A DNA stretch of 64,000 nucleotides. Origin: Deltaproteobacteria bacterium (GTDB lineage Bacteria > Desulfobacterota > Desulfobaccia > Desulfobaccales > 0-14-0-80-60-11). How positions within the stretch are numbered: position 1 is the stretch's first letter; each line of letters opens with the position of its first letter. The notes beneath the pieces are model-generated. The model made no database searches. It was not told where the DNA came from and saw only the letters and a list, made by a program, of their open reading frames with translations. The position numbers and the translations under genes were made by a program. The stretch covers positions 1,669 through 65,668 of the forward strand of contig JAUSOZ010000015.1 of NCBI GenBank assembly GCA_030655955.1, written 5' to 3'. Positions 1 through 64,000 of this stretch are shown here, one piece after another.

Positions 1-804
1 GCGATCTGCCGCAAGGTCCTGCCCCAGGAAAAGTCCCTGAAATATGGCCTGCTCATCCACTCCACCAACGTCCTGAATGATTTTTATCCGATTTTCTGGG
101 GCTTCGGCGGCCAGGTCAACAATGACGACGGCCAGTTTGTCCTGTCCGACAAGCCCAACGCCGAGGCCTTCGTAGCGGCGCTCAAAGCGCTTATCGCCAT
201 GCAGGGGAGCATTATGCCGGGGCCCGGGGCGCTGAAACAATTCGACCCCGGGGGGAGCCTGCGGCAGGCTTTTTTCCAGGGCCAGACCCTGTTTATGATC
301 AACTGGAGCACCCGCATGAAAGACTTGGGCGATTTGATTGCCAAAGGGGGTGGCCAGCCCCCGGGGAGCCTCACCAGCTTCAGCCAGGTGGGAGTGGCCC
401 CCATCCCGGCCCAGGCGGGTCATCCGCACCGCTATTCCAACATCGGCTCTTTTGGCTGGGCCGTCAACCGCTTTTCCGTGACCGATCCGGTGGTCATCGA
501 GCATGCCAAGCAGTTTATCGGGGTGGTGGCCGGCGAGCAATTTCAGCTCCTGGCGGCGGAAACCATGGGGCAGGTGCCGTCCCTCGTTCGGGCCCTGAAA
601 AAGGTCACCAACAAAGAAGTGTTGCAGGTGTACAATGACACCTTTGCCCAGAAAGATATGGTAATGCGCCCCCGGCCCCATAGCCGCCGGATCAACAATG
701 TGTTGGAAAAAGTCCTGGATGAGGCCCTGAATGGCCGGCAAACCCCGGAGGCGGCCCTGGCTGGGGCGCTTGCGGAACTAAAAAAAGACCAAACTTCTGA
801 TTAA
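1..804 (+). CDS. Extracellular solute-binding protein (ABC family-1 type), 5' end outside window
   Basis: Frame 1 is open from base 1 to TAA at 802-804, so the 199..804 track ORF is only the Met-initiated tail. The sequence looks like the C-terminal lobe of a periplasmic sugar/solute-binding protein (FYPIFWGFGG, LFMINWS, C-terminal GRQTPEAALAGA). Confidence 0.65.
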   Translation, partial: AICRKVLPQEKSLKYGLLIHSTNVLNDFYPIFWGFGGQVNNDDGQFVLSDKPNAEAFVAALKALIAMQGSIMPGPGALKQFDPGGSLRQAFFQGQTLFMINWSTRMKDLGDLIAKGGGQPPGSLTSFSQVGVAPIPAQAGHPHRYSNIGSFGWAVNRFSVTDPVVIEHAKQFIGVVAGEQFQLLAAETMGQVPSLVRALKKVTNKEVLQVYNDTFAQKDMVMRPRPHSRRINNVLEKVLDEALNGRQTPEAALAGALAELKKDQTSD

Positions 805-2448
805 ATGAACACATCCGAGAACTTCATTCGCTATTCTCTACGGAACCGGCTATTCGTCCTGGCCGGGGCCACGTTCTTTTTATGCGCTTTGGTCATCCTG
901 CTGTTCTTTCCCCTACTTAACCTCACCCTGGAAGGGCTCCAGAACCGTACCATCAATTCCATGCAAGCAGCCGCCGAAGTGGAGGCCACCACCATCTCCC
1001 GGCTCCTGGTCCTGGAATTTTCGTCGCTCAAGGGGTTGTTGAAGGTGACGCCGGCATCGAATACTGAGACAGATCAGTGGATCAAAGATCTCTTGTGGGA
1101 GAAGGTCACTTTCAATGAAATCATCGAAGGGGTTGAGCTGATCCAGGGGCAGAAAGACGCCGAGGGCCGGCACCTGACCTACCTGTTTTATCGCCGGGAG
1201 GCCCCGGAACTGAAGCCCATGCCCGGCCCCCAAAAAATCATGAAGTCGTTTCAAGGCCTGGAAAAGGACCTCATCAACAGCATCACAACGCAGCAGCGGG
1301 TGGACAACACCATCCAGGAATCCGTCAATCGGGGTCCTAAAGCAGAAGGGGAGATGCTGCTGCGCTACATGCCGGTGCACGTGCTGCTGGCGGATGAGGG
1401 GGCAGTCTTCTGGGGCGTGGCCAAAATCGGCATCGACACCAACCGGATGCGCCAACTGCTGCTCATTCAGAGCCAGGAGCAGACCAATATCCGCTGGAAC
1501 ATCTGGGTGGAAATGATTCTGAGCCTGTTTATCTCCGGGGTCCTGGCCATGAGCCTCATCTACTTCTGGGTGCGGCACATCACCGAGCCTTTAAGGACCC
1601 TCAGCATGGTGACCGGGGCTTTGCAGGGCGCCAAACCTGAAGATTTCGATCTTTGGCTGGAGAACCTGAAACGGGTCGATGCCCAGGGACAGGCCGAGGT
1701 GGTGGTGATCCAGAAGGTTCTGGAACGCCTGGGTACGGCCGTGCCCAAACTGGGGCAGCGGCTCATTGACGGGGAAGCCCGGGCCTGTCTCGGGAAGGTG
1801 ATAGCCCGTGGGCTTCCGGTCTTTCAGGCCCGGCAGGCTCAATTGCAGGCTCTGGAGCAGGAACTGGGCCACGGAGAGGCCACCGGGCCGGCCCACCAGA
1901 CCCTGACCTTGGTACGGGCCAGAATTGATATGGTTTTTGACGATCTCTCCCACCTCTGGTCTGACCCCAAAGACCAGTGGGATCGCATTGATGTCACCCC
2001 CGGGTTGCAGCGAGCCTGGCGTCTGGCGACCATAGGGCTGCCGGCGGAGGTAACGCAGCACCAGGAGTTTGCGCCTCTGCCGCCGGTCTGGGGGTCAGAG
2101 GCCAAGTTGACCCTGGCCGGGCTCTATCTCCTGGCTTTTGCCGTGGATCTGGTTCCGCCGGCCGGGGAATTAGGTATTAAGGTGGAGACCAGCCCGGCGG
2201 GAGGGGTCCGTCTGACCGTCTGGGTTTCCGGAAACCCGCGCTCGGATGCGGAGTGTCAGGGGTGGTTAAATCCGTTCGGCGATCCGGGCCGGATTCAGGG
2301 AAGCCTGGGGCCGGCCCTGGCCGCGGCCATCGCCTCCCAGCACCGCGGTAGTCTCACGGTGGCGCCCCGGGAGTCCGGCGGCGCGGTCTTCTCCCTGGAA
2401 TTACCCCCTTTAGCGGCCTCACAGGAACCTCATGAACCGGTTATTTAG
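805..2448 (+). CDS. HAMP-containing sensor histidine-kinase-like protein with degenerate ATP-binding boxes
   Basis: ATG at 805 directly abuts the upstream stop. Two TM segments bracket a ~190-aa periplasmic region. These are followed by a HAMP-like segment (ITEPLRTLSMVTGAL), a helix with a single His (DDLSHLWS) and a C-terminal GHKL-like fold ending SGGAVFSLELP. N/G1/G2 box positions read LLAFAVD / VSGNP / GSLGPAL. Confidence 0.6.
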   Translation: MNTSENFIRYSLRNRLFVLAGATFFLCALVILLFFPLLNLTLEGLQNRTINSMQAAAEVEATTISRLLVLEFSSLKGLLKVTPASNTETDQWIKDLLWEKVTFNEIIEGVELIQGQKDAEGRHLTYLFYRREAPELKPMPGPQKIMKSFQGLEKDLINSITTQQRVDNTIQESVNRGPKAEGEMLLRYMPVHVLLADEGAVFWGVAKIGIDTNRMRQLLLIQSQEQTNIRWNIWVEMILSLFISGVLAMSLIYFWVRHITEPLRTLSMVTGALQGAKPEDFDLWLENLKRVDAQGQAEVVVIQKVLERLGTAVPKLGQRLIDGEARACLGKVIARGLPVFQARQAQLQALEQELGHGEATGPAHQTLTLVRARIDMVFDDLSHLWSDPKDQWDRIDVTPGLQRAWRLATIGLPAEVTQHQEFAPLPPVWGSEAKLTLAGLYLLAFAVDLVPPAGELGIKVETSPAGGVRLTVWVSGNPRSDAECQGWLNPFGDPGRIQGSLGPALAAAIASQHRGSLTVAPRESGGAVFSLELPPLAASQEPHEPVI

Positions 2449-3247
2449 GCTGGTAAGGGTCCTGGGCGGCCTCCTGGGGCAGGCCTGGGGTAATTTCGTC
2501 GCCCGGCTGTCCCGATTGCTCGACATCTGCGCCATGTTCCATCGCCTCTTCATAGGAGCCTTCATCGGTCCCCCCTGCATAGGCCTGTTCTTCCGGGAAC
2601 TGAGCCGGCAGGTGTATTTCACCGCTATCCGGCGGGCCTATATCCTGGTCTTTACGTCCCTCATACTGGGCATGCTGGTGATCGTCAACGCCACCCAGCA
2701 GTTGGTCAAGCTCCAGGGACAGGAATTCATCGGCTGGCTGCTGGTCACCATCGTGGTGCGGGAGGTGGGGCCGGTGTGGGCGGCGTTTTTCGTCCTGCTC
2801 AATTCCGGCGCCGCCATCACCGTGGAAATCGGCAACATGTCGGTAAACCAGGAGATCCGGGCCTTGAGTATGATGGGCATCGACCCCTATCGTTACCTGG
2901 GGGTGCCGCGTTTCTGGGGGATGACCATCAGCCTGATGTGCCTCTATATCCTCTGCGTGTTTACCGCCGTCATCGGGGGGTATCTCTTTGCCCAGGCGTT
3001 TGCCGAGATCTTCTGGGCCAAGTTCTGGCTGTCGTTCGTCAATGCCTTCCAAATGACTGACCTGGCCGTGGGTTTTGCCAAGACCACGCTCTTTGCCATG
3101 CTCATTGCCACCGTGTCCCTCTATTTCGGCTTCAGTTGCCGCACTAACGTGGACGAGGTGGCGCGCAATACCTCCGAAGCGGCCATCTGGAGCCTGGTGC
3201 TTATTGGGGCCACGAACATCATCCTGACTGCGGCTTATTACCTGTGA
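2432..3247 (+). CDS. MlaE/Ttg2B-family ABC transporter permease
   Basis: Family-typical core VREVGPVWAAFFVLLNSGAAITVEIGNMSVNQEIRALSMMGIDPYRYLGVPRF with multiple TM helices. The start overlaps the upstream gene end by 17 nt. Confidence 0.8.
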   Translation: MNRLFRLVRVLGGLLGQAWGNFVARLSRLLDICAMFHRLFIGAFIGPPCIGLFFRELSRQVYFTAIRRAYILVFTSLILGMLVIVNATQQLVKLQGQEFIGWLLVTIVVREVGPVWAAFFVLLNSGAAITVEIGNMSVNQEIRALSMMGIDPYRYLGVPRFWGMTISLMCLYILCVFTAVIGGYLFAQAFAEIFWAKFWLSFVNAFQMTDLAVGFAKTTLFAMLIATVSLYFGFSCRTNVDEVARNTSEAAIWSLVLIGATNIILTAAYYL

Positions 3248-3257
3248 GCCCCCCCGG

Positions 3258-4007
3258 TTGGGGCCGCCGCCAAGCGTAACGGTATCTATGCTGCACCATG
3301 CCTTGAATCTGGATATGGTCACCCTGCCGGGAGATAGCTCCTGGCCCGCGCCCCTGTCCCTGGCGGTGGCGTTCAACGAGGTTGTGCTCATCGAAGGGGC
3401 CGGCCTGGCCGTGAGTTCGCCCCTGCTGGAAGTGGCGTCCACGCTCGCCGCCCCGGTGGCGGGCCACGTCCGCCATTGGGGCCGGGACGCGGCAACGCGG
3501 CGCCGGGAAAAGCTCTTTCGCCTCCGGCGCCGCATCGCCTATATCTCGCCCCAGCAGGTGCTGCTGCACCTCATGAGCCTCGCCGAGAATATCGCCCTGG
3601 GTCCCTGTTATTACCAGGGATGCTCGGAAGCGGAGGCTTTAGGGCCCCACGCCGACTTGCTGGAGCAACTGGAACTTAAGGCCCATCTCACCCGGTACCC
3701 GACTCAGGTGTCCAACGCCATCTACGGCCGGGCCGTGTGGGCCCGGGAACTGGTAAAAGGGCCGGAGTTGATTCTGGCGGCAATCGAAGGCGAGTTCGCC
3801 ACCACCGCCGGGGCCGCCATGCTGGCCGGCGTCCTCCGGGAGTACCGGACCCGGTACGGAGCCGCCGTCCTGCTGCTGGGCGAATCCCTGGAAGCCTTTT
3901 ACCCCCTGGGGCATCGGCTCCTCTTGCTGGAGGCGGGGCAACTCCGCAAGCAGACCATCCTGGAACACCGGGCCCGTCCCCTGACGGCGTACCTGCATCT
4001 GGTATGA
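3258..4007 (+). CDS. ABC ATPase-like protein with Walker A, signature and Walker B all degenerate
   Basis: ABC-fold landmarks are present (RIAYISPQQ Q-loop region, ENIALGP). However, Walker A reads EGAGLAVSS (no GK[ST]), the signature reads VSNAI (not LSGGQ) and Walker B reads ELILAAIEG (Asp lost). The start could instead be the Met at 3288. Confidence 0.6.
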   Translation: MGPPPSVTVSMLHHALNLDMVTLPGDSSWPAPLSLAVAFNEVVLIEGAGLAVSSPLLEVASTLAAPVAGHVRHWGRDAATRRREKLFRLRRRIAYISPQQVLLHLMSLAENIALGPCYYQGCSEAEALGPHADLLEQLELKAHLTRYPTQVSNAIYGRAVWARELVKGPELILAAIEGEFATTAGAAMLAGVLREYRTRYGAAVLLLGESLEAFYPLGHRLLLLEAGQLRKQTILEHRARPLTAYLHLV

Positions 4008-4138
4008 CCGAGATGGCGGCAAAAGGGCCGGGAGAGATTGGGATTTAAGGAGAGATTGAGACGTAAAAGGAGTGCTTGGGGGGGAGGAGGTAAGGGCGGA
4101 GGCCTGTTGCCCCCGCCCACCCGGAAAGCGGTTAGCGG

Positions 4139-5203
4139 TTAAAGGACGGCGGTTCCGGCTATTTTGGCCGCGGTCTCGGCCCGCTTGGCCTTCCACATGG
4201 CGCCCAGGATGATCAAGGCGCCAAAGCCCAGGGCGCCGCACATGATGAGAAAGCTGGCAGTGCCCAGGATCGACAGAGTGCTGTCACTCATGGAGATGAG
4301 CTTCAATTCGGTGAGATATCTCGGCACGGCCAGGCCCCGGCTCACCGCCACGATGAGCATGATGCTGCCCATGACGACCTTGACCATGTGTTCTTTGACG
4401 TAGGTGGTGCCGATGGCCCCCAGTTGCACCCCAAAAAGGGACCCGGCCAGAATGATCAGGGTCAGGCGGATGTCTACCTGGCCGTGCATGGCCCACTTGA
4501 TGGTGCCGAAGAAACCCATGACGAAGGCGATGACCAGTTCCGTGGCCGAGGACACCAGGCCTCCGGCCCCCACCACATAGATCATACCGGGCACCCCAAT
4601 GAAGCCGCCTACCGCGATGGTGGCCGCCAGCATGCCGGTAGCGAAACCCACGGGGATGGTGAACCACATGGAGATGCGCACGTTGGCGGTCTTGAAGTGC
4701 ATCATGGGGGGCAGATTGATGGACTGCAGCCATAGGGCTAGGGCGCAAGTCTTTTCCTCACTGCCGGACTTGCCGGTCTTCATGGCGTCATAGAAGACAT
4801 AGCCGCCCACCACCACCAGGATGACCACGAAGGAGGCGCTGACATAGAGGTTGGAGCCGGACTGGCCCCATTTGGCCAGGATCATCTCCTGGATCTGGAT
4901 GCCCACCCACACCCCGATGCCGGCGGAGGCCGCCATGACCAGGCCCAGCTTAATGTCAACCTGGCCGTACTTCCAGCGCTTGTACGCCCCTACCATGGCC
5001 TTGGGGAACTTGTGGCACATGTTGCTGGCCACGGCCACGGTCCCGGGGACCCCCAGACTCATCATCCCCGGGGTCAGGACAAAGGCGCCGCCGGAGCCGA
5101 TGAAGCCGCTCACCAGGCCGCCGATGAATCCTACGACAAACAGAAAAAGTATGGACATTAAGGTTAAGTCGATAAAATTGACGCTGCTGGCGACATCCTG
5201 CAT
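4139..5203 (-). CDS. TauE/SafE-family anion exporter membrane protein
   Basis: Two internal repeats with GxxGGxxSGxxGxGGxxxxxP-like motifs (GFIGGLVSGFIGSGGAFVLTP; GMLAATIAVGGFIGVPGM), ~8 TM helices, and RBS GGGAGGAAG upstream of the ATG. Confidence 0.8.
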   Translation of the reverse strand: MQDVASSVNFIDLTLMSILFLFVVGFIGGLVSGFIGSGGAFVLTPGMMSLGVPGTVAVASNMCHKFPKAMVGAYKRWKYGQVDIKLGLVMAASAGIGVWVGIQIQEMILAKWGQSGSNLYVSASFVVILVVVGGYVFYDAMKTGKSGSEEKTCALALWLQSINLPPMMHFKTANVRISMWFTIPVGFATGMLAATIAVGGFIGVPGMIYVVGAGGLVSSATELVIAFVMGFFGTIKWAMHGQVDIRLTLIILAGSLFGVQLGAIGTTYVKEHMVKVVMGSIMLIVAVSRGLAVPRYLTELKLISMSDSTLSILGTASFLIMCGALGFGALIILGAMWKAKRAETAAKIAGTAVL

Positions 5204-5359
5204 TGAGGCTTCCTCCCTATGGTCAATCCCAGTTTTGCGGTGGTCTTGTGGTTATGAATTAAATCCTGAGCGGGGTTCCCGCCTCCCGCCCCCGGCCCCC
5301 CCGGGAGGGGAAGGGCTGGGGGCGGGAGTTGGAAATGTCTGGTCTCATCCGGGTATTAA

Positions 5360-6187
5360 TCAGGCATCCAGATGTAGCTGCGGGCGGGGACGCTTTCTCG
5401 GCGCCGGCCGCTTCGGGGCCACCCGAGGCTGCACCTTCTTGGCGGCTTCGATGCCCAGGAGCGACCACAGGTTAGAGGCAAAAGAGGCATGTACAAACGA
5501 GAAGGCGAACACCGTGACAATGGGCAACGCCGCAAAGATGCCGCCCTTGGTGAAATACTTCATGACGGTGGCTGAATTGGTAAACACTGCGGCATAGAGG
5601 GCCGCGGAAGCCAGCCCTAAACCAATGGTCCTGGTGATCAACTTCCCCCGGTTCGCCGTTTCATGATGTTCTTGAGCCATAACCTTTTCTCCTTGATATC
5701 CTGAGATGCTGAAGACGGGGAGAGGAATCTCCCCCGTGATTTCCTGGTCCTTGATGCCGGAATCGGTGATGACGAAGTCGATGCGCTTGACTTCGTGGTT
5801 CAGGTCCTTGATGGCCCCGGCCAAACCCTCAAATTTCACCACGTGCTCGCTCTTGATGCCCTGGCTGGCCAACTCGGAGGCCACCGGCACCCAGGCTTCT
5901 TGGGCCCGCTGGGTAAACTTTCCCCGCAGGTGTTGATTGTAGGGGGAAAAGAACTTGCCCGAAGTACTCAGGGCCGGATTGACGCTCATGGCGATAATGT
6001 CATACCCCAATCGCTGGGAGAGGTTAGCGGCATAATCGACCACCCCGTTACTGAAGGCGTAATCCTTGCCCACCACCAGGATTTTCCGCTTGACTTCCTG
6101 GCTGGGGTTGGAGGTGGTGCCAATGCTGCCGGAGCTTTCGTCCACTGCCTTCCTGCCTTTGCCTTTTTGGTCGCTAACATTCTTCAT
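5360..6187 (-). CDS. USP-like (adenine-nucleotide alpha-hydrolase fold) domain protein with C-terminal 2-TM anchor
   Basis: N-terminal KILVVGKDYAFSNGVVDYAANLSQRLGYDIIAMSV ... VKRIDFVITDSG resembles a USP/ETFP fold. The C-terminus has two hydrophobic helices. Start chosen at MKNVSD (6187), preceded by GAGGGGAAGG. The track ORF extends to 6274. Confidence 0.5.
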   Translation of the reverse strand: MKNVSDQKGKGRKAVDESSGSIGTTSNPSQEVKRKILVVGKDYAFSNGVVDYAANLSQRLGYDIIAMSVNPALSTSGKFFSPYNQHLRGKFTQRAQEAWVPVASELASQGIKSEHVVKFEGLAGAIKDLNHEVKRIDFVITDSGIKDQEITGEIPLPVFSISGYQGEKVMAQEHHETANRGKLITRTIGLGLASAALYAAVFTNSATVMKYFTKGGIFAALPIVTVFAFSFVHASFASNLWSLLGIEAAKKVQPRVAPKRPAPRKRPRPQLHLDA

Positions 6188-6350
6188 GGCTTTTGCCTTC
6201 CCCTCTGTTTCCTTCTGCCCACCTGGAAGCGGGGGGTTGATCTTGCCTTTATACCTATACAAGAACGGTGCCAAACTCGATGGCTTTTATATATAATTGA
6301 TTTTACTACAATATTATGATTTTCCCGGTTTATCCCCGGATATTCCCAGC

Positions 6351-6464
6351 ATTGCACTCTGCAACAGTTTTGAACCTTACAATGTATTTAATAATATTTT
6401 CAATATGTTGCATATTATTGCAACACTGGCGCCCAAAGATTGCAAAATGCAACACCAGGCGCCC
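6351..6464. promoter_or_regulatory. AT-rich divergent control region with repeated ATTGCA..TGCAACA boxes
   Basis: Three boxes: attgcactctgcaacag (6351-6367), gttgcatattattgcaacac (6407-6426) and attgcaaaatgcaacacc (6439-6456). The last two extend into a direct repeat TGCAACACYRGGCGCCCA (6418-6435 and 6447-6464, 29-bp period). Confidence 0.35.
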
Positions 6465-6594
6465 AGACCCGAAGTAGCTAATTTTTTCTGAGGAAAATCA
6501 AAAAATTAATCAATCTCGCCCGCCAGCAATGCATTGCTGTTAAAAGGATTTTTTTTTATACTGCTTTAGTTATGCGTCTTACCCAGAGAGGGTT

Positions 6595-8610
6595 ATGATT
6601 ATGGGTTTCTTTCGGAAGATGACTGAAGAAGAGCACCCCAAGCTGGCTCAGGAGCTGGTGGAACTGCGTGCCGCGGTGCAAAAAGCCCAACTGCCGGAGT
6701 CGGTGGCCGCCATTGCCGCCAAGGAGTTGGAGCGGCTGGACAAAACCGATGCCTCCGTGGCCGAGTACAGCATCGGCATCAACTACCTGGATTACCTGAT
6801 CTCCCTGCCCTGGAACCGCTTCACGGAAGATAACCTTGACCTCAAGAGGGCGGAGCGCATCCTGGAGTCCCAGCACTTTGGCCTCCATCATGTCAAAGAG
6901 CGCATCCTGGAGTTTCTGGCGGTCCGCACCCTGTGCAGTGTCCAGACCTCCCAGATCCTGGTGGTGGACGACGAGGAAATCGCCCGGACTAACCTGGAAT
7001 ATATCCTGAGAAAAGAAGGCCACCAGGTGACCACTGCGGCCAATGGCCTGGAAGCCCTGGAAAAGGTCAAGGCCCAGGAGTTCGACGTCGTTCTCACCGA
7101 TCTGAAGATGGAGAAGATGGACGGCATTCAGCTGCTGGAATCCGTCAAGCAGATCGCGCCCCATACTGAAATTGTCATGGTTACCGGTTACGCCACGGTG
7201 AGCTCCGCAGTCGACGCCCTGAAAAAGGGCGCGGCGCACTACTTATCCAAGCCCATCAAACTCGATGAGCTCAGGGCCACGGTGCGGGAAATCATCGACA
7301 AAAAGCGGCACGTGCAGATGAACCGAGGGCCCGTGCTGTGCTTCGCCGGGCCTCCCGGCACCGGCAAGACCTCCATCGGCCAGGCCATCGCCGAGGCCCT
7401 GGAACGCAAGTTCGTGCGCCTGTCCCTGGCAGGGCTTAGGGACGAGGCGGAGCTGCGGGGCCACCGCCGCACCTACGTGGGGGCCATGCCCGGGCGCATC
7501 ATCAACGAACTCAAGCGCCTGGAGGTCAAGAACCCCGTGTTCATGCTGGATGAAATCGACAAGATCGGCCAGGATTTTAGGGGCGACCCGGCCTCGGTGC
7601 TGCTGGAAATCCTGGATCCCCAGCAAAACTCTAAATTCGTCGACCACTACGTGGACGTGCCCTTTGACCTGTCCGGCGTCATGTTCATCACCACCGCCAA
7701 CGTGGTGGAGACCTTGCCCGCGCCCCTCCTGGACCGCCTGGAGGTCATCTATTTTCCCGGCTACACCGAGCAGGAAAAAATCCAGATCTCCCAGCACTTT
7801 CTCGTCCCCCGTCAACTCCGGGAACACGCCCTGGCGCACCTGGGAATCGAGTTTACCGATCCCGCGGTTGCCAAGGTCATCGGCGGCTACACCCGGGAGG
7901 CGGGTCTCCGCAACCTGGAGCGGGAAATTGCCATGGTCTGCCGCAAACTGGCCCGCATCTGCGTCCAGAGCAAGGGGACCTGCGCTCTCAGTATCGACGA
8001 AGAGTTGGTGGAGAAATTTCTCGGACCCCGAAAATTTACCCACGAAGTGGCGGAGGTCGGCAATCAGGTGGGGGTGACCACGGGTCTGGTCTGGACCGAA
8101 TTCGGCGGGGAAATCATCTTCGTGGAAGCCACTCGCATGCGGGGACACAAGCAGTTGATGCTCACCGGCTCCCTGGGCACCGTCTTGCAGGAATCAGCCC
8201 AGACCGCGCTGTCCTATATCCGCAGCCACGCCGAGGCCTTCGACCTGGACCCGGACTTCTTCACCGAGAGTGACATCCACATCCACCTGCCCTCCGGGGC
8301 CATCCCCAAAGAAGGGCCCTCCGCCGGGGTCACCATCGCCCTGGCCCTGCTCTCCTTGCTCACCGGACGGCCCGCCCGCCGGGACGTGGCCCTGACCGGC
8401 GAGCTGACCCTTTCCGGCCGCATCCTGCCGGTGAGCGGCATCAGAGAGAAGGTTCTGGCGGCCCAGCGGGCCGGGGTCAAGGTGGTGGTCTTCCCCAAAA
8501 AAAACGAAGTCGACATCGTCAACCTGGAAGATCAGGTCAAGGCGGGCTTGGAGATTGTCCTGGCCGAGGCCATTGAACCCCTGGTGGACCTGGTGCTGCT
8601 GCCTAAATGA
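6595..8610 (+). CDS. lon: Lon-family ATP-dependent protease lacking the LON N-domain and carrying an inserted response-regulator receiver domain
   Basis: aa 1-110 align to the Lon helical linker (LISLPWN, HFGLHHVKERILEFLAV). aa 121-236 form a complete REC domain (VVDDEE, LTD169LKM, MVTGY, LSKP). These are followed by Walker A GPPGTGKT, Walker B FMLDEIDK, and the protease Ser (PKEGPSAGVT) and Lys (GIREKVLAA). The ATG at 6601 has better RBS spacing (GAGAGGG) than 6595. Confidence 0.9.
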   Translation: MIMGFFRKMTEEEHPKLAQELVELRAAVQKAQLPESVAAIAAKELERLDKTDASVAEYSIGINYLDYLISLPWNRFTEDNLDLKRAERILESQHFGLHHVKERILEFLAVRTLCSVQTSQILVVDDEEIARTNLEYILRKEGHQVTTAANGLEALEKVKAQEFDVVLTDLKMEKMDGIQLLESVKQIAPHTEIVMVTGYATVSSAVDALKKGAAHYLSKPIKLDELRATVREIIDKKRHVQMNRGPVLCFAGPPGTGKTSIGQAIAEALERKFVRLSLAGLRDEAELRGHRRTYVGAMPGRIINELKRLEVKNPVFMLDEIDKIGQDFRGDPASVLLEILDPQQNSKFVDHYVDVPFDLSGVMFITTANVVETLPAPLLDRLEVIYFPGYTEQEKIQISQHFLVPRQLREHALAHLGIEFTDPAVAKVIGGYTREAGLRNLEREIAMVCRKLARICVQSKGTCALSIDEELVEKFLGPRKFTHEVAEVGNQVGVTTGLVWTEFGGEIIFVEATRMRGHKQLMLTGSLGTVLQESAQTALSYIRSHAEAFDLDPDFFTESDIHIHLPSGAIPKEGPSAGVTIALALLSLLTGRPARRDVALTGELTLSGRILPVSGIREKVLAAQRAGVKVVVFPKKNEVDIVNLEDQVKAGLEIVLAEAIEPLVDLVLLPK

Positions 8611-8698
8611 GGCCATACTGAGGGAGGGGTGTCTTACCTTTGGAGCGGCAAAGATTGGTGACTGGGTAAAAATACCGTAACCGCAGAGAGAGGGGTCT

Positions 8699-9217
8699 AT
8701 GATTCCCACTGGGCTTAAGACAAGGCTGAGCCTGAAGATCATGTTAGCGGTCCTCGGGGTGCTTGGTTTCCTGGTTCCCGAGGCTGCCCTGGCTACCACG
8801 CAGTTTTCGGACATCCTGTACCTTGATGGCCAGAAACATTCCCTGGATAGCCTCCCCCTGGAGACGTATTACGGCCCCGGGAATCCTCGTCCCAAGTTCC
8901 GGGCGCCCAACACCGCCACCTGGCGCGGCTACATCGCCACCTGGGAGATTGACCGGGGCGTCCTCCATTTAAAGGCCATCCGGGCCTGGACCGACCGCGG
9001 CGAGGTGGGGCTCCCGGAACTGTTTCCCGGCCGGAAAGGCCCGGTGGCCGCAACCTGGTTTACCGGCAAGCTCAAGGTCCCCCAGGGCAAGGTCATCAAA
9101 CCCGCGGTGCCCCATCCTATTTATGGGAAATACCTCATGATCACGGTGGAGAAGGGTAGGGTGGTCAACCAGGAGGTCATTGACAATCCCGGAGGCACTC
9201 GATCGCCGGGACGGTAA
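8699..9217 (+). CDS. Hypothetical secreted protein
   Basis: N-terminal signal-like segment LKIMLAVLGVLGFLVPEAALA and coding-like composition. No family recognised. Confidence 0.45.
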   Translation: MIPTGLKTRLSLKIMLAVLGVLGFLVPEAALATTQFSDILYLDGQKHSLDSLPLETYYGPGNPRPKFRAPNTATWRGYIATWEIDRGVLHLKAIRAWTDRGEVGLPELFPGRKGPVAATWFTGKLKVPQGKVIKPAVPHPIYGKYLMITVEKGRVVNQEVIDNPGGTRSPGR

Positions 9218-9466
9218 GTACTCGGAGGCCGTTGTTCTCCGGGAAGTCCGCCGGCGCACCCATGGCGCCTGGTGATGCTTGCCGACCGCGGTTACGGGCG
9301 CTGGGTGCGCCCAGTGATCAGGATTCGGGTCCGGCGGCTGGCAGAGTGAGGGCCTTTTCTTAGGCAGCCCTTTCAGAGCGGGTGCTCCTGGTTTTCAGGT
9401 AATGCTTGCAGAATTGCCTCCTTCTCCCCTATAAAGAGAAAATAATGATTGTTTTTTTCAAATCAC

Positions 9467-9492
9467 TTGGCTATTCTTCTTATAAAATACCG
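9467..9492. promoter_or_regulatory. 8-6-8 palindrome (GCTATTCT-N6-AAAATACC), predicted ModE-like operator
   Basis: ttGGCTATTCTtcttatAAAATACCg lies immediately upstream of the modE-like start at 9495. It has the same architecture as the boxes at 9903, 9991 and 16561. Confidence 0.45.
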
Positions 9493-9494
9493 TT

Positions 9495-9881
9495 ATGAAA
9501 GGTAAGAAGCCTGACCACGGCAGGGGAACCGCTTTAGCGGCCAGCCCGGAAACCCAAGGGACGCAGATCAAAGGTCGCCTCTGGCTGGAGAAGTCTGGCG
9601 AAACCTTCATAAGCTGGGGCCGGGTGGTCCTGCTGGAGCGGATCAAAGAAACCGGTTCCATCGCCGCCGCCGCCCGCTCTCTGGAGATGGCTTACAGCCA
9701 TGCCTGGACCCTGGTGGCCAACATGAACCGTCTGGCCGGGGAAGAATTGGTGGCCCGGACCTTCGGAGGCAAGAACGGCGGCCGGGCCTGGCTCACCCCC
9801 GCCGGGGAGGCGGCCATCGCCCAATTCTGGGAGGTGGCTGGCAAGTTTAAGGGATGGCTGAAAAAGCAGGATGTTGAGTAG
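9495..9881 (+). CDS. ModE-family N-terminal (winged-helix) molybdate/tungstate-type regulator, no Mop domains
   Basis: GRLWLEKSGETFISWGRVVLLERIKETGSIAAAARSLEMAYSHAWTLVANMNRLAGEELV matches the ModE N-terminal HTH domain. The protein is only 128 aa, so the C-terminal di-Mop oxyanion-binding part is absent. Confidence 0.8.
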   Translation: MKGKKPDHGRGTALAASPETQGTQIKGRLWLEKSGETFISWGRVVLLERIKETGSIAAAARSLEMAYSHAWTLVANMNRLAGEELVARTFGGKNGGRAWLTPAGEAAIAQFWEVAGKFKGWLKKQDVE

Positions 9882-9902
9882 TTGCATTAAATTATTTTGG
9901 CA

Positions 9903-9927
9903 GCGCTATTTTATTAAAAGAATAGCC
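9903..9927. promoter_or_regulatory. 8-6-8 palindrome GCTATTTT-N6-AGAATAGC (distal box upstream of fdhA)
   Basis: gcGCTATTTTattaaaAGAATAGCc is embedded in an ~32-bp unit (ttttggcaGcgctattTtattAaaagaataGc). That unit is repeated 88 bp downstream. Confidence 0.5.
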
Positions 9928-9990
9928 AAGAAGGGGAGCCGCCTCCAGACGGGGCCGGTTGCCTGATTAATGCCTTATTAAGTTTTGGCA

Positions 9991-10016
9991 TCGCTATTCT
10001 ATTGAAAGAATAACGC
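9991..10016. promoter_or_regulatory. 8-6-8 palindrome GCTATTCT-N6-AGAATAAC (proximal box upstream of fdhA)
   Basis: tcGCTATTCTattgaaAGAATAACgc lies 14 nt upstream of the fdhA ATG region. It resembles the published E. coli ModE operator architecture (CGCTATATA-N-TATATAACG). Confidence 0.5.
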
Positions 10017-10029
10017 AAAGGAGATTGGT

Positions 10030-12063
10030 ATGGATTTCCGCTCGGTTCTCACCACGTGTCCTTACTGCGCCGTAGGCTGCAACCTCCTCTTACAGGTGTT
10101 GGATGGGCAGATCATCGGCACCCTGCCGGCGAAAACCGGACCGTCCAACCAAGGCAGCCTCTGTATCAAAGGCTGGAATGTGCATGAATTTATCCAGCAT
10201 AAGGACCGCCTGACCAAACCCCTCATTCGCCAGGGCGGTTCTCTTAAGGAAACCACCTGGGATGACGCCCTGGATTATGCCGCCTCCCAGTTGACGAGTC
10301 TCAAGGACCAGTATGGTCCGGAGAGCGTCGTCTTCGCGGGCTCGGCCCGCTGCACCAATGAAGAAACCTATATCTTTCAAAAATTTGCCCGCGCCGTGTT
10401 CGGTCATAACCACATCGATCACTGCGCCCGTCTCTGACACGCTCCGACGGTGGCCGGGCTGGCCGCCGCCTTTGGCAGTGGGGCGATGACCAATTCCTTT
10501 GCCGAATTGGAAAAGGCCAATTGTATTTTCGCCATCGGCACGAACACTACGGTGGCTCACCCCATTGCTTCCATGCGCCTCATGCGGGCCAAGGCCAATG
10601 GGGCCAAGCTGATTGTGGTCGACCCCCGGAGGACCCAGATCGCCTCCCTGGCCCATCTGCATATACAGCACCGCCTGGGAACCGACGTGGCCCTGATCAA
10701 CGGCATCATGCATATCATCTATAAGAATGGCTGGCACAACCAGGCTTTTATAGAGGCGCGGACGGAGAATTTCCCGGCCCTGATGGAGATGATCGATAAA
10801 TTCCCCCCGGAGCGGGTCTCCGAGATCACTGGAGTGCCGGTGGCCCAACTCCAACAGGCGGCGGAATGGTACTCCCAGGCCGAGGCCAGCGCCATCTGCT
10901 ACGTCTTGGGCATCACGCAGCATTCCACCGGCACCGACAACGTCAAGAGCCTGGCCAACCTGGCCATGATTTGCGGCCATATCGGCCGGCCCTCCACCGG
11001 GGTCAATCCCATCCGGGGACAGAATAACGTCCAGGGGGCCTGTGACATGGGCTGCCTGCCCAATGTCTTTCCCGGCTACCAGTATATTACCGTCCCGGAG
11101 AACCTGGAGAAGTTTGCCAAGGCCTGGAACGCCAAGTTATCGCCCACCCCCGGCCTCACCATGTTCGAGCAGATCGATGCGATTCTGGAAGGGAAAGTTA
11201 AAGGGCTGGTGGTCTTTGGAGCCAATCCGGTGACGAGCTACCCCGATGTCAACCGGGTGGAAAAGGCTATGAAAGCCCTGGAGTTCTTGCTGGTCATGGA
11301 CATCTTCCCCACCCCAACCACGGAGTTTGCCCACGTGGTACTCCCCGCGACCTCGTTTGCGGAGTCGGACGGCACCTTCTCCAGCTCCGAGCGCCGGGTG
11401 CAGCGGGTGCGGCCCGCCATCGACCCCATCCCGGGAAAGACCAACTGGGAAGCCATCCAGGAACTCTCCACCCGCATGGGGTATCCCATGAATTTCACCT
11501 CGGGAGAGGACATCTTCAACGAAATGGCCTCCCTGACCCCGGCCTTCGGGGGCATGACTTTTGAGCGCCTCAATGAGAAGGGCCTTTGCTGGCCCTGTCC
11601 CACCCCGGACCATCCCGGCACCCAATATTTGCATAAAGACAGGTTCGCCCGGGGCTTGGGGGCCTTTCAGTCCATCGACTACCGGCCGCCGGCCGAGGCC
11701 CCGGACGCCGAGTATCCCCTGTGGCTGACCACCGGCACCCTCTTCACCCATTATCTCACCGGCACCATGACCCGGCGGTGTCCCTCTCTGCATCATGAAA
11801 ATCCGGTGGTGGAAGTGGAAATCCATCCTGAAGACGCCCACCGCCTGCACATCCAGCCGGGGGAGGAGGTTAAGGCCACCAGCCGCCGGGGCAGCATCAT
11901 GGTCAAGGCCTTGGTAACCGAGCGGGTCAAGCCCGGGGTGGTGTTCATCCCGCTGCATTTCGCCGAAAACGCCGCCAACCGGCTCACCAATGCGGCCTTG
12001 GATCCTATTACCAAGACCCCGGAATACAAGGTGTGCGCGGTCAGCTTGGACAAAGTGGCATAA
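10030..12063 (+). CDS. fdhA: Formate dehydrogenase catalytic (molybdo/tungstopterin) subunit, selenocysteine-containing, FdhF/FdhA type
   Basis: The track ORFs 10030..10437 and 10450..12063 are in the same frame and are separated only by TGA at 10435-10437, which sits in the active-site motif [26 protein letters not shown]. There is an N-terminal 4Fe-4S motif (CPYCAVGC..C), no Tat signal, and molybdopterin oxidoreductase motifs throughout. Confidence 0.92.
10446..10470 (+). other. Putative bacterial SECIS hairpin
   Basis: GACGGUGGCC-GGGCU-GGCCGCCGCC forms a 10-bp stem (one A.C mismatch, one G.U pair) and starts 11 nt after the UGA. The apical loop falls ~22-26 nt from the U of UGA. Confidence 0.5.
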
Positions 12064-12072
12064 ACCCCCAAC

Positions 12073-12112
12073 TTCACCCCCACCCCACCCCTTCCCCCGG
12101 GGTGGGGGTGAA
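12073..12112 (+). other. Strong GC hairpin between fdhA and the FmdE-like gene (no T-tract)
   Basis: TTCACCCCCACCCC ... GGGGTGGGGGTGAA gives a perfect 14-bp stem. It is followed by ccataact rather than a U-run, so it is probably an RNA-stability or processing element rather than a terminator. Confidence 0.4.
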
Positions 12113-12150
12113 CCATAACTCAGCCCACGGTTACTCTCGGTGATCAGGAT

Positions 12151-13785
12151 ATGCATATCGGCTCTTATTCCTACGACGATTTTATGCAACTGGTTAAGTC
12201 TTTCCATGGCAATGTGGCTCCCGGCGTCGTCATCGGCGGCATCATGGTCGAGGTGGCCCGGCGCCGTCTCCCGGCGGAGATCTTGTTTGACGCGGTCTGC
12301 GAAACCCGGAATTGTCTTCCCGACGCGGTCCAGCTTCTCACCCCGTGCACCATCGGCAACGGCTGGCTCAAGGTGATCAACGTGGGACGCTTCGCCCTCA
12401 GCCTTTACGATAAGTACGAGGGGAAAGGGGTGCGGGTCTTTCTGGACCCGGTGCAGGTGGCCGACTGGCCGGAAATTAATACCTGGTATCTCAAGCTCAA
12501 ACCCAAAAAGGAGCAGGCCCCGGCCCTGCTGCTGGAAGAAATCCGGCAGGCCGGGGCGGAAATCCTGGGATGGCAGCAAGTCCAAATCCGGCCCCAGTTT
12601 CTCGGCAAGCGCCACCGGGGCCGTATAGTCGTCTGCCCTCTGTGCCGGGAAGCCTATCCGGCCGCAGATGGCGGCATCTGCCGGGCCTGCCAGGGCGAGC
12701 CCCTTTATCTGGCTGATGGGAGGGAAGCAGAAGCGGCCTTTGAGGCCCCGGCGCTGCACTTGTTGCCGGTGGAGCAGGCGGTGGGCCACCGGGCCCTGCA
12801 CGATATGACCATGATCAACCCTGGGGCCAGTAAAGGCCCGGCCTTTAACAAGGGCCATATCATCGGGGTGGGGGACCTCTGCCGCTTGCAGCAGATGGGC
12901 CGGCGGCACCTCTATGTGATGACGGAAGATCAGGTCGGCCCCGAGTGGGTGCACGAGAATGAAGCCGCCCTGGCCTTTGCCCAGGCCATGGCTGGAGAAG
13001 GAGTCACCTTTAGCGAACCTCCCCGGGAAGGCAAGGTCAATCTGGTAGCCGGTCGGGACGGGCTCCTGGTGGTGGATGAACCTAGGCTGGAGAGCTTCAA
13101 CCTGGTGCCCGGGGTCATGTGCGCCTGCCGCCAGGGCTACTCGGTGCTCAGCCAGGGCCGGATGCTGGGCGGCACCAGGGCGATTCCCCTGTTTCTGCCC
13201 CGGGCCGATTTTCATAAGGCCATGGCCCTGTTGAGCGACGGGCCCCTGTTCAGCGTGCTCCCCCTGCGTCAACCCCGGGTCGGCATTCTGGTAACCGGCA
13301 CCGAGGTCTTCATGGGGCTGGTGGAGGATAAATTCGTCCCCATCATCAGCACCAAGGTGGAGAAATTCGGCGGTCAAGTGCTGAAATCCTTGATCGTGGC
13401 CGACGATCGCCGAGCCATCGGCCAAGGGGTGCAGGAACTGCTGGACTGCGGCATTGATCTTTTGGTGACCACCGCCGGGCTCTCCGTGGACCCCGATGAC
13501 GTTACCCGCCAGGGACTGGTGGACGCCGGCGCCACGGATATGCTGTATGGCGCCCCCATTTTGCCGGGGGCCATGACCTTGCTGGCCCATATCGGGAGCG
13601 TCCAGGTTATGGGGGTGCCGGCCTGCGCCCTCTTCTTCAAGACCACCAGTTTCGATCTCCTGCTGCCGCGCCTTTTGGCGGGCCTGGAAATCACCCGGCG
13701 CGATCTGGCCCGCCTGGCTAACGGCGCATTTTGTCTGGAGTGCAAGGTATGCACTTTTCCTCAGAAATGCCCCTTCGGGAAATAA
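12151..13785 (+). CDS. FmdE-domain / Zn-ribbon / MoeA-N-like / molybdopterin-binding (MoCF) domain fusion protein
   Basis: N-terminal FmdE motifs (FHGNVAPGVVIGG, DAVQLLTPCTIGNG). Zn-ribbon CPLCREAYPAADGGICRACQG. C-terminal MogA/MoaB-like domain (VGILVTGTEVF ... DLLVTTAGLSVDPDDVT ... ILPGAMT), ending with CLECKVCTFPQKC. Confidence 0.75.
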   Translation: MHIGSYSYDDFMQLVKSFHGNVAPGVVIGGIMVEVARRRLPAEILFDAVCETRNCLPDAVQLLTPCTIGNGWLKVINVGRFALSLYDKYEGKGVRVFLDPVQVADWPEINTWYLKLKPKKEQAPALLLEEIRQAGAEILGWQQVQIRPQFLGKRHRGRIVVCPLCREAYPAADGGICRACQGEPLYLADGREAEAAFEAPALHLLPVEQAVGHRALHDMTMINPGASKGPAFNKGHIIGVGDLCRLQQMGRRHLYVMTEDQVGPEWVHENEAALAFAQAMAGEGVTFSEPPREGKVNLVAGRDGLLVVDEPRLESFNLVPGVMCACRQGYSVLSQGRMLGGTRAIPLFLPRADFHKAMALLSDGPLFSVLPLRQPRVGILVTGTEVFMGLVEDKFVPIISTKVEKFGGQVLKSLIVADDRRAIGQGVQELLDCGIDLLVTTAGLSVDPDDVTRQGLVDAGATDMLYGAPILPGAMTLLAHIGSVQVMGVPACALFFKTTSFDLLLPRLLAGLEITRRDLARLANGAFCLECKVCTFPQKCPFGK

Positions 13786-14059
13786 GCTTGGTGGTCGAAC
13801 TTCACCTCTTCCCGGGTTACCGGATTGGCCCCAAGTTGCGATAGAGGTCTGGGGCAACCCGCCTTAAAAGAATACCTAAATGTAAAACTAATCACTGGCA
13901 CTATTCACTAATTATACATTATCGTATTTTTAAGGAGCAAAAGGCTGCCGTGAATTTATCTCCTAAATCTATTTTACTAATAAATAAGATAAGTTAGTAA
14001 TTTGATCAAATTGGGGGCATGGAACTTGCCTTTCCCTAATAGCAAAATATCGCTTAGGA

Positions 14060-14746
14060 ATGTGGACGGGTATCGTGAATTTCGCCGTGGATTTAACCCC
14101 TTTATGGTTGACCTTAAAAGTGGCAGGAGTGGCCACCCTGGTGACTTTTATCGTCGGGGTGAGTCTGGCCTTCCTGGTGGCCCGGAGCCGGTTTTGGGGC
14201 CGGGAAGGTCTGGACGCCCTGTGCACCCTGCCCCTGGTGCTGCCGCCCACGGTCCTGGGCTACTACCTCATCGTCCTGATCGGGCGGAATGGTTGGTTGG
14301 GCCGCTGGCTCCAGGAAACCTGGGGGATTTCCTTAATTTTTACCTGGCAGGGCGCGGTCCTGGCCGCGGCCGTGGTGTCCCTGCCCCTGATCTTCAAATC
14401 GGCCCCGGCTGCCTTTGAAGAGGTGAACCTTGAGCTGGAAAATGCCGCCCGCACTCTGGGCCTGTCCGAGACGGCGGTCTTTTTCCGGGTATCTCTCCCC
14501 CTGGCCTGGCGGGGGATTCTGGCCGGGGGCATGCTGGCCTTCGCCCGGGCCATGGGTGAGTTCGGCGCCACCCTGATGGTGGCCGGCAACCTTCCCGGCA
14601 AGACCCAGACCCTGTCCCTGGCCGTGTACGACGCGGTCCAGGCCGGCAATGACGCGAGAGCCACCGTCCTGGTAATTATCATTTCGACGGTATGCCTTAC
14701 CATCCTGGTGGTCTCCGGCAAGGCCTTCAAGGCTGGCTATATGTGA
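14060..14746 (+). CDS. modB: Molybdate ABC transporter permease
   Basis: ModB-typical LTPLWLTLKVA, CTLPLVLPPTVLGYYL and the EAA loop ENAARTLGLSETAVFFRVSLPLA. Confidence 0.85.
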   Translation: MWTGIVNFAVDLTPLWLTLKVAGVATLVTFIVGVSLAFLVARSRFWGREGLDALCTLPLVLPPTVLGYYLIVLIGRNGWLGRWLQETWGISLIFTWQGAVLAAAVVSLPLIFKSAPAAFEEVNLELENAARTLGLSETAVFFRVSLPLAWRGILAGGMLAFARAMGEFGATLMVAGNLPGKTQTLSLAVYDAVQAGNDARATVLVIIISTVCLTILVVSGKAFKAGYM

Positions 14747-14762
14747 AGGAAAGGAGATTTGT

Positions 14763-15524
14763 GTGACTAATCTGAAGTCCATCATCATGCTGTTATTGGG
14801 TGTTATGCTTATCTGGCCGGCGCCGGCCCTGGCCGACCAGGAACTGATCGTCTCCGCTGCTGCCAGCCTCACCAATGCCATGAAGGAGGCGGCCGGGCAA
14901 TTCGAGGCCACCCATCCCGGCACCAAAATCCTGTGTAATTTTGCATCATCCGGTTCCTTGCTGCAGCAAATGGCTCACGGCGCCCCGGTGGACGTGTTTG
15001 CCGCGGCGGACCAAAAGACCATGAATCAGGCCCAGGAGAAGGGGCTCATCGTGCCGGCCAGCCGGAAAAATTTTGTCAGCAACAGCCTGGTGCTCATCAA
15101 ACCTCTGGATTCCCCACTGGCCTTGGGCGGTCTTCAGGACCTGGCCAAACCGGAGGTGAAGCGGGTGGCGGTGGGTAACCCGGCCACTGTGCCCGCAGGG
15201 CGTTACACCAAAGAGGCCCTGGTGAAGGCGGGTCTGTGGGATCAGCTGAGCCCCAAGTTCATCATGGCGGAGTCGGTGCGCCAGGTCCTGGATTACGTCG
15301 GCCGGGGCGAGGTGGACACGGGCTTTGTTTATTCAACCGACGCGGCCATTGCCCGGGGGAAGGTCAAGGTCATGCAGACGGTGGAGGGCCACGCCCCCAT
15401 CCTCTATCCCCTGGCCATCACCGCGGCCACGGGAAAGAAAGTCCTGGCCCAGAGCTTTGTTGATTTTATCTTGAGCCCGGCTGCCCAGGAGATCTTCAAG
15501 AAATATGGCTTTGGCCCAGCCTAG
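14763..15524 (+). CDS. modA: Molybdate-binding periplasmic protein
   Basis: GTG start preceded by AAGGAGA. Signal peptide, then ELIVSAAASLTNAM ... NFASSGSLLQQ ... VDVFAAAD ... VAVGNPATVPAGRY ... GFVYSTDA, typical of ModA. Confidence 0.85.
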   Translation: MTNLKSIIMLLLGVMLIWPAPALADQELIVSAAASLTNAMKEAAGQFEATHPGTKILCNFASSGSLLQQMAHGAPVDVFAAADQKTMNQAQEKGLIVPASRKNFVSNSLVLIKPLDSPLALGGLQDLAKPEVKRVAVGNPATVPAGRYTKEALVKAGLWDQLSPKFIMAESVRQVLDYVGRGEVDTGFVYSTDAAIARGKVKVMQTVEGHAPILYPLAITAATGKKVLAQSFVDFILSPAAQEIFKKYGFGPA

Positions 15525-15568
15525 CCGGTTCAGCAGGGTTACCCGCGGGTAGCAAGGCCGATAACATC

Positions 15569-16312
15569 ATGAAAATCATGGTAGATATCAAAAAACGGTT
15601 GTGGTCGGGACGGCGGGTCTTCCGCCTGGAAGTGGCGTTTGCCTCGGATAAAGACTTCGTCGTCCTGTTCGGTCCCTCGGGGGTGGGCAAAAGTCTCACC
15701 CTGCAGACGATCGCCGGCCTCACTACCCCGGATGAAGGGCGCATCGTGGTGGGGGAGCGAACCCTTTTCGATTCCTCCCGGAAGATCAGGGTACCGGCCC
15801 GCCATCGGAACGTGGGCTATGTCTTCCAGGATTACGCCCTGTTTCCCCACCTGACGGTGGCCCAGAATGTTTCTTTCGGTCTGAAACAAGGCTGGCCCTG
15901 GTACCTGCCGCGGGGAGAACGGCTGCGCCTGGATGAGGCGCTGGAGATTTTTGAGTTGACTCCCCTGAAATACTCCCTGCCCCGGGACCTGTCCGGAGGA
16001 CAACGGCAGCGAGTCGCCCTGGCCCGGGCCCTCATCCGTCGCCCCAGCCTGCTGCTCCTGGATGAGCCGTTTTCATCCCTGGATGCCCTGCTGCGAGTCA
16101 AAATGCGCCAGGAACTTTTGAAGCTTAAGGAGCGGTTTACCATTCCGGTCATACTCATAACCCATGATCCCCAGGACGTGGCGGCCCTGGCGGAAACCGT
16201 GGTGGTCTATGAACATGGCCGGGTGAGTAAAATAATTTCACCACCCAAACACGATTACCCGGTAAGGGAACGCCCCTCGTTATCATCCTGGGCCGCCAAC
16301 CTGTGCGCATGA
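15569..16312 (+). CDS. modC: Molybdate-type ABC transporter ATPase, short form without TOBE domain
   Basis: Walker A GPSGVGKS, signature LSGGQRQRVALARAL, Walker B LLLLDEPFSSLD. At only 247 aa it has no C-terminal TOBE/Mop region. Confidence 0.8.
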   Translation: MKIMVDIKKRLWSGRRVFRLEVAFASDKDFVVLFGPSGVGKSLTLQTIAGLTTPDEGRIVVGERTLFDSSRKIRVPARHRNVGYVFQDYALFPHLTVAQNVSFGLKQGWPWYLPRGERLRLDEALEIFELTPLKYSLPRDLSGGQRQRVALARALIRRPSLLLLDEPFSSLDALLRVKMRQELLKLKERFTIPVILITHDPQDVAALAETVVVYEHGRVSKIISPPKHDYPVRERPSLSSWAANLCA

Positions 16313-16560
16313 ACTCGTCGCCAGAGAGAGCCGGGATTCATTCCCCACAATTACCTGATGGATAGGCTCGGAACCAGCGTCTTACTATCTACACCCACCC
16401 GCAGCGCCTGAGTGCTTTAGCTCAAAAGTAAAAACCTGAAGCCGGCGTTAAACGAGGGTGCCTCATCCCTGCGAGCCCCTGACCCCCCGGTATTCCCCTG
16501 AAATTCCGCCAGCCGCGCTAAGAAATTTTGTCGCAAAATCTCTGGTTTTGTTTTATGATC

Positions 16561-16590
16561 TTCGCTATTCTTACAAACAAATATCGGCAA
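16561..16590. promoter_or_regulatory. Weaker 8-6-8 box (GCTATTCT-N6-CAAATATC) upstream of the tupA-like gene
   Basis: ttcGCTATTCTtacaaaCAAATATCggcaa. The left half is identical to the other boxes and the right half is partial. It lies inside the spurious N-terminal extension of track ORF 16528. Confidence 0.35.
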
Positions 16591-16611
16591 TTGATACGGA
16601 TGGAGGAGAAG

Positions 16612-17472
16612 ATGCGGATCAAGAATTTATTGTCACTGTTTGCAGTTATCGCTCTCGTGATGTTGGGAACTTCGTGCTATGCCGGGGACCAGCCCGCCGC
16701 GGTTTATGGCAACGGCGCTAACCAATTTTCCCTGGCCACCGGCAGCCCCGGGGAGTTAGGGCTTTTACAGGTCCTGGCCGAGGCCTTCGGCAAGCAGGAC
16801 AACGCCAAAATGACCTGGTTTAAAGCCGGTTCGGGTAAGTCCCTGCAACTTCTGAAAGACAAGAAAGTGGACATGATCATGGTGCACGCCCCGGCGGCGG
16901 AAAAGAAGGCGGTACAAGATGGCTGGGCCACTAAGAAAACCCTCCTCGGCTCCAATGAGTTTTTCATCGTGGGTCCGGCCAATGACCCGGCCAAGATCGC
17001 CGGGGCCAAAACCGCGGTAGACGCTTACCGCCGCATTGCCGCCGCCAAGGCCAAGTTCTTCTCCCGGGGCGATAATTCCGGGACTCATAAGAAAGAAATG
17101 GGTATATGGAAGAAAGCCGAAATCAAGCCCCAGGGCGACTGGTACGTGGTCACCAAGGATTTTATGACCGCCACCTTAAAACGGGCCAACCAGGAAAAGG
17201 GTTATTTCATGGTGGACAGCAGCACCTGGGTGGCCGACAAGAAGGATGTTCCGAACCTGAAAATTCTCTTCAAAGGCGACAAACTGCTGGTGAATACCTA
17301 CCATGCGCTCTGCCAGCCGTCCGGCGCCACTCCGGGTGCGGGCACGGCCGCCAAATTCATCGACTTTGTGGCTTCTCCCCAGGGGCAAAAAATTATTCAG
17401 GATTACGGCCAGGACAAATATGGCACGGGGTTGTATAACGACGCGGCCTACGCCAAGCAATACGACGATTAA
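16612..17472 (+). CDS. TupA-like periplasmic oxyanion-binding protein (divergent paralog)
   Basis: ATG at 16612 is preceded by GGAGGAG and opens a lipoprotein-like signal peptide (MRIKNLLSLFAVIALVMLGTSCYAG). It shares SRGDNSGTHKKE and the overall alignment with the downstream TupA, but has LATGSPGELGL where TupA has ASTTSTQNSGL. Confidence 0.75.
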   Translation: MRIKNLLSLFAVIALVMLGTSCYAGDQPAAVYGNGANQFSLATGSPGELGLLQVLAEAFGKQDNAKMTWFKAGSGKSLQLLKDKKVDMIMVHAPAAEKKAVQDGWATKKTLLGSNEFFIVGPANDPAKIAGAKTAVDAYRRIAAAKAKFFSRGDNSGTHKKEMGIWKKAEIKPQGDWYVVTKDFMTATLKRANQEKGYFMVDSSTWVADKKDVPNLKILFKGDKLLVNTYHALCQPSGATPGAGTAAKFIDFVASPQGQKIIQDYGQDKYGTGLYNDAAYAKQYDD

Positions 17473-17542
17473 TCGGCGCGCCCCCGGTCGAACCCGGATC
17501 AGCCTTCCCTGTGGGGATAGACAAGCATAAGGAGAGAAAGGC

Positions 17543-18358
17543 ATGGCCAGAATTCTGTTGATAATGTCTCTGATAGGTTCACTGTTCATGGCTGCTAACG
17601 TTGCGGCGGAAACCCGGATCAAGTGCGCCTCTACCACCAGCACCCAAAATTCAGGACTGTTCGATTACCTGTTGCCCATCTTTGAGAAAAAGACCGGCAT
17701 CAAGGTGGACGTGGTGGCCGTGGGCACCGGCGCGGCCATCGAAATTGGCAAGCGGGGCGACGCCGACGTCGTGTTAGTGCACGCCAAGAACCAGGAATTG
17801 AAGGCCGTGGCCGAGGGGGCCTTCGTCAATCGCCATGACGTGATGTATAATGATTTTGTCGTCATCGGCCCGGCCAAAGATCCTCTGAAAATCAAAGGCA
17901 TGAAGACTGCGGCGGATGCCTTCAAGAAGATTGCGGACCAGAAGGCTGAATTTGTGTCTCGGGGGGATAAATCCGGCACCAATACCAAGGAGCTGGCCCT
18001 CTGGAAGAGCGCCGGCATCGATCCCAAGGGTCAGAAATGGTATTTGGAGGTGGGCCAGGGCATGGCAAAGACCCAGCGCATCGCCAATGAGAAGCGGGCC
18101 TACACCCTCACCGACCGGGGCACCTGGTTGGCCACCAAGGATAAGGATAAGCTGGAAATGGTGGTGGTGCTGGAAGGCGACCCCGTCCTGTTCAATCAAT
18201 ACGGGGTGATGGCGGTGAATTCCGAAAAACATAAGCAGGTGAAATATAAGGAGGCCATGGCCTTCGTGGATTGGCTCATCTCGCCGGCAGGCCAAAAGGC
18301 CATCGGTGACTATAAAGACAAGCTCGGGAATCAACTTTTTACTCCTAATGCCAAATAA
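17543..18358 (+). CDS. tupA: Tungstate-binding periplasmic protein
   Basis: Signal peptide, then the ASTTSTQNSGL (TTTS-type motif) and SRGDKSGTNTKE motifs typical of TupA. Confidence 0.85.
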   Translation: MARILLIMSLIGSLFMAANVAAETRIKCASTTSTQNSGLFDYLLPIFEKKTGIKVDVVAVGTGAAIEIGKRGDADVVLVHAKNQELKAVAEGAFVNRHDVMYNDFVVIGPAKDPLKIKGMKTAADAFKKIADQKAEFVSRGDKSGTNTKELALWKSAGIDPKGQKWYLEVGQGMAKTQRIANEKRAYTLTDRGTWLATKDKDKLEMVVVLEGDPVLFNQYGVMAVNSEKHKQVKYKEAMAFVDWLISPAGQKAIGDYKDKLGNQLFTPNAK

Positions 18359-18389
18359 CTGCGGCGGATAGGGCAGTCGCGTATGAGTT

Positions 18390-18417
18390 GTAGGGGCGGT
18401 GCCCTCACCGCCCCTAC
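18390..18417. repeat. GTAGGGGCGG..CCGCCCCTAC hairpin repeat (family B) between tupA and tupB
   Basis: gtaggggcggtgccctcaccgcccctac. The same stem sequence recurs at 23575, 45905 and, as a variant, at 43467. Confidence 0.7.
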
Positions 18418-18481
18418 GAGAACTTTTTTAAGCAGACCGAACCATGGGTTAGGAACTCTGGTCTGCCCTGGTTAATGCTCT

Positions 18482-19201
18482 ATGCAATCCATCCTCGAAG
18501 GGTTTGCTGCGGCCTTCCGGCTCATCGTCACCGGTAATCCGGAGCTGTGGCGCATTATCCTGTTATCTCTTGAGGTTTCGGGCACGGCCCTGATCCTGGC
18601 CACCGTCCTGGGCCTGCCGGTGGGCGCCTGCCTGGCTATGCGCCGGGTGCCGGTCAAGGGTTTGGTGATCAGCCTGCTCAACACCGGTATGGGCCTGCCG
18701 CCCGTGGCCGCGGGGTTGTTCCTCTACCTGTTTCTGTCCCGCAGCGGTCCCTTGGGGTTCATGGGCTTGCTCTACACCCCCACCGCCATGATCATTGTCC
18801 AGTGCATCCTCGCCTTCCCCATTGTGGCCTCCCTGTCCCATGCCGCCATTGCCAACGTGGACCCGGTGATCCGGCAGGCGGCCGTTACCCTGGGAGCCAC
18901 CCCCATCCAGGAGAGCCTCGCCGTCGTCAAGGAGGCCAGATACTCCATCATGGCGGGGGTCATGGCCGGGCTGGGCCGGGTCATGGCGGAGGTGGGGGCC
19001 ATCATTATCGTCGGCGGCAACATCGCCGGGTACACCCGGGTAATGACCACCACCATCGCCCTGGAGACCGACAAGGGCAACTTTGAACTGGCCATTGCCC
19101 TGGGAATAATTCTCTTGACCATCTCCTTTTCCATCACCGTGGCTCTGCGCTTTTTTCAAAGGCTGGGGCGCACCGGGACTTCGGCTGCTTCATGGGCTTA
19201 G
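18482..19201 (+). CDS. tupB: Tungstate ABC transporter permease
   Basis: Five or more TM helices and a binding-protein-dependent permease EAA-like loop (QAAVTLGATPIQESLAVVKEARYS). Position between tupA and tupC supports the call. Confidence 0.8.
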   Translation: MQSILEGFAAAFRLIVTGNPELWRIILLSLEVSGTALILATVLGLPVGACLAMRRVPVKGLVISLLNTGMGLPPVAAGLFLYLFLSRSGPLGFMGLLYTPTAMIIVQCILAFPIVASLSHAAIANVDPVIRQAAVTLGATPIQESLAVVKEARYSIMAGVMAGLGRVMAEVGAIIIVGGNIAGYTRVMTTTIALETDKGNFELAIALGIILLTISFSITVALRFFQRLGRTGTSAASWA

Positions 19202-19845
19202 AGCTGAAAATCGCGCACGTCTTCCGGAGTTACAACGGCAATCCCATTCTGCGCGATTGCTCTTTTGGCTTCGCCAGTGGGCGCACTTACGTGCTGCAGG
19301 GTCCCAACGGCAGCGGCAAATCCACCCTGTTCCGGGCCCTGGCCCTGTTGGAAAAACCCGACCGCGGCCGGGTAGAGTACCGCGACGGCGGCCGGATTCT
19401 TGCCGCCGACCTGGAATTGCGGCGCCGCATCACCCTGGTACTCCCCAGCACCGGCATTTTCAACACCACGGTGTTCAAAAATGTGGCTTATGGCCTGAAG
19501 ATCAGGGGGGTTACCGGCGCCGACCGAGAGGCGCGGGTCAATGACGCCCTGGCGGCCGTGGGCCTGGCGCATAAGAAATGGCACCGGGCCTCGGAGCTTT
19601 CCAGCGGCGAAACCAAGCGCCTGGGGATTGCCCGGGCCATGGTGATTAACCCGGAAGTCCTGATGCTGGATGAACCCACCGCCAACATTGACCCGGCCAA
19701 TACGGCAATCATCGAGTCCATTATTTTGAAGATGCGGCAGGAGCGGTCCGCCACCATCCTGATGATCACCCACGATCCGGCCCAGGCGGAGCGGTTGGGT
19801 GATGACCTGCTGTTCATGCAAGAGGGCAAAATTATCCCGGCCTGA
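19192..19845 (+). CDS. tupC: Tungstate ABC transporter ATPase
   Basis: Walker A GPNGSGKS, signature LSSGETKRLGIARAM, Walker B VLMLDEPTANID. The start overlaps the tupB end by 10 nt. Confidence 0.8.
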   Translation: MGLELKIAHVFRSYNGNPILRDCSFGFASGRTYVLQGPNGSGKSTLFRALALLEKPDRGRVEYRDGGRILAADLELRRRITLVLPSTGIFNTTVFKNVAYGLKIRGVTGADREARVNDALAAVGLAHKKWHRASELSSGETKRLGIARAMVINPEVLMLDEPTANIDPANTAIIESIILKMRQERSATILMITHDPAQAERLGDDLLFMQEGKIIPA

Positions 19846-20435
19846 GCGGCTCTCCGGGCGCGCCGCGGCAAAAATTTCATCGGACGGCGCTGCCTTTTAC
19901 CCGCATATCGCGTTAAAATACCCTGATTTTTTGGTGAGGATGGGACAAACGCCCGCGTCGCTGTTTCATCACCCCAATTTTGTTCCGCCACCGGGGTCGT
20001 CTCTGTGCCGCTGCAGACCGGGGAGGTTTGGGCGGCAAGTGCGTTCCCAAGCAGGAGCTTGGGAACGAGAGGAAAATCAGATTCAAAGGGAGGCGGAGAG
20101 GCAGGTTTGCCTAGGCCCCCCCTCACCCCAGCCCTCTCCCCCCGAAGCGGGTGGAGAGGGGGTTAGAGGTGCCCAAGCAGAGCTTGGGCGGAAAGCGGCG
20201 TTCCCAAGTGCAACTTGGAAACGAGGGCGTAAAAGACAAATCCCCCCAAACCCCCCTTTTTCAAAGGGGGGCTTTTAGGAGCAGGGGCAAATGGCAGCAG
20301 TGCCAGGTCTACATTTACTCATGGTGCGCGGTGCGCACCCTACATTTCCTACATTTCTCTTTGCTTATAGGGGGTTGGGAGGGGAGGGTGGGGGATCGTT
20401 GATCCCCCAGTCTTCCCCTCAATTATTTTATCTCG
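19846..20435. repeat. 590-bp intergenic cluster of short palindromic repeats (families H, A, D, C)
   Basis: Contents: GTTCCCAAGCaggaGCTTGGGAAC (20043-20066), GCCCAAGCagaGCTTGGGC (20171-20189), GTTCCCAAGTgcaACTTGGAAAC (20200-20222), CCCTCTCC..GGAGAGGG (20132-20160), aaatcccccc..cccccctttttcaaagggggg (20238-20276) and ggtgcgcggtgcgcaccctac (20323-20343). Confidence 0.8.
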
Positions 20436-23006
20436 CTATCCGGCGGCGGCTTCTTGGGGGCGGAGGCATTTGAGGCCGTAGTCTCCGGTTTTGAAGGCGT
20501 TGAGGATGCGCTCCATGACGGCGTCGGAGGTCAGGGCCAGGTCGAGCTGGCGGCAGAAGGCGATGAGGAGTCCGGCCAGTTCCAGGGTCTGTTCGGTTTC
20601 CAGGAGGGAGAGCTTGACCAGGCGGCCCTGAACCAGGTCGCCTTTGGTCTGGGCCTTGAAGCCCAGGTCGTCCAGGATCCGTTTGACCAGGCGGGCCCGG
20701 CGCTCCCGGCGGTCGATGTTGGCGGCGCCGCCCTTGAATTGGAAGCTGATGTAGTTGTCGTTTTTCTCCTCCGAGATGAAGGCGTCGACGATGCCGAAGT
20801 GGTAGCCGATGCGGGAGTTGAAATTGAGGTAGGACTCGGTGACGATGGCGAAGCTCTTGCCCCCCAGGCCGCGCTCGGACTTGGCGGTGTCGTACATGGT
20901 GTTGGCAAAGACCGAGATGAAGCCCTTGAGGTCCGGGGCCACCTGGCCGGCCCAGACCACCCCGGGGTGGTGGAAGCCCCGGAGCAGGGCCTTGAAGGGG
21001 CGGCTTAAGATGTCGGCCTCGGTGACCTGCTCGGCGCCGGTTTCCCTAAGGCCGCCCCCCAGGTCGAGGATGAACAGATTGAGGGGCAGGTCGGTTTTGA
21101 GGCGGCTGACGTGATGGGATGCCAAGGCCTTCTCCATGTCCGGGATAAACATGGCGTCCATGGCCTTTTCGTGACAGAACCGGGTGATGTCGTGGAGGGT
21201 GCGGCAGTTAACCGCCTTAAACTCCGGGCTCTCGGGGTCGAGGAGGTTCAGGCGGGAGACGGATTTCAAGATGCGGCGCAATTTGAGGAAGACCGGGTCA
21301 CTGCGCCAGGCTTCATCCGGTTTCACCTGGCGGGCCAGCAACTCGTGCATGATGCCGGGATAGATGAGGGCGGCGTCGGCGTCGACGGTGACTATCTGGC
21401 CGGGGGTGAGGGTCTTGGTGGCGCCGCCCACCTCCACCAGGGTGGGAATGCGGAACTCCCGGGCCAGGATGCTCATGTGGCCGGTGGGACTGCCCACTTC
21501 GGTGATGATGGCGGCAATGCGGTCCATGACCAGCACCAGGCGGGCTGAGGGCTGGCGGCCCACCACCACGGCGCCGGGCGGAATGCGGCTGACATCTTCA
21601 TCGTGGAGGAAGAGGTGGACCCGGCCGGCGGCCACGCCCCCCACCGCCCGGATGCCGTGGTGGAGGATGGGCGCCACCATGGGTTCGGGGACGGGGGGCC
21701 GCTCCTCGGCGGCAAAGGCCGGGGCGCTGATCCTCAGGGGCCGGGATTGGAGGATGATGAGGTTGCCCGCCTCGCCCACGGTCCACTCGATATCCTGGGG
21801 GTGGCCGAAGTGGTCCTCCAATTGCAGGGCAATTTCGGCCAGGGTCCGGACCTGGTCGTCGGTGAGGCAGGGGGCCTGGGCCTGTTCCGGGGCCAGGGAA
21901 ATTTCTTCCACTCCCCCAGCCGGGCCACAGGTGAGGGCGACGGGTTTTTCGGCTACCCGGCGCTGGGTGATGGAGTGGGGGGCCTGCCGGCTCACCTGAA
22001 AGAGGTCCGGGGACACGGTGCCGTCCACGGCGTACTGGCCCAGGCCCCACACCGCCGAAATCATCACGGTGTCGTCCTGGGGGGCCTGGGGGTCCAGGGA
22101 GAACATGACGCCGCTGGCCCGGGCCGGGACCATGGCCAGGACGCCCACGGCCATGGGGAGCGAGTTGACGGAAAACTGTTGGTATTTCCAGTAGAAGATG
22201 GCGCGAGAGGTAAACTTGCTGGCCACGATCTCCTTGTAGTGACCGGGTAAGGATGCGGCGTCGACGTTCAAGAGGGTGGCGAACTGGCCGGCAAAAGAGA
22301 ATTCGGTGTCCTCGCCCACGGCGCTGGAGCGCACCGCCAGCCAGTGGGTGGGCAGGTCTTGGCCCGCCTGGACGATGGCTGCTTCCAGGTCCGGGGGCAG
22401 GGGGGCCCGGCGCACCATGGCCTGCAACTCCTGGCTGATGACCCTGAGGCTGTCCAGGTCTTCGATGTTGGCCTGGGAGAGTTTGTCGTAAAGGTCGGCG
22501 GCCAGGCTGGAGGATTCCAGGAAGCGTTTGTAGGCCGCGGCGGTAATGGAAAAGCCCTGGGGCACCGGCAGGCCGACGCGGTTGCCGATCTCGCCGAGGT
22601 TGGCCATCTTGCCGCCCACCGCCGGGGCCAGTTCCCGGTGCAGAGCCGATAGGGGCAGGATGAACGGGGTATCGGGGATGGTGGGGACCGCTTCCAACTC
22701 CGCCAGCATCTCGTCCTGCAGACGCCTACAGATGGGGACCAGGTCGGATTGATAGCGGTTGTTGGTCAGGAGGTTGAGGGCGTTTACCATACCGGAGACC
22801 TGTTCGCCCAGGGCATTCACCTGTGAAGAGATATAGCTGGAGTCAAAGACGAAATCGCCGGAGAGTTTTTCCTCCATGTCCGCCATGGTGTCCAGGGCCT
22901 GGTTGTTGTTGTCGAGCAGGCGCCGGAAATGGACAAATTTCTCCTGCAAACGGACCTGTTCGGTCGGTTCGGGGTCTTTGAGAAAGCGCCGCAGGAATTT
23001 TAGCAT
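20436..23006 (-). CDS. Dikinase-like protein P1: N-terminal helical region + PPDK-N ATP-grasp + phosphohistidine swivel domain + unrecognised ~300-aa C-terminal domain
   Basis: GGKMANLGEIGNRVGLPVPQGF, VRSSAVGEDTEFSFAGQ and PQDIEWTV..LIILQSRP indicate a PPDK-N / PEP-synthase nucleotide domain. GSPTGHMSILAREFRIPTLV is the swivel His. The C-terminal domain carries NCRTLHDITRF, LDLGGG, RIGYHF, NDNYISFQFKGGAA and RRERRARL. No PEP-utilizer TIM-barrel motifs are seen. Confidence 0.85.
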   Translation of the reverse strand: MLKFLRRFLKDPEPTEQVRLQEKFVHFRRLLDNNNQALDTMADMEEKLSGDFVFDSSYISSQVNALGEQVSGMVNALNLLTNNRYQSDLVPICRRLQDEMLAELEAVPTIPDTPFILPLSALHRELAPAVGGKMANLGEIGNRVGLPVPQGFSITAAAYKRFLESSSLAADLYDKLSQANIEDLDSLRVISQELQAMVRRAPLPPDLEAAIVQAGQDLPTHWLAVRSSAVGEDTEFSFAGQFATLLNVDAASLPGHYKEIVASKFTSRAIFYWKYQQFSVNSLPMAVGVLAMVPARASGVMFSLDPQAPQDDTVMISAVWGLGQYAVDGTVSPDLFQVSRQAPHSITQRRVAEKPVALTCGPAGGVEEISLAPEQAQAPCLTDDQVRTLAEIALQLEDHFGHPQDIEWTVGEAGNLIILQSRPLRISAPAFAAEERPPVPEPMVAPILHHGIRAVGGVAAGRVHLFLHDEDVSRIPPGAVVVGRQPSARLVLVMDRIAAIITEVGSPTGHMSILAREFRIPTLVEVGGATKTLTPGQIVTVDADAALIYPGIMHELLARQVKPDEAWRSDPVFLKLRRILKSVSRLNLLDPESPEFKAVNCRTLHDITRFCHEKAMDAMFIPDMEKALASHHVSRLKTDLPLNLFILDLGGGLRETGAEQVTEADILSRPFKALLRGFHHPGVVWAGQVAPDLKGFISVFANTMYDTAKSERGLGGKSFAIVTESYLNFNSRIGYHFGIVDAFISEEKNDNYISFQFKGGAANIDRRERRARLVKRILDDLGFKAQTKGDLVQGRLVKLSLLETEQTLELAGLLIAFCRQLDLALTSDAVMERILNAFKTGDYGLKCLRPQEAAAG

Positions 23007-23007
23007 A

Positions 23008-23055
23008 GTAGTCAGTGGTCAGTGGTCAGTAGCCAGTAGTCAGTTGTCAGTTGTC
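23008..23055. repeat. Tandem heptanucleotide array (GTCAGTG/GTCAGTA/GCCAGTA/GTCAGTT), abutting the P1 start codon
   Basis: gtcagtg gtcagtg gtcagta gccagta gtcagtt gtcagtt gtc. It begins 1-4 nt from the ATG (23006-23004, minus strand). It is the inverted complement of the array at 23116-23148. Confidence 0.85.
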
Positions 23056-23115
23056 TGGGGTTAGATAGAGGGCGTGCCGGGTGCCCCGGATTTGGCGGCC
23101 ACCAGGCCGCTCCAT

Positions 23116-23148
23116 AACTGACCACTGGCAACTGGCAACTGACTACTG
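23116..23148. repeat. Tandem heptanucleotide array (AACTGAC/CACTGGC/AACTGGC), overlapping the response-regulator stop codon
   Basis: aactgac cactggc aactggc aactgac tactg is the reverse complement of CAGTNGT-type units. It can pair with 23008-23055 across a ~60-nt spacer. Confidence 0.85.
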
Positions 23149-23547
23149 TTTTTTCAAGGCGGCCAGTTCCCCTTGCATGCGCTTCCACTCCAGGGCCCGC
23201 TTGATGGTGATGAGGATGGTCTCCTTGCGGAAGGGCTTGGTGATAAAATCGTAGGCGCCTTTCTGGATGGCCTCTTCGGCGGTCTCAATGGTGCCGTAGG
23301 CGGTAATGACAATAATGGGCATGGTAACGTCGATATTCTTGACGATGCCGATGAGGTCGATGCCATCCACCAGGGGCATTTTGAGATCGGTGACCACTAA
23401 GTCGTAATGACTATCCTGGAGCAATTTGCTCACTTCCAGGGGATTGTTGGTCGTGGTAACCTCATAGCCGGTCTTATCCATCAGGATAGTTTTCAGCAAT
23501 CTGAGCATATTGGGTTCATCGTCAACGACCAGTATCCGCTCCGGCAT
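23143..23547 (-). CDS. Single-domain (CheY-like) response regulator
   Basis: ILVVDDEP, LVVTDLKMP, VITAYG and DFITKPF. At 134 aa there is no output domain. Confidence 0.9.
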   Translation of the reverse strand: MPERILVVDDEPNMLRLLKTILMDKTGYEVTTTNNPLEVSKLLQDSHYDLVVTDLKMPLVDGIDLIGIVKNIDVTMPIIVITAYGTIETAEEAIQKGAYDFITKPFRKETILITIKRALEWKRMQGELAALKKQ

Positions 23548-23574
23548 CTTATCCTCCTGTCCTGAAAAGTTCCC

Positions 23575-23602
23575 GTAGGGGCGGTTCGCGAACCGCCCCT
23601 AC
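23575..23602. repeat. Family-B hairpin GTAGGGGCGGttcgcgaaCCGCCCCTAC between the kinase and regulator genes
   Basis: Perfect 10-bp stem located in the 63-bp gap between the HK stop (23611) and the RR start (23547). Confidence 0.7.
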
Positions 23603-23610
23603 AACTCTCT

Positions 23611-25932
23611 TTACGAGATAACTGCGGTTTGATTCGGCGGGGCCTGTTCCAGGCCGTTCGCCTCGGCCTCGGGGCCGGAAATAATGGGGAGGTAAACGGT
23701 AAACGTGGTGCCATGCTTTCCGGGATATTCATCGGCGGGGTAACTGGTGAAGATGATGTTCCCGCCGAATTTGGTGATAATGCCGTAGCTCATGGACAGG
23801 CCCAGGCCGGTGCCTTTGCCGGTCTCCTTGGTGGTGAAGAAGGGGTCGAAGATCTTGGCCTGGGCCTCCCGGGGGATGCCGGCGCCGGTGTCGATAAATT
23901 CGATGGCGACGCGTTTGCCGTCGGGGCTGAGCGCGGTAAGGACCTTGAGGATCCCGCCCCCCGCCATGGCGTCGGCGGCATTGTTGACCAGATTGATGAA
24001 GACCTGCTGCAGTTCCGGGGGGTCACCCTTGACCCGGGGGAGGCCCGGGGCCAGGCTGGTTTCCAGGCGGATCTTTTTGGTCAGCAGGGTGTTCTTCACC
24101 ACGGCCAGGGTTTTTTCCAGGAGGCCGGAAACCTCGGCGCTGGTTTCGCTCACCTGGGGGATGCGGGCGAAGGTGAGGATGTTTTCGACGATTTTTTTGC
24201 ACCGGAGCCCTTCGTCCTCGATGACCTGGAGGGTTTCGTGGATCTCGGGCATGGACTCGGTCTGCTCCAGGAGGTGCTCGGTGAATCCCAGGATCACGGT
24301 CATGGGATTATTGATCTCATGGGCCACCCCCGCGGCCAGGGTGCCGATGGAGGCGAGCTTCTCCATGTTGATCATCCGGTCTTCAATGGCTTTGCGGCCG
24401 GTGATGTTCCGGGAAATGATCTCGTAGGCAAAGGTATCGCCGTGTTCATCTTTGATGCCCACGATGCTGGTGGAAAACCAGAATTCCTGGTCGCCGATGG
24501 ACACCGGGTGGCGCTTGCTTCTGACCCTGTTCGTCTCCTTGACTTCCCGGAGCCATTCCATGTGGAAGTCGGCGGATTTTTGATTGAAGATGTCGTTCAA
24601 GGTGCGCCCGACAAACTCCTGGGATGTCCCCTGGATGACGCCGCCGGTGGTTGCGGGCTTTACCGAGGATCGGGCGGTGGCGAAGAGGTTGGCGGCGTAG
24701 CGGTTGATGGACAGGACACGGCCGTCGGCGTCCACGGAGTAGATCAGGTCGGCGGCGTTTTCCACCAGGCCCTGATACCGGGCCTCTGATTTCTGCAACT
24801 TCTCCTTCTGGCGGTTGACCTCTTCTTCCAGGCTGGAAGAAAACTGCTGCTCGTAGCGGAAATTCAGCATGACGATGGTGCCGGACAGGACCACCAGGCC
24901 GATGATGACCTGGAGGTAGAACTGCCGGGTATAGAGGGTATGGATCACGCCTTCGACTTCGCTGGCCGGGGCCACCACCGCCACTGACCAGGAGGTGGCC
25001 GGTTTAGTCTCCTGGACCAGGTTTTGTTCTTCCAACTGTACCGGGGCATAGGCCATGAGCTTTTGAATCTCTCCCGCCATGCCGCGATGCCAGCCGGAGA
25101 TATAAGTGCCCCAGCCTTCTTTGCCGGCCAGCATTTTTTCGCGCTGAATCTGGTTGATGGCGTCGAAGGAGATGGCGGGCATCCGTTCTTTGCGCACCGT
25201 AAAGGCGTTCTTGCCGATGAAGTCGCGTTCCGGATGACTGAGAAATATGCCCTTGCTATCCATGATCCAGGCATAACCGGTTTTGCCGCTCTGAATACCC
25301 TGGGTAAACTTTTTGGCCAGGGCATGGGCATCGATATAAAACACCAGCACCCCGCTGAAAGCCCCGGAGGGGTGGGGATGGGTTTCGTCCACCGACATCT
25401 CATAGGTGGGCACGGCCATGACGAAGATGAGCCGGCCGACGTAATGGGGAATCTCGGTGGACACCGGCATCACCAGGACCTGGCCCTTGTGTTCCGGTTG
25501 GGCGGCCCAGGAGAGGAACGAGGTGTCCTTGAAGGAGCCGGTGGTGATCTGATCCACCCCCCGGGAGTCCATCTGAAAAGCCCGGTTGCCGTCGGCACTG
25601 ATACGCAGGATCTCCACCACGCCTTCTTCCCGGACGGAAGCCAGGGTGGCCCGCATGCGGTTGGCCCAGGACAGGGGCTCCAGGTATTGGATGGAAGGGG
25701 AGAAGTTGAGGGTGCTCAGTTCCCGTTTGAGGAAGTTGATATCCTGCTCCAGCAGGCTGGCGGTATATTTGGCCAGCACCAACTGCTGCTGGTTGAAGTC
25801 TTCCTTGACGATCTCCTTCATCTGGTTGGCGGACATGAGGCCCAGATAGATGCTGATCCCCAGCAGGGCGAAATTGACCGCCAACAATAAAGCCAGGGCG
25901 TAGCGGGAGGCGAGAAACGGGAAGCGGCGCAT
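23611..25932 (-). CDS. Sensor histidine kinase with periplasmic Cache-like domain, PAS, HisKA, HATPase
   Basis: TM1 (ALALLLAVNFALLGISIYLGL), a ~300-aa extracytoplasmic region with Cache-like features (GYAWIMDSKGIFLSHP) and TM2. These are followed by a PAS domain (YQGLVENAADLIYSVDADGRV), H-box AAGVAHEINNP, N-box LVNNAADAM, and G-boxes DTGAGI / GTGLGLS. Confidence 0.9.
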   Translation of the reverse strand: MRRFPFLASRYALALLLAVNFALLGISIYLGLMSANQMKEIVKEDFNQQQLVLAKYTASLLEQDINFLKRELSTLNFSPSIQYLEPLSWANRMRATLASVREEGVVEILRISADGNRAFQMDSRGVDQITTGSFKDTSFLSWAAQPEHKGQVLVMPVSTEIPHYVGRLIFVMAVPTYEMSVDETHPHPSGAFSGVLVFYIDAHALAKKFTQGIQSGKTGYAWIMDSKGIFLSHPERDFIGKNAFTVRKERMPAISFDAINQIQREKMLAGKEGWGTYISGWHRGMAGEIQKLMAYAPVQLEEQNLVQETKPATSWSVAVVAPASEVEGVIHTLYTRQFYLQVIIGLVVLSGTIVMLNFRYEQQFSSSLEEEVNRQKEKLQKSEARYQGLVENAADLIYSVDADGRVLSINRYAANLFATARSSVKPATTGGVIQGTSQEFVGRTLNDIFNQKSADFHMEWLREVKETNRVRSKRHPVSIGDQEFWFSTSIVGIKDEHGDTFAYEIISRNITGRKAIEDRMINMEKLASIGTLAAGVAHEINNPMTVILGFTEHLLEQTESMPEIHETLQVIEDEGLRCKKIVENILTFARIPQVSETSAEVSGLLEKTLAVVKNTLLTKKIRLETSLAPGLPRVKGDPPELQQVFINLVNNAADAMAGGGILKVLTALSPDGKRVAIEFIDTGAGIPREAQAKIFDPFFTTKETGKGTGLGLSMSYGIITKFGGNIIFTSYPADEYPGKHGTTFTVYLPIISGPEAEANGLEQAPPNQTAVIS

Positions 25933-25939
25933 AATTTTT

Positions 25940-28489
25940 CTATTTACCCACGTGTTCCTGCACGAAGTCCTTAATATACCATTCTACAATACTATCCGAA
26001 AACAGCACCATGTCCAGTTGTTTGGTGTAATGCGTGAGTTTACCCAGCAGGGTGAGCCGCTGGGCCATCTGCTCGGCGGGGTATTTGGCGAGACGGGCCT
26101 CGATGAGCTCGCCTTTGCGCCGGTGATTCAGGTGGAGGTGGTCGATGATGGCCTCGATGAGGCGGGCGCGGCGCTCCCGGCGCTCCGGGGTGGAGCCGCC
26201 GCCCCGGAACCCGAAGGTGAGGTAGTTGTCGTTCACCTGGTCCGAGACGTAGGCCTCCACCGTGGAGAGATGATACCCCAGGCGGATGCTGAAATTCATG
26301 TAATTTTTGGCGAGCACGACATAACTCTGGTCCCGCCAGGGGTCGGCGCCCTGGGCCACCTCGGCCTCGCCCTTGACAAAGACCGAGGACAGGCTCTTGA
26401 CCCCGGCGGGTGCAGCCTGGGCCCAGCGCATGGCGGTGAGGCCCTTCCAGAAGGCCTGGAAGGGGAGGGAGTCCACCTGTTCGGGTTTGACCTTGCGGCC
26501 CCAGCCCCTTTTCAGCACGCCGCCCAGATCCAGGATTCTGACCTTGATGGGCAGCCCGGAATCCAGGTCCACGACCTCGCCGGCGGTGTCGATTTCATTT
26601 TCCGCCAGGCGGAACATTTCCCGCATGGAATATTCGTGGGCGTAGCGCACGATGTCATGGATGGTGCGGCAGTGAGACGGTGAGAACGTGGCGTCATCTT
26701 CGGGATTGATCAGGTTCAAGGGGACGATCTTTTGCACCACATTCTTTAAGGTTTGAAACACCGGGCTGTCAGCCAGGTCATTTTTTTTATGCCGCAGTTC
26801 CAGGAGTTCCGGGATCAGGCCGGCGTAGACGTTATTATAGTTGGCGTCCACGGTGACCACTTGTCCGGGTTGCAGGATTTGGGTGGCGTTGCCGGTATTG
26901 AGAATGGTGGGGACCTGGAATTCCCGGGCCAGGAGGGCCATGTGGCCGGTGGGGCTGCCGGCGTCGGTAAGGATGGCGGCGGTCTGGGGCATGACGGTGA
27001 CATATTTGGTTGAGGTGTGGCGGGCCACCAGGACGCTGCCGGCGGGGAAGTTCTTCAGATCCGCATCCCGGCGCACCAGGAACACCGGACCGGCCCCGAC
27101 GCCGCGGCAGGCTACGGTGCCGTGGTCAATGAGCACGGCATGCTCCTTCAGGGTCCGGGCCGGCGGCTCCGGGGTCTTGGGGGGCGGGAGCTGCAGCGGC
27201 CGGCTCTGGAGGAGCCAGAGGGCCCCGGTTTCATCCAGGGCCCACTCCACGTCCTGGGGTTTGGCGAAATGGGCCTCCAGGGTGGCGGCCCAGTGCACCA
27301 GTTGGGTAATCTGGCCCTGGTCCAGGCAGGGGGCGCTGACCAGCTCCGGCGGCACCGGCACCTCGGCTTCGCCGCCCTGGGGCCGGCAGACCAGCATGAC
27401 CTCCTTGGGGGGAATCGTTTGGGCCAGGACCTGGCCCGGCGGCTGGTAGGCCACCAGGTAGTGATCCGGGTTGATGACGCCGCCTACGGCGTATCTGCCC
27501 AAGCCCCAGACGGCGTTGATGAAGGCAGCCTCCTGGCCGGCGTCATCGGGCTGGCGGGTGAAGAGCACCCCGCTGGCCCGGGCCTGGATCATGGGCATCA
27601 CCACCACGCCCATGGCCATCTCTTCTTCCTTGAACCCCTTGTTCTTGTAGTAAAACAGGGCGCGAGGAGTGAACAGGCTGGCGACGATATCCTTATAGCG
27701 GCTGCTGAGGGATTCGGGGGCCACGTTGAGATAGGTGGCGTACTGGCCGGCGAAGGTCAGGGTGAGGTCCTCGCCCACGGCGGAAGAGCGCATGGCCACC
27801 CGGGGCCGGCGGGGCTCCCGGGCCGCCAGGCGCTCGTAGGCCTCGGTGATGGCCGCCTCCAGTTCCGGGGGTACTTGGGCCGCGAGGATCATCTGCTTTA
27901 AGTCCTCGCTGACCCGGGCCAGGCTGTCCAGATCATCCAGGCGCCAGTGCCCCAGCAATTCCGTCAGCCGGGCCGCCAGGTGATTGTGATCCAGGAAAAC
28001 CTTGTAGGCGTGGGTGGAAATGGCAAAGCCGGCGGGGACCGGCAGGCCCACGCGGTTTTTGACCTCCCCCAGATTGGCGTTTTTGCCCCCCACCACGTCA
28101 CCCATGGTGGCGTTGATGGCCTCGAAGTCAATCACCAGGGGGGCTACGGGGATCTCGCGGCGGTGGGTCAGGACTGCCTCCACCTCCCGGCTGATGCGGG
28201 CCAGGGCCTCGGACAGCCCTTGATAGCGGTTGCCCCCCAAGCCATTGAGGGCATCGACCAACTTGGCCGTTTCCTGGTGGAGTTGACTGACCGCGGCGCG
28301 GATGTATTGGAGGTCAAACAGGTAGTCGCCCGACAGCTTCTCTTCCATGTCGGCCATCAGGGTCAGGACCTGGTTGTTGGCGGAGAGCAAGGCCTGAAAG
28401 TGGGTGTATTTTTCCGCCAGCTCCGCCTGGGTTTTACCCGGCGTGGCCTTGGTAAGACGTTGCCAGGCGCGTTTCAGGGTGGTCACCAT
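25940..28489 (-). CDS. Dikinase-like protein P2 (paralog of P1/P3)
   Basis: Same architecture: GGKNANLGEVKNRVGLPVPAGF, MRSSAVGEDLTLTFAGQ, PQDVEWAL..LWLLQSRP and swivel GSPTGHMALLAREFQVPTIL. The C-terminal domain has HCRTIHDIVRY, LDLGG, RLGYHL, NDNYLTFGFRGGGS and RRERRARL. The stop lies 7 nt before the HK start. ATG at 28489 (after GGGGAG) is preferred over the TTG at 28507. Confidence 0.85.
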   Translation of the reverse strand: MVTTLKRAWQRLTKATPGKTQAELAEKYTHFQALLSANNQVLTLMADMEEKLSGDYLFDLQYIRAAVSQLHQETAKLVDALNGLGGNRYQGLSEALARISREVEAVLTHRREIPVAPLVIDFEAINATMGDVVGGKNANLGEVKNRVGLPVPAGFAISTHAYKVFLDHNHLAARLTELLGHWRLDDLDSLARVSEDLKQMILAAQVPPELEAAITEAYERLAAREPRRPRVAMRSSAVGEDLTLTFAGQYATYLNVAPESLSSRYKDIVASLFTPRALFYYKNKGFKEEEMAMGVVVMPMIQARASGVLFTRQPDDAGQEAAFINAVWGLGRYAVGGVINPDHYLVAYQPPGQVLAQTIPPKEVMLVCRPQGGEAEVPVPPELVSAPCLDQGQITQLVHWAATLEAHFAKPQDVEWALDETGALWLLQSRPLQLPPPKTPEPPARTLKEHAVLIDHGTVACRGVGAGPVFLVRRDADLKNFPAGSVLVARHTSTKYVTVMPQTAAILTDAGSPTGHMALLAREFQVPTILNTGNATQILQPGQVVTVDANYNNVYAGLIPELLELRHKKNDLADSPVFQTLKNVVQKIVPLNLINPEDDATFSPSHCRTIHDIVRYAHEYSMREMFRLAENEIDTAGEVVDLDSGLPIKVRILDLGGVLKRGWGRKVKPEQVDSLPFQAFWKGLTAMRWAQAAPAGVKSLSSVFVKGEAEVAQGADPWRDQSYVVLAKNYMNFSIRLGYHLSTVEAYVSDQVNDNYLTFGFRGGGSTPERRERRARLIEAIIDHLHLNHRRKGELIEARLAKYPAEQMAQRLTLLGKLTHYTKQLDMVLFSDSIVEWYIKDFVQEHVGK

Positions 28490-28624
28490 CGCTCCCCATT
28501 GCCGCAAATATAGACAGGACTGCCATTGGCATCAAACAATCAAAAATTATATCAAATTTTAGCTCAATTGCCAGTCCGCTCCGGCTGGCGCCCGGGCGTA
28601 TTTTGGGGCAAGGAACGGGGAGAG

Positions 28625-28657
28625 AGTAGTCAGTAGCCGGTGGGCAGTGGTCAGTGC
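28625..28657. repeat. Degenerate CAGTNGY heptamer array
   Basis: agtagt cagtagc cggtggg cagtggt cagtgct. A partially complementary array gactatc gaccact gccagtt lies at 28785-28810. Confidence 0.6.
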
Positions 28658-28682
28658 TAAAGAAAATCCCGACCATGTACCA

Positions 28683-28768
28683 GTAGGGAGCGTCTCACGC
28701 GCCATTCGTGGTGCGTAAGACGCACCCTACGAAGGGAAACGGCCTTTTTGAACGCAACTCGGCATCAG
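28683..28768. repeat. Composite repeat: long family-C hairpin (GTAGGGAGCGTCTCACGC..GCGTAAGACGCACCCTAC) + TTTTTGAACGCAACTCGGCATCAG module
   Basis: The C module recurs at 31783 and 43829. The TTGAACGCAACTCGG.ATCAG module recurs inverted at 31855-31881 and as a truncated TTTTTGAACG at 43856. Confidence 0.7.
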
Positions 28769-28857
28769 TGTTGCAGAAATCTCCGACTATCGACCACTGC
28801 CAGTTATACTTCACCCCCTGAACCCACTTATTATTCAGAGCGGAAAAAAGATTACTT

Positions 28858-28979
28858 CCCCCTCACCCTAACCCTCTCCCCCATTGGGGGAGAGGGGAAA
28901 AGATGGAACCGATTTAAGGCGCTGCGATCATTAAACCCGGAGTTTAACCTACTCCCTCTCCCCCGCCGGGGGAGAGGGG
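28858..28979. repeat. Two family-A hairpins (CCCTCTCCCC-loop-GGGGAGAGGG)
   Basis: cccctcaccctaaccctctcccccattgggggagagggg (28858-28896) and ccctctcccccgccgggggagagggg (28954-28979). Related copies lie at 20119-20170, 37939-37962 and 41257-41295. Confidence 0.8.
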
Positions 28980-29026
28980 ACAAGGATGGAATCCCTTTAA
29001 GGCTCGCATGAATGACCGCTGCCGGG

Positions 29027-30769
29027 CTAATAGGCCAGGAGCAGATAGACCGTGGCTATGACCACCGTAACCAGCATGGGCGCCATGCAGGCCTTGATGT
29101 AGGCCATGAAGGAGATGTGGTAGCCCGCTTTTTCCGCCAGGCCCACGGTGACCACGTTGGCGGAGGCTCCGATCATGGTGCCGTTGCCGCCGAAGCAGGC
29201 CCCCAGGGACAGGGCCCACCAGAGCACCCCGGACTCCGCCCCCGGGATGGTTTGGTTGAGAAAGGCGACAATGGGCAGCATGGTGGCGGTGAAGGGAATG
29301 TTGTCGATGGCGGCGGAAGCGAGGGCCGACACCCAGAGGACCAGGATGACCGCCACCACCAGGTTGCCTTGGGAGAGATGCGCCACCCACTCGGCGATGA
29401 ACTGGATCAGGCCGGTCTCCTCGGCCCCGGCCACCACGATGAACAGGGCCATGAAGAACACCAGGGTGGGCCACTCCACTTCGTGCTCCAGCATTTCCAC
29501 GATGTCGACCCCGGAGATGGCCAGGAGCAGCATGGCGCCGGTGAGGGCGGCGATGGAGGGCTCCATGTGAAACACCCCGTGGAGGACGAACAGGAGGATG
29601 GTGAATACCAGCATCACCAGGCACTTGATGAGCAGCACCTTATCGGTGATGCGGTATTCCTGTTTCATGTAGGCGGTGGTGCGCTCCACATCCTTGACCT
29701 CGGCCTCTTTATAGGAGCGGCGATACCAGAAGATGTAGAAGGCCACGCTGAAGACCATGCTAATGACGACGACCAGGGTGAGGTTGTTCAAAAAGGCCCC
29801 GAAGGAGAGGTTGGCATAGGAGCCGATCAAGATATTGGGGGGGTCGCCGATCAGGGTGGCGGTGCCGCCGACGTTGGAGGCAAAGACCTCGGGAATCAGC
29901 AGGGCAATGGGGTTCAATTTCAAGGCCACGGCGATCTCGATGGTCACCGGGATCATCAACAGCATGGTGGTGACGTTGTCCAGGAAGGCCGAGGCCACCG
30001 CGGTGACCACCATGAGAATGCCGGCCAGGATATAAATATTGCCCCGGGCCATGGCAAAGGATTTGTAGGCCAGCCACTGGAACAAGCCGGTCTTTTTCAA
30101 GACCCCGACAATGATCATCATCCCCATGAGGAGGAAGATGACGTTCATGTCGATGGCCCGCATGGCGTCATCGAAAGAGATGACGAAGTACCCCGGGTTG
30201 AAGGTCCCGAACACATAAGAGATGAACATGATGGCCGCGGCCCCGAGAAACGCCGCCAGGGTGCGGTGCATCAGTTCAAAGGCGATGAGGGCGTAGACCA
30301 GGAACAAGACCAGGGTGGCGATCCAGAAGGCCGGAGTCACCGCCCGGAGCAGGGTGAGGTGGGCCTGGGCCTGGAAGAGGTTGTTTCCCGACTGGTCGGT
30401 GCCCCCGGGCAAGAGGGTCACCGGTGCGGGGGGCAGATTGCGCCAGTTGGGCTTCTTGGCCTGGATCTCGACCCGGGCCCCGGCCAGGGTGCCGGCGGGG
30501 AGGTGGAACTGGGCCAGAAAACCGCCCTGGCTGCCGGTGACAATGGTGGTTTTCTTGCCTTCCGGTTTGAGGTGACGGCCGTTGACCAGCACCTCGACGT
30601 CGGCTTCCTTGACGCCCCGGCCTTCGGTGTTGAGGATGGAACCGGCCAGGCTGAGGCGGTCCTGGGGGCCGGGGTCGGCGGCCCGGGCGCAGGTGGGGCT
30701 CAGGCCGGGGATGAGAATCAACCATAAAAATATGAGTAAAAAAACCCCATGTCTCTTAGTCATAGGCAC
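29027..30769 (-). CDS. ArsB/NhaD-superfamily (SLC13/CitMHS-like) anion permease with N-terminal signal peptide and ~120-aa periplasmic domain
   Basis: Signal peptide (VFLLIFLWLILIPGLSPTCARA), followed by a beta-rich segment (GSILNTEGRGVKEADVEVLVNGRHL ... ARVEIQAKKPNW) and ~11-12 TM helices. The permease part shows duplicated motifs (DNVTTMLLMIPV / IDNIPFTATMLPIV, GGTATLIGDPPN / GGNGTMIGASAN). Confidence 0.8.
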   Translation of the reverse strand: MPMTKRHGVFLLIFLWLILIPGLSPTCARAADPGPQDRLSLAGSILNTEGRGVKEADVEVLVNGRHLKPEGKKTTIVTGSQGGFLAQFHLPAGTLAGARVEIQAKKPNWRNLPPAPVTLLPGGTDQSGNNLFQAQAHLTLLRAVTPAFWIATLVLFLVYALIAFELMHRTLAAFLGAAAIMFISYVFGTFNPGYFVISFDDAMRAIDMNVIFLLMGMMIIVGVLKKTGLFQWLAYKSFAMARGNIYILAGILMVVTAVASAFLDNVTTMLLMIPVTIEIAVALKLNPIALLIPEVFASNVGGTATLIGDPPNILIGSYANLSFGAFLNNLTLVVVISMVFSVAFYIFWYRRSYKEAEVKDVERTTAYMKQEYRITDKVLLIKCLVMLVFTILLFVLHGVFHMEPSIAALTGAMLLLAISGVDIVEMLEHEVEWPTLVFFMALFIVVAGAEETGLIQFIAEWVAHLSQGNLVVAVILVLWVSALASAAIDNIPFTATMLPIVAFLNQTIPGAESGVLWWALSLGACFGGNGTMIGASANVVTVGLAEKAGYHISFMAYIKACMAPMLVTVVIATVYLLLAY

Positions 30770-31069
30770 CTTCCTGTCGTGGCTAAAAGCCGGGAGATAG
30801 TTTGTGGTCGCGGTTAAATATGAGAAAGTCCGGGGAGGCTTGAGCCTCGCCCTCCCCGGGCTTTTATGTTTACTGGCTGGGCCTTAAGGACCGTGACGAT
30901 GTTGAAACCGGCCAGCGGACGCGGGGTCAAGAGGGGGGAGGGTGGCGGAAGGCGTTTCCGGCCCTCCCCTTATATAAAACCGGCGCGCGCTACAGCTTGG
31001 GCGCCAACACCGGCATACCCGGCATGGGTGGTATTATTGCACTGGCATGGCGGTTTCAGGTAGTTACGG

Positions 31070-31582
31070 TTAAGCCTGGTCGCCCAGCACCAGCTGGGCG
31101 ACCTCATGGAACAGATCGCTTAAGCGGATCATCCCGGCCACCTTGCCCGCCTGCATCACCGGCAAGAAGCCGACGTTTTCCTGGATCATCAGGTAGAGGG
31201 CCTTGGCGACGGGGGCGCTGGCGTCCACGGTGACCTGAATGGGGCACATGACCTCGTTCACCGGGCGCTGGGACGCGGTCCTCATATTGGGGCCCAGGAG
31301 ATCTCCCATGAGGACGGTGAGATTGGGGTCCATCGCCACGAGGCTGGTCTCTTGGAGAAAACTGGGCTCCAGGCCCTTGATCATGTTCCGTAAAGTCAGG
31401 ATACCCATGAGCTGATATTTTTCGTCAAAGACCAGCACGGCCCGGGGCTCAAAGGCGCCTTCAAACTTGCCCACGGCTTCCCGGACAATGGCCATGGCCT
31501 GGCGCAAGGTGAACCAATAGGGAATGTGGGGAAAGTCCGCCAGGGGGATCATGAGATCCTTGACTTTTTTATCATTGGCCAT
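31070..31582 (-). CDS. CBS-pair domain protein
   Basis: 170 aa with two CBS-like repeats (VKDLMIPL ... MAIVREA ... LVFDEKYQLMGILTLRNM; VNEVMCP ... VTVDASAPVAKALYLMIQENVGFLPVMQAGKVAGMIRLSDL). Confidence 0.8.
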   Translation of the reverse strand: MANDKKVKDLMIPLADFPHIPYWFTLRQAMAIVREAVGKFEGAFEPRAVLVFDEKYQLMGILTLRNMIKGLEPSFLQETSLVAMDPNLTVLMGDLLGPNMRTASQRPVNEVMCPIQVTVDASAPVAKALYLMIQENVGFLPVMQAGKVAGMIRLSDLFHEVAQLVLGDQA

Positions 31583-31782
31583 GACAGAACTCCTCGAAGG
31601 TCGCCCCTTGTTACATTTTTCACAAAATCTTGGTTACTTTTTTAAGGGAATAAGCTTGAAAAGTCAAGCTAATAATAGGGCAGGGCCTGGTTTTCCCTGG
31701 GACAGAAAAATGATTAAGTGTAATGCTTCACAAGCCCCGGGCAGGTTATCGATCCGGTCCATGGCCGGCGGATGGAATAGCT

Positions 31783-31804
31783 GGTGCGTAGGACGCACCC
31801 TACG
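31783..31804. repeat. Family-C hairpin GGTGCGTAGGACGCACCCTACG
   Basis: Identical 22-mer at 43829-43850. One-base variant at 28709-28730. Confidence 0.8.
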
Positions 31805-31854
31805 GGAATTGCACCGGATAGACAGCCTGTGCCACCATTTGGTTGTATTTTGGT

Positions 31855-32106
31855 CTGATACCGAGTTGCGTTCAACAGGCAATTATTTGCAGACGCAGGC
31901 TTTACCGTGAAACTTCAAATCCCCCTCAATCCCCCTTTAAAAAAGGGGGACTTTAAGGAAGCCGCAGTCTTTTCCCCCCTTTTCTAAAGGGGGGGTAGGG
32001 GGGATTTTCATCCCCGGGAGTGACCAACCCCGAGGTCATGGACGTTTCGCTTGCGCCAGCACAGGCAAGACGCATCTGTCGCCAATTGATTGCGACTTGG
32101 TATCAG
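31855..32106. mobile_element. MITE-like 252-bp composite palindrome
   Basis: Imperfect ~27-bp terminal inverted repeats: ctgataccgagttgcgttcaacaggca (31855-31881) and tgccaattgattgcgacttggtatcag (32080-32106). They enclose an inverted pair of family-D modules (31917-31955 and 31971-32008). No coding capacity. Confidence 0.4.
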
Positions 32107-32141
32107 GGGGCGTAAAACGCACCCAACCTGGAGCTTCGGGG

Positions 32142-32170
32142 ACAAAAGGGCGGCCCCCGAGGGGGCCGCC
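32142..32170 (-). terminator. Rho-independent terminator after the USP gene
   Basis: On the minus strand, GGCGGCCCCC-tc-GGGGGCCGCC is followed by CTTTTG, 30 nt downstream of the USP stop. The plus strand also has a TTTT tail, so it could be bidirectional. Confidence 0.55.
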
Positions 32171-32199
32171 AGGTTTTAGGGAGACTGCTATGGGTTGGC

Positions 32200-32619
32200 T
32201 CAATCCTGGGTCTTGACTACCAGGACCGAGCAGGGAGAGTAGGTTACCACCTGGGAGGCGGTGCTGCCCAGGAAGGACCTGGTTTTGCCGGCCAGGCCCC
32301 GGCTGCCGATGACGATGAGGTCGGCCTGCTGATCTTTGGCCACCTGGACGATCTCATCGGCAGGGGAGGCGCCGGTGGACAGGATCACCTCGGCGTCGAT
32401 GCCTTTGGCCTGGGCCACTTCCTTGGCCTTGGCCAGGGCGATTTCAGCCTGGGCCTTCATCTTCTCGGCGATATAGACTCCTTCTTCCAACTCCGGGATC
32501 TGCACGGCCACCGCGGTTAAGACTACGGTGGACGGGGCCTGGGCCTTGGCCAGGTCGCAGGCGGTTTCCACGGCTTTGAGGGAATAGGCCGAGCCATCCA
32601 CGGGAACTATGATCTTCAT
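32200..32619 (-). CDS. Universal stress protein (single USP domain)
   Basis: MKIIVPVDGS ... DLIVIGSRGLAGKTRSFLGSTASQVVTYSPCSVLVV, including the ATP-binding G-2x-G-9x-G(S/T) motif. The ATG at 32619 lies 1 nt after the TauE stop, preceded by AAAGGAGGGG. Confidence 0.9.
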   Translation of the reverse strand: MKIIVPVDGSAYSLKAVETACDLAKAQAPSTVVLTAVAVQIPELEEGVYIAEKMKAQAEIALAKAKEVAQAKGIDAEVILSTGASPADEIVQVAKDQQADLIVIGSRGLAGKTRSFLGSTASQVVTYSPCSVLVVKTQD

Positions 32620-32620
32620 G

Positions 32621-33658
32621 TTAGGCCCCTCCTTTGCCGGCATAGGCGGCCTTTTCGGCCTGTTCTTTCTTAAAGCCGTTATACAGTTTGATCATAATCA
32701 CGGCGCACATGCCCAGGGCGGCGGTCATGACCAGCCAGGCAGCGGCGGTGGTCAATTCGAACTGCTTCAGGGCCACGGAGGAACCGGCCAGGATGATCAT
32801 GATGGCAAAGAGCAGCCGGATGCCGTAGCCCCGGATGTACTTCACCGCGGTGACGCCGATCTGGGCGCCGATGGCGGCGCCGATGAGCATGAGGACCGCG
32901 GCGATGATCTCGACCCGGCCCTTGATGCCGTAGGTGAAGCAGCCATAGGCCCCGGAGAACAGCACCGAGAAGAGGTCGGTGCCGATGGCGATGGCCGTGG
33001 GACAGCCGATGAGGTAAATCAGGGCCGGCATGCGGATGAAGCCGCCGCCGACGCCCAGGAGGCCGGAGAGCCAGCCGGTAAAGAGGAACACCCCGGTGAC
33101 GGTCCACAAGGAGATGGTGATGCCGGAGGCCGGGAAGTGGATCATGGGCGGCAGGTTCCAGGCTTTGCGGACCGGCAGATCCAGCCCCGCCCGGGCCGCC
33201 TCGGCCACCTTGGCGGCCTGGACCGCAGCGCGTTTATCTTTGGTCAGGTAATCGTAGAGCATGTAGAAGCCCAGCCCGAAAAGCAGGACCATATATAAAT
33301 AACGCACCACCGGGCCGGCGATGCCCAGCTTGGTCAGCCACATGACGTTCTGGGCCCCGATCTCCACCCCGACGACCGAGCCGACGATGGACATGAGCCC
33401 CAGTTTCATGTCGACGTTGCCCATCTTGCGATGTTTGGCGGTGGCGACGATGGATTTGCCGAAGATGTGGGCCAGGTCGGTGCCGATGGCGTAGGCCATG
33501 GGAAAGCCGAAGATGTTCAGCGCCGGGGTCACCACCCAGGCGCCGCCGACTCCGAAGAAGCCGCCCAGCACCCCTACCGAGAAGCCGATAGCCACCAGGA
33601 TGAGGGCATTGAATTGCATCTCGGCAATGGGTAAATATACATTAAACATATCAAACAT
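32621..33658 (-). CDS. TauE/SafE-family anion exporter membrane protein (second copy)
   Basis: GFSVGVLGGFFGVGGAWVVTP and GWLSGLLGVGGGFIRMPAL repeats, 8 TM helices, and a central loop as in the 4139 copy. Confidence 0.8.
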   Translation of the reverse strand: MFDMFNVYLPIAEMQFNALILVAIGFSVGVLGGFFGVGGAWVVTPALNIFGFPMAYAIGTDLAHIFGKSIVATAKHRKMGNVDMKLGLMSIVGSVVGVEIGAQNVMWLTKLGIAGPVVRYLYMVLLFGLGFYMLYDYLTKDKRAAVQAAKVAEAARAGLDLPVRKAWNLPPMIHFPASGITISLWTVTGVFLFTGWLSGLLGVGGGFIRMPALIYLIGCPTAIAIGTDLFSVLFSGAYGCFTYGIKGRVEIIAAVLMLIGAAIGAQIGVTAVKYIRGYGIRLLFAIMIILAGSSVALKQFELTTAAAWLVMTAALGMCAVIMIKLYNGFKKEQAEKAAYAGKGGA

Positions 33659-33682
33659 TGCGCAGTTCCTCCCCTCCGGGTG

Positions 33683-33973
33683 TTATTCGTGGTGCTCCAT
33701 TTTGTGGACTTCCATGCCGATCATCTTTAAGATGATGTCAGTGACCAGGGCGATGACCAAGCCGATCACCCCCATGATCGCGGTGACCATGATGGCGTAG
33801 AGCCACATATTGTCGTTATACCAGCTGGCGAAGAAGTAATTGAGGCCGGTCAATTTCGCCAGATCGATTGTCTTCTGCAAGGGCTCGGCCTTCGCCACCC
33901 CCTCAGCAAACGCCAGATTGCTGGACACGGCCAGGAAAAAGAAGTTAAGAATGAGGACCATATATCGTTTCAC
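33683..33973 (-). CDS. Small membrane protein (signal peptide + 1 TM), co-transcribed with TauE
   Basis: MKRYMVLILNFFFLAVSSNLAFA signal and TM helix LYAIMVTAIMGVIGLVIALV. The stop lies 24 nt before the TauE ATG, with GGAGGGGAGG in between. Confidence 0.5.
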   Translation of the reverse strand: MKRYMVLILNFFFLAVSSNLAFAEGVAKAEPLQKTIDLAKLTGLNYFFASWYNDNMWLYAIMVTAIMGVIGLVIALVTDIILKMIGMEVHKMEHHE

Positions 33974-34206
33974 CGTCGTTCACCTCCCTTCAACCCATTG
34001 AATTTATGGTGCTAACCGTCGGCCAGGCCCCGAGACCGGCCAGGCTACCTTATTTCCGCTTTTTTTTGTCTGCCCTTTATACAGGCAATGGCCGTGCCAA
34101 GCCCTGGGGAAAAAAATGCGCATCGATTAACTAAGGGAATATAAAAGGAAACCATAGGGTAGGGGGCATTTTTCCCCGGAGGTTGGTGAGCCTTTTCTGT
34201 CAGGAA

Positions 34207-34223
34207 TTTTTACAGTGTGTAAA
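34207..34223. promoter_or_regulatory. Perfect palindrome TTTTACA-GTG-TGTAAAA upstream of P3
   Basis: 7-bp arms with a 3-bp spacer, 158 bp upstream of the P3 ATG and ~60 bp upstream of a TATAAT hexamer (34285-34290). Confidence 0.3.
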
Positions 34224-34380
34224 ACCAGGGAGAGGGTGGATGAGCCAAAAAAACTTGAGGCTTATCCGGCGATGATTTTCCGGCTATAATGTAACGAAAT
34301 CACCTTTTAGTAGCTTACTTTTGAGCTGAAAAGTATTATTCTGCTCAAGGTAGCCAAGGCAAATTCCTTCAGGGAAGTCT

Positions 34381-36963
34381 ATGGGACTGTTTGATTTTTT
34401 CCGCCGCAGAAAGAGAGCCGACGCCTCGGCTCCGAAGTTGAGAGAGATCTGGTGCGGTTTCCAGCAGATATTGGCCGACAATAACGAGGTCATGGGCCTT
34501 ATCGGCAGCCTGGAAGAGATGCTGGTGAGCCGCAAGGATCTGGACCTCCCCTATCTTAACTCCCGGATTTGTCTGCTGGACCAGCATGGTGCCTCTCTGG
34601 TGGCGGCGCTGCAAAAGATTTCCGGGGCCAGGTACCCGGAGTTGGAGTCGGCCCGGGTCCGGATCAAAGATGCTATCGTGCGGCGCCTGGAAGATGCGGC
34701 GCCCTTCCCGGCCAGCCCGCTGATCGTGCGCCTGGAGGAGGCGGGCCCCGAGTTGCTGGCAGCCCTGGGAGGCAAAGCCGGCAATCTGGCCCGGGTCAAA
34801 AACCAGTTGGATCTGCCGGTGCCCGACGGGGCGGTGGCCACGCTGTCGGCCTATAAACTCTTCATGGAGCAGGAACTGCCGGACGGTGGCGGCACGCTCC
34901 TGTCCCGGCTCAAGTCCGGGCTGCATAACCTGGACCTGGCGAATGAAACCCAGGTGGGGCAAGTTTCCCAGGAGTTACAGCACCTGATTCTGGCCCAGCC
35001 AATTCCGCCGGAGCTAGAAGCAGCCCTCCTTACGGCCGCCCAGCGCCTGGCCCCGGAAGGGGGCCATACGCTCACGGTGCGGAGCAGCGGCGGCCGGGAA
35101 GATATCACGGCGTCTTTTGCCGGCCAGTACGAGACCTTTCTGGGGGTGGCGCCGGCAGAGGTCCCCGACCGCTGGCGCCGGGTAGTGGCCAGCCAGTTCG
35201 GGGAGGGGGCGATTATTTACTTCAAACTCCAGGGCCTGCTTCTGGAAGAGGCGGCCATGGGGGTCCTGATCCAGCGTCTGGTGGATGCTACGAGCGCCGG
35301 GGTCATGTTAACCACGGACCCGGCCGGCGCCTCGCCTGAAACCCTCATGATCAGCGCCACCTGGGGCCTGGCCGCCGATCTGGTGGCCGGCAGGATGGGC
35401 GGCGATGAATACCTGGTCAACAAGGCGGATGGGGGCCTGATCCAGGCCCGGCATGGCCGCCAGGAATACCGGCTCCAGGTCCGGGATGGCCGCGTGGAGA
35501 AGCAGCCGGTGGCGCCGGAACTGCTGGAGACCCCGGTGCTGGAGGCGGGCGACCTTAAGCTCCTTTCGTCTTATGCCCGGATTTTAGAGGCCCATTGTGG
35601 CTGCCCCCATTGTGTGGAGTGGGTCAAGGATGGCCAGGGGGACCTCCAGGTGGTGCAATCCCGCCACCTGCCGCCGGCGGATAATTTCCGGTGCCCCCCT
35701 GAGGACATGGCCGCGGCCGCGGCCGGGGTCCAGGTGCTTTTAAGCGGGCATATCGGCTCGCCCGGGGTGGCGGCCGGGCCGGTTTTTTCTCTGGACCCCG
35801 GGCGCAGCCTGGCCGAGGTGCCTGCCGGGGTGGTGTTAGTGGTTCCCCGGACTACGCCGGAACTGGCCCCGGTGTTGCCCCGGATAGCCGCCCTGCTGGC
35901 CGAGACGGGTTCAGCCACCGGCCACCTGATCCTGGTGGCCAGGGAATATGGCGTCCCGGCCCTGGTGGAGGCAGGGGGCGCGGCCGGACTGCCCGCCGGT
36001 GAGGTGGTGACCGTGGACGCCTTTCACGGCAAGGTTTATCAAGGCCGGGTGGAGGATCTGCTGCGTTATCAGAGGCCCCATCCCCGGTACGCCCCTGACT
36101 CGCCGATCCTGGCGCGGCTCCGGGCCGTGGCCGATCTGATCATCCCCTTGAACCTGGTGGACCGGCGCAGCAAAGATTTCCGCCCGGAGAATTGCCGCAC
36201 CTACCACGATATCACCCGTTTTGGCCAAGAAAAGGCCATGCAGATCATGTTCGACCTCATGGACGAAGTCGCCCAGGGCCGGGTGCCGGCCCTGAAACTT
36301 CTGAAGCTCAAAACCGCGCTGCCACTCAACCTCCACCTGGTGGACCTGGGGGATGGCCTGGCCAGCCACGATACCCCGGTGCCTCCCGAAGACATCATTT
36401 CCCGGCCCATGCGGGCCTTGTGGCGGGGCATCAGCTATCCCAACATCACCTGGGCCGGTCCGGTGCCGGTGAATGTGGGCGGCTTCTTGCAAGTGCTGGG
36501 GCAGTCGGCCATTAATCCGCCGCAGAAGTTCTGGGACAAGACCTATGCCATCGTGGCGGCCAACTATGTCAATTACGCCTGCCGCCTGGGGTATCACTTC
36601 CAGAGTGTGGACAGCTATGTTGGCGATGTCCCCGCAAATAATTATATCAATTTTACCTTCAAGGGCGGGGCGGCGGACGATACCCGGCGTATCCGCCGCA
36701 TCCGGCTCATTGCCACGGTGTTGGAGCGTTTGGGTTTCACCATGGAAATTTTCGGCGATGTGATCCGGGCCCGCTTCCGCCGGCGTCCGGAAGCGGAGAT
36801 GGAAGAACGCCTGGATCTCGTGGGCCGCCTGATGGCTTATGTGCGGCAGATGGATATGCTCATGAAGGATGACAACATCAGTCAGGTCCTGGCGGAACGT
36901 TTTCTGGCCGGGCATTATGACCGGCCGGGAGAAGAGGCTGAAACCGGCGAGGCGGGCAATTAA
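34381..36963 (+). CDS. Dikinase-like protein P3 (paralog of P1/P2)
   Basis: GGKAGNLARVKNQLDLPVPDG, VRSSGGREDITASFAGQ, CVEWVKD..LQVVQSRH and swivel GSATGHLILVAREYGVPALV. The C-terminal domain has NCRTYHDITRF, VDLGDG, RLGYHF, NNYINFTFKGGAA and RRIRRIRL. Confidence 0.85.
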   Translation: MGLFDFFRRRKRADASAPKLREIWCGFQQILADNNEVMGLIGSLEEMLVSRKDLDLPYLNSRICLLDQHGASLVAALQKISGARYPELESARVRIKDAIVRRLEDAAPFPASPLIVRLEEAGPELLAALGGKAGNLARVKNQLDLPVPDGAVATLSAYKLFMEQELPDGGGTLLSRLKSGLHNLDLANETQVGQVSQELQHLILAQPIPPELEAALLTAAQRLAPEGGHTLTVRSSGGREDITASFAGQYETFLGVAPAEVPDRWRRVVASQFGEGAIIYFKLQGLLLEEAAMGVLIQRLVDATSAGVMLTTDPAGASPETLMISATWGLAADLVAGRMGGDEYLVNKADGGLIQARHGRQEYRLQVRDGRVEKQPVAPELLETPVLEAGDLKLLSSYARILEAHCGCPHCVEWVKDGQGDLQVVQSRHLPPADNFRCPPEDMAAAAAGVQVLLSGHIGSPGVAAGPVFSLDPGRSLAEVPAGVVLVVPRTTPELAPVLPRIAALLAETGSATGHLILVAREYGVPALVEAGGAAGLPAGEVVTVDAFHGKVYQGRVEDLLRYQRPHPRYAPDSPILARLRAVADLIIPLNLVDRRSKDFRPENCRTYHDITRFGQEKAMQIMFDLMDEVAQGRVPALKLLKLKTALPLNLHLVDLGDGLASHDTPVPPEDIISRPMRALWRGISYPNITWAGPVPVNVGGFLQVLGQSAINPPQKFWDKTYAIVAANYVNYACRLGYHFQSVDSYVGDVPANNYINFTFKGGAADDTRRIRRIRLIATVLERLGFTMEIFGDVIRARFRRRPEAEMEERLDLVGRLMAYVRQMDMLMKDDNISQVLAERFLAGHYDRPGEEAETGEAGN

Positions 36964-37001
36964 GCGGCGGGGGAGAATTTACCGACCCTGCCCGGGGATG
37001 T

Positions 37002-37865
37002 GTGGCAAACATGAAGAATCTTTTTCCGACGCTGGTCTGCCCCGGCGGATGGGGCAAATTGATGGTCTGCACCGACGGCTCGGACGAGGGGCAGAACGCG
37101 GTGGCGGTGGCCCTGGAACTGGCCGTGGCCTGCGACAGCCAGGTTATCGCCGTCCAGGTGCTGCACGTGGTCCCGGAATTCCAGGCGGTGGCCCCGGATT
37201 TGCGGGCTACTCTGGGAAAAGGGGTACGGGAGAATATGGCGGTTATCAAGGCCGCAGCCGACAAACTGGGGGTGGCCCTCAAGACCATGACGCCCGAGGG
37301 GCAAACGCCGCATGCCGCCATCGTGGCCACAGCCGAGAAGATCCACCCCGATCTGGTCATCATGGGCCGGTGCGGGAAAAGCGCCCTGGCCCGCATCTTG
37401 ATGGGCAATGTCACCGCCCGGGTCATCGGTCTCAGCCCGACAAACGTCCTGGTGGTGCCCCGGGGCGGCATGATTGGTTTCCAGCGTATTCTCGTGGCCT
37501 CGGATGGCTCCTCTTACAGCCAGGCAGCCTGGGAACTCGCCCTGGCCATGGCCAAGCAGGCGAAAAGCCGGTTGATCGGCGTGGCGGTGGCCCCGGAGGA
37601 AGGCGATATCATTGAGGCCAAGGCCATCATCCGCCGGATGCTCACTGCCGCCAGCCTGGTCCGGGTCCCCTTCAAGGGAGTTAACCCCCAGGGAGTCGCA
37701 CCCGATACCGGCATTGTCCAGCAGGCCATTAAACATGAGGTGGACCTGATCATCGTGGGCAGCTACGGGCGCACCGGATTGAGGAAACTCCTCATGGGGA
37801 GCGTTACCGAACGGGTTATCGGGGGCTCCCCCTGTCCCATTCTGGTGGTCAAGCAGCCGGGCTGA
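37002..37865 (+). CDS. Tandem universal stress protein (two USP domains)
   Basis: Two repeats, each with (M/L)V(C/A)(T/S)DGS ... DL(V/I)I(M/V)G ... G ... (M/L)MG(N/S)VT..V(I)..SP..VLVV. Confidence 0.9.
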   Translation: MANMKNLFPTLVCPGGWGKLMVCTDGSDEGQNAVAVALELAVACDSQVIAVQVLHVVPEFQAVAPDLRATLGKGVRENMAVIKAAADKLGVALKTMTPEGQTPHAAIVATAEKIHPDLVIMGRCGKSALARILMGNVTARVIGLSPTNVLVVPRGGMIGFQRILVASDGSSYSQAAWELALAMAKQAKSRLIGVAVAPEEGDIIEAKAIIRRMLTAASLVRVPFKGVNPQGVAPDTGIVQQAIKHEVDLIIVGSYGRTGLRKLLMGSVTERVIGGSPCPILVVKQPG

Positions 37866-37938
37866 AAGTTGTAAGAGGAGAGGCCGGGACCCTTGGCGCG
37901 AATTATGAATCAACGCCTTTAGGGCAATGCTTTCTTAT

Positions 37939-37962
37939 CCCCTCTCCCCGCTGGGGAGAGGG
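37939..37962. repeat. Family-A hairpin CCCTCTCCCC-gct-GGGGAGAGGG
   Basis: Perfect 10-bp stem between the two tandem-USP genes. Confidence 0.75.
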
Positions 37963-38046
37963 CTATGATGAGGGGGAACGCATCTGCTTTTCCGCTCCTG
38001 TTTCTAACCTGATCCCACCGCCGTGAGGCCCATGAGGAGAAGACCT

Positions 38047-38913
38047 ATGTCTGCTGCCAGCCCTTCAGCCCCTTTCCCCAAAATCCTGGTGTGTACCGAC
38101 GGCTCCCCTGACAGTGAAGGGGCCATCAGCGCCGCGCTTAATCTGGCCAAGACCACGGGAAGCACGGTCTTTCTCCTGGAAGTGCTGTTCTACCTGGCGG
38201 GATATGAGCTGCAGGCGCCGGATACCCTGGCGCCGCCAATAGTCAATATGGAATTGATGCAGGCCCAGGAGACCGCGGTGAGGGAGCGGTTAGAGGCCCG
38301 GAAGGCTGAGGCTGCCGGGGAGGGGATAACCCTGGAGCCCCGGGTCCGGACCGGGTCCTCGGCCTATGAGGGTATTTTGGAGGAAGTCGGTGAATCCCAG
38401 CCCGACCTGATTATCATGGGCCGCCACGGCTATACCGGTCTGACCCGGTTGCTCATGGGCAGTGTCACCGCCCGGGTCATCGGCCACAGCCCCTGCGACG
38501 TTCTGGTGGTGCCCCGGGAAGTTCCCTTAAGTTTTAAAAGCCTCCTGGTCGCCAGCGACGGCTCGCCGTTCAGCGAGGCCGCCTGGACCAAAGCGCTCCT
38601 GTTGGCCAAGACCATGGGCAGCGCCCTGATCGGGGTGGCGGTGGCCGCCTCCGACCGGGATATCCCGGCGGCGACGCAAGTGGTCCGGGGCCTGGAGGCG
38701 GCCGCCAGCGAGCAGGGGATCGCCCTGGACACCATGATTCCCATGGGCCGGCCGGAGGAGGGCATCGTCAAGGCGGCGGATTTCAAGGGCGCCAGCCTCA
38801 TCATCGTGGGCAGCCACGGCCGCACCGGCTTGAAGCGGCTCCTCATGGGTTCGGTGGCGGAACGGGTCATCGGCCACGCCAAATGCCCGGTGCTGGTGGT
38901 GAAGAAGAAGTGA
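38047..38913 (+). CDS. Tandem universal stress protein (two USP domains), second gene
   Basis: The ATG at 38047 is preceded by GAGGAGAAG. Repeats: ILVCTDGS ... DLIIMGRHGYTGLTRLLMGSVTARVIGHSPCDVLVV and LLVASDGS ... SLIIVGSHGRTGLKRLLMGSVAERVIGHAKCPVLVV. Confidence 0.9.
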   Translation: MSAASPSAPFPKILVCTDGSPDSEGAISAALNLAKTTGSTVFLLEVLFYLAGYELQAPDTLAPPIVNMELMQAQETAVRERLEARKAEAAGEGITLEPRVRTGSSAYEGILEEVGESQPDLIIMGRHGYTGLTRLLMGSVTARVIGHSPCDVLVVPREVPLSFKSLLVASDGSPFSEAAWTKALLLAKTMGSALIGVAVAASDRDIPAATQVVRGLEAAASEQGIALDTMIPMGRPEEGIVKAADFKGASLIIVGSHGRTGLKRLLMGSVAERVIGHAKCPVLVVKKK

Positions 38914-38938
38914 GCAGTGAGCAGTAAGCAGTGAGCAG
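38910..38938. repeat. Tandem heptamer array (GTGAGCA/GTAAGCA) starting at the USP stop codon
   Basis: gtgagca gtgagca gtaagca gtgagca g, with the TGA stop at 38911-38913 inside the first unit. The 22-mer GTGAGCAGTAAGCAGTGAGCAG (38917-38938) is identical to 43150-43171. Confidence 0.9.
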
Positions 38939-39172
38939 ATGGGTGGTAAGTCGTGGGGTGCGTCATGCGGACCCGATAAATACTATGGCTGGGAGAAGGT
39001 AGATTTCTCAGATTGCTGATAAGGGCAAGATAATCTCTATCCGCTCGATCTGGTGCCTTGCTGATTAACGAGCCCCGTATCCCTTCCCCCCAAAATGCCG
39101 GGAGCAGGGGGTTCCCCCCTGCACCCCAAAAGAATAATTATCAAATAACTCAAATAACCCAAGCAGCCAGCA

Positions 39173-39802
39173 TCATGGACCGCCTCGCACACACCATACA
39201 TAGTAGTTGCTGCTCTGTCCGTTGTAGTTCACGTAGCCTTCGAGGAAATTCACGGACCAGGCGAAGCTGACGTTGCTTGCGGTGGTACTCGACGACCAGT
39301 AGTTGCCCGACTGCACACCCTGGAAAGGACTACCCTCCTCCCACTTACCTGTTCCCAGCGTATTTGGCAGGGCGGGACCAGAATATCCATAATCGATGAG
39401 GCTCTGGAGTTCCCTGACGTTGGGCAGGCGCCAGTCACCCGCTACCGAGCCGTCTGTGAGGCCTTTGGCGGGCTCTGCCAGACCGTTGGCGGCGGTCAGG
39501 GCGGCCACCCAATTTATCGCGCCGAAAGCCTGGGCATTTTTCATCCAGATCAGTCCGGTCAGCTTATCAGTCACGGTGCCATTGTTATTGTCAGTAAAGC
39601 GCGGGGTGGGCCAGGCCACGCCCTTCTTCAAGTCCCCGTCGGTTCCCGTGCGACCATAGGCATTCGTCTGTCCGGTCTTGGGAACCGGGGCGTAGTTTCC
39701 TCTCATAGCTGGTATGACATAAAACCCATCCTCTGCACCGACCGAACTCCAACCGACCAATGCTAAAACCAACGACAGCGAAATCAACAGAAATCTTCTC
39801 AT
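39173..39802 (-). CDS. Secreted DUF1566 (Lcl C-terminal-like) domain protein
   Basis: Signal peptide MRRFLLISLSLVLALVGWSSVGA. Then VTDKLTGLIWMKNA ... GDWRLPNVRELQSL ... YWSSST ... AWSVNF ... YVWCVRGG, the typical DUF1566 pattern. Confidence 0.75.
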   Translation of the reverse strand: MRRFLLISLSLVLALVGWSSVGAEDGFYVIPAMRGNYAPVPKTGQTNAYGRTGTDGDLKKGVAWPTPRFTDNNNGTVTDKLTGLIWMKNAQAFGAINWVAALTAANGLAEPAKGLTDGSVAGDWRLPNVRELQSLIDYGYSGPALPNTLGTGKWEEGSPFQGVQSGNYWSSSTTASNVSFAWSVNFLEGYVNYNGQSSNYYVWCVRGGP

Positions 39803-40556
39803 GACTGGGCTCCTTTTTCAGGAATGGAATGGTTTGATTCTCTAAACCCCTAAAATGCTCTGATTTTTCTCAAGCAGGTCTTTCCCCGCGCGTCCGCCCT
39901 AGCCTTTGACCACCTCTTTTAGAAGGTAACCAACGGTCCTGGCTTTATGTGCTTACTGCGTTCCTGCGGACGTTAGGTTGGCGGAAGGAGAGTAGGGTCG
40001 TGCGAGAGGTACTTCAGATAGGAATTGACCAATAACCATGCAGACTTAGTGAGAGGACTGGGCTTGTTCATAGGCATAATCCCCCGGAAAAAGAAAAATC
40101 ACCTAAAGTGGCTCATACTGAATCATTCTCACATGTTCCAAATCTGTGTATTGCCTTTTAACCCGCAATTATGCGGCCGCCTTGGCCTTGCATTCGAAAA
40201 ATGGTTTTAGGGACCTCTTGGCTGCGGTGAGAATCTCCTAAAGGTACCATTCCCTATGCCGCTTCATCTCATTGACGGCAAAATACCACAAATTTACTGA
40301 AAAAAGACATTTATTTTTGATTTTTTAATGAATTATACGCTTAGAATCCGGACACCTCTTTCCTGGGAAGTCCAATGGCCCCCAGGCCAGCACCGCCCGG
40401 TAGTGGTGCACCAGGCGAATGGCGGAGGCCAAATGCACATACCACCTCCGGGTATGGTAAGAAACCCTGCGCTCATTTTGAACAAAAGATCGGTTAGACA
40501 GGCTGGGGCGTTGGTTCGCTGCTATGTATGACAACTCTTTCGATTGAAGTCAGGTT

Positions 40557-41000
40557 TCATCTTCCCTGAGACAGGGCGGCTTTGATCCTCTCCGGCAATT
40601 CCTTCGCCCGCCAGTCCGGGCCGATGGCCACCAGGGTAGCGGTACCTTCGGCCAGGAGATCGTGGCCGGTTTCCGGGTAGAACTCGAAGCGGAACAAGAT
40701 GGCCTTGGTCCGGATTTCCTGGACGCGGGTCTCGATGCGTAATAAATCCCCGTAGATACTGGGGCGGCGGAAGCGGCCCCAGGCCTCGACGATGGGCAGG
40801 CCGAAGCCCTCCGGGACATTTTTGAAGGTCTCGTGGGGCGGCAGGCTGCAGGCCCGCAAAAATTCCTCGATGGCCCGGTGGCAATAGCGGAAATAGCTGA
40901 CGAAGTAGACGATGCCGTAGGGGTCGGTGTCCCCGAAGCGCACCCTGATTTCGGTGTGGTGGACGCCGCCTTCCAGAGCTGCCGCGGGCTTAATGAGCAT
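40557..41000 (-). CDS. Acyl-CoA thioesterase, 4HBT/YbgC-like hotdog fold
   Basis: HTEIRVRFGDTDPYGIVYFVSYFRYCHRAIEEFL is the canonical N-terminal catalytic Asp region of the YbgC/4HBT class. Confidence 0.8.
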   Translation of the reverse strand: MLIKPAAALEGGVHHTEIRVRFGDTDPYGIVYFVSYFRYCHRAIEEFLRACSLPPHETFKNVPEGFGLPIVEAWGRFRRPSIYGDLLRIETRVQEIRTKAILFRFEFYPETGHDLLAEGTATLVAIGPDWRAKELPERIKAALSQGR

Positions 41001-41256
41001 AAGGTATCCTCCGGGTTAAGGGAGTTCCGGTTATGGACGGGATCATGGCGCCGGGGCGCCTCCGGGCTGGGCCGGCGAACCGGATGCGCTATCTTATTAC
41101 AAACCGGCGTTATTGGGAAACTTTTCCTGGAGTGCCCCGGTTTTGGGCGGCGGAGAACTTATGGTTTTCAGCAGGGTGTCCGGTAAGCTTATGGCTAAGA
41201 GGCCAGTCTATACCGGGAGAAAGTGCAGGGTGAGGGGGTGTCAGCCAACGAAGCCA

Positions 41257-41410
41257 CCCCTCACCCCAGCCCTCTCCCCTCCCAGGGGAGAGGGGGTTTT
41301 GGCTGCTACCGGTGTCAGACTGCGGCACCCTCGGCAAGAGCGAATGTCAAAAGTATTTTCCATAGCGGAATCATTATCATCCCCCCTACCCCCCCTGGAG
41401 AAAAGGGGCG
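41257..41410. repeat. Family-A hairpin (41257-41295) and family-D element (41376-41410)
   Basis: cccctcaccccagccctctcccctcccaggggagaggggg and atcatcccccctaccccccctggagaaaaggggcg. Confidence 0.7.
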
Positions 41411-41596
41411 AAATATTCTCTGGGAAATGCGAGAAGTTTCACATATTCGGGTTGACAGGCGCCGCAAAAGTAAATAATCTCCCCTAGTCCATTAAACCTA
41501 GTCCATGAAAATCGTTCCAGCTTTTTGGCCCGGGAGTTGTGCCGGGCCGGGCGGGGTTATGCGGGGGCGAGGGGTTACGATAAAAAGGAGTTACCT

Positions 41597-43150
41597 ATGA
41601 AGACCGTGGCCGAGAAGATCCGGGAGTTGAAGGAGAAGGAGGAGCAGATCAAGGGGATGGGTGGTGCCAAGGCTGTGGAGAAGCAGCGGGCCAGCGGCAA
41701 GCTCACCGCCCGGGAGCGGTTGGATTTGTTCTTTGACCCGGGGACCTTTCGGGAGACCGATATTTTTGTGACGCACCGCTGCGTCAACTTCGGCATGGAG
41801 AAGGTGGAGATCCCGGCGGACGGGGTGGTCACCGGCTTTGGGAAGGTGAACAATCGCCCGGTGTTCGCCTTTGCCCAGGACTTCACCAGCCGCGCCGGGT
41901 CGCTGGGGGAGATGCACAGCAAGAAGATCTGCAAGGTCATGGACCTGGCCTTGAAGGCCGGGGTGCCGTTTGTGGGGTTCAACGACTCCGGCGGGGCCCG
42001 CATCCAGGAGGGCGTGGATTCTTTGAGCGCCTACGGGCAGATTTTCTATAGGAACGCCATCGCCAGCGGCGTCATTCCCCAGGTCTCCGCCATCATGGGA
42101 CCCACCGCCGGGGGCGCGGTCTACTCGCCGGCCATGACGGATTTCATCTTCATGGTGAAGAACACGTCGTACATGTTCATCACCGGCCCCGACGTCATCA
42201 AGAGCGTCACCGGGGAGGAGATCAGCTTCGAGGCCCTGGGCGGCGCCATGGCCCACAACACCAAGTCCGGGGTGGCCCACTTCGCCTGCGAGTCCGACAG
42301 TGATGCCATCGACCAGATCAAGCGCCTGTTAAGCTACCTGCCCAACAATAACATGGAAGACCCGCCGCTTACGCCCACCGCCGACCCTGCCGGCCGGGAG
42401 GCGCCGGAGTTGGACGCCATTATCCCGGACAGCGCCGGGCAATCTTATGACATGCACGACGTCATCCGTGCCATCGTGGACGACGGCGAGTTCTTCGAGC
42501 CCCACGCCCATTTCGCCGGCAACATGGTGGTGGCCCTGGCGCGTATGGGCGGCCGGCCCATCGGCATCATCGCCAACAACCCCAGGGTGCTGGCGGGCTG
42601 CCTGGACTGCGACGCGGCGGACAAGGCCACGCGGTTCATCCGCTTCTGCGACGCCTTCAACATTCCGCTCTTAACCATCGCCGACGTGCCCGGGTACCTG
42701 CCGGGGAGCGACCAGGAGTGGCAGGGCATCATCCGGCACGGGGCCAAGCTGTTGTGGTGCTACTCCGAGGCCACGGTGCCCAAGATCACCCTGGTGACCC
42801 GGAAGGACTACGGCGGCTCGTACCTGGCCATGTGCTCCCAGGACCTGGGGGCCGACATGGTCATCGCCTGGCCCACGGCTGAGATTGCGGTGATGGGGGC
42901 GGGGGGTGCGGCCAACGTCATCTTCCGGAAAGAGATCAAGGCGGCGGCGGACCCGGTGGCCAAGCGGGCCGAGATCATCGACAATTACGAGACCCTGCTC
43001 TACAACCCGTACATTGCCGCATCGCGAGGCTTTGTGGACCAGGTGATCACGCCCCGGGAGACCAGGCCGCGGCTCATCGAGGCGTTGGAGATCCTGAGCA
43101 CCAAGCGGGAGACGTTGCCGGCCAAGAAGCACGGCAATATTCCGGTTTAG
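41597..43150 (+). CDS. Methylmalonyl-CoA/propionyl-CoA carboxyltransferase (12S-type) subunit
   Basis: The ATG at 41597 is preceded by AAGGAG. Motifs: GKLTARERLDLFFDPGTF, FAQDFTSRAGSLGEMH, GGARIQEG, MGPTAGGAVYSPA, GQSYDMHDVI, PGYLPG..QEW.GIIRHGAKLL. Confidence 0.9.
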   Translation: MKTVAEKIRELKEKEEQIKGMGGAKAVEKQRASGKLTARERLDLFFDPGTFRETDIFVTHRCVNFGMEKVEIPADGVVTGFGKVNNRPVFAFAQDFTSRAGSLGEMHSKKICKVMDLALKAGVPFVGFNDSGGARIQEGVDSLSAYGQIFYRNAIASGVIPQVSAIMGPTAGGAVYSPAMTDFIFMVKNTSYMFITGPDVIKSVTGEEISFEALGGAMAHNTKSGVAHFACESDSDAIDQIKRLLSYLPNNNMEDPPLTPTADPAGREAPELDAIIPDSAGQSYDMHDVIRAIVDDGEFFEPHAHFAGNMVVALARMGGRPIGIIANNPRVLAGCLDCDAADKATRFIRFCDAFNIPLLTIADVPGYLPGSDQEWQGIIRHGAKLLWCYSEATVPKITLVTRKDYGGSYLAMCSQDLGADMVIAWPTAEIAVMGAGGAANVIFRKEIKAAADPVAKRAEIIDNYETLLYNPYIAASRGFVDQVITPRETRPRLIEALEILSTKRETLPAKKHGNIPV

Positions 43151-43177
43151 TGAGCAGTAAGCAGTGAGCAGTAAAAG
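43150..43177. repeat. Tandem heptamer array (GTGAGCA/GTAAGCA) starting at the carboxyltransferase stop codon
   Basis: ta|gtgagca gtaagca gtgagca gtaaaag. It shares an identical 22-mer with 38917-38938. Confidence 0.9.
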
Positions 43178-43195
43178 AGTGGTGATTGCAGGTTT

Positions 43196-43237
43196 TTGAA
43201 CCTTGAATCTTGAACTTTGAACTTTGAACTTTGAACT
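43196..43237. repeat. Tandem heptamer array (TTGAACY x6)
   Basis: ttgaacc ttgaatc ttgaact ttgaact ttgaact ttgaact. It ends 12 nt before the ATG at 43250. Confidence 0.9.
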
Positions 43238-43249
43238 GACGAGGTGGAG

Positions 43250-43447
43250 ATGCCGATCGCACCTAAGATTTTAGCGGCCATCAGTGGGGCCATTGCGGCC
43301 TATATGGCCGACGAGGAGGCCTGCCAGATGGCGGCGGCGGGTTTGGCGGCCCCGGCCCCGGGCCCGCCCATAAACCTCTGGGGAATGTCCGGGCGTTCCG
43401 AGGCCATGCAGCTCAGGCTCTTGATGCAGCGGCGGAGTTTGCGGTAG
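43250..43447 (+). CDS. Small Ala-rich hypothetical protein between the two transcarboxylase genes
   Basis: ATG preceded by GAGGTGGAG. 65 aa: MPIAPKILAAISGAIAAYMADEE ... PINLWGMSGRSEAMQLRLLMQR. It is reminiscent of small accessory subunits of biotin decarboxylase/transcarboxylase complexes, but the family is not recognised with certainty. Confidence 0.4.
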   Translation: MPIAPKILAAISGAIAAYMADEEACQMAAAGLAAPAPGPPINLWGMSGRSEAMQLRLLMQRRSLR

Positions 43448-43466
43448 TCGCCCAGGTGCGCGTCCA

Positions 43467-43528
43467 GGGCGGACACACGGGTCCGCCCCTACGAAAATCC
43501 CCCCTGACCCCCTTGAGAAAAGGGGGGG
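43467..43528. repeat. Family-B variant hairpin (GGGCGGACacacggGTCCGCCCCTACG) fused to a family-D element
   Basis: gggcggacacacgggtccgcccctacgaaaatcccccctgacccccttgagaaaaggggggg. Confidence 0.65.
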
Positions 43529-43604
43529 ATGGTGGGCCGGGGCCGCAAGGTTTCCCGGTGAAACGGGGGATTGATACCTCATGAGCCATCAAAGGACTAT
43601 TTTT

Positions 43605-43683
43605 GTCATTCTGAGTGCAGCGAAGAATCTCTTCTTTAAAGCCGCCGAGATTCGTAACGAAGCTGCGCTCCGTTCAGAATGAC
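43605..43683. repeat. 79-bp inverted-repeat element (family F: GTCATTCTGAG..GCAGCGAAG ... CTGCGC..TCAGAATGAC)
   Basis: gtcattctgagtgcagcgaagaatctcttctttaaagccgccgagattcgtaacgaagctgcgctccgttcagaatgac. A half-copy lies at 46107-46157. Confidence 0.75.
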
Positions 43684-43828
43684 ATGAATTTTCATAGGTT
43701 ATTGACTGCAACTTTATATGAGGGGCTTTAACCAGCAGCCTTGACAGTTATTCATGGGCCGGTGGCCCACCCGTAAAACATGCAAATATATGTGGGCGGG
43801 CATTGCCCGCCGATTCGGCTGACTAATT

Positions 43829-43850
43829 GGTGCGTAGGACGCACCCTACG
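43829..43850. repeat. Family-C hairpin GGTGCGTAGGACGCACCCTACG
   Basis: Identical to 31783-31804. It is followed by aaaaaCTTTTTGAACG, as at 28741-28752. Confidence 0.8.
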
Positions 43851-43866
43851 AAAAACTTTTTGAACG

Positions 43867-43901
43867 GAAAACGGAAAACCGAAAACGGAAAACTGAAAAA
43901 A
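43867..43901. repeat. Tandem heptamer array (GAAAACN x5)
   Basis: gaaaacg gaaaacc gaaaacg gaaaact gaaaaaa. Confidence 0.9.
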
Positions 43902-43915
43902 GCGGTTTGTTTTAA

Positions 43916-43950
43916 AGCTGACAGCTGACGGCTGACAGCTGAAAGCTGAC
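43916..43950. repeat. Tandem heptamer array (AGCTGAC x5)
   Basis: agctgac agctgac ggctgac agctgaa agctgac. It ends 5 nt before the AAGGAG RBS of the 43967 gene. Confidence 0.9.
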
Positions 43951-43966
43951 GACAAAGGAGTCATCC

Positions 43967-45898
43967 ATGGCCGGAAAAAATCCCATCAAATTCACCGATA
44001 CCACCTTTAGGGACGGTCACCAGTCGCTGCTGGCCACCCGCATGCGGTCCGAGGACATCATTCCCTTCATGGCGCGCATGGACCAGATGGGCTACTTTGC
44101 CATCGAGGTTTGGGGGGGCGCCACCTTCGACACCACCCACCGTTTCCTGGGGGACGACCCCTGGGAGCGCATCCGCACCATCAAGGGGATCCTGAAGAAG
44201 ACCCCCACCATGATGCTGTTGCGGGGCCAGAACCTGGTGGGATACCGGAACTACGCCGACGATCTCACCTACCGGTTCGTGCGCTATGCCGCCGAGGCCG
44301 GGGTGGACATCTTCCGGGTCTTCGACGCGCTGAACGACATGCGCAACTGGGAAGTGGCGGTCAAGGCCCTGATGGACGCCAAAAAGGCCGGCCTCATGGC
44401 CCACTTCCAGGCGGCGGTGTGCTATTCGCTGACCCAGCGGCGCATGGGCGGGCCCATCTTCAACCTGGACTACTACGTCAATTTTGCCAAGAAGTCCGAG
44501 GACATGGGGGCCGACTCGGTGGTCTTGAAGGACATGGCCGGCATGTGCTCGCCGAATGACGCCTACGCCATCATCAAGGGGATGAAGGATACCATCAAGA
44601 TCCCGGTGGAGTTCCACACCCACTACACCTCGGGCTCGGGCTCCATGAGCTACCTGAAGGCCATCGAGGCGGGCGTGGACGTGCTGGACACCTGCCTGTC
44701 GCCCTTTGCGCTGCGGACCTCCCAGCCGGCCATCGAGCCGCTCATCGTGGCGGTGGAGCAGACCGACCGGGAAACCGACATGAACCTGGCGGGCTTGATC
44801 GCGATCGGCTACGACCTGGAGAAGGTGGCGGTGAAGTACCGGGACCTGCTGGACACCTCCAAGATGGCCCAGATCGACACCGGGGTGCTGCTGCACCAGA
44901 TCCCCGGGGGCATGTACTCCAACCTGGTGAACCAGCTCAAAGAGTTGGACGCCTTGGACCGGATCCACGAGGTGATGGCGGACCTGCCCCAGACCCGGCA
45001 GGAGCTGGGGTTCCCGCCGCTGGTGACCCCCACCAGCCAGATTGTGGGCATCCAGGCGGTGATGAACGTGCTGTTCGGGCGCTACAAGAAGGTGACGGCC
45101 GAGACCCAGGGCCTGGCCTACGGCCTCTACGGCAAGACCCCGGCCCCCATGGACCTGGAGGTGCAGAAGCACATCCTCAAGGGCTACGAGCGGGGCGAGA
45201 CGCCCACCACCGGGCGGCCCGGGGACATCCTGGCGCCGGAGTGGGACAAGGCGGTGGCGGACACCAAGGCCATTGCCAAGGACGAAGGCGACATCCTGAT
45301 CTACGCCCTGTACCCCACCACGGGCATGCGTTTCCTCAAGTGGAAGTATAACCTGGAGCCCATCCCCGCCGAAGTCAAGGGCAAGACTCTGGAGCAGATC
45401 GCCCTGGAAGACGGGGTTTATCTGACCATCAAGCAGAAAAAACTTTTCGCCAAGGTGAAGGAGTATCTGGATACGCTGTCCCAGGCGGCGCCGGAAAAGG
45501 GCCCGGGGACGCGGGGCTTCAACGTCTTCGTGGACGGGCAGTACTACAACGTCGAGGTGGAGTGCACCTCCGGGGCGCCGGTGATCACCAATGTGGCCCC
45601 GGCACGTGGCACAGGCGTCTCGCCTGTGGTCGCGGCGGCCCCGGCTCCGGCCCCCCGGCCGGCGGCAGCCCCGGCGGCGGGGGACGCGCCCCTCAAGGCC
45701 CCCATGCCCGGGATGATCATCAGCTATGCGGTGAAGGTGGGTGATGCGGTGAAAACCGGCGACCTGATCTGCGTGCTCGAGGCCATGAAGATGCAGAACA
45801 GCCTCCCGGCGCCCGCAAGCGGAGTGGTGAAGGCCATCAACTTCGAGCCCGGCGCCAGCGTCGCCAAAGACGCCACCATCCTGGTGATCGGCACCTAA
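43967..45898 (+). CDS. Transcarboxylase 5S-type (pyruvate/oxaloacetate carboxyltransferase, HMGL-like TIM barrel) subunit fused to a biotin carboxyl-carrier domain
   Basis: FTDTTFRDGHQSLLATRM and EVWGGATFD (OadA/PycB/5S family). An Ala/Pro linker (AAAPAPAPRPAAAPAAG) precedes the biotinyl domain with CVLEAMKMQN. Confidence 0.9.
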   Translation: MAGKNPIKFTDTTFRDGHQSLLATRMRSEDIIPFMARMDQMGYFAIEVWGGATFDTTHRFLGDDPWERIRTIKGILKKTPTMMLLRGQNLVGYRNYADDLTYRFVRYAAEAGVDIFRVFDALNDMRNWEVAVKALMDAKKAGLMAHFQAAVCYSLTQRRMGGPIFNLDYYVNFAKKSEDMGADSVVLKDMAGMCSPNDAYAIIKGMKDTIKIPVEFHTHYTSGSGSMSYLKAIEAGVDVLDTCLSPFALRTSQPAIEPLIVAVEQTDRETDMNLAGLIAIGYDLEKVAVKYRDLLDTSKMAQIDTGVLLHQIPGGMYSNLVNQLKELDALDRIHEVMADLPQTRQELGFPPLVTPTSQIVGIQAVMNVLFGRYKKVTAETQGLAYGLYGKTPAPMDLEVQKHILKGYERGETPTTGRPGDILAPEWDKAVADTKAIAKDEGDILIYALYPTTGMRFLKWKYNLEPIPAEVKGKTLEQIALEDGVYLTIKQKKLFAKVKEYLDTLSQAAPEKGPGTRGFNVFVDGQYYNVEVECTSGAPVITNVAPARGTGVSPVVAAAPAPAPRPAAAPAAGDAPLKAPMPGMIISYAVKVGDAVKTGDLICVLEAMKMQNSLPAPASGVVKAINFEPGASVAKDATILVIGT

Positions 45899-45904
45899 AC
45901 AATC

Positions 45905-45933
45905 GTAGGGGCGGGTTTAAAACCCGCCCCTAC
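45905..45933. repeat. Family-B hairpin GTAGGGGCGGGtttaaaaCCCGCCCCTAC
   Basis: Perfect 11-bp stem, 7 nt after the 5S-BCCP stop. Confidence 0.75.
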
Positions 45934-45973
45934 AGGCCCAATACCCGCACGACATCCTTTCATAGACCAAAAA

Positions 45974-46006
45974 GACCGGGGAGAAGCATCCCCCGGTCTT
46001 TTTTTT
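45974..46006 (+). terminator. Rho-independent terminator of the transcarboxylase operon
   Basis: GACCGGGG-agaagcat-CCCCGGTC followed by eight T residues. Confidence 0.8.
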
Positions 46007-46106
46007 AGCTGGAAGCCTGAGCTTATGGCTGGTTTTGCTGGTAGTAACCGCGGAAGCCAGGCCCATTTTCTGAGAAGAAGTTGCGGTCATAAATAATAAT
46101 ATTCAT

Positions 46107-46157
46107 GTCATTCTGGGCGGAACGCAGCGGAGTGAAGCATCTCGGCGGCTTTAAAGC
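46107..46157. repeat. Family-F half element
   Basis: gtcattctgggcggaacgcagcggagtgaagcatctcggcggctttaaagcgg aligns to the reverse complement of the right arm of 43605-43683, including tctcggcggctttaaag. Confidence 0.65.
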
Positions 46158-46167
46158 GGTGCCGGAA

Positions 46168-46257
46168 CATATGAGGCTTGAGGCGCTACCGCCTTATAGT
46201 TTACAACCCAACCCGGTGGAACAAATCTGGGATGGAATTCGGGAGAAGCGGTACCCG
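46168..46257 (+). pseudogene. IS630/Tc1-mariner-family transposase C-terminal remnant
   Basis: HMRLEALPPYSLQPNPVEQIWDGIREKRYP matches the conserved LPPYSPxLNPIExxW region (third catalytic acidic residue) of IS630 DDE transposases. Only ~30 codons are present and no terminal inverted repeats were identified. Confidence 0.55.
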
Positions 46258-46452
46258 AGAGTGCCGCGGTGCCAGCGCAGATCAGGTTGAACATCTCGAA
46301 TAAGAAGAACCGCTCAGGGAAACTCGCGGGAAAATTGTGGCCGGGAGGTCAATAATGCCAAGATTGTCTACCGCCGATAGCTTCACCCGGAAACTTTTTA
46401 TGACATCATTGGCAATCCTGGCCCAGTGTGCTAATATGCCCCTGGGCCTCTC

Positions 46453-47607
46453 GTGGAACTAATTTTAATCATTGGAATTTCGGCACTGCTGCAGTTTGCT
46501 GCGGCCTTTTTCGCTTTCAGGTTGATCCGGGTGACGGGATTTCAGATTGCCTGGGTCCTGATCTCCGCGGCCTTCTGTGCCATGGGCATTCGCCGGGTCA
46601 TCGCCCTGGCCGAATTGCTGGCCGGCGAACTGCCGCATGGTGGCGATTTAGTAGTAGAATCCGTGGGGCTGGTCATCTCGATCATGATGCTGGCCGGCGT
46701 CTTATCCATAGGTCCTCTCTTCCGCACCATCAAGGCCGCGGAAGCGGCGCTGCGGCAGTCCCGGGACGAGCTGGAAGGACTGGTGTCGGAGCGCACTGAA
46801 GAATTACAGGATGCCAACGCCCGCCTGTCCGTGGAACTGGACGAACGTCGAAAGGCCGAACACCTGATGGCCCAATACGCCGGAGACCTGGCGCGTTCCA
46901 ATGCCGAACTGGAGCAATTTGCCTACGTGGCCTCCCACGACCTGCAAGAACCGTTACGGATGGTGGCCAGTTTCACCCAGCTCCTGGCCAAGCGTTACCG
47001 GGGCCAACTTGATGCTGATGCCGATGAATTCATCGGCTTTGCCGTGGATGGGTCTACCCGTATGCAGCGGCTCCTGAATGATTTGCTGGCTTATTCCCGG
47101 GTGGGTACCCGGAGCAAACCCTTTGTCATGGTAGAGTGCGACTCGGTTTTAAGCGACGCCTTGGATAACCTGAAGCCGGCCATTGAGGAGAGCGGCGCCA
47201 TAATCACGCACGAGCCGTTACCCATCGTCAGGGGCGATGAAGTTCAGCTCACCCAACTGTTTCAAAACCTCATTGCCAATGCCGTCAAATTCCACGGCCA
47301 CGAACCGCTCCAGGTCCATATTTCCGCCCAACTGCAAGACGGCGATTGGGTGTTTGCGGTGCGGGATAACGGCATTGGTATTGCTCCGGAACAGCAAGAG
47401 CGCATTTTTTTAATCTTTCAGCGCCTGCATCACCGGTCGGAATATCCCGGCACCGGTATCGGCCTGGCCCTCTGTAAGCGGATTGTAGAACGCCACGGCG
47501 GCCGGATCTGGGTTGAGTCAGAGGTGGGGAAGGGTGCAATGTTTTACTTCACAATCAAGGGAGGGGAAAATGCCCCGAAAGAACCGAGAGAATTGTCGGC
47601 CAATTGA
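46453..47607 (+). CDS. Membrane sensor histidine kinase (HisKA + HATPase)
   Basis: GTG start. Three or four N-terminal TM helices, a coiled coil, H-box [17 protein letters not shown]-box LIANAVKF, and G-boxes DNGIGI / GTGIGLA. Confidence 0.85.
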
Positions 47608-48022
47608 AATATTATTGGTGGAAGACAACCCGGGTGATGTGCGCCTCACCCAAGAAGCCCTGAGAGAAGGCAAGGTGCGCAACCATCTCCACGTGGCGGC
47701 CGATGGCGTAGACGCCATGGCCTTCCTGCGCCGGGAAGGTCAGCATGCCCATGCCCCGCAGCCGGACCTGATCCTCCTGGACTTGAACCTGCCGAAAAAG
47801 GGGGGCCGGGAAGTGTTGGCAGAAATTAAGGAAGACCCGGAACTGCGGCGCATACCGGTGGTAATCCTGACCGTCTCCAAGGCCGAGGAAGACGTCTTGA
47901 AAAGCTATAACCTCCATGCCAACTGTTACATTACCAAGCCGGTGAATCTGGACCAGTTTCTCGAGGTCGTGAAGTCGATTGAAGATTTTTGGTTAACCGT
48001 GGTGATGCTACCACCGAGATAG
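47570..48022 (+). CDS. Single-domain response regulator
   Basis: The ATG at 47570 is preceded by GGGAGGGG and overlaps the kinase end. Motifs: [31 protein letters not shown]. Confidence 0.85.
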
Positions 48023-48027
48023 CGATT

Positions 48028-49455
48028 ATGACGGGGAAAAGCACGAATATTCTCCTGGTGGAGGATAATCCGGGAGACGCCCGCCTGGTCCGGGAAATGC
48101 TGGCCGAGGCCGGAGGCGGGAGCTTTGCAGTCGATTGGGTCACCAGCCTGTCCGAGGCGCTGGAGCACCTGGCCCGAGGCGGTATCGACCTGGTGCTCCT
48201 GGACCTGGGTTTACCGGACAGCCAGGGACTGGGCACCTTCCTGCGGGCTTATGAGCCGGCCTCCCATCTGCCGTTCCTGGTACTTACGGGCTACGCCGAT
48301 GAGACTCTCGGGTCCACTGCGGTGCGCCAGGGGGCCCAGGACTACCTCCCCAAGGGAGAGGTGACCGGCAGCCTGCTTCACCGCGCCATCCGCTATGCCA
48401 TCGAGCGCAAGCGGTCCGAGGCGTCGCTGGCGGCAGAGCATCAAAAGCTCTTCTCCCTCCTGGATGAACTCCCTGCCCTGGTTTATCTGAAGGCGCCGGA
48501 ATATTTTATTCGTTTTGCCAACCGGATTTTTCGGGATACCTTTGGCCCCTGGGAGGGGAAACGCTGCTTCGAGGTGCTGTTCGGCAGACAAGAACCCTGC
48601 CAGGACTGCCCCTCCTTTACGGTCCTCAAGACCCATGCGCCCCACCAATGGGAGTGGACCAGGCCTGATAGCGCCCGCACCTATCAAGTCCATAATTACC
48701 CCTTCGCCGATACCGACGGCTCCCCCCTGGTGCTCACTCTCGGCGTCGACATCACCGAACGCCAGCAGGCGGAGAAGACTTTGCGGGAGTCTGAGAAAAA
48801 ATTGCGCCTGCTGGCTGACCAGCTGCTGACGGCGCAGGAAGACGAACGCAAGCGCATCTCCGGCGAACTGCACGATGAACTGGGACACGCCCTGCTCACC
48901 CTGAAACTGGACTTGAGGTCCATCGAAAAACAGCTGCTCCCGGAGCAGCAGGCCATAGCCGAAGAAGTTGAATCAATCCTCGGATATATCGATGCAGTGA
49001 TTAAAAATGTCCGCCGCCTCTATCTAGGCTTGAGCCCCGGTGACCTGGAGGATTTGGGACTAACTGCCGCCCTCAAAAGTCTCATCGATGAATTTAGCCA
49101 ACATAACCAGAAAATAACCTGGTCAATTGATTTCGACGGCATCGATGGTCTCTTTCCCCTGGAGTTTCAAACCAATATTTATAGGATTTTTCAAGAAATA
49201 TTGACGAATATCGGCAAGCATGCCGCCCCCACCCATATATCAATTGTGATACAAAAAACCAATAAGGGGGTGTTGTTTAAGGTAGAGGACAACGGCAGGG
49301 GTTTTAATTACAACGATCTTCTGGACGGTTCTTATAACCACGGATTGGGGCTTATAGTTATGGAAGAACGGGTAAGAATAATGGGGGGCTCTTTTACCGT
49401 AACTAGCCGAGAAAACGACGGGACGAAAATATTTTTTACTATCCAAGTTTCATAG
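48028..49455 (+). CDS. Hybrid REC-PAS-histidine kinase (HisKA_3 / NarX-DegS type)
   Basis: N-terminal REC ([30 protein letters not shown]), a PAS-like Cys-rich segment (CFEVLFGRQEPCQDCP), HisKA_3 H-box ISGELHDELGHAL, and HATPase (NIGKHA, DNGRGF, GLGLIVMEER). Confidence 0.85.
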   Translation: MTGKSTNILLVEDNPGDARLVREMLAEAGGGSFAVDWVTSLSEALEHLARGGIDLVLLDLGLPDSQGLGTFLRAYEPASHLPFLVLTGYADETLGSTAVRQGAQDYLPKGEVTGSLLHRAIRYAIERKRSEASLAAEHQKLFSLLDELPALVYLKAPEYFIRFANRIFRDTFGPWEGKRCFEVLFGRQEPCQDCPSFTVLKTHAPHQWEWTRPDSARTYQVHNYPFADTDGSPLVLTLGVDITERQQAEKTLRESEKKLRLLADQLLTAQEDERKRISGELHDELGHALLTLKLDLRSIEKQLLPEQQAIAEEVESILGYIDAVIKNVRRLYLGLSPGDLEDLGLTAALKSLIDEFSQHNQKITWSIDFDGIDGLFPLEFQTNIYRIFQEILTNIGKHAAPTHISIVIQKTNKGVLFKVEDNGRGFNYNDLLDGSYNHGLGLIVMEERVRIMGGSFTVTSRENDGTKIFFTIQVS

Positions 49456-49462
49456 GGAGGAC

Positions 49463-50107
49463 ATGAGATTGAGTCCTTATTTTTTGGTGCTGGCTGATGA
49501 TCACGTCATGTTCCGTAAGGGTGTCAAAAAGATAATCACGGGAGTTGACGACTTCGAAGTCATCGGGGAAGCCAACGATGGCCGGGAATTGTTGGACCTC
49601 CTGCAAACCACCAAGCCTCACCTGATAATCCTGGATATTTCCATGCCCAACCTCCGGGGACTGGAAGCAACCCGGGAAATCAAGCAGATTTACCCGCACA
49701 TCAAGATCCTGCTGCTCACCATGCACAAGAAAAAAGAATTCATTCAGCAGGCGATGGCGGCAGGAGCTGACGGGTACCTGCTTAAAGAAGACGCTGACAC
49801 CGAACTGTTAAAAGCGGTAAAAACCATCCGGGAGGGGAATAAATTCATTTCCTCGCTGTTATCTTCCGAACTGGCGGACTTGGTCACGGCGACCAGCCAG
49901 ACAGGTGCGCTAACCGGGCGGGAAAGGGAGGTTTTGCAGCACGTGGCCGAAGGCAAGTCTTCCCGAGAAATAGGTGATCTCCTCCATATCAGTATCTTTA
50001 CGGTGCGCCGGCACCGGGAGAGCATCATCAGGAAACTCAACCTCAACAATATGGCCGATCTGGTCAAATACGCCCTCGACCACGGTTATACTTACAGCAA
50101 TGGTTGA
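49463..50107 (+). CDS. NarL/FixJ-family response regulator (REC + LuxR HTH)
   Basis: VLADDHVMFRKG, LIILDISMP, LLTMH and C-terminal LTGREREVLQHVAEGKSSREIGDLLHISIFTVRRHRESIIRKL. Confidence 0.9.
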   Translation: MRLSPYFLVLADDHVMFRKGVKKIITGVDDFEVIGEANDGRELLDLLQTTKPHLIILDISMPNLRGLEATREIKQIYPHIKILLLTMHKKKEFIQQAMAAGADGYLLKEDADTELLKAVKTIREGNKFISSLLSSELADLVTATSQTGALTGREREVLQHVAEGKSSREIGDLLHISIFTVRRHRESIIRKLNLNNMADLVKYALDHGYTYSNG

Positions 50108-50682
50108 TTCCGGCCGGGCAAGCCGCATAGTCACTTGTGCCTATCTAAAAATAGTCCTTCCAGCCAATTTCTTTTTATCTCCACAAGACTTAGCATAACA
50201 GATAGTTTTCCGGCGCGGTTCGGCTGGTACGAACTAAGCGTCCGTTGGGGTGGAATGTTTCTTTAAGGCTACCCCGGACGATTTATCCGGCTGGGACCAG
50301 GGGAAACCGGCGGACTGCTCTCCCCATCCGGAGAGGAGCCAGGGGTTGAAATCATGAGTCGAACTAAAGAGTACCCCGGATTTGTCTCGGCGTTCCAACA
50401 AACTGCAGCAATGCTTCGTCAGGTACAGTATGACGGGGTCTGCTGGCGCCACCTATCCCAGAGATTGGGGTTCCTGGTCAGCACACCCCGGCCCTGGACG
50501 GGGTTCTTACCGTTATCTTACGGGGCCGCGGCTCATGGGCCTGAACCTCATCTACTACCGAAAAATTGGAGCTAATGGCAACCAGCGGCTCAACCATTGT
50601 GGCCGGCGGCCAAGATCTCCCTACGGAAACTGCTCTTGAGAAGTGTAACCGCTCGTTTATTCAATGCTTATCAGGAGGGAAA

Positions 50683-50889
50683 ATGGAGCCCCAGACTGAG
50701 GTAGAAAAATATTTTCATTGCCGGATCGCCGTCATCGAGATGAAACTCGGAGAGAGCAAAGAGAACGCCTGGTCGCTTCACCTTTTAGAACATCCTGAAG
50801 ATGCGTATGCGGACATTAAGGTTTTCAATCGGCACAGCCTGCCGTCTATAGTTCCTCAAAAGAAAAAAGCGGATAATTTTTATTTTTAA
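50683..50889 (+). CDS. Small hypothetical protein
   Basis: The ATG at 50683 is preceded by AGGAGGG. 68 aa with no recognisable family, lying in a lower-GC stretch. Confidence 0.3.
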   Translation: MEPQTEVEKYFHCRIAVIEMKLGESKENAWSLHLLEHPEDAYADIKVFNRHSLPSIVPQKKKADNFYF

Positions 50890-51142
50890 CCAACCGTGGC
50901 CTGGTTCTTTTTCGATAGCTGCTTCCATACCGTCTGGGGTTATCTGGATTTATGGAGAAAACTACACGTAACTATCTGGGGATACGAGAAAAAAAGGTAT
51001 GAGGCTGATTCGGACAGAGCTGCGTTCGCTGGCGGGATTAAGATAACGGAGTCGGCGAGACTACTATCCACGCCAAGCGTCTGGTTCATGATGGATTTAT
51101 CTTAAAGAGTGGCTCGGCCAGCGATAGGCTTCTTGTTCCAGG

Positions 51143-52102
51143 TCACTTCTCCCGCCAGACCACCACCAGGCCCAGGCAGAGCCAGAAGGCTTCCCGGAGG
51201 CGCCGGAGGATGCTGAAGGCGGCGCCCAGATCGAAACCCAGCTTGAAGCCCAGGGCCAGGAGGATGTTGCCGCCCTCCTGGACCCCCATGGCGGCGGGGA
51301 TAAAAAACCCCAGGGCCGTGAAGAGCATGGCCAGGGCATCCAGGCAGACGGCCATGCCCGGGCTGATGGGGTGGCCCAGGAGCCAGAAAATCAGATAGAC
51401 CTCCACCGAATGGAGCAGCCAGCTGAGGAAAAACAGGAAAAAGGCCAGCGCCGCCCGGGACGGATATTGCCGGTAAAACTGGGACATGGCCGTGTCCAGA
51501 TTCTCTAAAAAGCCCTCCTGATCCCGGAGAAAGTGGGGCAGCCAGCCGCGCCGGTTCAGGAAGCGGAAGCTGTTGCCAAAGGGCTCCCGCCGCTGCACGA
51601 TGACGAAAATAATGCCGACGGCCGCCAGACCCAGGGCCGCCAGGCATAAGAACAGCATATGCTTGGCCGCCTCCGGCAGATAGAAGGGGGCCAGGGCCAG
51701 CCCGGTAAAGATATACAGCACCAGGCTCAGCACCAGGATGCCCTTCATGATCACCACCGAGGCGCTGGCCATCTCCAGGGGCACGCCGTCGGCCTGGAGG
51801 CGGGAGGCCTTGAAGGGCTCGCCCCCCAGGCTGGCGGTGGGAGTGAGCTGGTTCAGGGCTTCGCCCCCGAGGCGCAGCCAGAAGAGCCGGCCCACCGTGG
51901 TCCTGGCCGGTGTGTCCACCAGGATATACTTCCAGGACCAGGCTTCCAGCCAGTTGACCAGCCCATAAGGCAGCAGGAGCAGCGGCCAGTACCACCCTAC
52001 CTGCCAGAGATAGTGGCCCAGGGTATCCCACCCCACCTCGTTGAGAATCCAGACGAAGAAAACCGAGGCGATGAGCAGGAGAATGAGATTGGCGAGGCGC
52101 AA
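51143..52102 (-). CDS. Lysylphosphatidylglycerol-synthase-TM-like (UPF0104 flippase-like) membrane protein
   Basis: 8 TM helices. Family-typical LFWLRLGGEALNQLTPTASLGGEPFKASRL and C-terminal GVQEGGNILLALGF. Confidence 0.7.
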   Translation of the reverse strand: MRLANLILLLIASVFFVWILNEVGWDTLGHYLWQVGWYWPLLLLPYGLVNWLEAWSWKYILVDTPARTTVGRLFWLRLGGEALNQLTPTASLGGEPFKASRLQADGVPLEMASASVVIMKGILVLSLVLYIFTGLALAPFYLPEAAKHMLFLCLAALGLAAVGIIFVIVQRREPFGNSFRFLNRRGWLPHFLRDQEGFLENLDTAMSQFYRQYPSRAALAFFLFFLSWLLHSVEVYLIFWLLGHPISPGMAVCLDALAMLFTALGFFIPAAMGVQEGGNILLALGFKLGFDLGAAFSILRRLREAFWLCLGLVVVWREK

Positions 52103-52203
52103 CAGCGTATCCTTCTCGGCATGGGCGTGGGAGAGAATCAGCCGGCCGGATAATAGCCCTTATCGGAAGAATAATAGCAGAATGCAACGGATCAAGGAAG
52201 GGC

Positions 52204-53784
52204 TTATCGGCGCGGCTCCTCTTCTGGGGCAACGGCAGATTTGGGGGTGTGGCGCATGAGAAAGACCAGGGGCAGCAGGCAGAGAAAGACGATGGTGAAG
52301 AACCAGTAATCGTCGCAGAAGGCCAGCATTTTAGCCTGGCGCTGCAGTTCCTGATAGAGCCCGCCCATGGCCTGGGGGGCATTCCACCACTGCCAGTTGG
52401 CTCCCAAATCCGGCAAGGCTTGCGACAGGCGGTGCTGCCAGTCGTTGAAGGGCTGGGACAGTGGGGTGAGGTGCTCCACCAGGCGACTCTGATGGAACTG
52501 ACTCCGCCGGGACAGGAGGGTGGTGGCCGTGGCGATGCCGAAGGACCCTCCCAGGTTGCGCATCAGGTTGAAGATGCCGGTGGCGTTGCCCATTTTCTCC
52601 TGGGAGATGCGGGACATGGTGAGGGTGGTGAGGGACACGAAGGTGGCCCCCAGGCCAAACCCCTGGATGAACCGGGGCCACCAGGCATGGTAAAAATCAA
52701 TGGTGGTGGTGTAGCCGCTCATGAGATACACGGCATAGGCGTTGATTAACAGGCCCGCAAAGACGATCTTGCGGCTGTCCATCACCATGGTGAGGCGTCC
52801 CACTATCGGCATGATCATCAGGGAGCCGATACCGCCGAAGGCCAGGGCCCAGCCCGCCAGGGTGGCATCGTAGCCCATGAGGGTCTGGAGGTAAAGGGGC
52901 AGGAGCATGATGCTGCCGTAGAGGACAAACCCGAAAAAAAACATGATGGTCACCCCGGCGGCGTAGTTCCGCTCCTTGAAGAGGCGGAGGGCCACCACGG
53001 GGTCCCGGGTTTTGAGCTCATGATAGATCAGGACACCTATGGCCACCACCGCGATGATGGCCAGGCGGGTGATGAAGGCGGAAGAGAACCAGTCGTCCCG
53101 CTCCCCTTTGTCCAGCACCACCTGGAGGGCTCCCAGACCCACGACCAAGAGACCCAGCCCCCAGTAGTCGATGCTGCCGGCCCGCTGGCGCCGGATGTAA
53201 TCCGGGTCGAAGATGAACAGATAGGTGAGAACCAGGGACAACAGGCCGATGGGCAGGTTGATGTAGAAGGCCCAGCGCCAGGTGAGGTTGTCGGTGACCC
53301 AGCCCCCCATGACCGGCCCCACAATGGGGGCGATGATCACCCCGATGCCCCAAATGGCCATGGCCATGCCCCGCTCGGCCACCGGGAAGGTTTCCAGCAG
53401 AATGGCCTGGGAGATGGGCTGGAGCGCCCCGCCGCCGACGCCCTGGATGATGCGGAAGACGATGAGCATCACCAAACTGGTGGCCATGCCGCACAGCATG
53501 GAACTAACGGTGAACAGCGCGATGCAGAGAAGCAGGAAGCGTTTGCGGCCGAACAGGGCCGCCAGCCAGCCGGTGATGGGCAGGATGATGGCGTTGGAGA
53601 CCAGGTAGGCCGTGAGAATCCAGGTGGTTTCGTCCTCCGAGGCGGCCAGGCTGCCGGCGATATGGGGCAGGGCCACGTTGACCACCGTGGTGTCGACGAT
53701 CTCCATGAAGGTGCCGGCCATCACCGCGATAGTGACCAGCCATTTGTTGACCGCTACCGGGGAGTTGTTGTTGGGAGTGGTCAT
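52204..53784 (-). CDS. EmrB/QacA-subfamily (DHA2, 14-TMS) MFS efflux transporter
   Basis: MEIVDTTVVNVALPHI, WLAALFGRKRFLL, FRIIQGVGGGAL, ~14 TM helices, 526 aa. Confidence 0.88.
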   Translation of the reverse strand: MTTPNNNSPVAVNKWLVTIAVMAGTFMEIVDTTVVNVALPHIAGSLAASEDETTWILTAYLVSNAIILPITGWLAALFGRKRFLLLCIALFTVSSMLCGMATSLVMLIVFRIIQGVGGGALQPISQAILLETFPVAERGMAMAIWGIGVIIAPIVGPVMGGWVTDNLTWRWAFYINLPIGLLSLVLTYLFIFDPDYIRRQRAGSIDYWGLGLLVVGLGALQVVLDKGERDDWFSSAFITRLAIIAVVAIGVLIYHELKTRDPVVALRLFKERNYAAGVTIMFFFGFVLYGSIMLLPLYLQTLMGYDATLAGWALAFGGIGSLMIMPIVGRLTMVMDSRKIVFAGLLINAYAVYLMSGYTTTIDFYHAWWPRFIQGFGLGATFVSLTTLTMSRISQEKMGNATGIFNLMRNLGGSFGIATATTLLSRRSQFHQSRLVEHLTPLSQPFNDWQHRLSQALPDLGANWQWWNAPQAMGGLYQELQRQAKMLAFCDDYWFFTIVFLCLLPLVFLMRHTPKSAVAPEEEPRR

Positions 53785-53923
53785 CTTAAGCTCACAACCT
53801 GATCAATCCGGGCAATAACTTCGATTTCCCAGGGATGGCCCCGGCTTTTGCGGCGCCAGGTGGTGCTCCGGCAGACCTCAAGGGGTCCGGCGCTACCGGG
53901 AGGCGGCCCGGGGGCCGCAAAAC

Positions 53924-54982
53924 TTATTGAGAAGAAAAATGGCTCTCCGGCCCCAATAGCCGTTTGCCGGTGTGTTTTCGGGTATCGACGATAACCTCGG
54001 TGGACATCCCCAGGCGCAGGGGGCGGTTGGCGGGGAAGGGCGGAGCCAGGGTGATTTTGACCGGGACGCGTTGGACCACCTTGACCCAGTTGCCGGTGGC
54101 GTTCTCCGGGGGCAGGAGCGAGAAGGCCGAGCCGGTGCCGGCCATGATGGAATGCACCCTGCCGGTAAATTCGACCCCGGGGTAGGTGTCCACCCAGACC
54201 CTGGCGGGCTGGCCGATATACATGTTGGTCAGTTCCGTCTCTTTGTAGTTGGCCTGGACCCAGAGCTGGGAGGTGCCCAGAGGCACGAGCATCATCAAGG
54301 GCTGTCCCGGCTGGACCCAGTTGCCCACTTCCACCTGCCGTCTGGTGATGTAGCCTTCGATCTGGGCGGTGATCTTGGCATAGCCCAGGTTGAGGCGGGC
54401 CTGCTCCAGTTTGGCTTTGGCTTCCTTGATGGCTGGCTGCTCGTCCAGAGGGATGTCGGTGGACCCGCCGATGGCGGCCAGGGCTTCCTTGAGTTCCCGT
54501 TGCGCCTTGTCTAACATGGCCTGAGTGACCCGGTAGCGGGTTTCCACCTGGTCCAGGGTCTGTTTGGGGATGGTGCGGCGCTCAAAAAGACTGGTATAGC
54601 GACTCTTATCGAGGTTGGCCATCTTGAAATTGGCCTCGGCCTCGGGTATCCGGGTTTTGGTGGTGGAAACCCGGACGTAGGCCTGGGCCAGTTCCTGGCG
54701 CAGGCGGCCCAGGTTCCCTTCTTCCTTGGCCACCGCGGTGTCATAGTCCTGAGGCTCCAGGGTCACCAGGACCTGGCCGGGAGTAACGTGCTGGTTGTTA
54801 TCCACCAGAATTTTGGCCACCCGCCCCGGCACCCGGGCCGAAATGACCCCCACATAACCGGCCACATAGGCGTCGTCGGTGCTGACGAAAATGTGGATGT
54901 GCCTCCAGTAGGCAAACCCGCCCCCGATCATGAGCAGGACCAGGAGGCCAATGCCGATGCGGGCGAGAAGTTTACGGGACAT
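53924..54982 (-). CDS. HlyD/EmrA-family membrane-fusion protein
   Basis: N-terminal TM anchor, TDDAYVAGYVGVISARVPGRV lipoyl-like motif, coiled-coil hairpin, and C-terminal beta-barrel (VKVVQRVPVKI). The ATG at 54982 overlaps the TolC-like stop; an alternative ATG lies at 55015. Confidence 0.85.
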   Translation of the reverse strand: MSRKLLARIGIGLLVLLMIGGGFAYWRHIHIFVSTDDAYVAGYVGVISARVPGRVAKILVDNNQHVTPGQVLVTLEPQDYDTAVAKEEGNLGRLRQELAQAYVRVSTTKTRIPEAEANFKMANLDKSRYTSLFERRTIPKQTLDQVETRYRVTQAMLDKAQRELKEALAAIGGSTDIPLDEQPAIKEAKAKLEQARLNLGYAKITAQIEGYITRRQVEVGNWVQPGQPLMMLVPLGTSQLWVQANYKETELTNMYIGQPARVWVDTYPGVEFTGRVHSIMAGTGSAFSLLPPENATGNWVKVVQRVPVKITLAPPFPANRPLRLGMSTEVIVDTRKHTGKRLLGPESHFSSQ

Positions 54983-56321
54983 GGCGTGGCTGGTTCTCCT
55001 GGGGGAGGAGTTCATTGATGCCGCCGATGGCCCAGAGCATCTGGGCCTTGGCCATCTGATGGTCGTACACTGCGGTCCAGTAATTGACCCGGGTCTTGGT
55101 CAAGAGGGTATCGGCGTCGATGACGTCAGTGGCGGTCCCGACGCTTTCTTTATACCGTTCTTCGTTGAGGCGCAGATTTTCCTCGCCCTGGGTCACCGCG
55201 GTCTCCGTGGTCCTGATCCGGTCCACGGTCTCTTTGATCTTCAGGTAAGCGGTCTGGACATCCAGTTGGACTTGCTCATTCATATTTTTTTGCTGCTCCT
55301 GCAGTTGCTGCACCTTGAGCTTGGCCTGGGAGACCGCCGCCTTGGTGTCCAAGCCGGAAAAGATGTTCCAGTTCATGGCAAAGATGGCGAACCACTGGTG
55401 ATTGTGCAGCAGGCTGTTGTTTACCTGATAGGTATGCCCCGCCTGGACGCCAAACTGGGGAAAGAACTGGGCCCGGGTCTCCACCACCACCTTTTCCTGT
55501 TCATGGATGCGCTCCTGGGAGGCCTTGAGATCGGCCCGGCGCTTCAAGGCAACGTCCGTAGCCTCCCCCAGGGCCCAGGCCTTGACGTCGACTTTCTCAT
55601 CCTTCAGGACCGTGGCGGCGGTTACGGGCAGCATCAAGGCCTTGTTCAGGGACGACCGCATGTTGATAAAGTCGGTTTCGGCCACGATCAGGTTCTGCTG
55701 GGCGTCAGCCAGGGAAACCTTGGCCTGGAGCACATCGTTCATAGTCACGATCCCAAATTGGTACTGGTCCTGGGCAATGCGGAGATGCTCCTTGAGGTCA
55801 AAAACCGTCTGCTTGGCCACTTCCACCATTTTCTTGGCCCGGAGGGTTTTGAAGTACCCCTGGGCTACGGTCAGAAAGACGTCGTCCCGGGTCTGGGTGG
55901 TATCCAGCAGACTGGCCTGATGTCCCTTGATGGCTGCCATATATTTGGACGGGGTGCCCCAGAAGTCGAAGATCAACTGGTTCACGGAGGTCTGGCTGCT
56001 CCAAAAGTTCCGGTTGGTCTGGGGAAAACTCACCCCCCCGCCCGCAATGTTAAACTTCAGCGGGTCATCGTAAATGGTCTGGCCCACCTGGGTTTTGACC
56101 TGGGGCAGCAGCCCTGACCGGGCCCGGACCACCTGCTCGCCGGCGATGAGAGCCTGGAGGCGGCTGATCTGCAAATTGGGGTTGGCCTTCCAGGCCAGGC
56201 GCAGGGCTTCCTTCAAATCCAGGTGGGTGGCCGGGGGTTCAGCGGCCCCGCCCGGGAAGACCGTGGCGCCCCACAGTAAGAGTAAAAATCCGAGCCCGAG
56301 CCCTAGGTTTCTGGCCGTCAT
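54972..56321 (-). CDS. TolC-family outer-membrane efflux protein
   Basis: Signal peptide, duplicated OEP repeats (LKEALRLAWKANPNLQ ..., coiled-coil-rich), 449 aa. Confidence 0.85.
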   Translation of the reverse strand: MTARNLGLGLGFLLLLWGATVFPGGAAEPPATHLDLKEALRLAWKANPNLQISRLQALIAGEQVVRARSGLLPQVKTQVGQTIYDDPLKFNIAGGGVSFPQTNRNFWSSQTSVNQLIFDFWGTPSKYMAAIKGHQASLLDTTQTRDDVFLTVAQGYFKTLRAKKMVEVAKQTVFDLKEHLRIAQDQYQFGIVTMNDVLQAKVSLADAQQNLIVAETDFINMRSSLNKALMLPVTAATVLKDEKVDVKAWALGEATDVALKRRADLKASQERIHEQEKVVVETRAQFFPQFGVQAGHTYQVNNSLLHNHQWFAIFAMNWNIFSGLDTKAAVSQAKLKVQQLQEQQKNMNEQVQLDVQTAYLKIKETVDRIRTTETAVTQGEENLRLNEERYKESVGTATDVIDADTLLTKTRVNYWTAVYDHQMAKAQMLWAIGGINELLPQENQPRHVP

Positions 56322-56971
56322 AGCGCCGCTTCCTCTGCTAAAGATTGCTTTCCCCGGACCAAACCGGAGGAGATAAGGGTGAGAATAACCGGTAAGGCCT
56401 CTTTGGCCGCATCCGCCTGTCCTTCGGACTTCTGATAGTAGCCGGTGGCCCGGATCAATCCCCGGATCAAAAAGGTGAGGAGGCGGGGATTGGCGGGAAT
56501 AAAATGACCCGCGGCAATGCCTTCGGCAAACAGGTCCGTCACCAGGGCGACAAATTGCTCTTCCAATTCCTGGAAGCGGCGCCGGAAGCCATCCCGGGAT
56601 TCTCCCTCTCCCTGGACCAGTTCCCGGGCGTAGATGGGAAACAACAGCCGCTCCCGGTTGAGATACTCCAGGAGAACGGACACCAGCCGGATCAACTTCT
56701 CCGGCGGCGTCCCGGGGGCCACCAGAGCGGCCTCCACGTCCTGAATGATGTTTTCCCCCACCTGGGCGATGAGGGCCTGGATCAGATCGTCTTTGCTCTG
56801 GAAATAAAGATACACTGTGCCCTTGGCCACCCCGGCGGCCGCGGCGATCTCCTCCATGGTCATGGCTTCCGGGCCGCGCTGCTCCAGCAGGCTCCGGGCC
56901 GCGGCCAGGATCTCCCGGGTGCGGAAGGCGGTGACAATTTCTTTCTTAGTGGCTTTGAGGGAGGCTGGCAT
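56318..56971 (-). CDS. TetR/AcrR-family transcriptional regulator
   Basis: N-terminal HTH TMEEIAAAAGVAKGTVYLYFQSKDDL. It overlaps the TolC-like start by 4 nt. Confidence 0.9.
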   Translation of the reverse strand: MPASLKATKKEIVTAFRTREILAAARSLLEQRGPEAMTMEEIAAAAGVAKGTVYLYFQSKDDLIQALIAQVGENIIQDVEAALVAPGTPPEKLIRLVSVLLEYLNRERLLFPIYARELVQGEGESRDGFRRRFQELEEQFVALVTDLFAEGIAAGHFIPANPRLLTFLIRGLIRATGYYQKSEGQADAAKEALPVILTLISSGLVRGKQSLAEEAAL

Positions 56972-57043
56972 GTCTCACAATTGGTCCGACTTGTCGCCGG
57001 GGCTACCGGCGAGGTGGCTCGAAACGAATTATTATCCGACCGT

Positions 57044-57064
57044 GTAGGGTGCGCACCGCGCACC
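57044..57064. repeat. Family-C variant GTAGGGTGCGCACCGCGCACC
   Basis: Exact reverse complement of the 21-mer at 20323-20343. Confidence 0.8.
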
Positions 57065-57233
57065 AGCTTTTGGCGATATCCAGATAGTCACAGGGCTGGT
57101 ATAATGACTACTGGGTCATTAAAATGACCATTTAGTCAATAATAGGTTTTCGTGGCCTTGTCAAGAAAAACTTGCAAACTCACATGGCTCTGTTTAGACT
57201 AGAAAATATCCAGAGGGTTGACAGGAGGCGATA

Positions 57234-58145
57234 ATGCACCGTCGTGATTTCATCAGGTATATGACGGCCTTGGGACTGGTAAGCGGGGCCGGGCGGCTGG
57301 TGTTGCCGGAAGAAGTGTGGGCCATGGCCCCCCAACAAACGCCGCAACCCTTGGTAGCCAAAGCCCAGGGGGCCAATTACGCCCAGCTGGTGGGAGATAC
57401 CATCCAGGCCCTGGGCGGCATGAAGAAATTCGTCAATCCCGGCGAAGTGGTGGTGGTCAAGCCCAACATGGCCTGGGACCGGACCCCGGAGATGGCGGCC
57501 AACGCCAATCCGCTGGTGGTGCGCCAGGTGGTGGAATTGTGCCTGGAAGCCGGGGCCAAAAAGGTCAAGGTGCTGGACAACACCTGCCACGACGCCCGCA
57601 AGGCCTACGCCAACTCGGGCATCAAGGCGGCGGTGGAAGCCATCAAAGATCCCCGGGCGGTGGTGGAGTTTGTGGATGATCGCGGCTTCGTGGAACTCCG
57701 TATCGAGAAGGCCAAGGCCCTGAAAAAATGGTATTTTTATAAAGAGATTTTGGAAGCCGACCGCTTCATCAACATTCCCATCGCCAAGAATCACTCCGAA
57801 GCCCGCCTCACCATGTGCCTGAAGAACATGATGGGGGCCATCGGCGGCTGGCGGGGCCGCATCCATGTGGGCCTGCACCAGAACATCGCCGACATGAACC
57901 TGCTGCTGCGCCCCGATCTCCACGTCCTGGACGCCACCCGGATTATGCTGAAAAACGGCCCTTCCGGCGGCAGCCTCGAGGATGTGGCGGTGAAAAACTT
58001 GGTGTTCGCCGGCACCGACCCCGTGGCCCTGGACGCCCTGGGCACCGGACTGTTCGGCATGAAACCGGCGGATATCGGCTATATCACCAAGTCCCACCAG
58101 GCCGGCCGGGGCGAAATGGACCTGAACAAGATCAAGGTCCTGTAA
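57234..58145 (+). CDS. DUF362-domain protein with twin-arginine signal
   Basis: MHRRDFIRYMTALGLVSGAG Tat-type signal. GEVVVVKPNMAW..ANANPLVVRQVVELCLEAGAKKVKVLDN is typical of DUF362. Confidence 0.8.
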   Translation: MHRRDFIRYMTALGLVSGAGRLVLPEEVWAMAPQQTPQPLVAKAQGANYAQLVGDTIQALGGMKKFVNPGEVVVVKPNMAWDRTPEMAANANPLVVRQVVELCLEAGAKKVKVLDNTCHDARKAYANSGIKAAVEAIKDPRAVVEFVDDRGFVELRIEKAKALKKWYFYKEILEADRFINIPIAKNHSEARLTMCLKNMMGAIGGWRGRIHVGLHQNIADMNLLLRPDLHVLDATRIMLKNGPSGGSLEDVAVKNLVFAGTDPVALDALGTGLFGMKPADIGYITKSHQAGRGEMDLNKIKVL

Positions 58146-58325
58146 GCGAAAAACCCCAGGTCAAAGACCCAGCCGGCGGTTTCTTGAGACCTAACCGGAC
58201 AAGACGTAGGGGCGGCGCTCGCACCGGCCCTGCCGGATTTTTGGGATAACTATAGCAATTAACCAAAGAGCCTCTGGCAAAAGTGTCTTTCCACCGAGAT
58301 TCCATCAATCTATCCCAAGGAATCT

Positions 58326-58480
58326 GGTGGCACAGGCTTCCAGCCTGTGCTGATAAAGGATTAAATCCGAGGTATATCATCTTGATATTCTTTAAAAAGA
58401 GGTTCTTGGGAAACTGAGGGTCATTAATGCCGGACCGACCTTCATCACGCATTTGCACAGGCTGGGAAGCCTGTGCCACC
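58326..58480. mobile_element. MITE-like unit: two inverted copies of hairpin GGTGGCACAGGCT-nnn-AGCCTGTGC flanking a ~104-bp AT-richer core
   Basis: ggtggcacaggcttccagcctgtgc (58326-58350) and gcacaggctgggaagcctgtgccacc (58455-58480). A partial copy cagcctgtgccacc lies at 31823-31836. Confidence 0.4.
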
Positions 58481-58544
58481 AGACTAAGATGAATTTTGCC
58501 AGTGCCTCAAAAGGTTTTTCCGTTCTTGCACATGCCCCAAGAAC

Positions 58545-58640
58545 CTAAATCCCCCCTATCCCCCCTTTTCCAAAGGGGGGAACTTAGCGGAATTCCTTTG
58601 AAAGTCCCCCTTGGAACAGGGGCATTTAAGGGGATTTAAA
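58545..58640. repeat. Inverted pair of family-D elements
   Basis: ctaaatcccccctatccccccttttccaaaggggggaacttag (58545-58587) and gaaagtcccccttggaacaggggcatttaaggggatttaaa (58601-58640, opposite orientation). Confidence 0.65.
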
Positions 58641-58717
58641 CACCATCAATGGGAAGGAATTTTTGGCAATCGCTTTAAATCTCTGTACCTAACCATGCCC
58701 TTAACCCGGAAGAATCA

Positions 58718-60277
58718 ATGGAAAAAACCAGTTTCTCCTTAACCGGCCGCGGCTACGCCCGCCTCCGCCGGGTCATTCAGGTCCTTTTTCTGGCCCTGTT
58801 TTTCTGGCTGTTTCTGAAAGCCGCCTTCGTGGGTCAGGAAAACCTGGCCTGGCCGGTGGACCTGTTCTTTCGCTTCGACCCCCTGATCCTGGCAGCCCAA
58901 CTCCTGACCTTCAGCCCCTTGGTGGCCGGTCTGTTCTGGTCCCTGATCATGGTGGCCGCAACCTTCATCCTGGGCCGGTTTTTCTGCGGCTGGGTCTGCC
59001 CCCTGGGAACCACCCTGGACGGGGCTCGCCGGCTGCTCTTTACCTCCCGGCCCGACCGCGGCGTGGCGGCCCGGTGGCGCCGGGGCAAATACTACCTGCT
59101 CATGGGGCTGTTGGTCAGCAGCCTCTTTTCCCTGAACCTGGTGGGGCTCTTCGACCCCCTGTCCCTGCTCTACCGCACCCTGGCCATCGTCTTTTATCCC
59201 GCCTTCGGCTACGGGGTGGAAAAGGCCGGGCTGACCTTCTACCGCCTGGGGCCGCCCCTCACCTATGTGAGCGAACCCCTGTATCAATTCTTCAAGGCCA
59301 CGGTGCTGCCCTTCCGGCCCCTGGTCTACCTGCTGCCTTTTTTCACCTTAACGCTCTTTGCCCTGGTGGTGGCCGCGGAATGGGTTGACCGGCGCTTCTG
59401 GTGCCGGGCCTTCTGTCCCCTGGGGGCTTTATACGGCTTGATCGCCCGCTACTCCCGGCTCAGGCGGCGGCCTGCGGCCCTCTGCCCCGACTGCGGCGAC
59501 TGCACCCAGTTGTGCAAGATGGCCGCCTTCGCCCCGGGCAAACCGGCCCGCCATTTGACTTCCGAGTGCCAGCTCTGCCTCCGCTGCCTGGAGGGGTGCG
59601 ACAAAGAGGACCGGGTGAGCTTTACCTGGACCTCCAAGGCGCCCCGGGCGACCCTGGACCTGGGGAGGCGCCAGGTCATCACCGCGGTGGCGGCGGGGGC
59701 CGTGGCCGTGCCTTTCATCCGCCTGGGCTCCCTGGCCCGGCGGCCCGACGAATTTCTCGTCCGGCCCCCCGGGGCCCAGACCGAGGCCGAGGTTCTCTCC
59801 CGTTGCATCCGCTGCGGCCAGTGCATGAAGGTCTGCCTGACCAACGGCATTCAGCCGGTGCTGTGGGAAGCGGGCCTGGAAGGGCTCTACACCCCCCGGC
59901 TCATCCCGCGCATGGGTTACTGCTCTTACTCCTGCAACCTGTGCGGCCAGGTGTGCCCCACCGGGGCTATTCCCCATCTAAAACTTGAGGTTAAGCAGGC
60001 CACCGTTCTGGGAACCGCCAGCATCAACCGCACCCGCTGCATCCCTTACACCGAAGGCACCGATTGCCTGGTGTGCGAAGAGCATTGCCCCGTCTCCCCC
60101 AAGGCCATCACCTACGTCGAACAGGAAGTAGTCAATGTCCAGGGGGAACGGCTGAAGGTGAAGCTGCCCATGGTGATTCCGGATCGCTGCATCGGCTGCG
60201 GCCACTGCGAACACGTCTGCCCCGTGGGCGGCGCCGCGGCCATCCGGGTGAAGCGGTCGTTGCGGGTGGAGATGTAA
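58718..60277 (+). CDS. Membrane-anchored polyferredoxin (NapH/MauN-like TM module + multiple 4Fe-4S domains)
   Basis: TM region with RFFCGWVCPLGT and FWCRAFCPLGALYG. Then Cys clusters CPDCGDCTQLC, CQLCLRCLEGC, CIRCGQCMKVC, CNLCGQVCP, CLVCEEHCP and CIGCGHCEHVCP. Confidence 0.85.
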   Translation: MEKTSFSLTGRGYARLRRVIQVLFLALFFWLFLKAAFVGQENLAWPVDLFFRFDPLILAAQLLTFSPLVAGLFWSLIMVAATFILGRFFCGWVCPLGTTLDGARRLLFTSRPDRGVAARWRRGKYYLLMGLLVSSLFSLNLVGLFDPLSLLYRTLAIVFYPAFGYGVEKAGLTFYRLGPPLTYVSEPLYQFFKATVLPFRPLVYLLPFFTLTLFALVVAAEWVDRRFWCRAFCPLGALYGLIARYSRLRRRPAALCPDCGDCTQLCKMAAFAPGKPARHLTSECQLCLRCLEGCDKEDRVSFTWTSKAPRATLDLGRRQVITAVAAGAVAVPFIRLGSLARRPDEFLVRPPGAQTEAEVLSRCIRCGQCMKVCLTNGIQPVLWEAGLEGLYTPRLIPRMGYCSYSCNLCGQVCPTGAIPHLKLEVKQATVLGTASINRTRCIPYTEGTDCLVCEEHCPVSPKAITYVEQEVVNVQGERLKVKLPMVIPDRCIGCGHCEHVCPVGGAAAIRVKRSLRVEM

Positions 60278-60385
60278 GGTTTTGAGGGAGGGGGTAGGGG
60301 CTTTTGCCCCTAGCCTCCTTCCTCAATTGGAGGCCAAGTTATCAAACGTCACTACCCCGATCAGCCCCTGGTAGGCGTTGGCGCC

Positions 60386-60799
60386 GTGGTCTTTAAGGGC
60401 GACGAGGTGCTGTTGGTGCGCCGGGGCCAGGAGCCGGCCCTGGGTTCCTGGAGCCTGCCCGGCGGCCTGGTGGAGCTGGGGGAGACCCTGTCGGCTGCCA
60501 TTAAGCGGGAACTGGCGGAAGAGACCGGGCTGACCGTGACCCTCCTGGGCATCGCCGCAGTTCTCGAACGCATCTTCCCCGACCCCGACGGTGCCATCGC
60601 CTATCACTATGTCCTGGTAGATTACCTCTGCGACTACTTAGGAGGGGAGTTGAGCCCCGGCTCGGACATCACCGCGGCCCGGTTCGTTTCTGTGAGCGAC
60701 CTGCCCGGCTTCGACCTGCCGCAATTCACCGCCGACGTCATCCGCCGGGCCTGGGAGCAGAAACGGCAGGGTAGCTGTTTGCCCTTAACGGAAATTTGA
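60386..60799 (+). CDS. NUDIX hydrolase
   Basis: Nudix box GGLVELGETLSAAIKRELAEETGL. GTG at 60386 is the first canonical start, but family-like sequence continues upstream in frame (see findings). Confidence 0.8.
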   Translation: MVFKGDEVLLVRRGQEPALGSWSLPGGLVELGETLSAAIKRELAEETGLTVTLLGIAAVLERIFPDPDGAIAYHYVLVDYLCDYLGGELSPGSDITAARFVSVSDLPGFDLPQFTADVIRRAWEQKRQGSCLPLTEI

Positions 60800-60823
60800 G
60801 GGCGGGGAATCCCTCATCTTTAC

Positions 60824-61336
<513 letters not shown>

Positions 61337-61512
61337 GTGGATCTCCTTTAAAGCGTAATTGATATATCGTTAAACTTAAGGAGTGAGGTTAGGGAAATCA
61401 ATTGTCGGGGGCACGATTTAATGGGCTTTAAAGCGTGATACATAAAGCCTCAATAAAAAAAAGGGCAGCGCCAGTCATCGGCCTGCCCTCTTTTCCTGGC
61501 ATCAGTGCGGGG

Positions 61513-62874
61513 TTATGGGTTTATCTTGGGCAAATTCGCCAGGGCCTTTTTGATATTCTCGTCCGGGTCGAGTTCGATGTCCTTGAGTTGGCCTTCCAGG
61601 AAGGCGTCGTAGGCCGCCAGGTCGAAGTGGCCATGGCCCGATAAATTAAACACGATGCACTTGGCCTGGCCGGTGTCCTTGCACACCAGGGCCTCGTCCA
61701 CCGCCGCCCTGACGGCGTGGGCGGTCTCCGGGGCCGGGATGATCCCCTCGGTTACGGCGAAGAGGCGGGCGGCCTCAAACACCGGGTTCTGGGCATAGGC
61801 CCGGGCCTCGATGACCTTTTCGTGCACCAGCTGGCAGAGAAGCGGGGCGTCGCCGTGGTAGCGCAGGCCGCCGGCGTGGATGCCCGACGGCACGAAGGAG
61901 TGCCCCAGGGTGTACATCAGGATCAGAGGGGTGAGGCCGGCGGTGTCCCCGAAGTCATAGGTGTAGGCCCCTTTGGTCAGGGTGGGGCAGGCAGTGGGCT
62001 CCACCGCCACAAAACGGATATCTTGGCCCTTGAGTTTGTCCGGCACGAACGGGAAGCAGAATCCGGCGAAATTGCTGCCGCCGCCGACACAGCCGATGAG
62101 CACGTCCGGCGTCTCCCCGGCCAGGGCCAACTGCTTTTTGGTCTCCAGCCCGACGATGGTCTGGTGCAGCATGACGTGGTTGAGGACGCTTCCCAGGGCA
62201 TAGTTGGTGTCCTCGTGGGTGGCGGCGTCCTCCACCGCCTCGGAGATGGCCATGCCCAGGCTGCCGGAGGTCTCGGGGTCGGCGGCCAAAATATTCCGGC
62301 CCGCCTGGGTGCGATCTGTGGGAGACGGGTAGACGCTGGCCCCCCAGATGTGCATGAGCGACCGGCGGTAGGGCTTCTGGTGGTAGCTCACCTTGACCAT
62401 GTAGACGGTGCATTCCATGGCGAAAAAGTTACAGGCCAGGGACAGGGCGCAGCCCCACTGACCCGCCCCGGTCTCGGTGGCCAGCCGTTTGATGCCCGCC
62501 GCCTTGTTGTAGTAGGCCTGGGGTACCGCGGTGTTGGGCTTGTGGCTCCCGGCGGGGCTGACGGATTCGTTCTTATAATAAATGCGGGCCGGGGTTTTCA
62601 GGGCCTTCTCCAGGTTGTAGGCCCGGTGCAGGGGGCTGGGCCGCCACAACTGATAGATGCGCCGCACCTCGTCAGGGATGGGGATCCAACGCTCCGGGCT
62701 CACTTCCTGCTCGATTAAGGCCGGGGGAAAGATGGCCGCCAGGTCGGCCGGGGTGATGGGCAGGCCGGTTGCCGGGTGGAGATAAGGCGGCATCGGAGAG
62801 GGCAGGTCGGGAATGATGTTGTACCACTCCTGGGGCATCTCGGCTTCGCTCAGGTGTATCTTGTAGGAATCCAT
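61513..62874 (-). CDS. trpB2: TrpB2-type tryptophan synthase beta-like PLP enzyme
   Basis: The ATG at 62874 is preceded by AAGGAG. Motifs: [26 protein letters not shown] (PLP Lys), [24 protein letters not shown]. Confidence 0.88.
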
Positions 62875-63113
62875 AGGGACCACGGCTCCTTTGCGGTAGT
62901 GATGCAGGGGAGCATAAAGCACCTTACCCGGAAAAAACGCCAGTCGAAAGGACCCGCCGGGTCGCCCCGATGATGAGGCAATGCAGGTTATGCTCCGATT
63001 GGTAACCTCAATGTATCGGCCTCAGGCCGTACCTGTCAAGGGCAAGGGAGGAGTATGCCGTTCTCCCCGCCGCACGGTCATGGGACCATGGTTCAGGTAT
63101 TTCGTCTCCAGGT

Positions 63114-63407
63114 TTATTTTATCTTTTGGTATTCGGCATAGGCTTCTTGCCAACGCTGCTTGAGAATACTGGGATCGCCTTCCGGATTGAGTCGCATAAA
63201 GTTGTTAATGGTAGTAATGGCATAGTTGCACTTGACTACAACCAATGAGGCTTTCTTCGCTTGTCCCTCTTGTTTCATCCGATTAAGATCAGCGATGACC
63301 GCCGCCGGATTGGTGAAATCGGGTGCCGGTCTTGACTCGGCACCAGCGTTAACTGACAGAATCGAAACTAAAACAATCGATACTACAGTCGATATCCACT
63401 TTTTCAT
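63114..63407 (-). CDS. Small secreted hypothetical protein (lower-GC)
   Basis: MKKWISTVVSIVLVSILSVNAGA signal peptide. 97 aa with no family recognised. Confidence 0.4.
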   Translation of the reverse strand: MKKWISTVVSIVLVSILSVNAGAESRPAPDFTNPAAVIADLNRMKQEGQAKKASLVVVKCNYAITTINNFMRLNPEGDPSILKQRWQEAYAEYQKIK

Positions 63408-63419
63408 TGGGCTTACCCC

Positions 63420-63555
63420 CAGTAGTTGTGCCAAGTATTAAGTTAGGATGGGAGTCAAAAAGCTTATGGACAAAGAAAATGGGAAGGAATATAAAGACGT
63501 TTTTGATGTATCGGTGCGGTCTTGCCAGAGTTATGAGAGCCTGGATTTTTGACAT
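63420..63555 (-). pseudogene. N-terminal remnant of a UbiA-family prenyl/phosphoribosyl-transferase
   Basis: MSKIQALITLARPHRYIKNVFIFLPIFFVHKLFD matches the conserved N-terminus (LxRPhQWxKNxxVFxPxxFA) of UbiA/DPPR-synthase-like proteins. Family similarity is lost after ~45 codons, where the frame runs into the 63114-63407 gene. Confidence 0.4.
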
Positions 63556-63657
63556 TACCAATGATCGCCCGCCATAGGTCGGCATTGACACCAAACCCTG
63601 GGTGGACGGCGCCCCCAGCGGGCATTATCCACCCAGGCAATCACGTCAGGGCCGGGA

Positions 63658-64000
63658 TCAGTTTTTGCGGACGTTTTCCCGGATAAAGCTGATAATGTCG
63701 CCGGTGTCGGTGCCGGGGCCGAAGATGGCGGCGATGCCGGCGGTCTTCAAGGGCGGGATGTCCTCATCGGGAATGATGCCGCCGCCCATCACCAGGACAT
63801 CGGTGATGCCTTTTTCCTTCACCAGTTCCATGACCCGGGGGAACAGGTAGTTGTGGGCTCCCGAGAGCACGCTCATGGCGATGACATCCGCATCTTCCTG
63901 GACCGCGGCCGCGACGATCTGCTCCGGGGTCTGCCTGAGGCCGGTGTATATGACTTCCATGCCGGCATCCCGCAAGGCGGCGCAGATGACTTTGATGCCC
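63658..64000 (-). CDS. Methylmalonyl-CoA-mutase-type cobalamin-binding domain protein (5' end outside window)
   Basis: The frame is open to the window edge (..[20 protein letters not shown]). The sequence [27 protein letters not shown] ... [10 protein letters not shown] ... [10 protein letters not shown] is the B12-binding Rossmann domain of MCM small subunits. Confidence 0.85.

Follow-up and report, generated by a model that had tools for sequence, protein, structure and literature searches.

The first four genes of the window, that is, of the whole 64-kb stretch of DNA that was analysed, encode a solute-binding protein (SBP), a histidine kinase-like protein, an MlaE permease and an ABC ATPase-like protein. 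Both the kinase-like and the ATPase-like protein are intact, under purifying selection and motif-dead in every relative examined. Since frames are intact, dN/dS is below 1, junctions are conserved and the dead motifs are common to the orthologues, it is a reasonable reading that both proteins hold a retained, non-catalytic role. As every catalytic motif is lost, they are probably structural or regulatory parts and not enzymes.

Gene layout and the conserved cluster

All four genes lie on the forward strand. The SBP gene is partial (1-804), with an open frame from base 1, a start upstream of the window and the stop TAA at 802-804. It is followed with a 0-nt gap by the pseudo-histidine kinase gene (805-2448, 547 aa, ATG 805, stop TAG 2446-2448), which overlaps the MlaE gene (2432-3247, 271 aa, ATG 2432, stop TGA 3245-3247) by 17 nt, an overlap that is present in nearly all relatives. 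These two junctions agree with the preliminary description of the stretch, but the 10-nt gap given there for the third one assumes a start at TTG 3258. The gene for the pseudo-ABC ATPase, a dead nucleotide-binding domain (NBD), most likely starts at ATG 3288 (3288-4007, 239 aa), which leaves a gap of 40 nt, since nearly all of the 120 homologues listed (out of 252) are 239-240 aa long with a Met start matching ATG 3288, and since a gene caller placed the start in an identical public contig at 3288 as well. In divergent relatives this gap grows to 76-438 nt, and the MlaE/ATPase-like junction is not translationally coupled. Because of this loose junction (40-438 nt) and because the deep family members P0243 and P0250 are orphan NBD-like genes far from any MlaE, the NBD-like protein may act independently of MlaE.

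The operon is kept in a set of uncultured Desulfobaccales, which are relatives of sulfate reducers, and the conserved unit exceeds the four genes. It comprises three glycosyltransferase-like genes, followed by a PucC-type MFS protein, the SBP lipoprotein, the pseudo-kinase, MlaE and the pseudo-ATPase, so that the four genes make up the 3' half of a gene cluster that is conserved in Desulfobaccales. The order from the MFS gene to the NBD-like gene, with spacings of ~10, 0, -17 and ~40 nt, is kept in 14 GTDB loci that include upstream genes and additionally in L003 and L032. Synteny of the upstream glycosyltransferase-like genes was found in 13 loci and is missing at L003 and L008.

The SBP fragment comprises the last 267 aa of a solute-binding protein of the sugar type (Pfam SBP_bac_1, 34.3 bits, curated cutoff 26), the full-length orthologues of which are lipoproteins of 448-459 aa; one of these reaches 64 bits with the same model and carries the lipobox LLGC. 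The solved structures nearest to the orthologue are MalE3, the trehalose/maltose-binding protein and the sulfoquinovosyl-glycerol-binding protein SmoF. The MlaE protein is a clear family member (Pfam MlaE, 184.8 bits, curated cutoff 22.5) with six hydrophobic segments, and it matches solved MlaE permeases over the full length (7ch8, E 8e-30; 6xbd, E 2e-23; range to 1e-22).

Loss of the catalytic motifs

With 20.7 bits the kinase-like protein stays below the curated Pfam HATPase_c cutoff of 26.4, whereas its family profile matches the DHp-CA region of ZraS (E 5e-13). Its layout is TM1 (aa 16-38), a periplasmic domain of ~190 aa and TM2 (aa 233-256), followed by a possibly HAMP-like linker, a DHp-like hairpin (aa ~314-386) and a CA-like domain (aa ~390-540). 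Of the topology TM-periplasmic-TM-HAMP that had been proposed, the first three elements are supported by hydropathy, run on an 82%-identical orthologue, whereas no profile detects a HAMP domain, which is therefore unconfirmed. In the AlphaFold2 model aa 320-540 have a pLDDT of 70-90 and the periplasmic domain one of ~30; the best Foldseek matches are histidine kinases (probability 1.0), and the structural matches include DivL (4q20) and BceAB-S (8g3a). According to this model the pseudo-kinase keeps the DHp+CA fold.

In the CA-like domain the ATP-binding boxes are degenerate (2113-2331); they were assigned via HMMER alignment to ZraS, KdpD and ThkA. In the N box (2113-2148, LAGLYLLAFAVD) Asn is replaced by Tyr, the G1 box (2215-2244, TVWVSGNPRS) has VSGNP instead of DxGxG, the F box (2263-2280) reads WLNPFG, and the G2 box (2296-2331, QGSLGPALAAAI) has GSLGPAL instead of GxGLGL. 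The N, G1 and G2 substitutions are kept in 18 of 18 diverse homologues; altogether 209 homologues were found, of which the 120 listed share 70-97% identity. The lack of the N-box Asn and of the glycine boxes, as originally noticed, is shown by the alignment of the family profile to ZraS.

Absent from the preliminary description was the loss of the phospho-acceptor His. The expected H-box region (1762-1818, LIDGEARACLGKVIARGLP) contains no His, and in the homologue alignment the candidate position is occupied by G/N/D/T or, in another register, by V/I. No conserved phospho-acceptor His was found in this alignment in the DHp helices or from the HAMP-like linker to the CA domain, and H513 is the sole invariant His of the entire kinase-like protein.

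The ATPase-like protein is also below its curated Pfam cutoff (ABC_tran, 19 versus 25 bits), whereas two ordinary ABC ATPases elsewhere in the window reach 97 and 107 bits. Its aa 33-230 match NCBIfam models of DevA/FtsE/LolD-type NBDs (1e-16 to 1e-11), and the NBD structure of MacB is matched with E 5.6e-11. The motifs were read from HMMER alignments with the NBDs of MacB and FtsE and checked again in a MAFFT alignment to the NBD of MJ0796; both approaches agree on the losses. At the former Walker A or P-loop (3396-3422) GxxGxGK[ST] has become GAGLAVSSP without the Lys and the Ser/Thr, and GK[ST] does not occur anywhere in the protein. The former signature motif (stretch VSNAIYG, 3708-3728, whole region 3708-3791) has VSNAI in place of LSGGQ and is followed by the strongly conserved helix RAVWAREL (3729-3752). 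The former Walker B (3768-3791) reads LILAAIEG instead of hhhhDE, with Asp/Glu lost, and the former H-loop (3873-3887, LLGES) has Glu in place of His. The earlier claim that the Walker A Lys, LSGGQ and the Walker B Asp are lost therefore holds, and it extends to the H-loop His. These losses are common to the best 120 of the 252 homologues and extend to more distant members of the family (~35-45% identity).

Conservation and selection

The below-cutoff Pfam scores of both proteins could suggest recent pseudogenes or functionless relics in which the long frames are fortuitous. This reading is consistent with the NBD-like gene being the fastest evolving of the four, with a dN/dS up to 0.6, and with a second copy (L015), from a metagenome-assembled genome, in which the kinase-like and NBD-like frames are broken. 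However, these breaks occur in a long-read assembly with frameshifts in neighbouring genes as well. Frames are intact in >200 clustered homologues of each of the two proteins, at 53-95% identity in the loci examined, and the loci of 15 genomes likewise have intact frames, with a few breaks confined to long-read assemblies. Compared with up to 19 related loci, dN/dS is 0.20-0.32 for the kinase-like gene, 0.21-0.40 for mlaE, 0.19-0.37 for the SBP gene and 0.26-0.60 for the NBD-like gene, crude values obtained with the Nei-Gojobori method on a high-GC genome. Furthermore, the coupled junctions are conserved, and the scaffold motifs (RAVWAREL, NIALGPCY, EHRARPLT) are highly conserved. The intact frames, the dN/dS well below 1 and the conserved motifs and junctions refute the pseudogene reading for practical purposes, which makes it extremely improbable and agrees with the original argument against random decay. 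Moreover, the orthologues share the dead motifs rather than having intact ones, and the profile alignments place no working Walker or N/G boxes elsewhere in the two proteins.

It had also been suggested that the same substitutions in relatives would indicate purifying selection on a dead site. The shared loss was found, but the selection on the site was not: conservation within the ATPase-like protein is lowest at the former Walker A and signature positions (0.57 versus a mean of 0.69) and highest in the scaffold flanking the dead motifs (0.88). Hence, purifying selection does not act on the dead sites, and the catalytic positions are relaxed. The best conserved parts are the Q-loop region and the post-signature helix, and it is the fold that is conserved and not a new active site. 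The predicted structure of the NBD-like protein has a pLDDT of 38.

Related systems and possible function

MlaFEDB, the MCE phospholipid ABC transporter of E. coli, A. baumannii and P. aeruginosa, resembles the operon in that the MlaE protein is a full-length homologue, a single-domain NBD gene follows directly downstream, and an MlaD (MCE) gene is present in sister operons and some relatives. Unlike MlaFEDB, the NBD lacks Walker A, signature motif, Walker B and H-loop and has a sequence slightly more like that of MacB/FtsE/LolD/DevA-type NBDs than that of MlaF. Furthermore, the operon has neither a STAS (MlaB) partner nor MlaC, and SBP lipoprotein and pseudo-kinase are translationally coupled upstream of MlaE. 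That an MlaD/MCE partner is missing, as initially described, is correct for the window, where tblastn over the 64 kb (60 kb of it downstream of the operon) finds none, and none is present within ±10 kb of the operon in the closest relative (91% identical). It does not apply to the family, as an orphan MlaD-TPR pair lies 0.2-7 kb from the operon in four relatives (L003, L008, L012, L019).

The closest out-of-family relatives of the dead NBD (30-33% identity) are encoded in operons of the layout MlaE, degenerate NBD, MlaD with a helical C-terminus and TPR lipoprotein, which occur in Syntrophobacteria and other uncultured bacteria (L021, L026, L027). They share the order of MlaE and NBD and the degenerate NBD motifs, although the degeneracy varies and some keep Walker A (P0278, P0304), and their MlaD-TPR matches (30% identity, 177 bits) the orphan pair that lies near the operon in Desulfobaccales. 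Unlike in the window, SBP, pseudo-kinase and MFS are absent and MlaD-TPR is inside the operon. No earlier description of such operons was found in the literature searched, and to our knowledge they have not been described before. The MlaE/dead-NBD pair is part of this broader lineage of operons, and its descent from MCE-type systems of this layout is the best explanation.

The preliminary description had proposed a signalling or scaffolding complex. As a pure signalling device, SBP and pseudo-kinase would steer an unlinked active kinase or response regulator by protein contacts, like DivL or SBP-dependent sensors (LuxPQ, TorTS), with MlaE and the NBD-like protein as a Bce-type co-sensor. The predicted DHp+CA fold, the structural matches to DivL and BceAB-S and the 0-nt gap joining the SBP and pseudo-kinase genes are in line with this. 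As in LuxP-LuxQ and TorT-TorS, the gene for a periplasmic binding protein adjoins that for a membrane sensor with a periplasmic domain, and as in BceAB-BceS, one unit encodes both a transporter and a protein with a kinase fold. In all three modules kinase and ATPase are active and a response regulator is included, whereas here both enzymes are inactive as judged by their motifs and no regulator is linked. DivL retains an ATP-binding CA domain and works together with DivK and CckA in an established phosphorelay. It has Tyr at the His position, whereas in the kinase-like protein of the window the N, G1 and G2 boxes are gone too; this protein has a large periplasmic domain and is coupled to a transporter permease instead of a phosphorelay. 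Nevertheless, like other bacterial pseudo-histidine kinases, DivL combines the DHp+CA fold with the lack of a phospho-acceptor His, a conservation that implies a non-catalytic role, and is a precedent for a repurposed, non-phosphorylating histidine kinase (PMC4211667). The sister systems are MCE-type transport operons without a kinase, and the neighbourhood of the operon contains no conserved response regulator or active kinase; the receiver-Lon fusion that lies 2.6 kb downstream of it in the window keeps its syntenic position in the closest relatives only. A signalling or scaffolding complex is not supported by these results, and we regard the pure signalling device as unlikely.

As a tentative reading, which may well be wrong but which we prefer, the motifs and gene order suggest a non-hydrolysing MlaE-based envelope complex that is regulated by SBP and pseudo-kinase. 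MlaE, dead NBD, SBP and pseudo-kinase would form one inner-membrane complex, in which a dimer of the NBD might cover the MlaE dimer on the cytoplasmic side as a static cap. The pseudo-kinase would be a transmembrane adaptor that senses with its periplasmic domain whether the SBP lipoprotein carries a ligand and relays this to MlaE as a conformational change without phosphotransfer. With such a cap and such an adaptor, the complex would run without ATP hydrolysis of its own and would handle an envelope lipid or glycoconjugate in a ligand-gated manner, either passively or with energy from outside. Where present, the MlaD-TPR pair is probably a partner, and synteny suggests a probable tie to the product of the three upstream glycosyltransferase-like genes. 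LetAB and PqiABC are precedents for MCE-type envelope lipid conduits without an ABC ATPase, although LetA and PqiA, their inner-membrane subunits, show no relationship to MlaE and an NBD-like subunit is missing altogether, whereas the operon keeps a catalytically dead ABC architecture. For LetAB, the authors call it unclear whether transport is passive or pmf-driven (PMC13017536).

Alternatively, an active MlaF-type ATPase encoded at another place in the genome could energise the system in trans. MlaE, alone or as heterodimer with a second MlaE, would then be part of a functional ABC transporter, and the dead NBD would be half of a live/dead heterodimer or a regulator. Transporters with one competent nucleotide site of two are well known, among them type I exporters and CFTR (see PMC7756269). 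However, the known degenerate-site transporters still bind nucleotide at the dead site, whereas the P-loop here is variable and lacks Lys and Ser/Thr. At L001/L011 and L016, the operon is followed within a few kb by a whole Mla-like system with intact motifs, which consists of a STAS-MlaE, an ABC_tran protein (87 bits), MlaD and an auxiliary lipoprotein. It adjoins the operon in only 2 of ~14 independent loci and is missing from the window and its closest relative, and nothing points to a pairing of the MlaE of the window with STAS-MlaE (34% identity, partial alignment), which makes energising in trans decidedly unlikely.

Gene order and loss of catalytic motifs

The operon begins on the forward strand with the last 267 codons of a solute-binding protein (SBP, 1-804), the frame of which is open across the left edge of the window, and continues on the same strand with genes for a kinase-like membrane protein of 547 aa (805-2448), a MlaE-family permease of 271 aa (2432-3247) and an ABC-ATPase-like protein of 239 aa (3288-4007). 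Reading of the DNA confirmed two junctions of the preliminary description, namely TAA followed directly by ATG (0-nt gap) between the SBP and the kinase-like gene, and a 17-nt overlap of the latter with the MlaE gene. The 10-nt gap given there between the MlaE and the ATPase-like gene presumes a start at TTG 3258, which yields the longest ORF. Since nearly all homologues of the ATPase-like protein are 239-240 aa long with a first Met corresponding to ATG 3288, and since the gene caller also chose this ATG on a public contig with identical sequence, this gap is rather about 40 nt. An identical protein is found in public data only on a 4.7-kb contig, and the upstream genes of the window itself were inferred via L032, the locus of a 91% identical relative. 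A scan 3' of the operon found neither a promoter nor a terminator. The spacer between MlaE and the ATPase-like gene, usually about 40 nt, extends to 438 nt in L003 (9563-10000) and is 239 nt in L019 (9762-10000), two loci of relatives.

The ATPase-like protein reaches 19.0 bits on the Pfam model ABC_tran (PF00005), which is below the gathering threshold of 25. The internal control consisted of two motif-intact ABC ATPases with 97 and 107 bits, which are encoded in the same window at 14060-19845 (+), within a cluster for ordinary SBP-dependent ABC transport (molybdate/tungstate/phosphate type; BPD_transp_1, SBP_bac_11, PBP_like_2). NCBIfam models of ABC nucleotide-binding domains (NBDs) of the DevA/FtsE/LolD/MacB type match aa 33-230 of the protein with E-values of 1e-16 to 1e-11, and the NBDs of solved MacB and FtsE structures in the PDB match with 5.6e-11. 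In the profile alignment to NBDs the Walker A motif GASGSGKST lies opposite GAGLAVSSP, a position that varies across the dead-NBD family, and GK[ST] is absent from the entire protein. The signature LSGGQ lies opposite VSNAI(YG), with the family consensus QVSxAIY and with PDDLY, EEEVG and similar in deeper members. In the Walker B motif hhhhDE (ILADE), which lies opposite LILAAIEG, D is replaced by A and E by I, and the His of the H-loop is replaced by Glu (LGES). The sole NBD motif that survives is the Gln of the Q-loop, to which ISPQQ aligns. The protein therefore lacks every catalytic feature of an NBD yet matches NBDs almost from end to end. The motif loss that had been noticed initially is borne out by this alignment; the retained ABC fold, which had been claimed as well, is predicted from sequence alignment only, and the AF2 model calculated from a 13-sequence alignment has a mean pLDDT of 37.6.

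Similarly, the kinase-like protein scores 20.7 bits on HATPase_c of Pfam (cutoff 26.4), and its family profile matches the cytoplasmic domain of the histidine kinase ZraS with an E-value of 5e-13. The profile alignment with ZraS confirmed the reported loss of the N and G boxes: LLNLYLNA of the N box aligns to vlyLldfA with the Asn substituted, TDSGKGI of G1 to VSGekrs with Asp and Gly substituted, and GTGLGLA of G2 to qgsLGpA with the glycines substituted, all of which is conserved in 18 homologues. Furthermore, no conserved His was found between aa 290 and 400, the stretch with the helices of the dimerisation domain (DHp), so that the phospho-acceptor is lost too, a point not raised before. 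The only invariant His of the whole protein is H513, which lies within the domain resembling the catalytic domain (CA). The protein thus lacks every catalytic feature of a histidine kinase, with the fold kept: AF2 gives a pLDDT of 70-90 for aa 320-540 (DHp and CA), and the top Foldseek matches are ZraS, HK853, KinB, DivL and CckA (E 5e-13 to 1e-9, probability 1.0). Of the features described previously, the kinase-type fold stands, and the HAMP domain lacks a profile match (Pfam HAMP, E up to 1). Judged by eye, the stretch RHITEPLRTLS...G that follows TM2 resembles a HAMP linker, and AF2 predicts helices there with low confidence. The pLDDT of the periplasmic domain (aa 40-228) is about 30. No cognate response regulator is encoded in the conserved 8-gene cluster. 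A pure signalling function via an unlinked partner, as for DivL (PMC4211667), is considered unlikely.

Retention of the operon in Desulfobaccales

Among 5.8 billion proteins, 252 were found to be homologous to the ATPase-like protein and 209 to the kinase-like protein, and where the source is named, all belong to Desulfobaccales or related "Deltaproteobacteria" MAGs. The motif state of the orthologues was checked, and all homologues of both proteins that were examined carry the identical dead substitutions. The family of the ATPase-like protein is small and isolated, with about 20 representatives below 1e-30 in a profile search against 1.84 billion cluster representatives, and its deeper members, which are about 35-45% identical, are equally motif-dead. 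Sixteen loci were recovered from GTDB genomes. The order MFS-SBP-kinase-MlaE-ATPase, with a PucC-type MFS protein gene upstream of the SBP, is present in L003, L032 and the 14 GTDB loci with sufficient upstream sequence. Most of these loci also share the intergenic distances of about 10, 0, -17 and about 40 nt. In pairwise comparison with the window (Nei-Gojobori), dN/dS ranges over 0.19-0.37 in the SBP gene, 0.20-0.32 in the kinase-like gene and 0.21-0.40 in the MlaE gene; the ATPase-like gene, with 0.26-0.60, is the most relaxed of the four and still clearly constrained. These are simple estimates in a GC-rich genome. Synonymous divergence between the window and related loci is low for the protein divergence, e.g., a dS of about 0.3 at 77% protein identity. 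As dS is probably deflated by strong GC3/codon constraint, the reported dN/dS values are probably over-estimated. Decay of the operon, to which the more relaxed ATPase-like gene might point, is very improbable given the same dead motifs, the kept order and spacing and a dN/dS of 0.19-0.60, and the preliminary description had already argued against it.

Purifying selection on the dead nucleotide site itself was rejected as an explanation, as conservation is lowest at the former catalytic positions. Taken as the frequency of the commonest residue in 23 ATPase-like representatives below 80% identity, conservation is 0.57 at the former Walker A and 0.57 at the former signature, compared to a mean of 0.69 for the protein and 0.88 for the post-signature helix RAVWAREL; the Q-loop region, too, ranks with the best-conserved parts. 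This pattern suggests that the fold and likely docking surfaces have been maintained and that the nucleotide site has been given up.

The sequences of all relatives come from MAGs or metagenome contigs, and the operon has been seen only in uncultured Desulfobaccales. Some of the long-read assemblies contain frameshifts (L010, L014, L015), and in L015 the kinase-like and the NBD-like frame are broken. Two MAGs have two copies of the operon each, L015 (7528-10697) with L010, and L007 with L008. The broken L015 copy may be a decaying paralogue or may be due to long-read indel errors, given that frameshifts also affect neighbouring genes in L010 and L014. L007 and L008, with a nucleotide difference of 11%, are therefore either paralogues or derived from mixed strains.

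Origin of the MlaE/ATPase-like pair

The nearest proteins outside the dead-NBD family are the degenerate single-domain NBDs P0268, P0272 and P0274, and P0278 and P0304 are partly degenerate near relatives. The four of these with examined context (P0268, P0272, P0278, P0304) are encoded in the same four-gene operon. In it, MlaE and the degenerate NBD are followed by an MlaD whose C-terminus carries a helical extension, and then by a protein of about 315 aa, which is a TPR protein in all three loci with available DNA (L021, L026, L027). The window protein is 30-33% identical to the NBDs of these sister operons (72-75 bits) versus 22% (44 bits) to an intact MlaF-type ATPase from the genome of a relative. 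The P0272 subfamily of Syntrophobacteria is consistently degenerate in a manner of its own, with ADPHHHGEI as P-loop, LSPGGRR as signature and LVLESP as Walker B. In this subfamily (P0272, P0391-P0415; L026 8001-8756) a His-rich ADP[H/R]HHGEI is conserved in place of the P-loop, and unlike the variable remnant in the window family it looks newly constrained, possibly for metal or anion binding.

Four relatives have an orphan MlaD-TPR pair close to the Desulfobaccales operon. In L008 the pair immediately precedes the operon in the same orientation, and in L003, L012 and L019 it is located 0.2-7 kb downstream. In L003 the TPR protein has a lipoprotein-like signal, and the MlaD shares 30% identity (177 bits) with the MlaD encoded within the L021 operon. 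According to tblastn with two MlaD types, no MlaD is encoded in the window in the 60 kb downstream of the operon, and none was found within ±10 kb of the L032 operon. The absence of MlaD that was initially stated is hence correct for the window and does not extend to the family, given the orphan pair of the four relatives and the sister operons. The MlaD partner of the window operon is either encoded elsewhere in the genome or dispensable. The simplest history would be that an MlaE-NBD-MlaD-TPR module was split and that its first half was joined to MFS, SBP and pseudo-kinase.

Since a complete motif-intact Mla-like system is present nearby in L001/L011 and in L016, the dead system exists in addition to an ordinary Mla system and does not replace it. 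Energisation of the dead system in trans by an active MlaF, a source of which would be at hand in these loci, is regarded as rather improbable. Deep in the dead-NBD family, two members (L029 7734-8456 and L023 8001-8762) are encoded singly, without a neighbouring MlaE gene. One is flanked by a glycosyltransferase on one side and a Polbeta/HepT toxin-antitoxin pair on the other, and the second adjoins a BglII-type restriction-modification system. The dead NBD may have a role independent of MlaE.

Class membership and possible mode of action

The permease is a clear MlaE, with 184.8 bits on Pfam PF02405 (cutoff 22.5; profile positions 2-211 of 212) and an E-value of 8e-30 to solved MlaE structures; it stays below the stricter cutoff of TIGR00056 (143.7 vs 212.2). 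The SBP is a lipoprotein with the lipobox LLGC, the nearest solved relatives of which bind maltose/trehalose and sulfoquinovosyl-glycerol. No STAS domain (MlaB) was found within the operon, and its NBD is motif-dead. Lacking an active MlaF, an MlaB and an in-operon MlaD, the operon is outside the MlaFEDB class. An SBP_bac_1 domain is present, but the operon has MlaE as its sole permease together with a dead ATPase, whereas SBP-dependent type I/II ABC importers have BPD_transp_1 or FecCD permeases and an active ATPase. The operon is no such importer since its permease belongs to the wrong family, and it is no two-component system since there is neither the His nor a regulator. We rate it as a putative MlaE/MCE-type system, not categorically new, as judged from the recognisable ancestry of every part. 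In the literature on dead-NBD Mla systems, on pseudo-ATPases and on Mla/TPR in Desulfo- taxa no such system was found described, nor was a pseudo-kinase coupled to MlaE. A paper on phosphate limitation in Desulfovibrio alaskensis deals with an ordinary Mla operon and not with a dead-NBD system.

Directly observed are two conserved, motif-dead proteins whose genes form an operon with coupled junctions together with those of MlaE and an SBP. We tentatively propose that the SBP, the pseudo-kinase, MlaE and the dead NBD assemble into one inner-membrane complex, in which the NBD dimer would serve as a fixed cytoplasmic cap for MlaE and the pseudo-kinase as a transmembrane adaptor linking the SBP lipoprotein to MlaE. 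With neither hydrolysis nor phosphotransfer, any output would therefore be conformational, and the complex could gate or assist the movement of envelope lipids or glycoconjugates, which would be passive or externally energised. LetAB is an MCE system without an ATPase, for which it is unclear according to its authors whether transport is passive or pmf-coupled (PMC13017536). Against the complex speak the loose spacing of MlaE and NBD, with up to 438 nt, and the two orphan deep family members. The probability left over by this complex and its rivals goes to something else.

How MCE-type lipid transport is energised and in which direction the lipids move are open questions of the field. Mla uses an ABC ATPase, and Let and Pqi have none. 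A MlaE/NBD lineage without catalytic residues would be a ready-made natural "ATPase-dead" experiment, revealing what the MlaE core is capable of when no ATP is hydrolysed and for which parts of the NBD the requirement is purely structural. To our knowledge, only very few bacterial pseudo-histidine kinases are known, with DivL as the main case, and the one described here would be wired to a transporter instead of a phosphorelay. If SBP occupancy indeed gates a lipid conduit via a kinase-fold adaptor, this would be a new mode of envelope-transport regulation.

In the region corresponding to that beyond the left edge of the window, L032 and 12 of the 14 upstream-reaching GTDB loci have three conserved genes for cytoplasmic proteins in front of the MFS gene (L001 1352-4681; L032 3682-7006). 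These genes encode a soluble protein of 406-408 aa with a DxD-like motif, a protein of 297/363 aa with partial similarity to glucosyl-3-phosphoglycerate synthase (GpgS; E 2.6e-11) and a GT4 glycosyltransferase. Their products may synthesise the system's ligand or substrate. Pfam and NCBIfam gave nothing usable for the upstream 408-aa and 74-aa proteins, and a partial GpgS-like match only for the 297-aa protein. The MFS protein belongs to the PucC family (220 bits). Only by synteny, the cluster has a carbohydrate or glycoconjugate theme. A speculative and rather doubtful extension is that the operon and its upstream neighbours form an ATP-independent pathway that makes and places an envelope glycolipid. 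The glycolipid would be built by the three proteins, acting as cytoplasmic glycosyltransferases, and then be flipped and extracted by the PucC-type MFS protein and the SBP lipoprotein. LtaA acts in this way on a glycolipid. Rv1410-LprG, as mentioned in PMC13017536, does likewise for triacylglycerol. Handover would be achieved by the MlaE core with its dead-ATPase cap, gated allosterically by the pseudo-kinase reading the SBP. More broadly, one entire lineage among the MlaE-based MCE systems of Thermodesulfobacteriota might have given up ATP hydrolysis with the ABC architecture kept.

Downstream of the operon, a TauE/SafE-family membrane protein (4139-5203, -, 125 bits) is encoded convergently with it, next to a 304-aa protein without a Pfam match (5360-6274, -). 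At 6595-8610 (+) follows a Lon protease with an N-terminal receiver (Response_reg, 110 bits) and subsequent AAA, Lon_lid and Lon_C domains. These genes are common to the closest relatives only and are outside the conserved unit. The receiver-Lon fusion was also rejected as the output of the pseudo-kinase, being syntenic only in L005 and L032; its domain composition suggests that it could put proteolysis under phosphorylation control.

Follow-up and report, generated by a model that had tools for sequence, protein, structure and literature searches.

Canonical LonA proteases (E. coli, B. subtilis, Thermus and Meiothermus; TIGR00763, MEROPS S16) possess a LON/PUA N-domain and a long coiled-coil helix, besides a helical bundle, an AAA+ module, a lid and a Ser-Lys protease domain. 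The helical bundle is the part of the N-region that packs on the ATPase. Receiver domains (REC) are found directly N-terminal to another AAA+ module in the NtrC-family enhancer-binding proteins (EBPs; NtrC1, DctD, NtrC, ZraR, AtoC), to which they connect via an extended α5 helix, and in these proteins phosphorylation controls ring assembly. In RssB and CpdR, aspartyl phosphorylation of the receiver controls substrate degradation by ClpXP. Both are separate adaptors acting in trans, and to our knowledge two-component-regulated proteolysis is so far known only through them. A receiver covalently held within the protease subunit, as described below, is therefore a different arrangement.

The closest described protein is DVU3303 of Nitratidesulfovibrio vulgaris Hildenborough (D. 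vulgaris below), described in 2011 as a Lon-protease-containing response regulator (Rajeev et al., PMC3333781). DVU3303, the kinase DVU3304 and the σ54 regulator DVU3305 show pairwise cofitness above 0.9 (Trotter et al. 2023, PMC10102598). The 64-kb stretch of DNA analysed here (the window) encodes a protein of the same kind, termed REC-Lon, in which a receiver and a Lon protease with a truncated N-domain form one polypeptide. In both loci, an operon that encodes a membrane protein or anion transporter along with Usp or hypothetical proteins is oriented divergently, and regulator sites of the GTTGC-N5-GCAAC type lie within the shared intergenic region. They differ in that the kinase and the σ54 regulator adjoin DVU3303 but not the window copy. 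The kinship was judged from the published description, the annotation "protease La, truncation", the shared gene order and the shared binding motif. The architecture is not new as a kind and belongs with DVU3303; the novelty implied by the original prediction was overstated, given the 2011 report.

Domain architecture of REC-Lon

The ORF at 6595-8610 (+ strand) encodes a LonA-type protease with a CheY-like receiver and without the LON/PUA N-domain, and it is not an artefact. It runs unbroken from its first ATG to the TGA stop codon at 8608-8610 (671 aa), with a GC content that is continuous throughout the gene and no frameshift or assembly join at the fusion. Moreover, the fusion recurs with the same domain set in more than 120 clusters (at least 85% identity; independent assemblies). 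Database copies of the protein start at the second Met (ATG 6601) and are 669 residues long.

All domains are encoded on the + strand. The N-terminal tail (aa 1-20, 6595-6654) is predicted to be disordered, with pLDDT below 50 for residues 1-13, and carries an M-x-F-F-[RK]-K motif in most of the 48 species compared. The retained LonA helical bundle (aa 21-114, 6655-6936) has five helices in the structure model and ends in RILEFLAVRTLC. The inserted CheY-like receiver (aa 121-243, 6955-7323) harbors the acidic pair D125/D126, the phospho-acceptor D169 (VVLTDLKM, nt 7099-7101), T197 (MVTGY) and K219 (LSKP), each at the position first proposed for it, as well as Y199. The AAA+ module (aa 245-460, 7327-7974) comprises the Walker A motif GPPGTGKTS (K258), the pore-loop Y294, the Walker B pair D319/E320 and the Lon lid (410-460). 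It is followed by the Lon S16 protease domain (aa 467-668, 7993-8598), with Ser576 (nt 8320-8322) and Lys619 (nt 8449-8451). The Walker motifs and the Ser-Lys dyad are intact, as had been claimed.

Profile searches delineate the same domains. Pfam assigns Response_reg (PF00072) to aa 121-230 (E 9.6e-32, 109.9 bits versus a cutoff of 30.2), AAA (PF00004) to aa 248-387 (E 1e-23), Lon_lid to aa 410-460 and Lon_C (PF05362) to aa 467-668 (E 2.5e-78). The LON/PUA profile PF02190 has no Pfam match in REC-Lon, where just 20 residues precede the segment equivalent to LonA ~250-344. The hmmscan outcome anticipated by the original prediction, PF00072 between the helical bundle and AAA/PF05362 without PF02190, is the one observed, and the absence of the N-domain extends to all 48 family members, each with a short N-terminus. 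The "endopeptidase La" model TIGR00763 matches in two stretches, one on each side of the receiver, with 710.3 bits versus a cutoff of 608.05; the score with the E. coli-type Lon model NF008053 (562 versus 891) is below the cutoff.

Structural alignments locate the insertion point. Residues 21-114 align with residues 10-103 of B. subtilis Lon (PDB ID: 3m6a) and 249-344 of T. thermophilus Lon (PDB ID: 7p6u), and residues 244-667 with 107-529 and 352-777, respectively. The receiver therefore takes the place of a LonA connector of about 3-7 residues. RILEFLAV is found at aa 103-110 and the Walker A stretch GPVLCFAGPPGTGKTS at 245-260, with 134 intervening residues (135 in the initial count). In the AlphaFold monomer model the receiver adopts a (βα)5 fold, β1-α1 to β5-α5, with pLDDT of ~75-91; its long α5 helix continues into the AAA+ module, and the connectors are of about three residues on both sides. 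Superposed on N-truncated LonA chains, the model reaches TM-scores of 0.85-0.88 when normalised to the target. Pfam profile, structural alignment and model thus agree that a complete receiver is inserted at the junction between the helical bundle and the AAA+ module.

From the helical bundle through the AAA+ module and the lid to the Ser-Lys protease domain, REC-Lon follows the domain order of canonical LonA, with ~50-55% identity across the AAA+/protease part. It differs by the loss of the LON/PUA domain and of most of the long coiled-coil helix, and by the 134-residue insert containing the receiver. As in the NtrC-family EBPs, the receiver directly precedes the AAA+ module via an extended α5. 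Unlike them, REC-Lon has no σ54-interaction domain or HTH (PF00158 and HTH_8 have no Pfam match) and lacks the GAFTGA loop; its Lon-type AAA+ module drives a protease, not transcription. A reading as a defence system (BrxL and others) was set aside: the PADLOC matches are partial and weak (BrxL, 41.7 bits, in the protease domain), and none is found among the neighbours.

Distribution, conservation and receiver kinship

The family was sized with a junction-only query against species genomes, yielding ~53 species-representative loci from Desulfobacterota orders, from Nitrospirota (Thermodesulfovibrionales) and from one Acidobacteriota MAG. REC-Lons are also found in cultured Halodesulfovibrio and Desulfocurvibacter; the cultured hosts are D. 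vulgaris, Halodesulfovibrio aestuarii and Desulfocurvibacter africanus. Members from Desulfovibrionaceae share 55-58% identity with the window protein and display a Lon-kinase-EBP gene order. REC-Lons are nearly monophyletic inside LonA. D. vulgaris Hildenborough is not among the matches listed by a homologue search seeded with a Desulfovibrionaceae member. In a whole-library representative search canonical LonAs dominate, and P0121 and four fragments are the only REC-Lon-like sequences among the matches listed. Long multi-stretch matches (P0122-P0130), considered as multi-receiver Lons, were rejected, since Pfam identifies them as tandem-AAA+ Lons without a receiver. The matches to a profile of 34 diverse REC-Lons come almost all from an over-sampled Desulfobaccales clade. 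Some database representatives (P0160, P0191, P0211) carry C-terminal frameshifts.

Among 48 full-length copies, one per species, most are 666-683 residues long; in a few longer ones the start call is uncorrected or an insertion is present. D125, D126, D169, K219, P220, the Walker A and B motifs and Lys619 are invariant in these species, T197 and Ser576 are each conserved in 47 of the 48, and the aromatic switch residue is kept in 47-48. The pore-loop Tyr is likewise invariant in the family. REC-Lon is a conserved LonA-derived family with DVU3303 as its prototype, and the window gene is most likely a functional member.

The receiver resembles those of the NtrC family, its best matches being the AtoC and ZraR models and two NtrC1 structures (4l4u, 1ny5). 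This segment is also matched by the NCBIfam models for CpdR and RssB. The partner EBP is collinear with REC-Lon over the receiver and the AAA+ module (33% identity, 289 aa). The receivers of REC-Lon and of its cognate EBP are mutual closest relatives, with ~45% identity versus 37-40% to receivers of non-cognate EBPs. Receivers from the same locus resemble each other more than those paired across loci, and this excess is largest on the kinase-docking face (+5.4 versus +2.0 points; permutation p<5e-5); it is a small effect, to which a common genome composition may contribute.

Divergent operon, regulator sites and kinase partners

A TauE orthologue lies divergently upstream of REC-Lon in ~40 of the 53 loci. 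In the window, this conserved neighbour is a TauE/SafE-family anion exporter (4139-5203, - strand; PF01925, E 3.5e-36). Between it and REC-Lon, a conserved protein of ~276 residues belonging to no known family is encoded (5360-6190, - strand, from ATG 6190; the ORF reaches TTG 6274). It has hydrophobic C-terminal segments and occupies the same place in many relatives.

The intergenic region contains two palindromes, UAS 1 (TTGCACTCTGCAA, 6352-6364) and, 88 bp from it, UAS 2 (TTGCAAAATGCAA, 6440-6452), predicted as binding sites for a DVU3305-type enhancer-binding protein. These are the sole TTGC-N5-GCAA matches in the 64-kb window, and the published DVU3305 site, GTTGC-N4/5-GCAAC, fits such pairs ~88 bp apart. 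Family-wide, TTGC-N5-GCAA is ~48-fold enriched upstream of REC-Lon (1.96 versus 0.041 per kb). A candidate σ54-like -24/-12 element, TGGCAC-CGTTC-TTGTA (6258-6273, - strand), faces the divergent operon of the hypothetical protein and TauE, ~85 bp downstream of UAS 1; its -12 dinucleotide is GT, not GC. It is common to locus L004, and similar elements occur in other loci. Its location on the operon side is consistent with D. vulgaris, where a σ54 promoter exists on the divergent operon only (PMC4641369), and so is the result on the REC-Lon strand, where no σ54-type promoter was found. Another minus-strand match at ~6434, from a strict scan (GG/GC fixed, at least 9/11), is oddly placed and was set aside for the 6273-6258 element.

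In ~42 of the 53 loci, the orthologous σ54 EBP and histidine kinase are found at most 10 kb from REC-Lon, several of them (L035, L037, L040, L043-45) with the exact DVU3303-3304-3305 gene order. The 64-kb window holds no orthologous DVU3304/3305-type kinase or σ54 activator. The claim that no cognate kinase is adjacent thus stands for the window but not for the family, in which such a kinase exists and from which the window copy has lost adjacency. An independent assembly, 98% identical, shows the same layout, with no adjoining kinase pair, and synteny with the nearest species representative stops at the Lon stop codon. In this lineage the kinase/activator pair would have to act from elsewhere in the genome; the partner could also be a different kinase. 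The kinase-like product of 805-2448 looks degenerate, with only a sub-threshold HATPase_c match and no HisKA match. This gene and a dCache-PAS kinase gene (23611-25932) were rejected as partners, having ~30% identity or no significant similarity to the family's cognate kinase.

Function of the receiver

REC-Lon is probably the proteolytic branch of a two-component pathway that forks after its kinase, with phosphorylation of D169 as the switch. The family has lost the ~230-residue substrate-binding N-domain and acquired, through connectors of some three residues, a receiver between the last bundle helix and the first AAA+ strand; it would act as the second response regulator of the pathway. A single HAMP histidine kinase would phosphorylate both the σ54-dependent activator and REC-Lon. 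The phosphorylated activator would turn on the divergent operon, which codes for the TauE anion exporter and for Usp or hypothetical membrane proteins. In parallel, phospho-D169 would alter the hold of the receiver on the ATPase, probably via ring assembly or activation as in the NtrC-family REC-AAA+ proteins, so that a specific substrate would undergo ATP-dependent proteolysis only while the signal is present. What we infer is that D169 receives the phosphoryl group, that this alters assembly or activity, and that a specific substrate exists. The inference is strengthened by the invariance of the phospho-chemistry residues over 48 species, by the kinase and σ54 regulator adjoining in most relatives, and by the cofitness of the three D. 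vulgaris genes (PMC10102598). In the literature searched, no family member is the subject of structural work or of biochemical assays, be it of phosphotransfer, oligomeric state or proteolysis.

A bolder version can be put forward tentatively, at somewhat less than even chances. The subunits of REC-Lon would be response regulators in their own right, a first among AAA+ proteases, and its six receivers would replace the trimer-of-dimers crown formed by LonA N-domains. The receivers would dimerise upon phosphorylation, a property taken over from the partner NtrC-type activator when its domain was duplicated, and this dimerisation would control either the assembly of the hexamer or access to its pore. 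In response to one kinase, the transporter operon would be transcribed and, simultaneously, a specific protein degraded.

Receiver domains commonly dimerise through α4-β5-α5, and the lost N-domain calls for a replacement substrate-recognition surface. Together with the close kinship of the two receivers of a locus (~45% identity), these points suggest another role, in which the receiver is a recruitment module that heterodimerises with the phosphorylated σ54 activator and feeds it to the protease, a negative feedback ending the response. We consider this unlikely: passive docking would make the invariant phospho-acceptor chemistry superfluous, and a protease destroying the activator should have a phenotype opposite to that of the activator, whereas the Lon response regulator, kinase and activator mutants share their fitness pattern (PMC10102598).

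The kinase-less neighbourhood of the window copy, and the existence of receivers that work independently of phosphorylation, would also fit an atypical receiver serving as a structural substitute for the N-domain and helping hexamer assembly. Atypical receivers, however, usually lack some of the phospho-chemistry residues, while here the acidic pair, D169, T197, the aromatic switch residue, K219 and P220 are all conserved in 47-48 of 48 species and a kinase adjoins in most relatives, which renders this possibility quite improbable. Branched pathways with sink receivers are known as well, and most loci offer one kinase for two receivers; the domain might then be a phosphate sink or competitor tuning phosphorylation of the σ54 activator, on a constitutive, truncated housekeeping Lon. 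We regard this as very improbable, because a sink has no need to be built rigidly and in frame into one conserved site of an AAA+ protease whose catalytic residues stay intact over many orders, and because its removal should raise signalling, not mimic kinase loss as the cofitness data indicate (PMC10102598). That the gene is a decaying pseudogene, or the fusion a product of misassembly or frameshift, is already refuted and retains practically no probability, in view of the uninterrupted ORF, an architecture common to more than 120 independent assemblies and to complete genomes, the conserved catalytic residues and a confident predicted structure over both junctions.

The reading preferred here, a phospho-switched protease, concerns a family that is widespread among sulfate reducers and related anaerobes and for which a model organism offers genetic phenotypes. 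The window copy indicates that the protease and its target operon are separable from the kinase pair, the regulator-binding sites being kept. The receiver sits where the LonA N-domain contacts the ATPase ring; if the proposal is true, REC-Lon would be an AAA+ machine with a phospho-switch that acts directly and is accessible to experiment.

Domain architecture of the receiver-Lon protein

The uninterrupted ORF at 6595-8610 (+) encodes a 671-residue LonA-type protease with a CheY-like receiver (REC), hereafter REC-Lon; database copies start at the second ATG (6601) and are 669 residues long. Pfam delineates Response_reg (residues 121-230; E 9.6e-32, 109.9 bits, cutoff 30.2), AAA (248-387; E 1e-23), Lon_lid (410-460; E 1.7e-17), and Lon_C (467-668; E 2.5e-78), and finds no LON_substr_bdg match in the 671 residues. 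REC-Lon also exceeds the cutoff of TIGR00763, the curated model for endopeptidase La (710 bits against 608), although the match is in two pieces. Alignment to solved structures equates residues 21-114 with 10-103 of B. subtilis Lon (3m6a) and 249-344 of T. thermophilus Lon (7p6u), and residues 244-667 with 107-529 and 352-777, respectively. The receiver therefore stands where LonA has only a few connecting residues, and the part of LonA that precedes residue ~250 is absent altogether. The original prediction had proposed this insertion between the Lon linker and the AAA+ module, and the loss of the LON/PUA N-domain; only its spacing of 135 residues between RILEFLAV (103-110) and the Walker A segment GPVLCFAGPPGTGKTS (245-260) needs correction, to 134. 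The rest of its description is accurate: the receiver residues D125/D126, D169 (predicted phospho-acceptor), T197, and K219 are at the predicted positions, and the Walker motifs and Ser-Lys dyad are intact (pore-loop Y294, Walker B D319/E320, Ser576, Lys619). Judged by these residues, REC-Lon comprises a catalytically complete Lon motor and protease and a chemically complete receiver.

An AlphaFold2 model built on 40 diverse family members (669-residue numbering; mean pLDDT 82, pTM 0.74) displays five N-terminal helices, the last of which (96-114) is followed three residues on by REC β1 (118-122). The receiver adopts a (βα)5 fold ending in a long α5 (221-241), and the first AAA+ strand (245-249) starts three residues later. 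With such short connectors on both sides, the receiver is modelled as a rigid in-line insertion, not a flexibly linked domain. Foldseek pairs the model with LonA chains truncated at the N-terminus (target-normalised TM-score 0.88 for 3m6a_A and 0.85 for 6on2_D and 4ypl_F); none of the solved Lon structures in this search bears a receiver. Nearly all REC-Lons start with M-x-F-F-[RK]-K (6595-6618 in the window; L001-L067 among relatives' loci), followed by a variable acidic stretch. This tail is disordered in the model and could be a degron, a pseudo-substrate, or a partner-binding peptide.

Family and genomic neighbourhood

In a first homologue search, assemblies from NCBI, ENA, JGI, and Logan yielded more than 120 REC-Lon clusters with at least 85% identity, all with the same Pfam set and 669-671 residues long. 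An artefactual fusion by frameshift or assembly join at the receiver edges, the reading that the original prediction had singled out for checking, is rejected: the ORF is uninterrupted, there is no break in GC content along the gene, and the architecture recurs across assemblies. A query confined to the junction, from the last part of the helical bundle through the receiver to Walker A, was compared with a single genome for each species; at least ~53 loci covered it entirely. Hosts among the listed loci belong to Desulfobaccales/Syntrophobacterales, Desulfomonilales, Desulfobulbales, Desulfobacterales, and Desulfovibrionales, and beyond these to Nitrospirota/Thermodesulfovibrionales and one Acidobacteriota MAG. 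Among cultured organisms, Halodesulfovibrio aestuarii and Desulfocurvibacter africanus also possess copies, named "S16 family serine protease", "response regulator", or "endopeptidase La". The 48 full-length REC-Lons are mostly 666-683 residues long, the few longer ones reflecting uncorrected start calls or an insertion. D125, D126, D169, K219, P220, the Walker A Lys, the Walker B Asp-Glu, and Lys619 are invariant in them, and T197 and Ser576 are each found in 47. When AAA+/protease parts are compared, 34 REC-Lon tips group together within LonA in a clade that includes just two canonical sequences besides them. A representative search also returned tandem Lon-like proteins from outside the window (P0122, P0123, P0126-P0130; 889-1379 residues) with two or three AAA+/Lon-lid modules ahead of a single Lon protease domain, and one, P0125, with two Lon_C stretches.

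In L001-L003 (86-90% identical), divergent Usp, TauE, and hypothetical genes precede REC-Lon, which is followed by a σ54 response regulator, a HAMP-HisKA kinase, and TauE-Alph_Pro_TM-Usp. Among the 53 loci listed, regulator (49-92% identity) and kinase orthologues lie within 10 kb of REC-Lon in ~42, and a divergent upstream TauE orthologue (62-89% identity) is found in ~40. The window retains TauE at 4139-5203 (-). Between it and REC-Lon lies a conserved protein (5360-6190 (-)) without match in Pfam, NCBIfam, or PADLOC; it has hydrophobic C-terminal segments, occupies this position in ~25 of the 53 loci listed, and is a candidate substrate, adaptor, or membrane anchor. A defence-system reading of REC-Lon was rejected.

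As first proposed, no cognate kinase adjoins REC-Lon; orthologues of the relatives' kinase and regulator are absent from the whole 64 kb. DNA synteny with L004, the closest species representative (87% nucleotide identity), covers exactly 4155-8607 and ends at the Lon stop codon. The layout is genuine, since a copy from another sample, 98% identical, likewise lacks a kinase on its downstream side. Where relatives carry the regulator and kinase stands a 172-residue ORF (8699-9217 (+)) whose N-terminus is hydrophobic and which matches no family. The 805-2448 (+) gene encodes a membrane protein and has a solute-binding-protein fragment on one side and MlaE/ABC-like genes on the other. With only a sub-threshold HATPase_c match and neither HisKA nor H-box, it resembles a degenerate kinase, as had been suspected; it is unrelated to REC-Lon.

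Elsewhere in the window, three paralogous PPDK_N/PEP-utilizer proteins of ~855 residues (20436-28507 (-) and 34381-36963 (+)) flank a dCache-PAS histidine kinase (23611-25932) and a single-domain receiver (23143-23547); such genes also adjoin the REC-Lon module in L001, L003, and L084. A second TauE exporter (345 residues) with an adjoining Usp protein (147 residues) lies at 32200-33658 (-). Its identity to each of the two TauE genes of L001, the second of which adjoins the kinase pair, is ~30-36%. A molybdopterin formate-dehydrogenase-like gene (10030-12063 (+)) has an in-frame TGA at 10435-10437 (..HCARL*HAPTVAGL..), probably a Sec codon and no real stop, since it stands at the selenocysteine position of FdhF-type enzymes.

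Regulatory sites and receiver kinship

In D. vulgaris, the Lon-type response regulator DVU3303, the kinase DVU3304, and the σ54 enhancer-binding protein (EBP) DVU3305 constitute a three-component system (Rajeev et al. 2011, PMC3333781). DVU3303 bears the TIGR name "ATP-dependent protease La, truncation", and its gene order, Lon-HK-EBP, is exactly that of several Desulfovibrionaceae and Nitrospirota loci. DVU3305 binds between DVU3301 and DVU3303, with GTTGC-N4/5-GCAAC as its published site, and controls DVU3302-3298 (hypothetical proteins, a membrane protein, and a UspA protein). Just two TTGC-N5-GCAA palindromes occur in the window, at 6352-6364 and 6440-6452; they are 88 bp apart, and both are within the REC-Lon/TauE intergenic region. 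Pairs 86-91 bp apart precede REC-Lon in many loci of different orders, and the palindromes occur at 1.96 per kb within 500 bp upstream of REC-Lon versus 0.041 per kb in the rest of the loci. A σ54-like TGGCAC-N5-TTGTA (6273-6258 (-)) faces the TauE operon ~85 bp downstream of the nearer palindrome; it is shared with L004, and other loci have similar elements. It is only a candidate because its -12 is non-canonical. The -12 of such divergent-operon candidates is repeatedly TTGT (6258-6273 (-); L004, L014, L035, L040, L067), the canonical form being TTGC. The window's upstream region has no σ54-type element facing REC-Lon; likewise, DVU3303-3305 lack a σ54 promoter and the divergent DVU3302-3298 have one (PMC4641369). 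From these motifs, the window locus still looks like the target of a DVU3305-type activator encoded elsewhere.

The partner activator is collinear with REC-Lon over receiver and AAA+ (33% identity over 289 residues). Lon-REC is ~45% identical to the cognate EBP-REC versus 40% to non-cognate EBP receivers, which are 37% identical to the cognate EBP-REC; the two are therefore mutual closest relatives, which suggests that one derived from the other. Receivers dock on kinases through α1 and β5 with its loop. Across 38 dereplicated loci, same-locus identity exceeds cross-locus identity by 5.4 points on these surfaces and 2.0 points elsewhere (both permutation p<5e-5), a small effect that fits co-evolution with one kinase and may partly reflect shared genome composition.

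A proposed phospho-switched protease

The receiver is inserted where the LonA N-region meets the ATPase, the kinase and σ54 regulator neighbourhood is conserved, and the regulator's sites are shared. Cofunction of DVU3303-3305 is genetic: their pairwise cofitness is above 0.9, the genes are detrimental in chlorate, and DVU3299, a putative anion transporter, is a target (Trotter et al. 2023, PMC10102598). All three D. vulgaris genes have fitness phenotypes of the same sign (PMC10102598), which argues against the protease simply destroying the σ54 activator. The phospho-switched protease of the original prediction is reasonable. The same kinase would phosphorylate both receivers, and phospho-D169 would alter how the ring assembles or how active it is, as the analogy with NtrC-family REC-AAA+ proteins suggests; these share topology and receiver type with REC-Lon. 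Proteolysis of a specific substrate would follow, recognised, without the N-domain, via another surface or a partner.

The searched literature yielded no biochemical or structural work on a receiver-Lon protein. The window REC-Lon belongs to a family that had been noticed before and has genetic support but is biochemically unexplored; what distinguishes this copy is its separation from the kinase pair. As a discovery it is not new; the mechanism would matter for research on AAA+ proteases and two-component signalling.

Follow-up and report, generated by a model that had tools for sequence, protein, structure and literature searches.

The window, by which we mean the whole 64 kb stretch of Desulfobaccales DNA that was analysed, carries on its forward strand a modE-like gene, a selenocysteine (Sec) formate dehydrogenase gene (fdhA), a gene in which FmdE, zinc finger and MoCF_biosynth domains are fused, the modBAC genes and four genes of a tungstate ABC transporter (Table 1). 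An in-frame TGA codon of fdhA lies at 10435-10437, within the motif CARL*HAPTV, and the fmdE-MoCF fusion gene is probably co-transcribed with fdhA. The MlaE, TauE, PPDK-like, citrate transporter, carboxylase, Lon and histidine kinase genes of the window have no box of the kind described below and are not related to molybdenum or tungsten. Three of the other large window genes tested gave no Pfam match. Genes of the moa, moe and aor types are absent from the window and from the comparison loci.

Table 1. Genes, boxes and associated elements of the modE-like, fdhA, mod and tup region (positions in the window; mismatches are to GCTATTYT-N6-ARAATAGC; PWM, position weight matrix score)
Feature	Position	Strand	Description
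-35-like hexamer TTGTTT of modE-like promoter (inferred)	9449-9454	+	conserved TTG spacing
Box 1	9470-9491	.	GCTATTCT-tcttat-AAAATACC; 1 mismatch; PWM 33.2 bits
modE-like gene	9495-9881	+	128 aa; ModE N-terminal winged-helix (wHTH) domain only
30-nt unit (TTTTGGCA + box)	9895-9924	+	second copy at 9983-10012, 88 bp downstream, 90% identity
Box 2	9905-9926	.	GCTATTTT-attaaa-AGAATAGC; 0 mismatches; PWM 40.0 bits
Box 3	9993-10014	.	GCTATTCT-attgaa-AGAATAAC; 1 mismatch; PWM 36.3 bits
fdhA, selenocysteine formate dehydrogenase alpha subunit	10030-12063	+	TIGR01591 matches on both halves
FmdE + zinc finger + MoCF_biosynth fusion	12151-13785	+	domain matches
modB-modA-modC	14060-16312	+	no box upstream
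Box 4	16564-16585	.	GCTATTCT-tacaaa-CAAATATC; 2 mismatches; PWM 28.3 bits
tupA1-tupA2-tupB-tupC, tungstate ABC transporter	16612-19845	+	domain/profile matches, PWM

The earlier note had described four sites that share an 8-6-8 palindrome, and this is borne out by a search of the whole window with GCTATTYT-N6-ARAATAGC, allowing up to three mismatches, which finds exactly four matches as against 0.28 expected from shuffles; none of 100 shuffled sequences contains four or more. The site sequences quoted in that note are exact, but its coordinates take in 2-5 nt of flanking DNA. All four boxes are intergenic. When the window is scanned with a PWM built from 54 sites of other genomes, the window itself being left out, boxes 1-4 are the four best positions (28.3-40.0 bits) and the fifth-best scores 10.9 bits; no coding position of the window reaches 12 bits. 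A stricter control, in which only intergenic segments were shuffled (53% GC overall, AT-rich stretches included), gives 0.0015 matches per trial that reach 20 bits, compared with the four observed.

Box 1 ends 3 nt before the ATG of the modE-like gene. Box 2 is a perfect palindrome located 24 nt 3′ of the modE-like stop codon, and a gap of 15 nt, which holds a Shine-Dalgarno sequence, separates the end of box 3 from the fdhA ATG. The duplicated unit that had been noticed here is real and is possibly a promoter-operator duplication; paired boxes 78-89 bp apart are also present in four of the comparison loci (L002, L009, L029 and L032). The tupA1 ATG (16612) follows the end of box 4 at a distance of 26 nt, and since the PWM finds no box between tupA1, tupA2, tupB and tupC, these four genes probably form one operon.

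A fifth, weak site had been proposed upstream of modB, at 13968-13989; its sequence is there as given, but we reject it as a ModE-type box; it scores -0.6 bits and is therefore no instance of the motif. This segment sits in a block of sequence that, in an alignment of modB upstream regions, is common to the window and L013 only. The best position upstream of modB in the window scores 4.4 bits, and there is likewise no box before modB in the three orthologous loci L013, L022 and L025; membership of modBAC in a box-controlled regulon is therefore without support. In L003 a lone modC lies 217 nt downstream of a box, and in one relative, L022, a TunR-type gene stands in front of modBAC. The modBAC genes are thus probably outside the regulon and handled by another regulator.

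The PWM defines the box as a 22-bp inverted repeat with the consensus cGCTATTCT-N6-AGAATAGCg and the layout G(C/T)TAT-N12-ATA(G/A)C, in which G1, T3, A4, T5 and their mirror positions each carry 1.8 bits of information and the spacer positions 0.3-0.45 bits. Among 32 orthologous Desulfobaccales loci, which were fetched via the modE-like gene, a box is found just 3′ of this gene in 30, and at a fixed place upstream of its ATG in 27 of 31; because the loci were retrieved in this way, the co-localization of box and modE-like gene is partly by construction. The gene that follows the modE-associated box varies, and may be either of two fdhA types, tupA1, tupA2, fmdE-MoCF or modC. A scan of 588 kb of comparison loci yields 68 matches of at least 20 bits, all of which are intergenic or inside the uncertain first 120 nt of called ORFs, and 66 of which precede a modE-like, fdhA, tup, fmdE-MoCF, modC or FDH-like gene (the exceptions, with no such gene 3′, are at position 9795 of L025 and 7486 of L028). 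The layout of box 3 recurs in L022, L025, L026, L028, L030 and L032, and a box lies directly 5′ of fmdE-MoCF in L019 and L015. At least 20 loci have a conserved box in front of tupA1 or tupA2; the variant seen in box 4 precedes tupA1 in L005, L011, L022 and L025 as well, and other boxes do so in L014, L015, L024 and L027. Judging from these comparisons, the box and the modE-like gene travel together in about 30 Desulfobaccales species despite the shuffling of the genes downstream, in agreement with the earlier proposal of a ModE-type operator on the regulator's own gene, Sec-fdhA and tupA. Regulation of tup by the Mop-less ModE-like protein is predicted from this conservation.

The 128-aa product of the modE-like gene matches TIGR00637 (E-value, 9e-21; 73.8 bits), a score below the curated NCBIfam cut-off of 98.5 for ModE_repress, and PF00126 at 35.1 bits, which is above the cut-off. 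Its best match in the PDB is 2ijl (135 aa; E-value, 1.5e-11), and the E. coli ModE structures are also found (1b9m, 9e-9; 1b9m/1o7l, about 1e-8). Pfam detects HTH_1 alone, with no Mop or TOBE domain, and the protein likewise has neither part of a phage_integrase-like domain fused to TOBE; its orthologues are 127-151 aa long. The gene thus encodes a ModE N-terminal wHTH domain without a metal-sensing domain, and the oxyanion-dependent control that the earlier note had implied is, for this protein, an assumption.

Boxes of this type are not confined to Desulfobaccales. A scan of metagenome contigs for CGCTATTYT-N6-ARAATAGCG gives at least 120 loci with an exact match, and among the matches listed a Mop-less ModE-like gene adjoins the site in 14 of 120. 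In WPS-2 genomes and in unassigned metagenome contigs, GCTATTCT-N6-AGAATAGC is found beside Mop-less ModE-like genes whose products are 36-53% identical to that of the window gene, and related variants of the box lie alongside Bacteroidota homologues. The remaining matches listed are unrelated to ModE and include a high-GC repeat family (about 40 loci) and sites neighbouring genes for a TetR protein, a Sulf_transp sulphur-transport-family protein, a glycosidase and others; there are no moa, moe or aor targets among the matches listed.

In 26 of 27 orthologous loci a TTG, with an A-rich tract on its 5′ side, lies upstream of the modE-like box at a distance of 21 nt (21 loci) or 20 nt (five loci). 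In the window this TTG belongs to the candidate -35 hexamer, and a -10-like TATTCT (9472-9477) is located within the left half of box 1 after a 17-nt spacer. Since nothing near the boxes reaches the threshold of a consensus sigma-70 scanner, these promoter assignments are hand-made and rest on the conserved TTG spacing. The boxes 3′ of the modE-like gene come after a T-rich tract, and the boxes occupy three different positions relative to candidate -35/-10 elements. Because the -10-like hexamer inside box 1 is part of a conserved -35/-10 pair, autorepression is implied; a promoter so placed would give the modE mRNA a leader just about 10 nt long that lacks a Shine-Dalgarno sequence. Boxes 3 and 4 end so close to the fdhA and tupA1 starts that there is no room for an activator position. 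That the sites overlap or abut likely core promoters suggests repression.

We propose that a dimer of the 128-aa winged-helix protein would use boxes 1-4 as its operators and, to judge from their positions, would act as a repressor. Its occupancy of the boxes may follow tungstate or molybdate status by means other than a Mop domain of its own, by analogy with Campylobacter jejuni Cj1507c, and the input could come from a partner protein or from the cofactor itself; modBAC would stand outside this regulon, with another regulator in charge. The boxes are very probably binding sites of a Mop-less ModE-type regulator, and the explanation as a whole, including repression, a Mop-independent response to tungsten or molybdenum and the exclusion of modBAC, seems to us quite likely. 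We note that joint repression of a Mo/W enzyme and of tungstate uptake would call for a physiological rationale.

A rather unlikely elaboration is that sensing is divided, such that the ModE-like protein represses tup, fdh and its own gene, a trans-acting Mo/W sensor releases or strengthens this repression, and a TunR-type protein controls modBAC separately. A TOBE/Mop protein distinct from the regulator could then be the sensor, or else the completed tungsten or molybdenum cofactor, which the co-occurring FmdE-MoCF protein might hand over, and these bacteria would have distinct tungsten and molybdenum circuits. No Mop/TOBE partner is present among the ORFs 3′ of tupC.

It is improbable that the boxes are bound instead by a TunR- or TaoR-type Mo/W regulator whose gene lies elsewhere, with the modE-like gene among its targets. 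TunR-type proteins combine an integrase-like domain with TOBE, and TaoR-type proteins an HTH_17 with a PBP domain. Both types carry sensor domains, which the 128-aa protein does not, and such regulators do occur in the lineage, as the TunR-like gene of L022 illustrates; in L028 a TaoR-like gene adjoins the modE-like gene, with a palindrome (GATATTTT-N6-AGATATC) nearby. However, a search of the window and of L001-L038 finds a TunR/TOBE homologue in L022 and in none of the other 37 loci, the half-site and spacing of the box are common to proven ModE boxes, and in distant phyla, too, the box is found with Mop-less ModE-like genes. The TunR-associated motif reported for Desulfovibrio, CGGTCACG-N14-CGTGACCG, is moreover unrelated to the box (PMC545781).

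The ModE-like protein might also bind the boxes and be an activator of fdhA and tup, from box 2, the distal one, at least. Such a role would have a parallel in E. coli ModE, a dual regulator that activates moa, dmsA and napF (annotation; PMC12327845), and there is room for an upstream activating site where boxes are paired. However, 11-18 nt separate the end of a single box from the fdhA start codon in L022, L025, L026, L028 and L030, and in L005, which likewise has a single box, the distance to the tupA1 ATG is 26 nt; a downstream promoter would not fit into these gaps, and we regard activation as very unlikely. The location of TATTCT in the left half-site, at the correct 17-nt distance from the conserved TTG before modE, could be taken to mean that the box is mainly a core-promoter signal (the -10-like element together with a T-rich or -35 region), with the palindrome a by-product and no dedicated regulator, but the right half-site, ATA(G/T)C-G, is as well conserved as the left (1.8 bits per core position), the boxes adopt three positions relative to the promoter elements rather than one, and the other intergenic regions of the window have no box, which makes this reading highly improbable.

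That the palindromes act as hairpins in transcript or DNA (terminator, attenuator or processing site) is scarcely credible: boxes 2 and 3 do fold (-6.9 kcal/mol, z = -4.45, and -4.6 kcal/mol) and the T-rich tract precedes the boxes 3′ of modE, but boxes 1 and 4 have next to no hairpin stability (-0.2 and -0.1 kcal/mol), only six of the 68 sites are perfect 8-bp palindromes, pairs 2/21, 6/17 and 7/16 fail to pair in 40, 17 and 27 of the 68 without covariation, no terminator-like site is found near the boxes, and no Rfam family, including the Moco riboswitch (RF01055), reaches its gathering score anywhere in the window. The fold of the whole modE-fdhA spacer is not significant (z = -1.96) and stems from base pairing between the palindromes. 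Conservation of the half-sites but not of the spacer, the lack of covariation and the two sites without a hairpin mark the box as a protein operator and not an RNA element.

The regulator that we assign to the box is, as far as sequence comparison can tell, a further member of the known ModE family, a well supported and fairly ordinary one, and what is known of DNA recognition by ModE-type regulators is unchanged by it. What is gained is a concrete conserved operator for DNA-binding-only ModE proteins, for which Rodionov et al. (2004) had found no such sites, together with a minimal predicted regulon that consists of the regulator gene, the genes for Sec formate dehydrogenase and its FmdE/MoCF partner, and those for tungstate transport by Tup. 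This arrangement suggests that tungstate uptake and formate dehydrogenase are wired apart from molybdate uptake in these acetate-oxidizing or syntrophic sulfate reducers, and the conserved set of boxes would make the question of metal sensing directly testable in Desulfobaccales.

The likeness of half-site and spacing to the E. coli ModE operator, to which the earlier note had pointed, holds for both the published consensus, ATCGNTATATA-N6-TATATANCGAT (PMC545781), and the K-12 modA operator, cGTTATATTGTCGCCTACATAACg, which fits G[CT]TAT-N12-ATA[AG]C in register. E. coli ModE has a homologous DNA-binding domain, the same outer half-site, CG(C/T)TAT, with TAT cores 12 nt apart, and an operator that also lies near the regulated start codon. 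It differs in having a di-Mop molybdate-binding domain, in the inner half-site (ATA/TAT, compared with TCT/AGA in the box; the E. coli operator scores only 1.2 bits with our PWM) and in its targets, which are modA, moa and dmsA, whereas those predicted here are tup, fdhA and the regulator's own gene, with no box before modBAC. The box of Methanosarcina acetivorans ModE, RTTATGT-N8-RCATAAY, has a geometry (GTTAT-N12-ATAAC) identical to that of the window box; both halves are needed in EMSA and binding in vitro is insensitive to molybdate (PMC12327845), although this archaeal protein has one Mop domain and a regulon centred on alternative nitrogenases. At the protein level, the structure match to the short ModE of the alphaproteobacterium Agrobacterium tumefaciens (2IJL, 'molybdenum-binding transcriptional repressor') is to a DNA-binding domain alone, of similar length. 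Single-domain ModE genes, with a sensing mechanism that was called unclear, were described in Desulfovibrio and Desulfotalea (Rodionov et al., 2004; PMC545781), which belong to the same broad lineage (the former delta-proteobacteria); sites of the E. coli type were not detected in them, and the unrelated motif given above is reported in front of the mod operons. As presented in PMC3417520, C. jejuni Cj1507c is a Mop-less ModE that represses mod and tup (Taveirne et al., 2009). In that account it also has a coiled-coil domain, for which the 128-aa protein is too short, and it acts on mod, whereas modBAC of the window has no box. Operator sequences aside, the two are alike in being DNA-binding proteins of the ModE type that lack a metal-binding domain, and in the control of tup, which for the window protein is predicted.

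The pattern GCTATTYT-N6-ARAATAGC, with up to three mismatches allowed, has exactly four matches in the 64 kb window (boxes 1 to 4). These are the sites to which the earlier note had ascribed a common palindromic architecture, and their sequences proved to be exact, its intervals including a few flanking bases. When the whole window was shuffled, 0.28 matches were expected and none of 100 shuffles reached the four seen. A weight matrix built from 54 sites in the loci of other genomes, with the window left out, also ranks these four highest (40.0, 36.3, 33.2 and 28.3 bits), the next position scoring 10.9 bits; no coding position in the window attains 12 bits. Since the coding DNA is about 62 % GC whereas some intergenic stretches fall to 35–50 %, the shuffle test was redone on intergenic sequence only (each segment shuffled 2000 times), giving an average of 0.0015 matches at or above 20 bits in each trial, where four are observed. 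The duplication reported upstream of fdhA is likewise present, as a 30-nt unit (TTTTGGCA plus the box) in two copies 88 bp apart with 90 % identity, and may be a duplicated promoter–operator unit; box pairs 78–89 bp apart also occur in the related loci L002, L009, L029 and L032. A 27-nt inverted repeat (89 % complementary) flanks the modE-like gene on both sides and reaches past the palindromes into the flanks CTTGGC/GCCAAG, box 1 being closer to the reverse complement of box 2 than to box 2 as read.

Features of the window, with positions in nucleotides
Feature	Position	Remarks
Lon protease	6595-8610	inserted response-regulator receiver domain
Candidate -35 hexamer	9449-9454	TTGTTT
Inverted repeat	9466-9492 / 9904-9930	27 nt
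Box 1	9470-9491
TATTCT	9472-9477	left half-site of box 1
modE-like	9495-9881	128 aa; ModE N-terminal winged-helix domain only (TIGR00637, E=9e-21; PF00126)
Box 2	9905-9926
Box 3	9993-10014
fdhA	10030-12063	selenocysteine FdhA; in-frame TGA 10435-10437
fmdE-MoCF	12151-13785	FmdE + treble-clef zinc finger + MoCF_biosynth (MoaB/MogA-like) fusion
Fifth candidate site	13968-13989
TCTATTTTACTAAT block	within 13968-14012
AATTTGATCAAATT	13999-14012	perfect 14-bp palindrome
modB, modA, modC	14060-16312
Box 4	16564-16585
tupA1, tupA2, tupB, tupC	16612-19845	tandem tupA pair 16612-18358
Three paralogous PPDK_N/PEP-utilizer proteins	20436-23006 (-), 25940-28507 (-), 34381-36963 (+)	~855 aa

With the 128-aa protein as query, species-representative genomes yielded 32 loci at 70–95 % identity and six distant ones (together L001–L038); the titles of the close loci, if specific, point to Desulfobaccales, Desulfobacca or further groups of the former delta-proteobacteria. 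Gene order behind modE-like varies, the next gene being tupA2BC, tupA1, either of two fdhA types, fmdE-MoCF or modC. In start-anchored sequences a box lies at −25 to −4 of the modE-like start codon in 27 of 31 loci, and in stop-anchored sequences most loci have a second box about 25–45 nt past the stop codon; a box follows the gene in 30 of 32 loci, counting L007, where it lies about 500 nt downstream and ahead of tupA2. Scanning 588 kb of these loci with the matrix gave 68 positions of at least 20 bits, all of them intergenic or no more than 120 nt into a called ORF, where its start is uncertain, and 66 lie ahead of modE-like, fdhA or an FDH-like gene, tupA1, tupA2, fmdE-MoCF or modC. High scores were also obtained at sites distant from modE that had played no part in training, among them those ahead of tupA1 in L005, L022 and L025 and ahead of tupA2 in L007. 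The two exceptions are L025 9795 and L028 7486. The L028 palindrome (7486–7507, GATATTTT-tagata-TAGATATC, 23 bits) is situated between the gene of a TaoR-like regulator (HTH_17 plus PBP_like; L028:6538-7524, minus strand) and its neighbours, that gene adjoining a TonB-dependent receptor and the modE-like gene. The modE-like ORF of L018, L024 and L027 has 151 rather than 127–128 aa through a 24-aa C-terminal extension, and a pair of modE-like loci is present in each of two MAGs (L014/L023 and L024/L027).

The 68 sites point to a protein operator rather than a hairpin, as is typical of DNA bound by a protein dimer, because the cores are conserved and the spacer is free (1.8 bits of information each at G1, T3, A4, T5 and their mirror positions, and 0.3–0.45 bits at the six spacer positions) and covariation is lacking. 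The variable pairs 2/21, 6/17 and 7/16 are non-complementary in 40, 17 and 27 of the 68 sites respectively, no compensatory pattern was found at these pairs, and only six sites are perfect palindromes. In agreement with this, boxes 1 and 4 form no stable hairpin (−0.2 and −0.1 kcal/mol), the scanner found no terminator-like site near the boxes, and no Rfam family was found in the window.

Ahead of modE-like there is a conserved A-rich tract, and 26 of 27 loci have a TTG 20–21 nt before the box. The candidate −35 hexamer of the window is 17 nt from the TATTCT within box 1, which ends 3 nt before the modE-like ATG, so that regulator bound there would block the −10 element and repress its own gene. 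Given the conserved −35/−10 spacing, the modE-like transcript is predicted to begin about 10 nt ahead of the ATG, with a leader devoid of a Shine–Dalgarno sequence. Box 3 ends 15 nt from the fdhA ATG with a Shine–Dalgarno sequence alone in the gap, a tight layout also seen in L022, L025, L026, L028, L030 and L032, and box 4 ends 26 nt from the tupA1 ATG. Because boxes 3 and 4 leave no room for an activator in a class I or class II position, repression of fdhA and tupA1 by box occupancy is the simplest reading of the layout. The promoter assignments are of moderate confidence, having been made by hand since the consensus promoter scanner gave nothing at its threshold near the boxes.

The tandem tupA genes differ in that tupA1 is more divergent (138 bits to the TupA model vs 254 bits for tupA2), and the box stands in front of tupA1, or of tupA2 where tupA1 is missing or truncated. 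The fmdE-MoCF gene is downstream of fdhA in most loci having both and is the first gene behind a box in L019; its product may be an FDH cofactor-insertion factor. Among the other window genes examined, no Mo/W connection was found for those with a Pfam match, and none has a box. The fifth candidate, upstream of modB and regarded earlier as a weak site, is not sustained: it scores −0.6 bits, and no box was found before modB in the window, L013, L022 or L025. In L022 a TunR-type gene (Phage_integrase plus two TOBE domains, 14767–15966) lies directly upstream of modBAC, which suggests a regulator other than the ModE-like protein for molybdate uptake; no TunR homologue was found in the window. Taken with the lack of a ModE-type box at the window modBAC, the arrangement is a hint that Mo and W are handled by separate circuits. 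The TCTATTTTACTAAT block upstream of modB is common to L013 only, and it or the AATTTGATCAAATT palindrome could be the site of another modBAC regulator.

The box geometry, G(C/T)TAT-N12-ATA(G/A)C, equals that of the E. coli K-12 modA operator cGTTATATTGTCGCCTACATAACg (sequence taken from the genome), the E. coli ModE consensus ATCGNTATATA-N6-TATATANCGAT (PMC545781) and the EMSA-proven M. acetivorans box RTTATGT-N8-RCATAAY (PMC12327845). The difference from the E. coli operator is confined to three inner bases, TCT/AGA in place of ATA/TAT. The best PDB matches of the modE-like protein are the short ModE of A. tumefaciens (2IJL, 135 aa) and E. coli ModE (1B9M). Short ModE-like genes of 36–53 % identity to that of the window, from WPS-2 and Bacteroidota genomes and unassigned metagenome contigs of 55–68 % GC, adjoin GCTATTCT-N6-AGAATAGC or close variants. 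When all metagenome contigs were scanned for the exact pattern, at least 120 loci were obtained, and 14 among the matches listed are within 90 bp of a short ModE-like gene, far above any chance expectation since a genome has about one or two genes of this kind. The other matches listed are palindromes with no relation to the box, a high-GC repeat family and a TetR-adjacent site among them, and the exact pattern alone is thus not diagnostic outside a ModE-like context. A repeated near-perfect 24-bp palindrome, CGCTATTTTGGCGCTAAAATAGCG, unrelated to the box, is present in the metagenome loci L040, L042, L044 and L060–L064 and about 30 more among the matches listed, on contigs of 64–72 % GC almost all from one metagenome project (JAABU*).

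The geometry of proven ModE boxes and the conservation in related loci bear out the core interpretation of the earlier note, and at the sequence level they support the four boxes as a putative ModE-type operator set for a Mop-less ModE-like repressor. The operator set is of a known kind, with an inner half-site that has shifted and a predicted regulon that centres on tup and fdh and leaves out modBAC. Its value is that it offers a clean regulon, open to testing, for those members of the ModE family that lack a sensor and are poorly understood. Oxyanion-dependent control is proposed by analogy, since no Mop/TOBE domain was found in the modE-like protein or encoded nearby. A like sensing gap is on record for single-domain ModE genes in Desulfovibrio and Desulfotalea (PMC545781) and for C. 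jejuni Cj1507c, which like the window regulator lacks a metal-binding domain and is nevertheless described as a metal-dependent repressor of mod and tup (PMC3417520).
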